A stretch of DNA of 64,000 nt from Stylophora pistillata (Eukaryota), in NCBI RefSeq assembly GCF_002571385.2, contig NW_019217807.1, positions 1,110,840-1,174,839 on the forward strand, written 5' to 3'. The notes beneath the pieces are model-generated. The model was given only the letters and a program-made list of their open reading frames with translations. It searched no databases and was not told where the DNA came from. The position numbers were made by a program, and so were the translations under genes. Below are positions 1 to 64,000 of this stretch, in pieces. Numbering within the stretch: the stretch's first letter is position 1; each line of letters begins with the position of its first letter.

Positions 1-1240
1 ACAAATAACGAGATGATACTCTCAGGTAAACTAAATTTCGTTTCGTTTTGTTTTTGTGGCTAATTCATTTTTTTACAATTAACTGGAGTTCACCTATGAG
101 AAATATTTCTTACCTGTTATCAACTGCAGGTCGAAATTTGACATATTCATAGATTTTTTTGAACAGATTCCTTTACGGAAAATAAGGAATCAACAAAGAC
201 TTGCCTCTTTCCCAACGTGTTGTTGATAATTCATTTAATGGCGCCCAACTGGTCTCTAAGAGGCACGGATTCGTACCCTGTCTATTTATCACGCTTTTTT
301 CTGCAATGCCTGCAATTGCAGTTTGCCAGTGAGGCCTCATTTCTTTATTGTTTGTGCACTTTATTGCCTGTAAAATGATTGCAACACAAAGTGTACACCC
401 ACGATGGATGTTCATCGATAGTAAATTAATTAATTTCTGTACGGCGAATCTTACTTTATGAGTTGTGTTTAATTTCCGCTCTACTTTGCTATTCATAAGT
501 GATAATTCCTTTTAATTCGCTGACATTGTTTCAAATAAACCTAGAGCTAATTAATTCATCGAGGTGAATTTTTTTTTCATGTTGAGCATCAATCCGAATT
601 TTTAGAGTTGAAAGAATTACGTTTGTTAAAGTTTTCATTTGTAAATGTTTCTCTATTTGCAATTACTGTTGAATGAGAGTAAGTAAAGTTCTATAATGTA
701 GACATGATCAGTGCAGGCAGGGCTTGTTACCCAAGGAATGACTAAAACAACCACAACAGAAAAGATTGAGGAACAATTTACCTCCAATTACACCTCTACA
801 AAACAAACGTTTGTTGAAATTTTGATATGAAGTGTTTGAATTGGAAAGAAAAAATAAAATGATGTAGTTGTGATTAAATCAAATTATACGTGAAGGTATA
901 ATTTTTTTCTAGAGGTATGAAATGACTTAATTTCTATCTCGGACCGGAACAGACACGTAGCCTTTTTGCTAAGAACGTTTATGGCTTTGTTTAATTCATG
1001 TCACCAGGTATTTTATGGAGAACCTTTGAATACGAAATTATGCCTGAATTAGACCATCTCATCTAGAAAGAGGAAGGGAAACATTTTATGCTCCGATTCA
1101 TAAAACGTTTGAAGATCCCAAACTATAATTATTTTGGTCCTAATGATATACATGCAAACATTTCATTTCAAACATCCTCATTAGCCGAGAACACATCAGT
1201 TAATTAAACAACTTAAGAAGAAATCTTGTATGTAATTTAC

Positions 1241-1403
1241 CGGTAATCACACGATTTTTCTCGTACAATTTGAGATGAATCAGCACTCGTAAATTTTTTA
1301 AAGGTTACAAATGACGGGCTCATGCAATTTGGCTAGCCTTCGAAAAAATTTTACAAGTGCTGATTTATCCCAAATTGCACTCGAAATCAGGTGATCACCT
1401 ATA
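1241..1403. repeat. Long imperfect palindrome (hairpin interspersed repeat)
   Basis: GGTAATCACACGATTT..CAATTTG..ATCAGCACT.GTAAA / TTTAC.AGTGCTGAT..CAAATTG..AAATCAGGTGATCACC. Confidence 0.6.
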
Positions 1404-2770
1404 CATGTTGTTCATGCCCCTTTCACAAATATCTTAATCTCCACATCTCCAGGTTATTTGCCATACTTCAATGAAAATTTCTCTGGGTCCATTTATAACC
1501 CTGAGTGGACTCTATCTATCGAAATTAAAATAAAACCCAAACAAGTTTATACGATCGAAACTTTTCATCAGACTTTGAAAATTAGATGAACAAAGACGCT
1601 TCTAATTCGACGGACAATTCGTTTCATTACATTTTTTCGAGGAATGATTTTAAAACATCAGGCATTAACATTTGTAAGCGACCATCTATTTTCTCCTGTT
1701 GGAAACCAAATGAGATAAAATTTAAAATTTTAATCATCTTGGAAATTCCAAATTTTCAGTTTTAAACTTTTAAGACTTTTTGGTATTAAGTCTAATTTTT
1801 TGATTAACAAAAATGCGACCAGTTTTTTATTGCGTAGATTGAGCTACGACCCTTTCTTGGGACAGTAATTGGAACTATTACTGACCAAATTGATTGGAAG
1901 GACTCTGACTGTTTTGAGTCGTCTCACGGTCTATAATTAACACCAGTTCTGTAATAATGGGCATTTATGGAAGCGAATTCAATAACTACGTAAACCTTGG
2001 ATTACATTTAAAACTTAGAATGGAAATCAAAGAGTTCTTTCTAAATGATACAAATACAACATTCATATTTTATTTTGCTCCTCTGTTTGCTTTTAATAAA
2101 ACCTGCCTGCATCATTTTGAGAAAGCATGAAAAATTAATACCGTAATGATCAGAGGAGACTGAAGTTTCATCAAACTTACAAATTGAAATGTCAAGTTTA
2201 ATTTATATTTGTTTCCAAAATAGCTTGAAAGAAATTCAGCTGTCCATACTGGCAATTTTAATTTCGATTGTAAATTTTCACTTATTCTTCTTAAATAACA
2301 AAGTATGATTTTTACTTTTATGCGCATATCGTCTTTCCTTTAGAATCTGCTGCGAGCAGATGATAAACTTAATCCTTACAATAGTTTTTTGAACAGCAAT
2401 CTCTGCTCAGAGGAAGTTAGAACCCAGCGAGCTAAAGCTATCTCATTATTTACTTTAATTTTGTATTACAATTAACGATGCCATCTTTGATTTTCTTGTA
2501 GACGTTGTGTCTAAGGTGTTGAAGTGAACAATGAAACAACGACAGACCAACGATTAATCTCCATCGAAGCAATTTAAACTGACAAGAATCTGTGCAAGTT
2601 TTAGTTGCAACTCTTACCATACTGAGGTGTTGATTTTACCCCTTGTTTCTCAAAAGGATTACCAAGCTGAACTCAGGAAGTTTTTCGAAAAACCCTTGAA
2701 CGCGAGTTATCGAATCAAGCTGACGTAAACAATTTCCTCATTGTGGCTGTAGATCAAAGAAACGAATGTC

Positions 2771-3763
2771 ATGAGCGCCAACAGCAACTCTAGTTCGAAT
2801 CCGCCAGACAAGTTCGACACCACTCATATCGCCCTGTCGTGTACATTTGTAGTGTTGATAATTCTTTTAGCTATCGTGGGCAACACATGTGTCATCCTGG
2901 CATTTAAAAGATTCCGTCGACTTCGTCGTGTCACAAACTACTTTGTTGTTTCACTGGCTCTAACAGATATTCTGGTGGCTGTGATATCTATGCCAGTGTG
3001 GGCAGCTTACATAATATCTGGTCCATCGTTGTTTATACAAAGGCAGTTGATACAAATACTGTGGACCTCGACAGACATCATGGTCAGTGTGGCTTCAATA
3101 TGGCACTTAACTTTTGTCAGTATCGACCGTTACATATGTATAACGGGACCGCTGTATTATCATACACGTATGACCAGCAAGCGGGCTATATTGACGCTTG
3201 GGACCATATGGTGCTACTCAATCGTAGTGGCCTCTTTAGCGCCTACTTTCTGGGAGTTGGATCTCTACACCTTGATGATGGTTGTGCTGAATTATGCAGT
3301 CCCTGTCATTATAATCCTCTTTGCATACCTGAATATCTTCAGAGCTGCTCGTTATCAAGGAAAACAAATCGAGTTGACCATCAATGGAAAGGAAAGGCGT
3401 TTTTCAATTAGCGCCGAGGTAAAGGCAGCAAAGACGCTTGGAGTGGTGATTGGCGCTTTCATCATTTGTTGGTCTCCTTTTTTCGCGCTTAACTTAAACT
3501 ACTACATCTGCCATTGTCCCCCACCCCCTCTAGTTGTTTCAGTTGCCAAGTGGATGCATTTTGGAAATTCCATGCTCAATCCTCTTATCTACGGAGTAAT
3601 GAACAAGGATTTCAGAAACGCCTTCAAGAGTCTATTTACAGACCATTTTCAGAAAGCTTCTGGGTTGAAAGGCCGCAGCATGGGGACAAATGCAGATCAA
3701 AACAGCCGTGGAAGCAACGAAGAAGAAGACAAGATTCATTTGCAGAGTGACACAGGACTATAG
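2771..3763 (+). CDS. Class A (rhodopsin-like) aminergic-like GPCR, paralog 1 (330 aa, intronless CDS)
   Basis: Seven hydrophobic segments with GN (TM1), LALTD (TM2), D3.32 and SIDRY (TM3), W4.50, P5.50, KAAKTL/CWSPFF (TM6) and NPLIY (TM7). Ends in a PDZ-type T-G-L. A probable 5'UTR splice acceptor lies at 2500-2501. Confidence 0.93.
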   Translation: MSANSNSSSNPPDKFDTTHIALSCTFVVLIILLAIVGNTCVILAFKRFRRLRRVTNYFVVSLALTDILVAVISMPVWAAYIISGPSLFIQRQLIQILWTSTDIMVSVASIWHLTFVSIDRYICITGPLYYHTRMTSKRAILTLGTIWCYSIVVASLAPTFWELDLYTLMMVVLNYAVPVIIILFAYLNIFRAARYQGKQIELTINGKERRFSISAEVKAAKTLGVVIGAFIICWSPFFALNLNYYICHCPPPPLVVSVAKWMHFGNSMLNPLIYGVMNKDFRNAFKSLFTDHFQKASGLKGRSMGTNADQNSRGSNEEEDKIHLQSDTGL

Positions 3764-6579
3764 CTTGAATTACGTTGTTATTGTTTTATATCGAGTGAAA
3801 GTGTGATTTTGCATTGACCATCATCTACAAAAAAAATTCGATATTTTCCACCAATGTTGCATTCTGGGTTAAGGGCACGCTTAGAACTGTTCGAGTAAAT
3901 TTCATTACAATTGTATAAGTGTACTTTCGAAGTCTCCAATCGAAAAAAAAATGAATAACCCCTTGAAAGAACAGTTGAGTATGTCAAAAGGTGCCTTTTA
4001 TTTACTTCGAGGAACGAAAATATGTAACAATAGCATCACTTAGAGGCTCCACCCGCATCTTTCAAATAATATTTTACTAATAATAAAAAATATATTATTG
4101 TGCTCCTCATAGTAAAATATTTTCCCGTCTTAAGGGGAATCAGTCGTTCAACATGACAACCCCATCTTGTTTTATAGCAGTCGTATTTACTTTAGTATGA
4201 TCGTCAAATTACGAGGTAGAGATATTTATAATGTTCTCAGTGTTTTATCAATGACAAGTTGTGTTTGCCAATATACTTGATGCAATCCTTGACGTCTAAC
4301 AGCTCGTAGATCTTTATAGTCACTTAATAAAAGGCCGTTGTACAAGTTGTTGAGTCAAGGAATTCAACCATCGAGAAAGTTGTTAAGACATTTGTGGTGT
4401 ATTTAATACTGACATTAACAGTGTGTAAAACTCCGGGTTACAGCTCACACATGGCAGGAAAACTCAACTAACTCAATCGCACACAACCTTCTAGTCACGT
4501 GACGACTCTACTAGTCCCAGGACCCCACAACATTTCAGTAGAACTAGAACACTTCAGAGGCTCTTTTGTTTGCCCTCGTTGGTGAAAAATCAAAGGTGTC
4601 GTCAAATTTAAGCAAGGTAAAAAAACACTTGGAGCCATACCAGCCGTGGGTTAGTTTTAGGCTCTCCTCTTTGAGTTATCCAAAAATAAATCTGCTGCCA
4701 CCGACAAGACTGAGGACAAAATGAAGTTTTCTCCAAGATTTTAAACAGATAGAACAATGCCATCGATGACGTCATCTATTCAGTCCCTTTAGTTAAGAAC
4801 CAAACAAAATGCGTGCTGTATTAACATCCGTAGCAGTACTTTTATTCCTTGTGTTCATCTTAACTTGAAAAAAAAAAAACAATTCTAGTATTTTTTATTA
4901 TCGCTTAGTCAGCAAGCCAGTTAGAATTAGAACTGAATTTTGCAGGTATTCTTGCCTCTCTGAACTATATTTAGCTTTATCTCGGAAAAGCGAAAATTTA
5001 ATTTTACGCTTTGTAATGAATTTGTAATTTGTTAGTGCATCTGCAAATCAAGCTATTGGAAAGTTTTTATTGACTCCATCTGCTATGTGAGGAGAGCGCA
5101 TAGATGAGAAATATTCAATGAACATTGCATGCATGAATTGACCTTTGTCCTATTGTCTTCTTGGTTTATCTAGAGGCAAATAATATCACTTAAGCAGAAA
5201 GTGGTTCTTCCAACGTGAGTGTGTCTAGCCATTTGTTTTTCATTTGTCACTATAGGCGCTGAGTTTGCATAAATATTTCCCTTAAATATTCCGACGTTCC
5301 TCGTGGGCACTTGTGGGCAACTTGGAAGCAAAAAATGAAAAGATGAATGATAAATTATTTGGACAAAACAGCTTGAGCGAAAATAGAAATTACCACCATG
5401 AAACAGCAAAGACAAATATCAAAATCAGTTCAGTAGTTATTCAATGTCCTCTGAACTGGTTCTTCTAAGACACCATTCAAGAAGAAAAAGTAGAAAATCT
5501 GGAAAATCTTAACATGGCACCAAGCCAGACAGATGAAAGGTAAGCCTAATTTAATTAAAAATTCACATCCTCAAGTGGATATCATGATCCGTAAGTAATC
5601 CAAAATGACAGTAAATCTGTAGATTTTATAACATTGAACGTCACTGCACCCAAGAGTTGGCGACGTCAACTCGAGTAGAAAGTGTAATTCTCGCACGTAG
5701 ATGCTGTATTTTTTTCCCCGGGAAGGAAAAGACTTTGGTGTTCATACCAGCTTGGTGAGTATGCAAGACACTGTTGGAAGACATGCGTGTATCGGATAGC
5801 AAAAACTTTGAATCTAACTGAGGTTTCTTTGTCTACAACATTGCGTTCTAGGATTGTTTTTAGAGGGCACTGATTCACGGGTTTTTTAATCCTTGTTTTT
5901 TTTTAAGTAATTTATTTAATTAAACTAATTCGGGATGTCGAACTGGAGAAAAAAGATGATAACGGGTTGTTTTATCTCCATTTGTTCTCCCCACCCGTCG
6001 GGCAAAATATTCTCGTCCTTAAAGGGAGATGTAAAATTGCATGCATCTATGATTTAGCTATTCTTCATTTCAAATTTCGAAAATGGAGCGCCATTCAATA
6101 CTGTAGCAATAGGTTCTGAATCCCACTGAATCAGACTTTGTTTCAGGACTCGTGCAGGCAGGAATGTTTATTTGTTTTAATTTTCCCACATAACTCATCG
6201 ACTTTGCATTTTCATTTAGCCTTCCGATGACGTCATCATCGATTAGTTTTGCCAATTATTTCTCTTTACTACATTACTAAAGAATAAAAAAAGGCTCCAA
6301 GTGCTTCCTGATCTTGAATGACAGTTCGCACTTTCTTCGACTGAAAGGCAAACTTTGTTGAGCACCGGATTACTCTTATTTGTGAGGTTTCTCGAGATAT
6401 CTTGGTAATTTATTGTAGTATTTATGTGTTCCTTTATTCCTTTGTTTAACAACCGTCTTCATGGTCTTTTATTTCCACGAATGTTGAAAATTACTGAACT
6501 TCCAGGTGGTTTTGATTGCGGCCTTTCTCGCTCTAAGAATAGAGTGTCACATGGCCCTCTTGCTGTGTATTAAAATGAC

Positions 6580-7729
6580 TTTTTACTCGGGCTTCCGTAG
6601 GAAAGCCCGAGTCTAAAAATGCAAGCCGTTCTTGGTCGCCAAAAGGGTTCTTGGTCGCCAAAAGGGTTCTCGGTCGCCAAAAGGGGGGTCATGGTCCCAG
6701 GCGTTCCTTACTTAAACCGTGGAAACTAGGGATGAAAGTGCGACAACTTGTGTTGTCACGTGCTCGCTTTTCGTAAATAACATAATTTACAGAATGCCGT
6801 GTTTCGTGAAGACCGCTCATCTCGCATACAAACACTAAACAAATGAGCCATATGTAAAGTTCAAATTACGAAAATTCTGGCAAAACTGGAACAGCCGATG
6901 TAACAACAAACTATGATGCTGAGACGAAAACCTCACTGAAAAAATTAGAATGTTCGCGAGCACAACTTCGAAGGTGGCGCTAACAACAGCGAATTGGATT
7001 AGGATATTGACAGAAGCAACTTGAATAGCAAGGTTAAAGATTTAAGATCAGCTCTTCCGTTAAATATCCTGTTTCTGTTTTTGGTTTTTATTGGATTCAA
7101 TTCTCGTAAAGTACGATTTGGTATTTCTTACATAACCACTATTATTATTATACAAGCGATCGTGAATGTTGGTTAATTTGCTCAGTCTTCGCCTGGAGTT
7201 GTTAGTGCTTATAGAAGACATGATGATTACTATGATCTACTCGAAAAAGTTGTCAATATGACTAATGGACAGGAACATAATGATGTTACACTGTCAATAA
7301 AAGTACAACAATTCAGATCTCGGTATGCATAGTATGTAAAAAAAATAATAATCTTTATTTAGCAATAATTTCCATAAAATCCTCTACAATACAAAATATG
7401 AACAACGTAAAAAACGATCCAAAATAACTCACTTTCGGCTCACATCTACTCCTTTTTTTTTAATGTCAAAGCGTCTGGAAAACTATAAATAACGGAGTCG
7501 AATCTGAACAGATTCAAAGTCTAATAATCTGATAAGTAAAAGCATATCTAAAACTATACAGAAAAGAGAAAGGTGAATGGCAAATCTAGAACCCTTTATA
7601 CAAGGCTGCTAAAAATCATTAAACAATGTCAATGGCTCCCTAGTATGTATTTTATAATTGTACTCATGTTTTGTGCGAATGCTATAGCATTAAACGAAGC
7701 CCGAGTGAACCCTCCTCGAGCGTCTAGTT
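6580..7729. mobile_element. Non-autonomous Helentron/HINE (DINE-1-like) rolling-circle element
   Basis: Starts in a T run. 5' subterminal repeat ACTCGGGCTTC (6585-6595) forms a hairpin with 6603-6612. Three 19-bp tandem repeats at 6628-6684. 3' inverted subTIR GAAGCCCGAGT (7696-7706), ending CTAG-TT (7724-7729). Confidence 0.65.
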
Positions 7730-10249
7730 ATTATAGAAAGACTGAGAGATGTGAAAACTTATTATTTTTCTATTAGCTTTTTGGTCGTAACACGAAAAGT
7801 TGCCCAAAGATGAATACGTTACTTGAAAATTTGCATTATTCAAGTAATTTTAAATGTTTAAAAAAGTTGTTAGCAATAAAAGTAAACGAAATTCTAAACC
7901 ACATCTTCCATTGATATTTGAGGAATTTTGAATCAGTTGCATTTCTGGTATTATTTGATTTTTGTAACCTTCCAAGCTTTTAATGCTCATCCGAATTGCA
8001 TGTTGTAATTAAAAACTTGATTTTCGAAATGCAATTAGTTTGTTAAGATCTTTCTGACAGATGAGTGAACAACGAGAGAAAGATAAAACATCTTTCTTTT
8101 GAAAACTTGATGAAAAATTTCTCATTTCTTTACGACTGTTGTTGATCAGGCCAGTCTTATTAATTAGTGTTTTCCAATTTCAATGCAATATGAAAAGTCA
8201 GAACTAGATTGGATAAACTGGTACAATACCTTTGTCCAAATGAATGATCGGTTTTGTGTAAATGTTGTGTTGCCATGGTTTTTGTAGCTCATTACATGTG
8301 CTAACGGAAAATACAGGTAAAAATATTTGAATTTTCTTCTTTGAAAAATTGCAAACTGTCCATTTAACGTGACAAATTTCCTGACATACATGCTTAATTA
8401 ATATTTTTTGTTTAATTACATTCTCATAAGTTATTGTTCTTGTGGAAACTTAAAAAGTGTCAAACGAAATGAATTCAGCATATGAGTTCACATGTCAGCC
8501 GGCCTTGAACAGTTTGACGACATGGTATAAGATTTCAAAGTTATGAGACCGGTAAGTAAAAATGAACCTAAAGGTTATAAAAGCAATACAAGAGTAATCG
8601 TTGAAATGTTAAAGGCCCTATGCTAAAAATTACATGACACAATCCAATTAGCGAGTAAACGCTTTCCCTGAAATCGTTAGAACGTTTTTTCCCCTTTCGA
8701 TCGCTTTAGCATGACAAATCGAGTTTGCACAATCTGCTTGCAACATTTCCTGTTTAGTACCACTGATTTGAAACAAGTTTAGAACGTACACATAAAAGAT
8801 ATCTTACATGTCTAACTGGGCACGATACAAGTTTAGTATCTTGTACCTGCATAGATAAAATACGCCGACGAATCTTACATTTATGGAATACAATTAACTG
8901 CAAAACAATTAAAACGTTCAATTCGTCCAACTTTAATATTTTGTTCAGGTAACTTTACTTTAAACATTATTAAGTTGTCGATAATATGTAAAGCAGCTTT
9001 ATTCAGGAATTCAAGCTCAAGATCAGCAAGGTGATAAGACTAAGACGTTTTGAGGAAAATATGTGAAATAGCTGAGAACTTACTGAGTTAATTTGAAGAA
9101 GAAATGAAGAAATGAAGAAATGAAAAATAACTGTTAAAGGCGCTAATTTCATGGCAAAATCTTAAGCCACACATGTGATATTTCCGATTAAGGTACATAT
9201 TCGGTGAAATTCCAGTTAGGAATTACCTTCAAGCACGTGCCTGTGTACCAACCCGAGCATGGAAGCAGTTGTTTTTCAGGGTTCAATTCAACAGTAAACG
9301 TTCTTCTGCGGTTTTGTCGCAAATCGGAGATGGTGTCAACGGTAAATTGAATGTGGTTATTCGGTGTTGACGAATTTTCCCTAAAAAATATAGTGTCCAA
9401 CTGTTTGACTCGAACAGTTTGAGCGAAAAAGGGCGATTTATCCGAGATAGCATAAAGGCCTGGTGTAAGATAATTGTTCCAAATGAACGCTTTTTTCTTC
9501 GCGTTTGTTGAATTAATTCTACAAAATGATGCTTTGGTATCACAAAAGGAGTAAAAAATGAACGGGAAGGTTAAACGAAGAATTACAAATTTCCTCGCTG
9601 TCAGCTGTTTGAGCTCTAAGTTCCTGTTTGCATGCTTTTAAGTTGCCAAGAACTCAGTCTCCTTTTTTTTCTCTTAGCTCGTAAAAAATTCGCTTTCTAT
9701 ATGTCCCGAACATCTGCCTTATTTTGTTCTTTTTCTCTCTATTCATCGTCTTGAAATCTGTTTCTTCATTTATTCCTTTTTTTCGGTTTTTACAATGATG
9801 GATGATCTTTCGGAACATGACGATTACAGAGTAGTTATTAAACAATTTCATGTCGGCTGTAATCCCACAAACAGCATGCACAACACAATTACCGGAATAA
9901 ATTTCCGTTTAAAAATTGTCCTTGCATGTGAAGCCTAAGTAATTTGAGATTATTTTTATATGAAAGCCATTAACGATTACGGGATTTTCGGCTTTAGAAT
10001 GGATTCAAATGCTTGTCAACTCAATGAATCATATTCCCTTCAGGTAAACGCCAGCCTCCCATGTGCACAGATCACTTCGATGAATTCAAGACAAATAGGA
10101 AAAGTAAGAATAACAGCTCAGCCGATGATTGATATCAACGCATTTCAATTCAGTCGAATACGATGAAAAGGTTATAAATAGTTGTTTTTCCTGCTGTAAC
10201 TCACAGGAAACTTAAATTCGCCAAATTTAATTTAATTTTTTGTAAAAAG

Positions 10250-10515
10250 GGCGCTTTTCGAGTGAGTGTCGTAAAACCAAAACCAAGGCTTTTACGACGG
10301 CCAATCAAAAGAAAGGAAAATACTCGGAAGACCGAATGAGAATTTAAGGCAAGCAAACTGCCTCAGTAAAGCGCGGGAAAACGCGGGCGGTCAATTCGTT
10401 GTTGTAGTTAATTTGGAATTTGATTGGTTGATAAGGTGATGCGTTTTTTTGTGGACCAATCACAGAGCAAAGTAAAGCGAAACCATGGCAGTCCCGGATC
10501 TCAATTGAAAGTTGC
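10250..10515. repeat. High-copy interspersed repeat; related copies at about 53010-53390, 53850-54095 and 56050-56160
   Basis: Shared GAGTGT(C/T)GTAAAACCAAAACCAA, AAGCGCGGGAAAACG, TGATTGGTTGA and GGACCAATCACAGAGC. Confidence 0.6.
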
Positions 10516-11729
10516 TTTAATGCAGGCGTAGTCTTTTTAACATTTCTTGCTATCGAAATCAACTCCAGATTTAGATCGATCTGTTTTGCAACGATTTCAA
10601 TAGAATTGTTTGGGGAGACTTATTTGGCCAGGATGTATGAGGGGAGAAGGTTTCTCTGCATCTCATCTTGCGACGAACTTTATCTTCTAAGGCTCATTTC
10701 AAACTGAGCACGGAATCTCTCCCTTGCCTTGCCAATTCACGCCAATTTGATTCTACTGCCATGGAGAAGCAGGAAATTTGGGTAACTCTCTTTCATTTCC
10801 AACTGAGCAGGGAGCCTCTCGCGTCAATGCCAATCGCAATTTGATTCTACATCGACGGGGAAGCAAGAAATTTAACTCTCTTTCTTAATAACAAAAGCAA
10901 AACTTACCGCAGTTGAAAGCTTTCTCAAGGTTAAAAGGAATTGACAGTGATGAAAAGACTCTTGATTGCGTATAATCCTCTGCACTGAAACTGAAAGATA
11001 GTCGGTAATTTCACATCTACAGCCTGACACAACGTTACCACATTTAAAAAAAAACAATGGAATGAGATTGGAAAATTTTTAGAACATTGAATTCAAATTG
11101 CTCACACAAAAAAATACAAGCATACATTGGTGATAGCGTGCGAGACGGTTAGAGGACGAGTTAATGGCTTCGGAATGAATCTTCCGCCGGATTGTAAATA
11201 ACCGCCTACAAACAAGTGAAATGTTAATTGAGGGTTTTGTTGTAGGCATTCATGAGTCCCAGCGTTCTCGGAAGAAACTCAATTTATTGGTGACAGATGT
11301 GATGTCGTGAGAGATTAAGGCTTTTAATGCAGCCTTGAGTGTTCTGCATTAAGTGCTTTTCTTGAAATGGTCTGACTTATAACATCACTTATAGACATTA
11401 AATATACTTTGAGGTCTTCTCTTACGCATTAATGTTTCTCTGCGAGTGAAATTTGGACGTCAGTTTGGTTAACTTGTCCATCATGGTCTCAGATTAAGAC
11501 ATTACGGGCGTTTTAAGGTTTTATATTACGTAGTAATGCGTGATGCACTTTTCCAATTGATTTGACAAAGGCAGAAAGCCCTTACTACCTTACATTTTGC
11601 CTACAGCGTCTCAAACTCACCGGTCGTATCCCGCAAGACAGATCAAATTGACAAAAAAGGCCACTGAAAGAAGAAAGGAGAAGAAAACCAGGATAAAAAA
11701 AAAAGTATAGGAAAAGATAACAGCCGGAT

Positions 11730-12641
11730 ATGGCAAACGGTAACCGTTCAAATTCATCTTCAAACTCTCTGAGAGAATTTTCTGACGAATTTCGCATTGG
11801 AACTGCCACATTCACCATTGTTCTTATCTTGGCTACAGTATTTGGAAACGTTCTCGTCGTTGTCGCGTTTTCACGCTTCGCGCGGATCCGTACAGTGACA
11901 AACTACTTTGTTGTGTCATTAGCATGCACTGATCTCTGTGTGGCGTTATTCTCTATACCTGTATGGGTGGTATATCTCCTAACAGGACCCGTGTGGGTAT
12001 TTGAGGAAGACTTGTCACGTGTTTGGACCATGGTGGACATTCTAATAGGTACCGCATCCATCATGAATTTAATGGCGATCAGTTTTGATCGGGTTCTTTC
12101 CATCGTAACGACCATGCGTTATTCTGTTATCATGACTTCACGGAGAGCGATCTTTATCATATGCTGCGCTTGGATCTATTCTTCATGCATGGCCACTGCA
12201 GGCTTCTTTCTGTACGCTAAGCGCATTTTCAACCTCGTCGCTTTAATCATGTGCTTCTGCGTTCCACTGCTGGTAATAATCACTGCATACTCAATTGTGC
12301 TGAAAGTGGCGCTATATCACGTGAAACAAATACACGCAACAACGCCTGTGCAGTACCCAAGGAGTCATTATAACTTTTTAAGGGAGCTCAAAGCTGCTAA
12401 GACATTGGGAGTTGTTGTTGGCGCGTTTGTGGTATGTTGGCTGCCATTTGTTGTGATAAACATAATTTACAGTTTATGCGAGCCAAAGCACTGTCCTGTT
12501 GTCAATCCACAAGTGATATTGGTGACCAAGTGGATGCATTATGGTAATTCAATGATAAATCCCATAATATACACTGCCAAGAACAATGATTTTAGAAAAG
12601 CTTTCAAGACTTTAATTTTCGCATCAAATGCTCTCCTTTAA
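11730..12641 (+). CDS. Class A aminergic-like GPCR, paralog 2 (303 aa, intronless CDS)
   Basis: N-terminal N-glycosylation sequons, GN, LACTD, D3.32, SFDRV, KAAKTL, CWLPF and NPIIY. Clearly similar to paralog 1 (VTNYFVVSLA, KWMHxGNSM). Confidence 0.93.
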   Translation: MANGNRSNSSSNSLREFSDEFRIGTATFTIVLILATVFGNVLVVVAFSRFARIRTVTNYFVVSLACTDLCVALFSIPVWVVYLLTGPVWVFEEDLSRVWTMVDILIGTASIMNLMAISFDRVLSIVTTMRYSVIMTSRRAIFIICCAWIYSSCMATAGFFLYAKRIFNLVALIMCFCVPLLVIITAYSIVLKVALYHVKQIHATTPVQYPRSHYNFLRELKAAKTLGVVVGAFVVCWLPFVVINIIYSLCEPKHCPVVNPQVILVTKWMHYGNSMINPIIYTAKNNDFRKAFKTLIFASNALL

Positions 12642-13799
12642 GGTGAAGTACCGTAGTCACTAGCAAAAATCCAACAAACAAAAACGAAGGAGAAAAATAG
12701 TGACTCACAGAAAGCAATTGTCTTTTAAAGCTCTATCAGCTTTCGTTTACTTGTGTTCTCCACCTCATATCAGAACTGCCCCTAAATCATAGATGTTAAA
12801 AAAAATAGAAAAAAAAAACGTCGAATGGTTACGATGATTATGGAAAATTCATAGCAGTTTTAAAATGCGCAGCACTTCCATCAGTGGAAATTTAGTTCGC
12901 GCATGTTAGATTGAATTTGAAATTTGGAACCGCTAAAAATTGAAGGTAAGATGGCTCAACAAGTGTATGTATGCGCCTTGCCTGAGGAAATAGCAAATTT
13001 ACGCGCAGACATTGTCTTCTGCAGACATTGTCTCTGGTTGATGTTCAGTCTGAATGAATTGCATGTGCAGAATAGTAATTGAAAGTGGCGGCTTAAAGGT
13101 GTCTTTTTTTAAAGTGATACAGACAAGATTTCGTATAGTCTCCTTCGCACGCAGCCGCTTTTTGGAATGTCACGCAACCTCCCACTGCAACATTTCTTTC
13201 GGGGAAGCGTTGCGTGACATCTAAAAAAAAACTTATGCGTAGGAGATAGTTTTCGAATTGATTCGAATTTTTCTCTGCATAAACTGACAAATCTGGCTTT
13301 AACTCTCCCGTTTACTGTTGATTTCTGCACCACGACGTTTTAATCCGAATTGTTTTGAGCGGTGTGATCTGCGATTTCACTTCAGCACCGAAATGACAAA
13401 TAAGTCGTCCATTTCCTCTCTAACCCTCTTTGAAATAATTCCCCTGAACCACGTGGGTATTATGTATGAGCCTCTAATGCGATTTATTTTCTCAAGTGCT
13501 ATAGTAAATGAATAAAGTTGTTACAGTACTCCCCTTGGAACCAAAACTGCAGCCTTCCAGAATTTCTGCTCAAAATCGAATGCTCAGTTCAAAATTCAAA
13601 ATGGAGTCGCATAGCGGCCGATCTCAACACAATTATGAAAAGCGTCTTCAATGGAGTTAAAAACAATTCGGATTAAAACACTAACCTCTGTAAGATTTTC
13701 AGTAATGTTTCAAGTATTCTCTTGTGGTTGTTGCTTTGCTGGAAAAAATTCGGGCCTTTTCCAATTTGCAACCTAAGTTTTCAATGAAAACTTCTTAAC

Positions 13800-23908: not shown

Positions 23909-25361
23909 TTAAGTGGATGACCTGCTTTTCAGAGATGTCAAGCCCCAACTTCTGATGCTGGATAGTTGCCTATCGATTTCTGACCTTGTCACGGGCTGTG
24001 CCTTTCCAGTCACGCTAGAGTATGTTGCGCTGAAGAGATGTCTAAAGGCAGTCTTGAACTGCTTGTTCATTAGACCGTAGATAATTGGGTTGAGAACTGA
24101 ATTAAAGTAATGAAGCGCTTTCGCCACCATTACAGCTTCCATTTGAATCGGACATGCGCTGAAATCAAAGGGAGTGAGAGTCATTACATGGTCTGTCACG
24201 CATTGTTTGTTGAGGACGTACATTACGTTACAACTCATCGTCAGTCACTTTTTATCGCCGGAACGGAAGTCGGAGGATCTCGGTCCCCTCATGACGCTCT
24301 GTAATATTCTTATGAACAACCGACTTATTGAAAGTTAATTGAGTCATTTTTCTGGAGTTCCCCTTTCATACTCGATCGACAACAAATGACCCCCTCCCCC
24401 CCTGAAAACCATGAAATCTCCCTCTTTACCAAATCCTCCCCCTGCCAGGCGAGAAATAAGGACTGGCCTCTTAACTGAGAGTAAGGAGAGTGGAATGCGG
24501 TGGTCGTAAGTTCGATTCCCCATAGGGGCTAAGAATTTGCGAGGAGGAATTATGTATTATCATGGAGTTCACAAATCACAAAACTTACCGACAGAGAGCG
24601 TTAAAGAAATTCAGAAAGAAGAATGGGAACCAACAAAGCACAAAAGCCCCCATTACCACCCCCAGCGTCTTAGCGGCCTTCAGCTCCTTTGGTAGGCAGA
24701 ACTTTTTGGTTTTTTCTCCAATCTTGAGCAGCATTTTCTTCGCCTGTGTACGAGAAACTCTGAAAATCATAATGTAGGCGTAACTCATGATTAACACAGG
24801 CGCAACAAAACAGAGCGAAAACGCTGTCAATTGGTATGCGGTTGAGAATGACATATCCCAGGTGATCAGTTTGATGATGGTCATGGTTAGCGCAAAGGAC
24901 CACGCTGCACAAATCGCTACACGTGTCTTGGGCGTGGTCACAATGCTGTGGTAGGTCAGCGGAGAAGAGATACAGATGTAGCGCTCAATGCTGATAAGTA
25001 GAAGATGTGAGATGGAAGCCACACTGCATAAGATGTCCATCGACTGCCAGATCTTCTTCAGCCACAAGGAGTAAATCCAGGGTCGTCCTGTTAAGAGATA
25101 CGCTGCCCAAACCGGCATGGAAAACATCGCGACTAGGATGTCCGTCACTGCTAGGGACACCACGAGGTAATTGGTCACGTTGCGCAACTTCCGGAAAGAG
25201 ACAAACGCCCGGATGACGAGTGAGTTCCCGAGAAGAGTAAGAATTATGATGACAATCAGTAAAAATGTGGATATGAATCTCACAGTGAAGTCAAATGGTT
25301 GCATTTCCGCCCTGTGGATTATTGTGGAGTTTATGGTTGTGGCCACCGTCGGGTTTGCCAT
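23909..25361 (-). CDS. Class A aminergic-like GPCR, paralog 3 (340 aa, two coding exons)
   Basis: Exon 25361-24589 covers TM1-TM6 (LAVTD, D3.32, SIERY, CWFPFF). A phase-2 GTAAGT..TTTCAG intron spans 24588-24159. Exon 24158-23909 encodes ACPIQ..KALHYFNSVLNPIIY and the C-tail. The spliced frame is continuous (LC-R-ACP). A 5'UTR acceptor at 25375-25374 lies 12 nt before the ATG. Confidence 0.92.
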
Positions 25362-26124
25362 GGCTGTGATCCTCTAACAAAGGGTGTACAAACTCCAACA
25401 AGTCTGAAATTGAAGTTTGACAAAAATGAGACAAAATTCCATTTGTAGTCCCTGCTTCTGAGTTAGTGACAACTTCATGATACTGAAGTAAGAACAGCTC
25501 AGCCATTTTTACTAGCGACCACAAATGGTAGACTCGACTCTTAAAGGACTTCGGTACAGATGCTAAACTTTAAGGTTGCCGAAGTGAGATTAAAGCCCGA
25601 TCGAATACTATTTTTTTTTTGTCTGTAGACGCAGATATAATCAATACAAAAAATATCTCTTTCTTCGACTGGTGTTAATCCTTTAACTCCCTCGAGTGAC
25701 CGAGACAGAATTTCCCCTAACATTATCCATACAAAATCAAGCAGGCAAGTGATGAGAATAAAAAAAACAATCCAGTAGGGTTTTTTTCGCCGAAATTACG
25801 TCGTATGGTGGAGATTAATAGTAAGGCAGACAGTGCGCGACGCGGTTAAAAGCCGAAACGTACACTATTTTAAAATCAGTGAATTTCTGTATTGACCAGT
25901 TTCCTTTTGACGTTCATAACTAATCGCAAAAAAACAAAAAAAAAAATCGAATAAATTAAACAGAAAAGCAGGGAAAAAAGTTAAAAATATGCTTTTGGCA
26001 AAACATAAAAAAAAACTTACGAATTTCATTTGATTAAGATATTGGTATTTTCCTCCAACGGATCACGTCCTTATTTGAGGCAGCGAGCGCCTCAACTGTT
26101 TCCGAATTCAACCATTATTTGGAG

Positions 26125-26865
26125 TTTATTTATATATTCATAAATACATAGCAGTTAAAAAACTGAATTGCGTATTTACTCACATAATACAGATTTTAAA
26201 ATTAAACTAATTTAGATATTAACTACTTAGTTATTAAAAAACGTTCAATCGGCTAATAAAAGGAAAGCTAAAATGAGTTCGCTTTAAGACATGAGGAAAT
26301 AATAAAACTATTCTTAAAACGAGTGGTTTTGAAGCGTTGTACATTAAAAGGTCGCGCACGCCTTAACAAGTAGGTAGTTTCATGTGTTGCTGGTATTAAC
26401 TTTTGAAGACGGTGATTGTTGTCATCTACAATTTTGTCGAAAAGTGACTCACATATTTCGTCATGATGGATGACTAATTCTTTAAATTTCATAATATCCA
26501 GGGCCTCATGATAGCTATGACCAGTACAGATAATGGACATTGCTCTCTTCTGTACGTGTTCTAATTCTCGCATTAAATATTTAGGCAAACTATAGTGAAA
26601 AACCGGTACTGCATAGTCCATGATTGATCTAATACAACTAGAATAAAAGAGCCCTCGATCAGTACGAGCAACCTTGGCTCTCTTAAGTTGAATCAAGAAA
26701 TATAATCTCTTAGAGGCTTTTTTAACGATTTCATTAATATGGGTATTCCAGGTCAAATTATTGGAGATATCAAGACCCAAAAGCTTACATTTTCTACCAC
26801 TTCTAAAGCATCGCCATTGATGAGAATGGGCACAAATTCTTGCTGGAACTTTGAAAAGGTGTCCT
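26125..26865 (-). mobile_element. 5'-truncated non-LTR retrotransposon (CR1/L2-group ORF2 C-terminus)
   Basis: LGLDISNNLTWNTHI..KASKRLYFL..FYSSCIRS.MDYA.PVFH..LE.VQKRA..T.RFKNSFI, followed by a 3'UTR with AATAAA on the minus strand at about 26131. Confidence 0.85.
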
Positions 26866-28756
26866 CTGCATCATTGTGTAATTTAGTATTACTAAAAGTA
26901 TTAAGTACCGAACTTCCGTAAAATCAACATTGAATACACATTCGATTGACACGACGTGATTTACAGAAAAGATATGAGCTTCGCAACTTGATACTTACGT
27001 TTTGGAGGAAAAATGCTTTCTTCGTGTTTTGAATTTACATCAGTTGTTACCGTCACATGTCAGTATGTAAATATTTGCTAAACGCTATCTCTCCTGTATT
27101 TGCTCAAAACTAGTGTTACGCATTCATTCTTCAAACTCCTGGACTGAACAATGGGTTTCAAACGCAGCTTTCACGCAGAGTACTGATTTCCGTGACATTC
27201 ATCGTATTTACATACACGAAATGTGAATTACTTCGTGAAATAGATTGATTTGAAAGATCTAACTTTTCGTGTTTTTTTTTTCTAGAAATTAGAGGAAGTT
27301 TTATCACGAATTGTAAACATCAGATGACACCATTCACATGAAAGGGTAAATAGTTTATCATGTTCATTGTGCCGGCGCTTTTGTGTTTCCTCTCTCAGTT
27401 TAGCCGGCGGCCTATTCACGATCTTTATTTGAATGAAACTATTTTCTTTGGTGGAAAAAAAAGGCAACAGTCATCTTGCATACATCGACTTGGGTTCATG
27501 CCTTTACTTGAAAATCATTTTAAATTCATCTTGGACGACCACGTAACATTTTCAGTTTTTTTGGTGCTAATGTATACCTGAGAGTAAAGCATTGCTGGAA
27601 GCTTGCCGAAAATTTGTAAAGCAAGCATTGTGCATGCACGAAAGAGTATGATGAATAATGTATTATCACAGGGGAATATCAACTGATTCTCTTGAATTTT
27701 CCAGTTTTTCGATGTAACTCGCGGCTTTTTTCTGTAGACCTGTGTCTGATTCCTAACGAAATGACGGCGTTGCAGTTTTAGTCCAGGCCATGATGGTTCA
27801 AAACATCTTACTTTTTCTTAAGTGTTAAAATTAAGGCAAGAGATTTGTGGTGACCTATCTCTTTTCAAGATATCTGCGCTCCTAACATATCACAACAAAG
27901 TTTTCTTTTCGTTCGTTTTGTTCACGAGCTAGGGTGACTGAACCAGTATCGTTCGTTGATGGGGAGTAAACACATGCTATGCAAACTTACCTAAAACCTG
28001 GATCGTTTCTGGATTTCAATTATTCTAGTAGAATCTGTCTGGATAATCAAAGAGTGTCGTGGCACTTTTTATCTGGTTTTACGCGGTCCTCACTAAAACC
28101 ATTGCGGTGCTGAATTGAATGTCCTGCAAATTTCCCCAAATGAGCTCTTAAAAACCAATTTCAAATCATTACACATGCATGTCACGTATAAACCGCAGCT
28201 AAATTTCTTCAGGGTTTTCCGGCTGTCAAAAGCACCAAAAACTATTAATTTTTATCGATATACGTCAGTCTTGCAAACTTTGAAGGGGGCCATTTTAACT
28301 TCAAACGATTTTTAATTGGCTTTGATGTGAAATTGCTGTGCATGGGGAATTCTAATTGCAAATTGACGTAACACCATAATGTACTTTGATGAAGGATTCT
28401 ATTTCAGTCATTTGGTACACTACGAAATAACCATTGACAGTAACTTTTATAATTTGTATGCACATATTGGTTGGACCACTTGCGGCTCTGGAGAAATCAT
28501 TTTAGTTAGTTACCTGAAAGCCAGCAATCGACATCTTAGTTGTGGAGGCTGTTCTGTTTAGTCTGTGGTGTAGTTCGATCAATAATGATACAGCCAGCTT
28601 TTTCTCCTTTGCGTCTAAAACATACACCAAATACGGAGGAACTACAAGGTTTATCATGATCCATCTGTTACATATTACCAATGAAAGTGTTATTGACAAT
28701 GTTTAATTTATGCTTCGGTAGCAAAAAATCTAAAATAATTTGGCAAGTTTAATCTT

Positions 28757-29626
28757 CAAAATGAGGAATCTTAAGAGCGGGAATATTTAAAATGGAGAAT
28801 CTGAAAAAGTGGGATTCTTTAAAATGGATAACTTAGGTGTTTACTTTCAAGGGAAAGGGAATAGCAAGTTGAAATGTCTCTGTTTAATCCATTAATGTTA
28901 TACGACTAATCAGACAAGCTGCCAGATTCTGGACTTCGAGCAGACGACTCGTGCAGTAATTGCATTGATATTGAAAGCGTTCTTCTTATCCTTTTCACCG
29001 GTTTATAACGGAAAACGCTGTTCAGTCATAATTGCTAATAGAGCCTTATCCTTTAGATTGTTCAAAAAAGATAAATGTCGAGTGCTACTGCCATCCACCA
29101 AAAACAAAATTATCACGCGTCGAGCAAACTTCAACCCTGAGGCGGGATTTCCACCAGCACGTAGTAGTTTCACTTGTGTCACCAGTAATGATTCACTTAC
29201 ACATATTGGTCGATTACATTTCACGCTTAAAAGATTCCCCTGTTAATAAAGATTCCAGCTTCTAAAGATTCCAGCTTCTAAAGATTCCCGCTTCTAAGGA
29301 TTCAGGCTTTTAAAGATTCCCCTTGTTAAAGATTCCCCATGTTAAAGACTCCCCGAGTTAAAGATTCCCCGTTTTAAAGATTCCCGCTTTTACACATAAA
29401 GCTCTAGCCCTTAAAGATTTCCCCATTTTAAGATTTCCGCTTTTATAGATTCCCCAAATGTAAACACTCCCGATTTTAAAACCGATTCTAAAGATTCCCT
29501 ATTTTAAAGAGTCCCGCTTTTAAAGATTCCCGCTTTTAAAGAATTCCCCATTTTAAAGATTTTTTCCCATTTCCCGTTCTTCCTTTCCTGTTCCTCTGTT
29601 CCCTGTTCTTTATTTTAAGGATAGCC
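28757..29626. mobile_element. Foldback-like element with arrays of a 16-bp unit (TAAAGATTCCCGCTTT-like)
   Basis: About 20 degenerate units at 29228-29562, followed by TTCCCGTTC-type repeats ending AAGGATAGCC. Inverted copies of the unit (AAAATGAGGAATCTT) at 28757-28830 form a truncated left arm. Confidence 0.6.
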
Positions 29627-32600
29627 ATGTACAAACTATGACACAAACTATGACACAAACTAATTCGCACACTCAGCCACTCGAGAAAGAAAAAGAAAGA
29701 AAAAAAAAAAAGAAGAAACTTGCTCACTGTCTAAGGACAAAAATTTATTTGCTAACTTAAGAGGTGTGAATGACAATCGCTATGTAGTTCAAAACGCTAG
29801 AATTTATTGACTGAGTACTCTTAATTCAAAATCCATACGCAAACGATACGGTACGTCCGATAATAACCTTTATTTTTTTTCGGCTAGATTTTTAATGAAT
29901 TCTAAAGTATAACTTTGGTTTAAAGACTGTAAAATCAACTAAAAGTAAATTGGCGCTTTCTGGCACGAATTAGGAAATGGAAGTTGTCTAGTCAGTTGCT
30001 GCAATCTGTTTGTTGAAGTTTTCTGCAATCATTTTCGTATAGCATCGGAAATTATCAGGAGGCTACCAATGAGGCGCTAATTAACTGAGGTTGTTTGTTT
30101 CTAATCAAGGAAAAACAAGACACCTCTCTTTCTGAGCAAGTATTTTTTTTTTTTTAACTCAAGGCGTTTTGTGATGCGAATCACACGATTTGCAGCTTCT
30201 TTTTGAGTGAAAACGAAGAAACGAAAGTATTAGTGAAGATCATGGCATACATTTTACAGTATTTCGTATCGTTTTCGTAGTTTTTGTCATTTAGTGTTCT
30301 GAGTCGTAAGTGGTAATTGAGAAGAATAAAAGCAATTGTTGTTTAGGCAGACTATAACTTCTTGTTTCCATTTCGTGGCAAAACGAAATTATTCATTTTT
30401 CAAAGCAATACAATCGCCAAACAATGCGTTTGAGAAAACAACTTTAATTTCCGGCAAAGTATAACTTATTTTGGTGCCGCTTAAGTTTCAAGTTACCGAT
30501 TCAAATTTTTAATAATAAACTCAAGGGAATACGACATTACTTCGTTTGAACGAGTCGGTGCTATTCCTCCAACAGCTCCAATTTTACACAATCATATTTA
30601 TTTATTCGGTTCTTAGCGTCTTTTTCAATGTTGCCCATTAATTTTGCAGAGGAGATCTCAATGATACATTGTATGTTACGAATTTCGTGTTGTTTTTTCT
30701 GAGTGCACCTGCAATGCAGCTTCGCTGATTTGCCTCAGCTTGAAATAGTCCTCGGCTTCCTTGATAAATTCTCAATTCATTTAGCTTGCCTGCCTTTAAT
30801 TTCCTCTTGAAACTTAACTGCAATAAGCTACAAAATTCTTAGCCGTCCGTTCATTCATAAGTTAAGTTATGCTAGAGTCTTACACTGTTTTCAGACTCTT
30901 TGTTCTCGACTTCAGTTTCAGCTTATCACTTAAGGCTCTCCGAAGGTAAACGTCGTGAAGATAAACATGAAAGGACCAACTCAGATTCCTTTTTCCCCAA
31001 ACATCCAGCCCGTTAGCCGGCGAGGAATCTTTTGTCTCCATTTCGCTCTTGACAAAAAGGTAAAACCACTGCTTGAAATCATAAAAAGACATCCTGAATC
31101 TTCAGATCCAATTTACATAATGTCTTTGACTTTTTCGAGAGTGTGTCGATTTATCAGTCCGATTAATTGAGTTTATGCAGTCGGCTATCGTTTTCGCGCC
31201 GAATCTGAGTCGCCGTGAATTCTTTTGCCTGCTTAAAACAATTGTTTCCCCCTACTAATTTTTGCCATTTCAGGCAATATTGCGGGTTGACTAAAAAAAA
31301 ACTTAAATATTCTCCTGACTTACCTGAAATATATTTTAATCAGCGCTGTGTTTTGTTGTTGGCGGAGCAGTAAGTCAACTGATTAAATGGTTTACTGGGC
31401 CAACTTTGATGGCTTTCAAGGGATCAGATGAGTTCGTCCTTGTTCTGAGCGCCGACTGTTTACGCAGACTGTGGGGCAATTTTGACACCTGCGTTTAACC
31501 CAACGACGAAACAGCTTGAGGGAAATGATTCTTTGTTTCTGCGGGACTTTTACGGTTTGTTTTTTATTTCTAAAAGAGCTTCCAACTGCGACCTTCACTC
31601 GGCCATTTGAAGTTTTCGAGCGAAACTCGCTCAAGGTGAAACAGGTGCAAAGTTTGTTTCTGATGAACGATAATTGTCGGCCCACAACTTGACGTGCCTT
31701 TCTGAGCAAAAAAAATTTACATAACAGTTTCATTTAATCCAAGCAGGATCTAAGCCTTTCTTCTATATATTTTTTTTCTACAATTAGATGAGACCAAGAC
31801 GACATAAAACAACTGAATTTTTCACTAAATTTGCGATGCTTTACCTAACTCGAAACGAATTCGTGGTGGTTTTTTAATTTCATAAAGTTTTAGATTAAAT
31901 TTTTGATTTAGGTCCGGATAAGGTTCGTGGCAAAATTTATCTTTTCAAATGATGTTTTTATCAGTTTTTCAAACAACCAAAGTGATAGGGAGTCAGTCCA
32001 GTGTAATTATCAAACAAAAATAAATTCAAAACCTCTTTAAATCGTTTCTGCTGTGTCATTTTTGCAGAAATTAACTCAGTGTATCTGTAAAGTATTTTCT
32101 AATGGTTTTCTCTTGGAAAACTCAAACAAATTAATATCACGGTTTAAGGCTCATGTCATTTCTTTCTCTTGATCTGCTCTGAAAGTAGTTAGAGTGTGAT
32201 CTTCTGTTATTATTTTGTTCGGCTTTTCGTTTTAGTCAAATCTCCTTTTTAATCATATCCTTTCTTCAAACATTTTAAATTCGAACCGCTCCATTTTCCA
32301 GAGCTGTCGTCAGATGTCGATGATCTTTGAAACCCGCACCCGTTTTAGCGGTTCACTAGCCGTTTTTAAAACGAAGGAATAGTAGATAAATTATCAGCTT
32401 GCCTTCTTTCAATAAGAGATTCCTGTGTAATAAGAAAAGCTAGTGTGCAAGCGTCAATGTAGTACAGAAAATGTGCAATTTTCAGATCAACTTAGGTGAG
32501 TTAAAACAGAGATAAAGAAAATAATAACTAAAAGAAACTTGTTTGTGCAGCTGGCGGTTTTAGCGGGCGCTCGAAGGTAAAATGTCCCCGAGCAGATAAA

Positions 32601-33213
32601 CCCACGAAAGGCATTGGGAGAAATGATGTGACTATATTCTTGGCCACTTACTCAAAAGGACCGATTCGGCAACGGCTTTTTGGACTCGCACGACGAACTT
32701 TTCCGAAAAGGAGGAACTGCTCATAATCTAATATATGGAAAGCAGTGATAAACTGCTAAACCAAGTTAATCCCAAAGACGCGTTGGTTTACCACGCATTA
32801 CAGTTTTTTGTGTTGTAGTTTAAGTGACGGCTTTTAGTTTTTGGTGCCACAAGCCAGTAGCACTTTAGGCCTGATGTGGTTGATAGTCAGTGGTGGGTGG
32901 TCGTCAATGGCGTGCGTTGACGCCAAGGCCCAGTCTACTAGCACGATTGCTTAATTAAGTAATCCCCATTCAGTCGAAATATTTATGGGACAACAGATGT
33001 ATTAGCTACCAAGACATTTTTATTCTTTCCTATCTTAAACACAAGTTTAACACTCTAACTAAACTTTTCCTTTCCGAGTCGATTTTCGGCTACAATAACA
33101 GGCTAAGAAATAACAGTTTAACTTGTACGACAAAACAATAATAGTTTAGAACATATTTCCGAGTGCAGAGAACTGTTGTTGATGCACTATATTTCATCGT
33201 TCGTTATCCGTGT

Positions 33214-35722
33214 TTAGTCATCCTTTGCGCCATGTTTAATTGTTTTAACAAGGTCCAGATAGTTGAAGTTTCCATCGTCGTCAGCGTTCGCTAGGCGGAA
33301 CATCTCATCGCATTCATCGTCAGTGAACCTAAAGCAAAGTGTGATAGTCACGGATCAGTAACGCAACGTGAGCGACGTTTTCTTTTTCTTTTCATTTTCC
33401 TTTCAGGGAAGAAACCCTAAGGACGAAATTCCCGATTGTCAAAGCAGTATATACAGTTTAACTTTCTGTGACCTTTTGTGTGAGTGAGATGATTTGTGTG
33501 ACTAATTCTGAGAGAAGGAGAAGAAAAGTATAAACATTTTAGGAAAACTCTCGTTTTCCAAAGGAGATCATGGGATACTGAACTTAACAGAAATGAAACG
33601 AGCATAGTGATGCTTATGTATATCCCAGACACGATACCAACTATTTTCTTTCTTATAATTTTCATTAAATGATCCGCAACCCGATTAAATCGTCCACATG
33701 CTGACAGAAAGTTATCAAATTAACGCCATGTGTCAGACCGTGTTACGACGCAGTTGTTTACAAATGTCCATGCCTGTAGACGAATTTGGTATACATAATA
33801 TACATTCGATACATTCGTTTTCTAGTTAATCTGAATTACACAGCTTAACAAACAACTCACTTATATCTCGCAAAAAAATCCTTTAACCCTGAGCTTTTCC
33901 TATCATTTTTTCTGCCAAAACATAAAACCCCCGCGAGGTTAAATACATTTACTGTCATGCTGAGACATCTTGCCGAGAATGTAATCTTAGTTTGCGAGTT
34001 GTCTGTCGAAAAATCTACAGTTGCGATGAAGGTTAGCAAAAAATAGCAACACAAAATGCAATAGCCTGGCTCTTCTAGACGCAAAAAGCAAGAATTTTGT
34101 CACTGAGCTAAACGGATTTCGTTTAACTTGACAACATAACAAATCAACCACCCGAAACCGGCAAGCCACTTAATTTTATCATCGGCAGTTTCCCCGAGGC
34201 GTTACCTATTGTTATTCACCTTGCCTATAACGCTTGAAATTTTTGTTTTCCACCGCAGATTACGAGATTAACTCGTATTTTTTGCGTTTACTTTAATCAG
34301 GGCAGAATTTTTGGTAAACGGGTCTCTCTTCCTGCTGTACGCCACTGTTCGCACGAAAATGTCTTTAGCTCCCGCCGGGCTTGCGAATTTATTAGTTAGA
34401 TTTGAACTTTCAAATAAATCGCATCAGCTTTTGTTTAAGGCCTATGCAATTTTCCGTTTCATTCTATTACAAAATATATCTTGCCCTGTTGCAGTCTGAA
34501 GACTTTCAGCGTTAGCTCTAGCTATAGATAATGAATGAGGAGAAACTCTGTCCTGGCTAAATAATTGTTATCTCAGACCAATTTTACAGTCGCTGCCCGC
34601 ATAAAAAAACCCTTAATTCAACAACTTCAGTCTACGCGGCTGTCATATTTTATTTTCGCTAAATACCGCTATCGAGTTTGCTCTTCCTAAATGTTGTTAG
34701 TGTTAGGGTTGACGTCGATGGACTGATAGCTTCTCAGCAAATATAACTTCGACTCGGCGAACTTGAGAGGAGTTAACGCGCGTGTTGGCGTGGAATCGTG
34801 CGTGTTCAAGAATCGTGCGTGCTCGCTTCTCGAAGAAGGCCTTGATTTCTGGGTTCTATAATTTTAAGGTTTTAAGATAAAGAACTGTATCTATCCTGGC
34901 TTTCAACTGCTTAAGAACTAGAGTCCACTGTATCAGTGAGCTAACAGGGGACAAGTAAAACGGACTGGTACCAACCACTTTTCGTGCGAGTAATTTTTCG
35001 GAATTCTGGCCTTTTGTTATTGATTTAACTGGAGAAATCGTCACTCTTTCAACATAGGGTGTTATAATAGCTGAAAAATCGTAGACAAACAGCAGCATAT
35101 AGATACCTCGCCTCTAGATTCGAATTCCTGATTCAGGTGTTAAATGGGACGAAATTCACTACAAGAAGGGATATCTGATCGTAGACAAGCCTAATATACC
35201 CAAGATAACAAAGTGCTTCCTACTTGTACCGCGAAAGCCTCTTCCCTCCCGACTTTTTGTCTGCGTAATCTGTCAGGGTTAAGTGCTAGAGAGAATTTGA
35301 TAGTTCACTTTCTAATCTTACCTGTCTCCCATTCCCATTAACAAGGGTCGGAGCTTTTCCTCGTTCAGTACGCCCTTGCCTTCAAAATCAAACGAGGCGA
35401 ATGCATTTCGGATCATATCCTCAGGGTCTGTACCATTCAGTTTCTCGCCCATGAGCGTCAGGAACATGGTGAAATTCAACGGCCCAGACGCTTCGTCTAA
35501 CATTTCGACGATGTAGTCGTTAGACTCTTCCTTTCCCAGCGAGTTAAACATATCCTTCAGATCGGTGTCTTTGATGAATCCATCGCGATCCTGGTCGATC
35601 ATGCTGAACGCTTCTTTAAACTCCTGAATCTGCTGCTGATCGAACATGGCAAACACGTTGGATGTTGCTCTCTGAGCCTTCTTCTTTGAGCCGGCCTTTT
35701 TAGATTTCTTTTTAATGGACAT
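33214..35722 (-). CDS. MYL9: Myosin II regulatory light chain, copy A (171 aa; MYL9/MYL12/sqh-like)
   Basis: Exons 35722-35322 and 33328-33214 with a phase-2 GT-AG intron (GDR|FT). Contains the [10 protein letters not shown] phosphorylation site, [11 protein letters not shown]-hand [21 protein letters not shown] and C-terminal IKHGAKDD. The symbol marks the family only. Confidence 0.93.
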
Positions 35723-35885
35723 TTTAGCTCGATATGGTTGCGCTTTTCCACGAAAGCTTTTAGACACTACACAAAAAGTTGTTTAGCCACTCCGCTGCAA
35801 TTAGTCTCTCGTTGGGAAGTGTTTACAGATTTTTAAAACGCCGGTCGCAAACCGCGCTTTTGTGAACCTATTACAATACCCTTGA

Positions 35886-35895
35886 CCTTATTAGG
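35886..35895. promoter_or_regulatory. CArG box (SRF site) upstream of myosin RLC copy A
   Basis: CCTTATTAGG fits CC(A/T)6GG exactly and lies about 165 bp upstream of the ATG. Confidence 0.4.
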
Positions 35896-36965
35896 TAACC
35901 AACATCGATTTCAATCTGTCCATCAAATACTTCTCTCACGAAATCGCGGCTACAATATATCGTAATATTTCGCCGAAATTTCCAAATTTAAACAAACGGT
36001 GATCACAGGGGACAATAATTTGTGTGAGGATATAGTGCTTTTTACTTTGGACCCAAAAGTTAAGGCTGACAATGACGCAGATTTCTCATTTAACGCTTTA
36101 ACGCCTGTTATGTATGTTATCAACTCCTTGAATATCTGTCATATTGTTCAAGGACAATTCTCCAACTTCGGAACATTTTCTTGAAGGAAACCTAATTGTA
36201 CTGGCAATATTCTCGAAAAAGTTAATTTTCTGGACGAAATCTTGGAAAATTTGATCGGAACCGTAAACATCTTTCTGCGCACTGAATCATCCAGTTATGA
36301 CGGTTTCTGTAATCTTTCATGCCATTTAGTTCCGGTTGAGTTATTGCCAACACCTTCTGTAGTCTGTGACCTTTTCAAGCATCAAAATGAATATTCTGCA
36401 GACTAACTAGCGAAATCTTTTCTTCCGTGACATATGGAGGTAAGTGTTTAGGATTCAAGCTGCCATTCTTACGATCAGAACCTAAACGAAGTATTCCTGG
36501 TCTGGCAGCAATATTCTTTTTCTAGATATAACTATTTCCAAAAGGCACTATATTCGAAAATTCTTCATTATCTTTTGGCTTGTGTGATTTCATGTAAAAC
36601 TGACTCTCATGCAGGCATTTATTTCCAGTTATCTGGCCCATAGATTCAACAGTTCAGCTAGTGTGTTAACTTTTTACACAATTTTGGTCAAAGCAACTCA
36701 GACAATCTTTATTCCGCAACAAAAGTTTTTGCATTTCATCATCTCATCATTTTATTAGCCTTATTTAAAAAAGACATCCTAATCTTCAATCACTCTTGGC
36801 TGAACATTAAATGATTTCTGATATTCTTAAGAAATGAAAAGAAAAAAAAGAAAACAAAGAAAAATTTTAAACCTTATTTCCGTGTGAGCCTCATCAGAAC
36901 TAACAGAAATGTAAGACAAATGATTACTTAGACTTTTCTCGATCAGAAAGTCCTCAGTTACACAC

Positions 36966-38974
36966 CTAATCGTCTTTTTCACCATGTTTTATAATCTTGG
37001 TGAATTCGTTGTAATTCAAATTCCCGTCGTCATCAACATTTGCATGAGTAAACATTTCATCGCATTCTTCTTCTGTAAACCTAAAATGTATCAAAAAACA
37101 AACAGCAGAATTATGAAGAGGATAATCTTACTGTAACCCTGACCTCCTCTTGCCAGCTTTGGCCGAGCGTTTGGGTGATCTGGGCAAAGCTATGCATACT
37201 TGTGGCATTTGCATAACCACAAGAATAACATCTGTGATCTTTGAAATGTAAATCCGACCGTTTATCATCGTGGCATTTAACATTTCAAGCACAATGAAAG
37301 AATGATAACAACTAGACTCGTATTCTCAGTTACAATAAACACATATGTTTTTAAAAGAATGGAAAGCAAATTGACTTGACTTTTAGTTGACCTCTTTGTA
37401 ATTAATTTAGTGTCATTTATCAGGGGCGGATCCAGGAATTTTTGATTGGGGGGGTCCAAACTTTGGTTCAGAAAGGACTTTTGGACTCTTTTGACGGAAA
37501 TTTACTTCTCCCCACACCCCCCACACCCCCTCCCACCAGTCGCGGTTGCACGATATAATTCCTTGGCCGCCTACCGTTTACTTGGATTCTTTAATTAAAA
37601 AAATCAGGCAGTTAAAAAGTGATATGTGATCCTGCGGATGCAAGAATTTCAGTCTCAAAGTTGTAAGCGTCAGGTCTGATAGGTGGGGGTACGAACCCCC
37701 CGGACCCTCCCCCCGGATCCGCCACTGTTTATGTCTGAATTGGCTCGAAACGTGAAGTACGTACTCCAATAAGAGTAAAAGTCTTTTGTGGGAGATGGAT
37801 TTGACTTCGATGAATCAAGGCTTTGTTTAAAGGTATATTTAATCTTGAATTTCATTTAGCTTTAACTAATTAGATGTTTTGCGATATCTATCTCCTTAAG
37901 TATTCTGGTATGTTTGATTTATAAACGCACTGCCCGACAAAATCTGTGTTCAAATACGTTGCTTGCGCTCTTCCAAGCAAAATTATGATTCGAACAGGGA
38001 CTCTCTACACAGACCTTACGATGTTCCGAAGTAAACCAAACAGGCCATGAAATCAACCGAAGAAAACATGTTACATTCTGCGTTTAGTTATTCTGAATAA
38101 GTCGTGGCTGTTTAAAATTCCACTTTTAAAAAGTACCTGACCCTCATAACTGTCAATAATGCCAAAGCCAATCTTCCTGTTTATTTCTCCTTTTTTTCAA
38201 CAAATCACAATCTAGAAATGTTATGTTGTCCTGGAGGTGCTAAATTACAATTCTTAGAAAAAATTTAGAAATGGCTCAGCTCATTGCCCAATCGTAACCA
38301 TACAAAACAGAGCAGTTGTTATTTTTTCACTGATTCCTGCATGTGGTATGAACCATGACCCCAACCTTAAACTTCTCATCAAAGCTGTTCTTATGTTAGA
38401 GCTGTGTCTGACTCCCCAAACATCTCTGCCGCCCCCGTCCCTCTTGTACAAATCCTGTAAGGATTTGCATCCTACGTGTGTTTCGCATGTAAAAAATCTG
38501 CAGCAAACCGCTTGCAGGGAATCAAGAAATAACGAGAAAGTGATAACAGCGTTATCACTGAACAACTAACCTGTCCCCAAGTTTCATTAACAGTGGTCGC
38601 ATCCTGTCCTCATTAATGATTCCACTGCCATTTGGATCAAAGGTAGTAAACGCACTCTTGATCATGTCTTCCGGATCGGTCCCATGCATGTTCTCCGAGA
38701 ACAGCGTCATGAACATCGTAAAATTGACGGCCCCCGTAGCTTCGCCTAGCATGTCTTCGATGTAGTCTTCCTTTTGAGGCCTTCCCAGGGAATTAAACAT
38801 ATCCGTCAGGTCTTTGGCGCTGATGATTCCATCTCTGTCCTGATCAATCACGTTGAATGCCTCTTTGAACTCGTGAATCTGCGTTTGGTCGAACATTGCG
38901 AAAACATTGGATGTCGCACGCTGCACTTTCTTTTTAGACGCACCCTTTTTCGATTTGGCGGCTCTCGAAGACAT
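36966..38974 (-). CDS. MYL9: Myosin II regulatory light chain, copy B (172 aa; MYL9/MYL12/sqh-like)
   Basis: Exons 38974-38571 and 37080-36966, with the same intron position and phase as copy [41 protein letters not shown] and C-terminal IKHGEKDD. The symbol marks the family only. Confidence 0.93.
37421..37727. mobile_element. MITE-like element in the intron of myosin RLC copy B
   Basis: Inverted termini CAG(G/T)GGCGGATCC, with TTTAT on both flanks. Confidence 0.55.
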
Positions 38975-40403
38975 TGTGATTGTATTATGAATCAGCCCTT
39001 TAGAGGAGAGGAATTTCTTTTCTCGGCAGTTGAAGGCCAGATACACCTTTTGGTGGCGAAGGGAGATAGAAATGAATTCAAGACCCGCCTGTGTTGGTTA
39101 TCTTTGTGTTTTGTCGGTTCCTCAAAAGGGAATCTATTTTTTCTAGGTTAATGGGTTGTTAGTAAAATGTCAACTAATCACATTTTAATGTACTTGTCAA
39201 CGAATACTATGCTCAGTTTGGGATTGAAAAAAATAACTAACTCGCCCATCTACTAACTTTTCCTGTGTAAGAAACGATTTCGGTGGACAGAACAAAGCTA
39301 GATACATCGTAATTCAGTCATGGAAAAATGAAAGTGTCAATGGTGTACGTTGCAATAATAACAGCAAGCAAATGGAATTTTATCGCTCAAAGTTGTTCTC
39401 AACTCCTACGCTTGCCAATCGTATTACAAGGAAAGCGTAGCGTGCCAAATGCGTCTGATATTCGACCGGCTGGATAACCTTTCTGTTTTCTCAAAGTGAC
39501 TGTTTTGAGGAAAACTGAAGATTTTACCAATCAAACTATCCTAGATACCGCAGGAATAATTGAAAAACAAAATTTCCCAGCAGAAATTATTTCCATTCAT
39601 TGGCCTTGAAGCTCCATATGGGTCCATGTTCCATTCAGTCTGGGTCACTTAATGAAAGTTTCGTATGTCGTCACTATCAGTCTAATAATAACCACTTCAG
39701 TTTCTGCTGGAGGAGGGGACCGTTACTTGAGATAATGGCGAAGGCGTTACGCGAGCTCGAGTGAGCCAAAGGTACACTGGGAACTCGAAAATGTCAGCGG
39801 AAATCGGAGTTTTTTTCCTTTCTGATCGCTATTCAGTTGAATTTTAGCAGGTAGTTTAATTGAAATTTAGGAAAGTATAGTTCCTTCAGAAAAAAAAAGT
39901 CGCTTTCTTCTAATTCTAACCAGTTAATTTATTTCAAGATAACATGGAAAAAGAAAAGAACAATTTCCATCGAATAATTTGGCCTGCGACCGATCCTGCC
40001 CCCACTCTATTTTCTCGATCAATGTATTTTCGGCTGTATTTTCGGCTGTATTTTCGACCCCTATTGTCATGAAAGAAAACGAAAGAAATACAACAATAAG
40101 AAATATACAGGAGTCCATTAATCCATTATCCATTAGTAATGGGTTCCTGAAATATAAGAATGAAAAAAATTAAAAAAATTAAATTCATGTAACAGTCAGC
40201 GCCGTCGGTTATCACCAGTCTGGTCAGCGGTTTTAATTATCGGCCCTTTTCAGTCCGCCATATTAGATTAGATCTGCGAAGTGTTGGAGCTAAAGGTACT
40301 TTACTATATCACAGAAAACGACGGTTTCATAGTTATATTTGAAGAAAAAAGTTTCCGTGTGGTAGAATATTGTTTTTCGTTTTGCTAGTTGGGGCAGACT
40401 ACA

Positions 40404-43173
40404 ATGAGCAGCGTTCTATGGAGGAGTTTGCGTGTTCCGTTGACGAGGCGTTTGGTACGTCAAGCTGGTGACCATCCTACGGCAGAAGAACTTGGTCTCA
40501 AGGGATGGCAAGTCTACTTTAACAGCTACACTATTGATGGTCGACGCAATGTTAGTATTTAGATAAGTAATTTTTTTTCAAAGCTTTCATAATTTTCGGA
40601 ACATTCTCGCCCTGTGATATTGCATATATTGATTATTGATTAAGATGCATTTTGCGGAGCGTGGAACCCACAGGAATCGCACAATGTAGCATCGCCTTAG
40701 AGTTTTTGATCGCGAAAATATTGTCAAATTGGATGAAAAACGCAAATGCTCAACTCTTTATCTGAAATCATATGAACAATATCAGAAACCTACAATTACA
40801 TAATTTTGTTAGGGCGAGAGGTTTACACAATTGTACCTGGTAAAACCATGGCGATTTTATGAAAACAATGGACTGGACTTTCTCTTAATTTACTGGATTT
40901 TAGGGCTGGATGTTCGTTGGAGGATTCCTGGGCTACCACACTGAATTCTCTGGCTTGACTATGTCTGAGTTACTTTTTATTCAACTGAGAAGCTGTTATG
41001 TACTACATTTTTCTGTTTTGTTTTGTTCTTTATGCTATTTTCCTGCTACAGAAAGATTTCCATTCCTTTGCAGTCCATTTCATAAAAACTAAATATAAAG
41101 GTTTCTTTGCAACACTCTGTGCATAATTAATGTATGGGGTTATATGGAAATCTTGCTCCTGCTACTGCCCAGAACTGGGTTTTTCAGAGCTGGGTTAAAA
41201 TATCCCAGAGTTAGTGTGAAATAAGATTTCAGATCTGAAAGCATTAAAAGAAAAATGGGTATAATTCTTTTTGTCTATAATGTGATTATTGGATGCTCTA
41301 AATAGAATAGAGAAAATCATCCCAAAAGGTTTTTGAACAAAGGAATAAAGAACCTGAATTAAAGTAAAAACCTTGGGTTAGTGCCGATTGGCCTTCAAAC
41401 AAATGGGCTGTGATTGGGAGTCACTTCATTTGGCTCTTGAATCACAAACTTGCCATCTGCCCTCCTAATGTTTTGCATGGGTTTGGCTGGTAAAGTTAAA
41501 GAAAAAATGCAATCTGCTTCTCAAATGCTGTTGGCCATCAGTGCTAAATTTCTTTTAATCACAAACTGATAAGTTTTGTATCTTTAACTGATCCTTATTT
41601 TAAATAATTTCTACAATGATAGTTGTGCTTATTTAAGTCAAAAGCTGGTTTAGTTTGGTTATTTTATGACGTGATATGATTATCTTGATTATTATGCATA
41701 ATTCAAACTCTATGAAAGATCTCTGGGGGATATACATTTACATGTACATATGTCCAGTCTTGGTTCTGTGGTAAGGGGCAAAGTCAAATTGGAAATTGCT
41801 TTGAACACTTACTGGTACACTACAACTATCTTAGTAATCATGTATGTATGGCTGACATCAAATATATTTTTAAAGAAATTGCTAATAACCAAATTATTAG
41901 AAGAATATCAGAAATACAATTGACTTTATTATGCTTTGTGATGAGTAAGTAAAATAAATGCAGTGATACAGGACTCTGATTTTCCTTTTCAGAGGGTCCC
42001 CTATAGCTCTTTGTAAATCTCAGCCACGTAAAAATGTTTTGCCATTTCATGCATCACAAATGAAATCCAAAATTCTCTAAAGTTTATATGAAATTTGAGA
42101 CAATCATGTTTTACATGAAACTAAAAAAGCAAAGTCATGAATTGTTGATCCATATGAAGTCCGTGTCCTGTCAAAACCCATGTCAAAACTCTGGTCAAAA
42201 CCTAACTACAGCTGTTCGAGAACATACAAACATTTTTATAACCATTAAAAAGTTGGGAATTGTCATGCAAAACAAAATTGGTTCTGGAATCATGTTTAAT
42301 TCAGCTCTTGTTTCATGAGTCACATTTATTTAAAAAACTTAGTTCACATGGGCATGAAAAGATCTCATGATCTTCAATCATGATTCACGAGTAAAGAGAA
42401 AAAATCAAATCATGATTCACAATTCATGTGAAAAAAAAATCACTCAATCATGCTTTACGTTAAAAGAATAGGGGACCCTCTTTTCAGGACTTCATTAGCA
42501 GCTGTGTGAAAAGTAGATCTACCCAGTAGCTATGTGCTAATTTGTCATTGTACTCCTCACATGTGTAATTCTCCTAAAATTTGTTGGCATCCTTGAACAA
42601 CAGAGCAACACAAGTTGAATTAGACCTCAAAATGGAAGAAAATGAAACTGCAATAGTCTTAACTTTCAAAATTTTCCAAGGGAGCCCAGACTTCACTGGG
42701 AACAAGAGACCTCTCCCAGGTCTTTGAAACTATACACATGCTGTCCTAAACCACACATTTTTTACCAACTATTAATGAAATCACTGCCCATTGTGCTTAG
42801 TAAACCCTTAACTACCAATAAAAGCATAAGTCTGGAGTTAATATCAGTTAACTGGCATGTTGGACATGATGTTCATTCATAAAGAATACTCTGAAGACAT
42901 AAAACATTGATGAAATAAAATGCTGACCAGAAATCAGAGACAGCTGTTTAGAAATCCACAATTTTCAACCCAAATATATTACATCCTTAGGTAAATAAGT
43001 TTGTTTTGCTTTGTTTTTTTTTTTCAAAGATCTGCAGAATTATTTTACATGTATTTTCTTTGTTTATGCAGTTGGTATTTGCAGTCTATGGAACTTTGTT
43101 TGGAATCTATGGACTTTACAAGCTGACCAGAAAGGACAACAAAGAGGCTCCAGAAAAGACTCCAGAAAAATAA
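40404..43173 (+). CDS. ATP5MK: Mitochondrial ATP synthase membrane subunit k / DAPIT (USMG5), 82 aa
   Basis: Not in the ORF track. Exon 40404-40550 encodes MSSVLWRSLRVPLTRRLVRQAGDHPTAEELGLKGWQVYFNSYTIDGRRN and exon 43072-43173 encodes LVFAVYGTLFGIYGLYKLTRKDNKEAPEKTPEK*, joined by a phase-0 GT-AG intron. YFNSYTxxGRxN followed by one TM segment is the DAPIT signature. AATAAA at 43299 and 43324. Confidence 0.88.
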
Positions 43174-44925
43174 CTGCAGCAAAAAAAATTCATCTTTTGA
43201 CCTCTGTAATTTATCATGTTAGGGTTTTCATTTACATTGAGGGACCACAGATCTTATGATCCACTGATGTGAAGTTTGTCAAATGCATTTGATATGCTAA
43301 TAAAATTGGATTGATGTTTTTGAAATAAAATAGCTGGAGTGTTCTGTACTCTTCATCTAAACTTTTGTCACTAATAATAATTGTAGCTATACTTTTGTGG
43401 GAGTGACACCAGAATTCTAGGAGACTCGTGAGAGTTTTTGAACCAAATTGGTGAGGTGGGCATGCTATCAGATAATGCTAGGTTAACTCCTGTAGTGATT
43501 TATAGGTAAATCTTTCCTTATATTCATCGGTACTTCTCTGTTTTAACAGTATATAGACGCTAGACTGTGTACTACGGTAAGGTTTGAACCAAAATCACAG
43601 ACTCTAACAGATACGTGCCAGTAGTTTATTATTGATTTCCCTTGCTTGAGTTGAACACACATTTAGTAACTTACATTTTTGGAACACCCATAGGCAAACA
43701 TAATATTTCTGGTGAACAATGAAAGAGAAATCTTTGTTGAAAGGACTGAAAGCCTATCAGCTACTTTGAAATCAGCTGTTAGAGTGTGCTGTTGATAGAG
43801 GATGTTGTTATTGTTTTGGGGTTTTCTAGTGATGGGTCTCAAGTGGTAAAGTGTACCCAAGAGACTGTTGTACAGTTGCCAATACCTGTTTTAGGTGAGC
43901 ATGATGTACTCAGGGGCTCTGCTTCCCTTGATTGGGGATGGCAGTGAATAACGGCATACCCCAATCGTTGTATCAGGTTCCCTCAGGTCCTACAAGTAAT
44001 TCTTCTTACTGTCTTTCATACAATCCTCGTGATGTTAGTTCAGTGAATTTGGTAGTGGATCAACTATTAATCCCCTACTTGATAATTTTCTTTATTCATC
44101 ACTTTTCTGCCAGAAGTTCTGATTTTTGTGAGGAGAAATTCTGTCTTAATCACTCATGGGAATCAAGAGTTTATCTAGTACCCATTTACATCCCTAGGGG
44201 GAGAGAAGTTCTGTAAGTATTAAGTGCCCCACCAAGAGCACAACACATTTTTCCTGGATGGGGTGTAAATGTGAACTTTTCTATTCATTGTTCATGATGC
44301 TAACCCCGTCAGAACAGTGTATCTCTAAGTTTAGTTTAAAAATGTCTGAATGGCCATTTCTGAGGTTCTCAAAGCTCTCTTTTTTTTTTAAGCAGAGAAA
44401 GGGTCTTTAGAAATTGCCAACGGTCTGCATTTTACATTGTTTTTAAATCAACACTGAGTTGCTAAACTGCTGACATGCTCAGTGAGCAATTCTAGTGTAC
44501 TGAAAAATCATATAAATTGTAAATTTAAATAACTAAAAACAACAACTACAGAAAAGAACCTATCTATGAATTGAGTAGGTCTTGAATGTGTACTAAAGAG
44601 GTGGACCTAACAGTTTTTCAGGCTGAGCTGGCAAAATGTGGAGGGGACAGTAAATGTTTGATACCATCTCAAATGTGGCACTTGTTTGAACAAAACAGTC
44701 ATTCTTAAAACTGCAAGTTACACAGCACAAAAAAGTTCTTGCAAAAGGTGGATGAAAATTGGCTTTCTGACACAACCCTAGAGGCAGAAGATAAATATCA
44801 ATTGATTCTTCAGCCTACGAGGGGAGGGTACAGAAATGATCAAAACTACCTTGCGCGGGGAAGGGAGGATTTGGTTGCCTCTTTTCTGGTCAACACAAAA
44901 GGCCTGGGAACTAGTGAAATTCAAG

Positions 44926-47205
44926 ATGGCTGCTCACAAAGAAGATCTTGTCAGTACTCTGGAATCTTCACTTCAGGTGAAACCTTAAGGAACTGTGGCT
45001 TTCCAAAGTTGTTTTCTTGGAAATGTTTGTTGAGCCATTAAATTGTCTTTCAGGCTTGTGTGTCACTTCTTCTTGTCACCGATAACGTAGAGAAGGAAGG
45101 GGACAAGACAAATATCAACAAAAGCGGTGAGATTTATTTCAAATTTAAACTCCCATAATCTCAAATTGACAGTGTGTCGGTGGCTAGATAAATCAACTAG
45201 GGTGTCGAGGTTAGATAAATCTTGTACTAAATCCGCAAGCAAATCGATCGTGTTTTAGTCACAATCAAATTCGCCGTGTCTGACAGCAATGCACGATGTT
45301 TGGGCTGCCATTTTCACCGCAGCCATAATAACATTTATCGCCAAACAATTAAATAAAAACACAATCTGATCCTGAGAAAGTGAGAAAAATTTGTTGAATC
45401 GGTAACTTCAAATTTAGGCAAACTGCAAATTAAACAAAATTCTCGACTTAAAAAATCTGAATTGGCTAATTCATATTTCATTTAACTGTATTTCACCTCA
45501 ATATCCATTTTTGTTTCTTTGTTATCTTGTTTCCTTTAACCTGTCTAATCTATTTTGCCAAAATTTCTGCGTTTTTATCCCGTAATTCCAAGGGGGTTCC
45601 CAGATTAACAAAAATGTTTACCGTATTCCAACGCAATAACTCATGCAAACATAATGAAAGTATTTGATGTTGTTTAGAAATGCCAAGTGATTAAAGAAAA
45701 ACTACGAGGCAGAAAATTATACAAAAAAAACCACAGTAATTCTGTTAAAATTTCTGACTGCTCGATACGGAGTGTTTTCAAAAACCTGTGTGGCTGCTAG
45801 ACATAAAGAGACTTTAACTCCAAATTTTCCTCTGTTTCTATTATTTTCAATATTTGTGAAAAATTTTAGTATTTATAGCATTTATTTTGTGGTTAGAAAA
45901 GCTCTTGTGTCTAAGTTTTATTGCAAACTAAGCATTGTTTTGTTTTTTATTCTTACTCTAGGCATTGAAACTAGCATTACAAAGTTCCTCGATGCTTCAA
46001 AAGCTGTGGAGGCTGATTTCCTTAAGAAGCAAATGTACAGCCGTGTACATCATCCCCGAGAAGTCACACAAGATGTAAGCATGGCAGAGTATTACTCTTT
46101 TTACCCGCTGCTTTTCTGTAAATGAAAAGACATTTTAATCTACCTAATCATTGTAAGCAACATATGGCAATCTGTGGTCTTTCCTTACACTTAGGTAGCA
46201 CGGAAAGCTGTAAAAATCTTGAACAAAAGCTCATCTTTCAAACCAGCAGTCTAAATCCTACATGGATCAACGAACGCTTTTCATTCCACTAATTTATTCA
46301 TGTTTTTCTCGTTGCCATGATCCCACCAATAACGTAGCTCCATTTTCTGCCTTTAAAAGCACACACAACCCACAATTCCTTTATTCGCTCCGACGAAGGG
46401 CTAATGCTCGAAACGTCAGCTTTTGTTATCGTTACAGTGGCCAATTTACCATTTCAGCTTTGTTGATATATCCAAATTATTTCTGTAAATGAGTTCTGTC
46501 TTGAGATGTTCATTGTGTGAGGAGAATCTCTGGGGGCGGGGTGGGGGTCAATTTTTGCTTCTCAAAATAAAAACCCCAACCTATCTCTCTGTAATGCATT
46601 TTAAACAGCACAAAATATAACAACTTTTTAACTACAAGTTTTCCCATCTTAAATTCCTTTGAACCAGAATTTTCTCGCCCCTCAAAGCCAGAAAATGTGA
46701 CCCCATTCTTGTACCTCTATTGAAAACACTTGTATAAGCTTCAAAATAATTTTTAAAATTTACTGTTGAAGTAGCACAGAGTTCCTATCTCTCAAAACAA
46801 GAAAAGCTAGAAGGGGACTTATATCCTGGGGGCCTCACATATACAGCAGTTTATGGTATCTCAATACTTCAATTTCTTGCTTCAAGTCTCCGTCAGACAA
46901 TGAGATTTAAATTGTTTGCATAACTCTTCCCCCCTCTGTGGTATGAAAAGAGTGACTGATGATTTGTCACTTCTTTTGAAATGTCTCTATTTATTCTGTA
47001 TCATGCTTTCCAGGAAGTAGACAAAATGAGAGCTGAGTTGGTACAAAAAGAGGAACTACTGGCAAGAACAAAGGAAAAAGTTGCCTCATGGGCAAATGTT
47101 CTCCAAGATCTTGAAACAAAACAGACAAGCCTTCAGTTGGTGGATATCATACCACAAAGAACTGCATCAATAGATCCTTATTCTTTTGATACATCAAGAA
47201 AATAG
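44926..47205 (+). CDS. MED28: Mediator of RNA polymerase II transcription subunit 28 (142 aa)
   Basis: Exons 44926-44976, 45054-45126, 45962-46074 and 47014-47205 are all GT-AG with consistent phases. The protein LVSTLESSLQACVSLL..GIETSITKFLDASKAVEADFLKKQ..EVDKMRAELVQKEELL..WANVL matches the MED28 pattern (LESSFEACF..IQKFLD.A...E.FFLQK..ELR.EL.RK..W..VL). Confidence 0.88.
46128..46485 (+). mobile_element. Penelope-like element 3' fragment (GIY-YIG C-terminus plus tail) in MED28 intron 3
   Basis: Translates RHFNLPNHCKQHMAICGLSLHLGSTESCKNLEQKLIFQTSSLNPTWINERFSFH*, the typical PLE endonuclease end, followed by a tail containing a hammerhead-like motif. Confidence 0.8.
46387..46420 (+). ncRNA. 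Minimal type I hammerhead ribozyme-like motif (PLE-associated; CCGACGA core variant)
   Basis: GCT-CCGACGA-A-GGGC-TAAT-GCTC-GAA-ACGT-C-AGC: stem I GCT/AGC, stem II GGGC/GCTC, GAAA, palindromic ACGT stem III and a GUC cleavage triplet. Confidence 0.55.
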
Positions 47206-48294
47206 TTTGTGCAAAATTGTAAAATTTGGTCAACAGAGCTACCGGGTATTTGTAATTAAATGTACAGGTTTTATTAATGTTGGCTATGTTGTTGTTTTTG
47301 CACCCACCCACCCACCCATCCCTCCCCTAATCCATGTTAACCTTAACTTGTTATCGGTTGACTGTTGCTGTGTTAGGGAAGGGGTGGGTAGTTGAACATT
47401 TGCTCAGGTACTGACACTCGTGCTTTATTCTTGGGCCAGGCTCAAGAGACAGGTCTTTTAAGATACGGTGTTAATGTATTTTTTTTCCAAAGATGAAAAA
47501 GAAATGTAAGCATTGTTAAAAAGAATAAGCAGTATGAAAGCTTCAGAAAGTGGTTACAGGTATGCTGAACTTTCCAGTTTGAGCTAGAGTCTCCTGGATA
47601 CACAATGAATAACCCAGCTCTCTTTACACTTTTTCTAATCCCAGGGATAAATGTAAATGTGAATTTTTTCCACAATATATCAAGTATTAAAAAAATAATA
47701 ATAATTATTGGCTTTTTTCCAAGCATGGTGAAATTTTAATGATTTTAGATTAAAAAAACCTTACACACAGGTCAATTTGCAAATATTGATGATGGTGTTG
47801 GTTGAGGGAAGTGGTTTAAAATCAAACATACCAGTTTCAGATTAGAGTTGACATCTTTGTGTCCTTTCTCTATTATTTTTCTTGCCATTTTGAATCATTT
47901 TCAACTCTCCTGCAATTTTTTTTAAGCACTAAAATGCTTGATAAAGAAAGATTATATGAATTCTTGCTGGTCTTTCGGAGAATTGTAGATTACTTTCACT
48001 TAAGTAACAGAAATACAAATATAACAAGTTCCAATTTGTCTTGGATCTGACACCATTTTCCGATTATCTCAAACTTGGTTAACTTGAATCCCCCCTGACT
48101 CCAGCAACTTATAACTTCCCTTGGATCTGAAACCATTTTTTAAATCATCTTGAAGTTGTTTAACTTGGACCTATGCTGACTCCAACCATTTTTCGTTTCA
48201 TCTGGGAGTTTGAATTAGAGGGAGTTTTATTGAGGTCCCTACTATCATAATGACAATAATTAAACAAAATCGGAAAGCAATGATCTGGAATATA

Positions 48295-48640
48295 AGTGGT
48301 AGCCTTACCAATTCAGAATGAGGCCTTACTGCATAATCTTGTGAGTCTTTATAAAGCCCAAATATGTATTGCGTGACGTCATTGGCGTCATGCGAAAGTC
48401 ACGAGGGTTGAAGAAGGGTTCGAGCGAAATTACGTGAATAGCTGTGTTTAGCTAAGTATCAGACTTTCTCCCGTACTAAGCGTGTGAGCATTAGTGGTAG
48501 CCTTTCCAATTTGAGATCTAGCTTTGCTGTATAATTAGTTTCGAATGAGTCTTTAGAAAGCCCAAATATGTATTGCATGACGTTATCGCATGACGTTATC
48601 GGCGTTACGCGAAAGTCAGGATGAAGAAAGGTGCGAACCA
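48295..48640 (+). promoter_or_regulatory. Duplicated CRE-containing promoter-like module upstream of the SLC46 gene
   Basis: Two copies of AGTGGTAGCCTT(A/T)CCAATT..AAAGCCCAAATATGTATTGC(G/A)TGACGT..GCGAAAGTCA, with a perfect TGACGTCA at 48374-48381. A CAG|GTGAGT donor at 48960 and an acceptor at 50104 suggest a non-coding first exon. Confidence 0.45.
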
Positions 48641-50124
48641 GAGTGGGACAACAGTTTAATACGGTCTCCTGCAACGAGCGACCTGTAAAGAATAAAAAAT
48701 CGGAGCGCAGTATGAACAAGCTTCATACCAAGTGCTGAAAAAGAAAAAAATCAAGGAAAGGACTCAAAGCTTCATTGTCATATGATATAATTATTGTTTC
48801 AGATCAAGCTGAACAAAGTGTTACGTAGTTGAAGTGGTGAAAGCCCAACGTTTAAAGTCACCCCGAGGACGGATATTTTGCAGAAGCTAAGTACTGTGAG
48901 AAGAAGAACAGCATAACAAAGTAGTATCAGGTTGCTTTTTGAGTTCTCGAATTTGGTCAGGTGAGTGATTTTGGTTGGAACACTACAGGGCATTTCCAAT
49001 GGTTTTCGATCGAAATGAGCAGTCAATTGCACCTCTGACTCGGCCCGACCCGACATCCATTCCTTTTATTTCAAATGTTAAGATATTTAATTTCTTAAAA
49101 TTCAAGCAAAGTCTTTCGGATACGCCACTCAAACAGCGTTCTCCAGATATGACCAGTTTTCTTAAATCGTTCCTGATTTTCCTGTTCACTCGAATTATGC
49201 AATATTGCAGTAATCAAAATTGTCTTGTCATGCATGGTCCTGTCGCTAAATGTAAACAGAAGACATGGCTCGACCCTTACACCCATTCCATGTCATTTGG
49301 TAGTTAGCTAAATTCTTTAAGAAATATTTTCGTATAACCTGATACTGCTCTAAAAAAAAGCCGTGGTCCCAAGACAATCCATCGTTTTCGCTAGTGTTTT
49401 TTTGTTTTGTTTACATTAGCTGTACTGTATGCATAATGAAGTCTGATGTTGAGCGGAAATCTTGCCGTCTTTAACTTTCCTGGAGTGCATTATATAACCG
49501 AAGTAATCATCTTGTATTCTTCTATTATATCTGATTCAGTTCATCTGTTTTGAATGCCAATGGACGAAGTATACGTATCATTTTAACTGACATTTATTTT
49601 AAATTGTAATTATCTGAATATTTTGAAAATTTTCCACTTACCTTAAGTGTGGTGTGGCTTGTATGTACTGGATCACGACTTCTTGCTCCTTTGAATTCTC
49701 TCCATGACTATCACTGCTGTGCCTTGAATGTTTCATCGGTTTGATATTCATTCTTCATCGTTTCAGATTCTGATGACAGATAAAACTTAACATTTGTGAA
49801 AGTGATAACAACAAAATAGAACAATTTATTTATAATATGACACAATGTTACCATAGTACAACAGCAAGCCCCCATTTAAACCGGCTTTAAGGTGAACTAG
49901 ACCAGCCTGTTTTTAACCCATAACACATCAGTATGCATATTCTCCATACTTGTCTTACTAATTACTCCAACAAGTTTATATTTAATTATAAACCATGACA
50001 TGTATATTTTTTTAAGTGTTAGATTGTTACAGAACTAATTATGATAATTACTCTGTTTCTAATAGGCAGGCCAGCAATTTGTTTTTTCTTTTGTGTTCTT
50101 TCAGAACCTTTCAGCGACTGAAAT

Positions 50125-53100
50125 ATGCCTGTACCAGCATGGCTGAAGCTAGCTCGTCCCACAATAGAGCCAGTGATCTTTCTTTATGCTTATGGTCTTT
50201 TTATGCACTTGCCAGTTATTCAGCAATATGTGTACAAACGTGTTAGTGTTGCTAAGAACTTCCCCTACACATCGTCAACAAAGGAAAACTGCCAAAACCA
50301 AACGCTTAATGCAACTCTCAAAGAACTTGAAAAAGAGGTAACCTCATATAAAATAACTAGAAGTAGATATTTCATCATAAAAGTATTAAATTTGATAGAC
50401 TATAATGCTTAAGTCATATGTGCTTATAATGAATTTGTTATACTATTGGTCAGATTGTGTTGAATGTTTTTTTATTTGCAAGAAGTTCAATATAATTGCA
50501 ATTTTAAGATAATACTTAAACTCTTAATTTCCCAAGATCTGCTTGTTAGTTCTTCCCCCTAACTGCTACAAATGTCCTTGTGTTATACAAAAATACAAAA
50601 TTGATTACAAGAATTTTGTGTTAGATTAGGTTAACTTTTACCTGACGAGTTTGAGTATTCTCATTACCTATTTGCTGGATGATGTAGAAATATTTTAAGG
50701 AGAAGTTACTTATAAATCACTTCTGGGAGTTTAAAGCATTCAAAACTTTTTCCTTTTAGGTGCAAGCATTATCTTCATACATCCATTTGGGAGTGGTCAT
50801 GTTTGCATCAATCCCCTCAATTTTTACTGCTCTCTTTATTGGAGCCTGGACAGACACAGCAGGGCGTCTGCCTGCACTCGCCCTTCCTGCTATTGGAAGC
50901 ACCCTTGAAGCTTTAGTTGTACTCCTTACAATGTACTTTGAATGGCCAATCTATGTGTTGTTTGTGGGAAGTGCCATCAGTGGCACATGTGGTTTTTTTA
51001 CCACAATGGTGCTTGCAGTCATGTCCTACATAGCTGATACTACTGATGAATCAGAAAGGAGCTACCGGTTAGGTAAGGGTCTTGATAGAGATTGAAATGA
51101 TGCTACTCTTCAGGAGCAGATAATTTGTTTTTAGTTACCCCCCACCGGGGCCTGAAGCCTCCTGAAAGTCCTGAGTGAAAAAGGGAGACATACTTGGGTC
51201 GATTTTCATTGGATATGTTCCACTGGCCTCTCAGAACCCCTTTCCCATTATAGTACATTCTGTGGCCAATAATTCACTGGCCCTATCTTAGTCATGCACT
51301 TTTGGGCGAATGTAATTTTCCTGATCCCATTAAAGTCACCTGCTTATGCATTTATCTTATAATGCCTTTTATGTAGATCATCTTGAAATTGCATGTGTGC
51401 AAATATTCAAATGCTGGTCTGAAGGAAGTTAAACAAAGGGTTCCCGTTTTGAAATCCTTACTTACCATAATTTTCTTTCTCCCAAAGACCCAAAAATGTG
51501 TGACTTCATTCTAGTAACTCTATGAACAATGTAACAGCAACTTAGTCAATCCAGTCGGTGAAAATGCACATCCCTATAAGCCTATTTTTAGGAAGCACCC
51601 CCAGGGGGGTTAACTCTCTCTTTTTTTTCTTTCTCTTCCACAGCCATCATGGAGTTGCTTGTATTCATTGGTGGAATGATCAGTCAACTCACCAGTGGTT
51701 TGTGGATAGAAAAATTCGGTTTTGTGGCGCCTTATTGGTTCATATTTGGCTGTCTCCTTGCATCAGTCGTTTATGTGATTCTCTTCGTTCCAGAATCGAG
51801 GCCTTCTACTTCCAACGGAGGCACAATCCGGAAACTCTTCAGTTTGAAAAGCGTGAAACGAGTGTGGTATGTGTACAAGTTTCCAAGAAACGGGGCGAGA
51901 AGAAACCTGATAATTTTCACATTGTCTACCGGTGTGGTAGTTCTTACCATTCTTGGTGTAAGCGGAGTGATTGTGCTGTTTTTGCTCCACAGTCCGCTTT
52001 GTTTTTCGGCAGAAAAAGTCGGATATTACTCAGCCTTCCGTTACCTTACAAGCGGCATTGGTGCAGTCCTTGGTATAAAGCTGTTAGGAAAGTGTTTTAA
52101 TGAGGTCAACATTGCCAGAATTGGGATCATCTCCCTAGCATCAGCGTTGTTAGTGTTTGGGTTTGCAAGGAAGGAGTGGCTGGTGTTTTTGTGTGAGTGC
52201 TTGTGTTCGTATAAAACATATTCAAAGAATTATTTAAAAATTAATATTCCTTGCAAAAGCATCACATATCAGGTGACACTTCTATGGAATTTAGTTAAAT
52301 GGCCTAGCCTAACATGAGTCTTCTATAGCTCGGTGGGAGAGCGTTCGAAGTAGTAATCGGAATGTCGTTGGCTCGACTTCTATTAGGAGTCCTCGGAGTG
52401 TTTTTTCACCGAGTATGCCTGTGCCATTCACTAAACAACATTACCTTTCACAAAATGAACTGTCATCACATTCGCAACCAGGGACATAGCCTACCGGAAG
52501 CCGCACCATCCCCCCGTGGAGAAACAGAAGGGAGTGAACCCATCCGTTTAAATAAGAAGACACTTTTCTCTTGATGTCCCGCTTCTTCATTTTATTCGCC
52601 TTGTGGGCCAAACAATAGACGTTATAAAGTGTCTCAAATTTTTCCTAACCGGCGTGCGGAAACTGGCGGGGCCAGGGAGAGAAATAATTGAGGGCGTTTT
52701 CCCGACAACAAAATTCACCTTCTGTTATTCACCCGCTTTTTCACCCCCCCTCCAATGACTGAATGCTAGAAACAGGTTACCTATATTGAGATCTTTATGA
52801 TTCTGCTTTGAATTCTGACCTGTAAGCCATTTTTGTGGATTATTAATAGCAAATTTGTTTTATTTTGTATCATCAGCTCCGATTGCTGGCATATTTTCTG
52901 GAGCTGTTTCCCCCATTTTTCGTGGAATGATGTCAAGAAGTGTAGGGGAGAATGAACAAGGTTAGAAATCGAATGCCCATCTTAGACCATTCCCATTTTT
53001 CACATCATTGGAGTACTATTCGATTGAGTGTTGTAAAACCAAAACCAAAGCTATCAAAACGGCCAATTAGAGGAAAAGAAAAAATACCCCTGAAAACCAA

Positions 53101-54629
53101 TGAAAACTTTGGAACTTTCAAATTTAGTTTACGCTCGAAGTCCCAGGAATTGAGTACTCTTCTCTTGCCAGAGATTTCGTGTTTTTAAAAATAATAATAT
53201 TTCAAACAGCAGAACCAACCAAACTACTTAAAGCGTGGCAAAGCGATACTGATTGGTCGTGAGTTATTTTCGGCTTTGCATCTGATTGGTTGAAAGAGTG
53301 GCGCGCGATTTAATCGACCAATTACAGAGCGGAGTAAAAAAACTCCGCTGCAATCTCTGATTGCTCTTGACAGCCATTGAAAAGTACTCTTTAATGATAC
53401 AAAGTTATTGGTTTATATTGTAACACGTCGGCTTGTAAGTGAAATTATCGATGCTAAACTAGAGGCTGCCAAAAGAAGTTAAACAACCAAAACATTTTTT
53501 CTTTTTCAGGAGCTTTATTTTCAGCTATAGCGTCATTGGAAACCTTGTGTAATTTTATTGGAGCTTTTATCTTCAACTCCATGTACCCGGCTTCGTTAAA
53601 ATATGACTTCCCAGGATTTGTGTTCTTTCTGGGAGCTTTACTGTTGATTATGCCTTTATCACTCACATGGTAAGTATAAACACACATATACGAATGCTCT
53701 CTACAAATCCGTTTCAAACGTCAACGAGAGCATCGCCATTGCTTTTGGCTGTTAGAGCTAAGTTGTATGGAGTTTTCATAGTTCGGTTATTATTTGGGTT
53801 TTGTCTGACGCCTTCCTCTTGTTATGTAGTTCTCCGCATGTTATCCTAAAGGGTAATCACCAGAAAAAAGGGCACAAAATTAAGTAATCAGAACGGCTAA
53901 TAAGAACATAAAGAGCTCTTACCAAGGGCCAATGAAAACTCAAAGTAAAAACAAGCAAACTGCATAAAGCGCGGGAAAACGTATGCGACCAAGTTGCAAC
54001 TGATTGGTTGAGAGGGTGGCACTAGTTTTCTGGACCAATCAGGGAACTAAGCAAGTCAAAACTTATGCAGTGACAGATAATTTTCGACACCCAATAAGGC
54101 ATTTCCGAATTACCTTTGGCCTCTTTTACAAAACGAGGCCTGGTGCGCAATCATTCTTGTGAAAATGAGTTTAATTTGCATGTGAATGAAAACTTATTAT
54201 AATCTCAAAGGATGAGCACCAGGACTCACTTTGGAAAAGAGGATAAAGGTAATTCGGGAATGGGCTATTTTAAAACTACTCCGTAACAAGTAGCCAGCCA
54301 ATGAGAACCAATGGCGGTTTGCTTCTGAAGCTTACGGCTGAAGGGAGTACGTGTAGTTTTTCCAGCTGCCAACCGGTTAAATCGGCATACTGTAGTCTAT
54401 CACAGCTTTATCTGTTATAGGCACACACAATCATTCTTCTGTTTACTTCTGCAGCTGTTTAAAGAATCCTGCAAGCTTCTTGTCAAAGAGAGATTTAATT
54501 AAATCGAGCGCGCAGGATGACATGGCAGACAGTTTGATCATTGCAGGTGCTAGAAGTATATCAAGTGAGTCTGAAGGGTCACCGCTGCCCATCCCTACAG
54601 TGGGCGGAGGATATGAAGCGGTAGCGTAA
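50125..54629 (+). CDS. SLC46A1: SLC46-family MFS transporter (proton-coupled folate transporter / SLC46A3-like), 497 aa
   Basis: Exons 50125-50337, 50760-51072, 51644-52192, 52877-52960, 53510-53669 and 54455-54629 sum to 1494 nt in frame. Motifs IEPVIFLY, QQYVY, GAWTDTAGR, MSYIADTT, ILFVPES, RGMMSRSVGENEQGALF and IFNSMYPASL. Orthology within SLC46 is not resolved. Confidence 0.88.
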
Positions 54630-56271
54630 AAAAAAAAAGGTGTTCGTGATGGAATTTAGAGTTCTGATTAAAAAAAAAAAAACGTTAAAGATATATCTAT
54701 TCATTTTGGATTAAAACTGCTTATAACTGAGGTGGATATTTGACGAGGAGTATAATTAAGAAATAGAAAAAAATAGTACGCTTGTCAGAACGTTAGGAAA
54801 TGGATATAGAACAGATTGGAGAATATGTTTACTGTGGCTGGGCGTAAAGGGTTAGAACACACTTTGTAGATATCTGGCAGCATGGCTGTGCATAGGCTCG
54901 ATTTCCGCCACACTCTCAACTCCGGTGTTTCAGGGAGGAGCGCGGGCTCCAGTTCCCGAACAGCGGCTGGCAATCGAGCCTTGGCTATGCACTCAGTGTC
55001 ACCAAAGGGGTAACTTACTTGAAGAAAATGTCCGAGATTTATTTTTATAATAATGTAAACCTGCATCTTGGAAACGTCTTCAACGGCCATTCTGCGCGAA
55101 ACTCACGCGCCTTGTCAAAGCGACTCAAACCTTTTCAGTAACCAGGATTAGTATTCAAGCAACCTCGTTCCCAGGGCCGTTTCCCCTCGCCCCAAAGTAG
55201 GGGAAAGGACCCTTGGAAAGAGGTTGGTATTCCAGCTTTAACACATTCTCCTTACCCGTACTGTGTACTGGTGCGCAATGTTATTACTGAGTTAGTTTTA
55301 CAAACATTATAAAACAGCTTTGTATATTAAAGTTTAGGGAAAGGTCATTGTTTATTGCCCGAGGAGGTCCAAGGATTTTGGTTGTCACCTGAAATCTATC
55401 TGATCCCCTCCCGCCTCGTGCGCCTGCTTAAGAAGGCTCTCTGACATTCTTATGATGTCTCCTTCCCTGGCAGTCAATTTTCAAAAGTTCCCCCCCCCCG
55501 TAATATTTTGTTTAGCGACGAATGATATCCTCAGCTGAAAACTATGTGATCCCCCAAATATCCTCCGACCCTCCCCCTGACGATTAATGACTTGTCCCTA
55601 TCACTTTGATAGTCACAATTGCACGTATTTGAATTCGCCCAAGTCTTAGCATCCTTTATTAAGGTAGTGTCATGAGAGTGTAAATACACTTCATATGTAA
55701 TTTCCTTACATTGTAGTGATTATTTATGAAGGAAAAAAATTTACTGAAACAAGATGTAATTCTTTGTCCAACAGAGATTAAATTAAGTTTTAAAACTGTT
55801 TACTCGCATTGTTAATCTAAATTTTGATTTAGGTTTCTTGATATGTAACGAAATTCGCCCCTCTTATCATTGATTTTAAAATTTATTTTGATAACAGTCG
55901 TTAATCTACAACATGCAAACTAGACCCAAACTTCTCTCGTTTTATACTCCTCTGCTACAATTGCGCTGTTTACTAGCGAGCTGTACTCCTGAACAGGCTA
56001 GCAAAGTAAGAGCCAACGAGAGCTTAGAGTAAATATAACTAAAACTACCTGAAAAGCGTTGGTTGAGAGAGTAGGGCGAGTTTTCTGGACCAATCACAGA
56101 GCGAAAAAGAAAACACCGAAACATCTCGGACAATTTTAGACATTCAATTGAAAACTGCTCTATCAAGCAAACAATTGTGCTATTTGGTTGGCAGAAATGC
56201 AAGTATACATAGTTTCTTCAGTTTATAGATGCCAAGCGGTGTTGATGGCAGAAAGTGCATGCGTGAAATTG

Positions 56272-58069
56272 TTAGGGCACTTCTGGAGAAATCACTCCTT
56301 GAATCCACGGCAAAAAGTCCTTGATATCAGTATAAACACCAGGCCTTCTGGCTTGTGCACAACCGACTCCCCAGCTTGTGGCTCCAACGAGGACGTACCT
56401 GCCCCTCTCCAGACACACAAAAGGCCCTCCGCTGTCCCCTTTACAGCTGTCTATCTTCCCCTGCTCGTACCCGGCGCAGATCATACGGTCTGTGACAATA
56501 TCCCCGGTACTCTCCAGGTACTGCTGCTTACAGCGCGCATGCTCGATAATAGGAACCCGGGCTACTCGGAGTTTATTCGACGTCCAACCGGATTGATGGG
56601 TTCTGCCCCACCCGGTCACTGAGCAGTTTGTGCCCGGGGGGAAGTTGCTGGAAGCGGTTGGTAAACAGATGGGACTCATGGTCTCGTTATATCCCGGCAG
56701 GGGGGTGGATAAGCGGAGAAGAGCAATGTCATAGTCGAAGATGCTATGATCGTAACTGGGATGCATACAAATTTGGGCTATATCTGGAGAGAAAGAGAAA
56801 AACAAAACTTTAGTTCAGTACACAGATAAAATTTGGAAAGCATTTTCGGGTGAGTGTAGAGCATGAGTTTTGGAAGAAGCAGTGGCCCAAACGATTAGCG
56901 CGCGAGACGCTGTGTGTAAAGGCTCTGCCTCATCGGGTAAGGTCTTAGTGTTGTGTTCTTAAGAATTCAAAGAAACTTGACGCTTGAAGGCTCTCTCTCT
57001 ATCCATAGGTATAAATAGGTTACAGTGAACTCGAGAAAGAACCTGAGCAAGTGTGCCAACAACTCAAAAGAGTTCTCCAACATAGTGAGAGAATTTGCCC
57101 ACAACTTGAGGAATTCACAGACCTCTCAGGCGAGTTTGGCGACAACTTGACCTTGTTCTTCGGCACTTTGGGCGACATCACCAACAACTGAAAGGGGCTC
57201 ACTTCCAGCTTGAGTGAGTTCACCGACAACTTGGGGGAATTCGTAGACTAGATGGGTTTACCCACGGCATAGGTGAGTTTACCGTCAGCCTAGGCGAGTT
57301 TGCCGACTGCTTAGGTGAGTTTCTCGACAGCTCAGACCATTTGATTGACAGCATAGATGAGTTTGTCAACAACTTAGAACCGTTTGCCAAACACTTGACT
57401 GACTTCGCCGTCAAATGACTTTTCAAATTTACATTCTAGTTAAAAAGCATTTTTCTCGTTTTTGTCTGATCATATGATCCATAAAAGAGGGTCAACTGGT
57501 GCACATGACAAAGAAAAGCGAGGGAGGGGCATGGGTATGGATGGGTGAGAACAATTTACGAAGATCTCTTTTACTAGCCTGTGTACAGCCGCCCCATCCC
57601 CTCCAAAAATCGGGAAGGGGGCCCCATTCCGGCCTTCCCGATTTTTTTGAGGGGATTGGGCGGCTGTACACAGGCTACTCTTTTACCTATCCCAACCTCC
57701 TTTCCCTCGCACGTTCCTTTCACTTTAGTTGCTCTTTCTGTAACATCCTGTTTTTAAGATACATTTTATGATGAATGTAAACATTGAACTTACTTTTTTG
57801 AACCTCATGCCCTTCAATGTTATCGACATCAAATTCTCCAATGATGATTCTCAAACCCGGATTCGGTGCTACACAGCCTTTCCTGCTCGGATTTTTACGG
57901 TAAATACAATGTGCAGCGGTCAGTACCCACTCCCGATTAAGAAGCGATCCGCCACAAAAAATAAAGTCATCGGTAAGAGTCTGGAGCCCAACTTGCCACG
58001 GCCAGTCCCGATTGGAAGCCACCTGACCTCCAACAATACGGCCCAGACTGTTCGAGTTGCCACACGTTT
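56272..58069 (-). CDS. Trypsin-like S1A serine protease catalytic domain A (two exons; 5' exons not identified)
   Basis: Exon 58069-57794 (phase-1 acceptor) encodes [10 protein letters not shown]|IVGG, WPWQV, CGGSL and TAAHC. Exon 56783-56272 encodes [24 protein letters not shown] and PGVYT. Intact triad and Asp189. Confidence 0.88.
57021..57416. repeat. Degenerate 21-bp tandem array (consensus approx. TTGGGTGAGTTTGCCGACAAC), about 19 units
   Basis: Units include TCAGGCGAGTTTGGCGACAAC, TTGAGTGAGTTCACCGACAAC, CTAGGCGAGTTTGCCGACTGC, TTAGGTGAGTTTCTCGACAGC and ATAGATGAGTTTGTCAACAAC. Confidence 0.75.
57574..57678. mobile_element. Short palindromic MITE
   Basis: TAGCCTGTGTACAGCCGCCC..AAAAATCGGGAAGG / CCTTCCCGATTTTT..GGGCGGCTGTACACAGGCTA forms a near-perfect hairpin. 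Confidence 0.7.
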
Positions 58070-60140
58070 CTGCGAAAAGACAACAGCAGCATGTAGATGC
58101 ATGAGGAAACTGAGGACTTTTTTACTAATCATCGATAACTCGGAGCTAACCCCAAAAAACTGACCAGCATCCAATTTCTCCATATGATAGAACCCTTGAA
58201 TCAAATATCACGGTCAGGAGAATAAAGGAAACGATCACCAACTAAAGAAGCTCCTGACTGATAAACAAATTGCTCCTGTCAGGACCCTGGAGAAATTTAG
58301 AAAGAGCAGTATGGGAAACATGCATACTGATGTTAGAGTAAATGGTTAAACATTTGAAGTTTCGTTACGTACTGTTTGCCAAACAGTGGGCTGTGGTGCG
58401 AAAGTCACGTGAAAGCGTTGCAAAATAAGGCGAGAAAAAGAGATGGGAGACAGGACCTTAATTCCCAATATTTCTCATTTTATCTCGCTCTGACGTCACT
58501 TTTGCGTCACAGTCCCCAGAATACCGATCCCACGAGTGATAATCTTTACCATTTCTCTACTTAAATTATAATGAACCGAGATGTGAGTTTACATATTCTT
58601 TATTCTTGACAACCAGTGGTTTAGAATTGTAGTGCGCTTGCTCTTATTTGTTTTTAATATTTTTCATACGAGCACCGTCGGATAAGAATGTACCGATCTA
58701 GGCTTCGTGGAGGGTTTCGGAGAGGGGGAGGGGTCATATCATGGTTTTCAGGAAGAACAGAGAGGCGATCAGCCTTCGCTAACAGAGTCTAAAGGGGAGA
58801 CTATGGAGTCTAAGGGGGATCAGGTAAATTTATCGTAACTTAACCAAAATCTCCGACCCCCTCCCCCACCTCTTTAGTACGCACGACGTTTAAGGAGAGG
58901 GGCTCCTTCCAAACCCCTCCGCCACCCCCACCCTCCCGCTCGTACAGTCGGAGTTCCGCGACGTCAAAACAATTATGACTCCTAACATAAGTGTGGTTGT
59001 GGTGTCATAAGAAGACTCTTAAAAGGTATGGCGTACACCAACATTTTTACGGACGAACTAATATTCCGTCCCTTACAGCTTACAGAGGTTATGACAAGAT
59101 AGTACATTTTTTAGCATCTAGTCTCTTAACTTATAATTCTACAGAGGTTCCCTTGTTAGCGAATCCTCTACAAATATTGACTTTTCACCCAATCCTGTAA
59201 AACTACAAACATTTGGAGGATCTATAGAACGGGAGAGAATCTCTACAAAACAACGCTGTACTCTATGATTGGCAAGACTGGTTATATCGAGCTTTACCCA
59301 CGCGAATACAGTGGTCAAACGTCTACACATGCGCGAACGCTGTAATGACTAGGTGGCGTGCTTTCCGGATTTCAGAACCAAGTTGTCTCACACGAGTTAC
59401 GAACATCCGCACAAACCAGTGAGTCATGGTTTCTGAAACGCGCATAACGTTTTGGTAAATCAACAGTATACCCGTACTTCAATAAGCTTAGTGTTCGAAA
59501 AGTCTCGTGTTTTCTTTTTTCCAACTTTTGTTTCCTTTTACTTATTTCTATGAGCGCTTCAATTATCTATCGCTTATTTTGCGAGACAGAGGTTGTTTCT
59601 TACGCGTTCTTTTTAAGTTTTGGGCGGGAAATTGGCACGCGGCTGGCCATAGTTGATCCTTTGCGCATGCCCAACGTTTGACATCTGCATTATCTAACGT
59701 CAGTAGGTCAGCGGCCTGCCTTAAGATTCTTGGATTCAGATTCTTTTCTCGATTAAGCGCTGAAGGCGACAAGCTGAAAGACTTAAATGACGAAAGCTGT
59801 GATGATTATGACGACGTTGATAATGTTTGTATTTTACCTAAAGCCTGTTTTTTTTTTTAAGACTAAACGACTTAATGGCAGCACTTATCCCTAGAACCTA
59901 CGCAAAACGTTATTGTTTTAAGGCGAAATTGTAACGTCAGTATCTGAAAAACTGGGCACCCACCCCTCCCCTAACCCACCATTGACCCTAACTTTTTATT
60001 AGCTGCCCACTGCTGTTAGGGGAGAGGTGGGTGTGTAGCTGCTCAGCTGCCAAACTTTTTCTAAACTTCACGGTTACTTGATACATAATAATGTGAATAG
60101 CTAACGCCTATTTCAACAGGAAAGCTCTTCCACGTTCCCC

Positions 60141-62710
60141 CTAGCCGCTCCTCATGGCCAAATCGATCCAAGACTGAAAGAAAGGAATGTTGGCGTAAAC
60201 TCCGGGCTGATTCCTTTGGGCGCATCCAAAACCCCAGCTTACAGCCCCAGCCAGGACAAAAGCGCCGTTTTCCCAACAAGCCAAGGGACCACCACTGTCA
60301 CCTTGGCAACTATCGATTCGACCCTGTTTGTAGCCAGCACAGAGCATGCGTCTTGTAAGGCTCTTTCCTTGGTACATCTTTTTGCACTCGTTGTGCTCAA
60401 TGATCGGGACTTGGGCCACACGTAGTTTATCAGATGTCGGCCCTGCCTCCCGTATTTGGCCCCATCCGGTCACATAACATTGAGAACTGTTGGAGGAGGC
60501 CCACGATGAGCTTGGCATACATATGGGACTCACAGCGTCGGAATAGTTCACTGGTTTGCCAAGGTGAAGGAGAGCTATGTCGTAATCCATTGTTATCTCG
60601 TTGTATTTTTGATGGATACAAAGTTTCGATAGACCTAAAGTAAATAGAAATTAAGATGAAGGCTCAGTGACAGTTTTAAAAACCAGTAATTGATAGATCA
60701 GAGAAAAATCCAAGTTTTTATTATCATTATATCGCTCCGGGGATGATTCAACCGTTTTATTCCAAAATGTGACTAAAGAGAATTTTTCTCCAAGACATCA
60801 ATACATCTTTAAGTAGATAGGTGACGAGAAAATAAAAATCGTTTGATTCAACACCAAAGTTAAAGGAAAAGTATGGCAGATATTACAGAGAATTTGATAC
60901 TCTAATATTGGGAGTGAAAAGGTAAAACCCTCAATTTTCAGAAGTGATCAACATGTATCTTCTCCCGACGATATCCATAGATTACCCAGGAAACGGGTAG
61001 AAACAGTGCTCAAACTTGTCAGGTAAAAGTGACAACAAATTATCGTACCTGAATTTACAAGGAGATGTGTAGCGTATAGAGGGGACAATTAACAATCAGA
61101 TCTTGGGAGTTGAATTGTAAAGACACAAAAGTGTTCTCTATACATTTTTTATGGTGCTGACAAGGATAACTTGTTTAACAATCAAGAGCTGTTTTAGTTG
61201 GTTACCATTTCATTTATTCTCATGTCCTTATTGATTGATTTACGGTGTGATGCTATAAAGCTACATTAGAGAATGAAAGAGCTCTAAACTCGGCCACGCC
61301 CGACCTTGCCTTTTCCCTCTTGAACCTGATAATTTAGCTTACAACTGCTAGACACAATTATAAATAAACACAGTATTACCTCTTGAGATCTCGTGTCCTT
61401 CGACCTTCTTTACATCAGACTCTCCAAGAACAACTTGAAGTCGCCGATTGGGGACTGGGTCGACGCACATCTCATTTTTACGCCCTCTAAGAGCGAGATC
61501 TTTAACACAGTGAGCAGCGGTGAGCACCCATTCTTGGTTTAGCAGCGAGCCCCCACAGAAAATTCCCCCGCCATGGGATAACTTGAGCCCAACCTGCCAC
61601 GGCCAGTCTCGAACGTGAGTCACTCTACCACCCACAATACGGCTCGACGTCAAGGTTGAAGGCGATTGGGCTTTCTCTTGTATGAAAGAGAAAAGGAAAA
61701 GGAAAACGTGTTAACTGAAGACTTGCGATGACAAAGCATAGAAACAAACAAGCGTACAATCCTCTTGTACATAGAAAATGAGTGAGGTCTAAAGAAGGAA
61801 AATGAAACAAAAAACACTTACTTGGACACTGTTCCTTGTCATAACCATACCCCTTGCACGGCCGTCCCCCATGTTCGGGTGGTGGCTTGATGCAGTATCT
61901 TAGTCGCGTTCGTGTCTCTATTCCGCCGCAGCCTTTAACGCAGCTGCTCCATCGTCCCCAGTTTCCCCAATTCCCGTGAACAACTGCAATCAATGAAGAT
62001 TAAAACAATAGATGTTCAGTTCGAAGTTTTCAAGAAGCACAAACAACGAACGAGCCGTGCTATAAAACTAGTGCCTCTTGCAGACGTCCAAAATGGGAAT
62101 CACGCATCACTCCCCTGATGGAGATCACGTATCATGGAAATTTCTTGGGAGTTTTAAAAGGAGCGGTGAGTATAGGAAATGATCGCAAACTTGAGAAGCT
62201 CTTGATTGTGATAAAAATTATCTCCTTGCAAGTACCGTTGAGAACAATGTGGAGAACTATAACTGATGCTAAAGTGTAAAGTTGGCGAGGTACACAGATT
62301 GGAGCCTAACGGCAGATGACTCGAAGATTGATAAGTCGAGAGAAATCGAATAGGAAACATACAGGGCCCAGTTGTTCAGAGTGCGGATAATGCTATCCAC
62401 AGGATGGATCGCTATCCGGCGAATGAGTGTTGACAAAACATACTGCGTTGTCTAGCGGATAGAGATCAATCCAGCGGATACTGGGCGTTATCCACCCTTT
62501 GAAGAACTGGAGCCAGACGGCTACTTCATTCGCTTCCAGATCCTTGTGCGATGATTCTATTTTGCAGGATGTTTCTGCAGGAGTTTAATAATATGTTTTT
62601 AGCTCAGGAAACTAGCTCTTACCATAATCACCAGAGATTTGATCATCGCTTCCGTCATCTTGACCATCATCGTCAAAACTGCGACCGTCGTCAATTGTGG
62701 TCCAAATTGT
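60141..62710 (-). CDS. Trypsin-like S1A serine protease B with an Asp-rich segment and a TSP1 repeat (5' end not resolved)
   Basis: Exons 62710-62623 (Asp-rich), 61983-61822 (TSP1: [22 protein letters not shown]), 61676-61380 (SSR|IVGG..TAAHC) and 60634-60141 ([18 protein letters not shown]). Phases are compatible. The signal-peptide exon(s) were not found and an assembly gap lies upstream. Confidence 0.86.
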
Positions 62711-62777
62711 CTGAAAATGGGAAATGCAAATACTTCATTGTTTCCCTTGTGAAATGGCCAAAGAAGGACTCTCACTT

Positions 62778-62995
62778 TTAACTCTTCAACTCCCATGAGT
62801 AACCAAGACAGAATTTCTCCTTACAATATCAATGCCGGCAATATCGAGCAGACAAGTAAGGAGAATAAAGAAAAAAAAAAAAATCAGGGGATTATCAGTT
62901 GACACAATACCAAATTCTCCAAGGTAACATCATAAGAATTGTATGGCAGACAGAGAAGAGAACTACCTAATGAGATCTTGGGAGTGAAGAGGCTA
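62778..62995. repeat. High-copy ~200-bp MITE-like family; other copies at about 21980-22170, 25675-25780, 50520-50735, 58190-58350, 60755-61100 and 63150-63355
   Basis: Recurring TTAAC(C/T)CTT..ACTCCC..GAGT(G/A)ACCAAGACAGAATTTCTCCTTACAATATC..GTATGGCAGACAG..GATCTTGGGAGTGAA. Confidence 0.65.
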
Positions 62996-63130
62996 ATCAA
63001 TACATTTAAAAACCGAAAACTGATAAAAAGGAAAAATACACCTCTTAGGGGATTTTTTCCAAAATTTCACACCAAATTTCTAGCGCTAAATTTTAAGAAA
63101 AGTACGGCAGACGGTGAGCATATCTGAATA

Positions 63131-63148
63131 NNNNNNNNNNNNNNNNNN
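63131..63148. other. Assembly gap (18 N)
   Basis: Run of N between two copies of a repeat family. Confidence 0.99.
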
Positions 63149-64000
63149 CAGCTTATGATTCCCGTGAGTGATCAAGACAGAATTTTCTTTTCAATACAAT
63201 ATTAATCATACACGTGACGGGAATAGAAAAAAATATCACTAATTGAGGGGATTATTATGTGATCAAATACCAAGTTCCCCAAATTGAAATCATAAAAATT
63301 GTATGGTAGACAGTATAGAGAAATTAGTGATTTGATCTTGTCAGTGAAAGGATTAAAAAGGAAAATGCGCTTTCTGCTCGCCGACAGCTTCGCCGTTTGA
63401 GAACTGACTGAACTATTTCCAAACATGTTAAAATTGTTTTTGATCAGCATGCTGCAGACTTCCTGAGGAAAGGTTAATATTTGTCTGTCTTTATTCTAAC
63501 ACTATCTCGGCATGGCGTGTTTACCTAAACTTGAGCAATGACAATTCCATCCATTTTTTTTACAGAACCGTGGGCAACCAAGAATAATTGAGGTATTTTT
63601 AAAACTTCATGTCGAGCGCCTTTTGTCAATCAGATTAGTCGAATGATGTATCTTAAAAGAGAAAAAATTGTGGCGATTATACTCTGTGCATTTTATGATC
63701 AGTTCATGTTTGTTGACCTTTACAATGACGCCTTTCATAATATTCAGAAAAAAAGATTACTTTGCGGAGATTAAACATTTCGGTGGCTTTAAAGACTAAC
63801 CCTCATTGACCGCAATATCAAACCTCTCCAAAGGTCCGCACAGCATTACCAGAGAGTAATCAGGTCATTAACTCTGTTATGTCGCATAGTTAATGTTCAT
63901 TGAAATTATTAGATTAGTCGATAAACGATCGTTCGCTTCCTAACTAAAGGGTCCACTTAACATTTTTTGGTTAATTAGCGGAAATTTTGCTTGTGATTCC

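What the first reader, a model, noticed from the sequence alone, without database searches (positions are those of the whole stretch)
2771..25361. Three-gene GPCR cluster with an unusual pocket: D3.32 plus K7.39/H7.42, no TM3-ECL2 disulfide, no catechol serines
Seen in sequence: counting back from D/ERx and NPxxY, all three paralogs keep the amine-binding D3.32, W3.28 and N6.55. All lack the near-universal C3.25 (Q, S and K instead) and have a very short Cys-free ECL2. All keep a Cys pair in ECL3, lack Ser at 5.42/5.43/5.46, and carry K7.39 and H7.42. Established: D3.32 with 7.39/7.43 coordinates the amine in aminergic receptors, and loss of the C3.25 disulfide is typical of melanocortin, cannabinoid and S1P/LPA receptors. 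Inference: K7.39 would neutralise D3.32, so these are probably not the octopamine, dopamine or histamine receptors they would be auto-annotated as. They may bind a zwitterion (amino acid, GABA, taurine) or another unknown cnidarian transmitter, or use a D-K lock.
Basis: partly seen in the sequence, partly recalled or inferred. Interest (0 to 1): 0.72.

Follow-up and report, generated by a model that had tools for sequence, protein, structure and literature searches.

The report
Coral receptors with built-in amine plug
These three coral genes belong to a large cnidarian family of receptors that databases label as dopamine, octopamine or histamine receptors, but nearly all members carry a lysine predicted to fill the site where an amine would bind, so they likely respond to something other than classical monoamines.

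Summary
All three class A GPCRs have D3.32, K7.39 and H7.42, no C3.25 and almost no ECL2. Gene 3 has two exons. At least 41 paralogues in this genome share the D3.32/K7.39/no-C3.25 signature, and so do anemone, octocoral and jellyfish relatives. Of 248 scored receptors with no C3.25 and an acid at 3.32, 242 have K7.39. Four others, from two independent lineages, carry the lysine at 7.42 instead. Three lineages changed D3.32 to E, and none changed it to a neutral residue. The rest of the pocket varies widely; H7.42, N6.55, W3.28 and the ECL3 cysteines are not family-wide. The best reading is a D3.32–lysine salt bridge (distance inferred, not measured) that occupies the amine site. These receptors would then not be classical monoamine receptors. 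The ligand is unknown; a zwitterion remains plausible. A smaller coral clade with C3.25, D3.32 and no such lysine is the better amine-receptor candidate. A cnidarian clade of this kind is already described; my ten literature searches did not find the signature.

The parts
2771..3763 (+). GPCR gene 1, single coding exon, 330 aa; D102(3.32), K260(7.39), H263(7.42), F264(7.43)
   Evidence: ORF; Pfam 7tm_1 E 1e-46; numbering; contigs of 4 of 4 RNA-guessed runs cover about 2500-4300 with blank flanks; anemone orthologue P0024
11730..12641 (+). GPCR gene 2, single coding exon, 303 aa; D103(3.32), K267(7.39), H270(7.42)
   Evidence: ORF; Pfam 7tm_1 E 8e-50; anemone orthologues P0157 and P0160
24589..25361 (-). 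GPCR gene 3, exon 1 (TM1 to start of ECL3); D109(3.32), K164(4.60)
   Evidence: GT donor after 24589; contigs in runs X5 and X13 bridge 24589 to 24158
23909..24158 (-). GPCR gene 3, exon 2 (ECL3, TM7, C-tail); K271(7.39), A7.40, H274(7.42)
   Evidence: AG acceptor; the spliced 340-aa product is identical to P0373, which NCBI names 'histamine H2 receptor-like'
19102..20514 (+). Intervening DUF3504 gene between genes 2 and 3 (not a receptor); intron 19229-19320; start not fixed
   Evidence: Pfam DUF3504 E 6e-11; the GT..AG joint is seen in 4 of 4 runs

Best explanation
These three genes encode class A receptors of a large cnidarian family in which a TM7 lysine likely forms a salt bridge with D3.32 and fills the site that a monoamine's ammonium group occupies in bilaterian amine receptors, so they are probably not classical monoamine receptors. 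Shown: D3.32, K7.39 and Y/F7.43 are as conserved as the activation microswitches among paralogues only about 32% identical, while the rest of the pocket varies; C3.25 and the ECL2 lid are absent. Inferred: the lysine acts as a built-in amine and a TM3-TM7 staple on the floor of an open pocket, like E3.33-R6.55 in the ghrelin receptor. Each paralogue's ligand would be chosen by the variable positions (2.60, 3.29, 4.60, 5.39, 6.55, 7.36, 7.42) and would be neutral, anionic or zwitterionic rather than a simple cation. Signalling is likely through Gs/cAMP, inferred only from the short ICL3 and the similarity to beta1AR, H2 and D1 receptors.
For: (1) Pooled count: 407 of 451 held sequences could be scored. 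Of 248 with no C3.25 and an acid at 3.32, 242 have K7.39, 4 have K7.42 instead, and 2 have neither. Of 147 with C3.25 and an acid, 145 have no basic residue at 7.39 or 7.42. (2) Representatives at 50% identity (138 of 139 new ones scored): 105 C/acid/no K7.39, 29 noC/acid/K7.39, 2 noC/acid/K7.42, 1 C/acid/K7.39, 1 C/no acid. (3) The K7.42 forms sit in two separate K7.39 clades: P0217+P0358 in the L006 subfamily (SH-aLRT 99), and P0351 in the window genes' own clade (98), with the trait columns removed. (4) D3.32 changed to E in three lineages (P0018/P0019, P0184, L023). In the ghrelin receptor, E124D and R283K keep function while Ala mutants lose it (PMC7438500 passages). (5) Among 42 own-genome paralogues (median TM identity 32%), 3.32 is acidic in 42/42 and 7.39 is K in 41/42, while 4.60, 5.39, 3.29 and 7.36 have top-residue shares of 12-21%. 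41 of these 42 were picked by the D/K trait, so the informative part is the variability of the other positions. (6) 7x38 (= BW 7.39, N312) and D3x32 line the amine pocket in beta2AR and D1R. The model's nearest folds are beta1AR and D1R.
Against: The D-K distance was not measured, because the structure tool returns no coordinates. No ligand or signalling data exist for these genes. The searches were seeded from this clade and contain near-copies, so counts overstate independent events; there are only two lysine moves and three D-to-E changes. Two paralogues keep D3.32 with no lysine at 7.39 or 7.42 (L017, L056). Three other own-genome receptors have K7.39 without an acid at 3.32 (L048, L067, L078; outside the close clade). 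A zwitterion clamp predicts the same co-conservation. Monophyly of the D/K group has support of only 83 and is unresolved once the trait columns are dropped. The trees are quick trees with SH-aLRT only. Dopamine and epinephrine do induce coral larval settlement (PMC6381176 abstract), so some coral target for amines exists.
Confidence: 0.58

Rival explanations
1. Zwitterion clamp: D3.32 binds the amino group and K7.39 the carboxylate or sulfonate of amino acids, GABA, beta-alanine or taurine. The family would be a repertoire of amino-acid transmitter or chemosensory receptors, with side-chain selectivity from TM4-TM6. This can coexist with an apo D-K bridge.
For: It predicts the same co-conservation. 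MRGPRD also lacks C3.25, has a shallow solvent-exposed pocket, and binds beta-alanine between R3.30 and D5.37 (PMC9287403 passages). Anemones have chemoreceptors for glycine and proline (PMC3509440 passages). A second charge pair marks the gene-3 subfamily: all 38 K7.39 receptors with an acid at 5.39 have K/R at 4.60.
Against: In MRGPRD the two charges sit apart, on TM3 and TM5. Here they are predicted to be within direct reach of each other. Moving the lysine from 7.39 to 7.42 fits a fixed partner (D3.32) better than a ligand carboxylate. There is no binding data.
Confidence: 0.2
2. They are amine receptors after all: D3.32-Y7.43 binds an amine, and K7.39 swings away or is displaced.
For: D3.32, W3.28, W6.48, F6.51 and N6.55 are kept in all three genes, with Y7.43 in two. 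The best PDB matches by sequence and by fold are aminergic receptors. Goulty et al. speculate that the cnidarian-specific clade drives monoamine responses (PMC10244343 passages).
Against: Only 1 of 147 C3.25/acid receptors scored has K7.39. The three genes have no TM5 serines. Renilla Ren1 and Ren2 have no identified amine ligand (PMC10533100 passage), but their membership in this clade was not tested.
Confidence: 0.11
3. Ligand-independent or proton-tuned receptors: the tethered lysine mimics an agonist amine and gives constitutive cAMP, modulated by protonation of H/E7.42.
For: 7.42 is H or E in 230 of 242 D/K receptors. The title of the Ren1 paper reports constitutive activity (seen only in a reference list).
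Against: 7.42 is Q, T, A or V in 12 of 242. Forty or more paralogues with divergent pockets suggest many ligands. Ren1's membership is untested.
Confidence: 0.08
4. The lysine forms a Schiff base with an aldehyde (retinal or another), with D3.32 as counter-ion, making these non-opsin covalent sensors.
For: There is a near-invariant TM7 lysine with an adjacent acid that can move one helical turn. The rhodopsin active-site lysine can be relocated with function retained (Devine 2013, as cited in PMC3879442 passages).
Against: The lysine is at 7.39, not the opsin position 7.43. There is no ECL2 lid. The nearest relatives are amine receptors, not opsins.
Confidence: 0.03

Closest known systems
Bilaterian aminergic GPCRs (beta1/beta2-adrenergic, D1, H2, 5-HT1A, octopamine beta)
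   Same: Class A fold (Foldseek best hit beta1AR, TM-score about 0.73/0.80); D3.32, W3.28, W6.48, F6.51, N6.55, Y7.43; ECL3 Cys pair
   Different: No C3.25 or ECL2 disulfide; ECL2 about 3 residues; K7.39 instead of N/F/T/V; H/E/Q7.42 instead of G; no TM5 serine triad in the three genes
Large cnidarian-specific clade of monoamine-related GPCRs (Goulty et al. 2023, PMC10244343; passages read)
   Same: Cnidarian expansion close to the monoamine receptors; function unknown
   Different: Membership was not tested against their sequences. The passages I saw give no pocket analysis, and 'aspart' has 0 hits in the main text. Supplements were not read.
Ghrelin receptor, E3.33-R6.55 salt bridge (PMC7438500; passages read)
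   Same: A conserved acid-base pair across the pocket; conservative swaps are tolerated
   Different: Different positions (3.33/6.55 versus 3.32/7.39); a peptide receptor of another branch, with an ECL2 that covers part of the pocket
MRGPRD beta-alanine receptor, and melanocortin/CB1 receptors lacking C3.25 (PMC9287403; passages read)
   Same: No C3.25-C45.50 disulfide and an open pocket; MRGPRD binds a zwitterion with an Arg/Asp pair
   Different: MRGPRD uses R3.30/D5.37 and a TM4-TM5 disulfide. No Cys lies between 4.60 and 5.39 in the 204 K7.39 receptors checked.
Opsin K7.43-E3.28 lock (recalled; a reference title on it was seen)
   Same: A TM3 acid paired with a TM7 lysine
   Different: Both partners are shifted by one helical turn; 7.43 is Y/F here; no ECL2 plug
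Renilla Ren1/Ren2 aminergic-like receptors (seen only as a passage and reference titles in PMC10533100)
   Same: Cnidarian, aminergic-like, no amine ligand identified

Membership tests
Class A (rhodopsin-like) GPCR | 7tm_1 profile, seven helices, N1.50/D2.50/R3.50/W4.50/P5.50/P6.50/NPxxY | tested here: met
Canonical aminergic receptor | D3.32 | tested here: met
Canonical aminergic receptor | W7.40 and Y7.43 next to D3.32 (motif recalled) | tested here: inconclusive
   Gene 2 has both; gene 1 has F7.43; gene 3 has A7.40
Canonical aminergic receptor | C3.25-C45.50 disulfide with a full ECL2 | tested here: not met
   Q/S/K at 3.25; ECL2 about 3 residues
Catecholamine/octopamine receptor | Serines at 5.42/5.43/5.46 | tested here: not met
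   MVN, ALC, AFC
Canonical aminergic receptor | Groups with the bilaterian amine receptors in a tree | tested here: not met
   The window genes form a cnidarian clade (SH-aLRT 98-99); the bilaterian-type rows form a separate branch (95-97)
Canonical aminergic receptor | Activation by a monoamine | not testable with these tools
   needs a heterologous assay
Goulty et al. cnidarian-specific monoamine-related clade | Falls inside their cnidarian-specific branch | not tested
   Their sequences were not fetched; consistent by description only
Opsin | K7.43 | tested here: not met
   7.43 is Y in 239 and F in 3 of 242
Melanocortin / S1P / LPA / cannabinoid receptors | Closest sequence or fold relatives lie in these families | tested here: not met
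   None among the 60 PDB sequence hits or the Foldseek hits listed down to rank 50; the shared loss of C3.25 is an analogy
Adenosine receptor | N6.55 with H7.43 and a non-acidic 3.32 (recalled) | tested here: not met
   N6.55 is present, but the His is at 7.42 and 3.32 is Asp

The most novel reading that the evidence does not exclude
A large pool of 'aminergic-like' cnidarian receptors is a distinct pharmacological class with a tethered lysine in the amine site, and it senses zwitterionic or anionic small molecules. It may preserve a state of the proto-monoamine receptor in which D3.32 first served as a salt-bridge partner. Bilaterian amine binding would then have arisen when loss of K7.39 freed the aspartate, and a single K7.39 substitution could turn these receptors into amine receptors.
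Probability: 0.15. Interest if true: 0.85.

Novelty: new variant of a known kind. Interest (0 to 1): 0.58.

Why it matters
Whether cnidarians have true monoamine receptors is a long-standing open question. Coral and anemone transcriptome studies rely on labels such as 'octopamine', 'dopamine' or 'histamine H2 receptor-like'; gene 3 and the Pocillopora orthologues of genes 1 and 2 carry exactly these labels. A two-residue signature splits the candidates into two groups. The larger group (at least 41 genes here) has a D3.32 that is probably already paired with a lysine. The smaller group (7 genes here, with C3.25, D3.32 and P7.42) has a free D3.32. That tells experimenters which receptors to screen with amines and which with amino acids, metabolites or extracts. 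It also gives point mutants (K7.39A, a K7.39-to-7.42 swap, beta2AR N312K) that test how the amine site arose.

Tried and rejected
Measuring the D3.32-K7.39 distance: the AlphaFold2 job gave confidence and secondary structure only, so the distance is inferred. Cluster-specific pocket: rejected. H7.42, N6.55, W3.28 and the ECL3 Cys pair as family markers: rejected; ECL3 has two Cys in 150 and none in 44 of 204. Gene 3 as a truncated pseudogene: rejected, it is spliced. P0057, which looked like K7.39 without an acid, is a gene model missing the TM2-TM3 segment. The 3.25 column of the alignment was shifted by a gap, so 3.25 was recounted from R3.50. Monophyly of the D/K group: neither shown nor rejected. 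The careful tree did not finish and a quick tree was used. Expression: no holder run is on record as RNA. Gene 2 was barely covered in the four runs laid, which were chosen with gene 1, so this says nothing about gene 2. The ESM Atlas returned mostly cnidarian 7tm_1 clusters and had no structure. Earlier findings of the scan: none. Literature: ten searches; none listed a paper describing this D3.32/K7.39 signature. One search (K7.39 with D3.32) gave 0 papers, but generic-number notation is hard to search and subscription papers are not held. The Ren1 paper and Devine 2013 are not held. The sponge monoamine preprint has no hits for cnidaria or 3.32. The placozoan preprint and Thiel 2024 were read as passages and gave no data on this clade; Thiel cloned receptors linked to the neuropeptide cluster or to orphan clusters. 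No supplements were read. The GPCR trees and sequence files of Goulty 2023 and of the placozoan preprint could settle clade membership.
Full report
Observation. The window holds three rhodopsin-family GPCR genes: 2771-3763 (+, 330 aa), 11730-12641 (+, 303 aa) and a minus-strand gene whose first exon is 25361-24589. A GT-AG intron leads to a second exon, 24158-23909, giving 340 aa. That product is letter-for-letter the protein NCBI calls 'histamine H2 receptor-like [Stylophora pistillata]', and single contigs of 2 of 4 laid runs bridge the intron. The organism is therefore a stony coral. The W4.50-P5.50 span is 32-35 residues. The AlphaFold2 model of gene 1 (149-row alignment, mean pLDDT 88.2, pTM 0.85) leaves about three residues between TM4 and TM5. 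Small additions: gene 1 has F7.43, where most of its orthologues have Y; gene 3 has A7.40 and a second lysine at 4.60.

The cluster. Each gene has its own relatives in sea anemones. With two upstream paralogues and octocoral genes, the three form a clade (SH-aLRT 98), so the duplications are older than the coral-anemone split. The upstream members lie about 53-70 kb before the window on the same contig: one intact single-exon gene, one two-exon gene, and a broken copy with stops and frame changes. Linkage in other corals is inferred from orthologues that share a longest-contig length (for example P0006, P0061 and P0133 at 1,823,789). A fused 638-aa Pocillopora model, the sum of 330 and 308, points the same way. 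A DUF3504 gene sits between genes 2 and 3.

The signature is family-wide. A search of the own genome scored 130 of 2289 candidates and gave 82 matches. I examined 81 frames. Of the 72 with clean anchors, 37 are no-C3.25/acid-3.32/K7.39, 8 are C3.25/acid/no K, 2 are no-C/acid/no K and 1 is no-C/no-acid/K; the other 24 have neither trait. With relaxed anchors the D/K set is 41 of 81, spread over many contigs; this is a lower bound. Named carriers include Nematostella, Exaiptasia, Actinia, Dendronephthya, Xenia and the scyphozoan Sanderia malayensis. Among 42 own-genome paralogues (the 41 plus L056; median TM identity 32%), positions 3.32, 7.39 and 7.43 rank with N7.49, W6.48 and R3.50. By contrast, 2.60, 3.29, 4.60, 5.39 and 7.36 have top-residue shares of 12-24%, N6.55 40%, W3.28 43% and H7.42 69%. 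The set was picked on D and K, so the point of this table is how variable the rest of the pocket is.

Coupling of the acid and the lysine. Pooling everything held, 407 of 451 sequences could be numbered by motif; 44 were skipped as truncated or for odd motifs. Of 248 without C3.25 but with an acid at 3.32, 242 have K7.39, four have lost it and carry K7.42, and two have neither. Of 147 with C3.25 and an acid, 145 have no basic residue at either site. The K7.42 forms are in register, with W7.40 and Y7.43 kept. They arose twice: P0217/P0358 (70% identical to each other) inside the L006 subfamily, and P0351/P0352 inside the clade of the window genes. Both placements hold when columns 3.25, 3.32, 7.39, 7.42 and ECL2 are removed (SH-aLRT 99 and 98). 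D3.32 became E in three lineages and was never neutral in an intact clade member; the one apparent exception, P0057, is a gene model with a deletion. These are few independent events, and the pool contains near-copies. Still, loss at 7.39 with gain at 7.42, twice, is what a fixed intramolecular partner predicts.

Mechanism. In beta2AR and D1R, D3x32 binds the ligand amine and 7x38 (BW 7.39; N312) is one of three selectivity hotspots in the amine pocket (PMC13150006 passages). These receptors are the model's nearest folds. A lysine at 7.39, or one turn lower at 7.42, would put its ammonium about where the ligand's ammonium sits. This step is inference; no coordinates were available. The closest functional analogy I could document is the ghrelin receptor's E3.33-R6.55 bridge, which divides the pocket, is required for function and tolerates D and K swaps (PMC7438500 passages). 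I therefore commit to a built-in amine plug or TM3-TM7 staple at the floor of an open pocket (0.58), with ligand choice made by the variable shell. The zwitterion clamp is the main rival (0.20): MRGPRD also lacks C3.25 and binds beta-alanine between an Arg and an Asp, and anemones sense glycine and proline. Amine receptors after all (0.11), constitutive or pH-tuned receptors (0.08) and a Schiff-base sensor (0.03) follow. In the gene-3 subfamily a second pair appears: all 38 K7.39 receptors with an acid at 5.39 have K/R4.60. Gene 3 itself has K4.60 with Q5.39, so its pocket has a net positive charge and is the best candidate for an anionic ligand. Gs coupling is only inferred from similarity to beta1AR, H2 and D1.

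Comparison with what is known. Goulty et al. 2023 describe a large cnidarian-specific clade next to the monoamine receptors, of unknown function, and speculate that it mediates monoamine responses. These genes very probably belong to it, but I did not test that with their sequences. The genes fail three tested features of canonical aminergic receptors (disulfide/ECL2, TM5 serines, tree position) and meet one (D3.32). In my trees, the no-C3.25 group and the C3.25 group fall on two sides of a branch with support 83 after six long or odd rows were dropped. Without the trait columns the split is unresolved, so whether K7.39 is a cnidarian gain or an older state is open. A separate cnidarian clade with C3.25, D3.32 and P7.42, and as a rule no lysine (7 genes in this genome; SH-aLRT 99-100), has a free aspartate and is the better place to look for cnidarian amine receptors. 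Renilla Ren1 and Ren2 have no identified amine ligand; I could not obtain the papers or sequences.

Novelty and verdict. The receptor family is known and auto-annotated. I did not find the D3.32/K7.39 signature or its compensatory moves in ten searches of the held library, which lacks most subscription journals and handles residue notation poorly. New variant of a known kind; interest 0.58.

Noticed in passing
L025, L029, L050, L060, L066, L075, L080 (own genome); P0238, P0273, P0293, P0331, P0350: A second cnidarian clade with C3.25, W3.28, D3.32, a long ECL2 and P7.42, lacking K7.39 except in P0293. Its D3.32 is free, so it is the better candidate for real amine binding.
   Followed up: partly
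P0217, P0358, P0371, P0372; P0351, P0352: Two independent lineages in which the lysine moved from 7.39 to 7.42. L046 (with C3.25) has R7.42 beside D3.32.
   Followed up: yes
window 23909-25361; L003, L014, P0162 group: K/R4.60 pairs with E5.39 in the gene-3 subfamily (38 of 38 with E5.39). Gene 3's own orthologues have Q5.39. In the E7.42 subfamily, 27 of 35 have K/R4.60.
   Followed up: partly
L051:5491-6454 (-), L083:3726-5493 (-), L003: Two more intact paralogues and one broken copy (stops, frame changes) lie about 53-70 kb upstream of the window. An unrelated class A GPCR lies at L083:1537-2448 (+).
   Followed up: partly
L048, L067, L078: Own-genome GPCRs with K7.39 but F or G at 3.32, outside the close clade; the counter-charge is unknown.
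   Followed up: no
window 19102-20514 (+): A spliced, apparently transcribed DUF3504/QRICH1-like gene inside the receptor cluster.
   Followed up: partly
window 26268-26870 (-): A 200-aa frame with a Pfam ALKBH8_N hit (E 5e-8). It looks like the C-terminal remnant of a non-LTR retroelement (recalled, not tested).
   Followed up: no
window 35318-35782 (-) and 38555-39097 (-): Two tandem EF-hand genes resembling myosin regulatory light chains (recognised by eye, not tested).
   Followed up: no
window 51592-52317 (+): An exon of a probable MFS-type transporter (by eye, not tested).
   Followed up: no
window 56272-61999 (-): Two tandem trypsin-like serine protease genes, with a thrombospondin-type exon at 61625-61999 (by eye, not tested).
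   Followed up: no
P0389, P0390, P0393: The protein collection puts genes 1 and 2 (about 43% identical) in one 90% cluster, probably because a fused 638-aa Pocillopora meandrina model links them.
   Followed up: no
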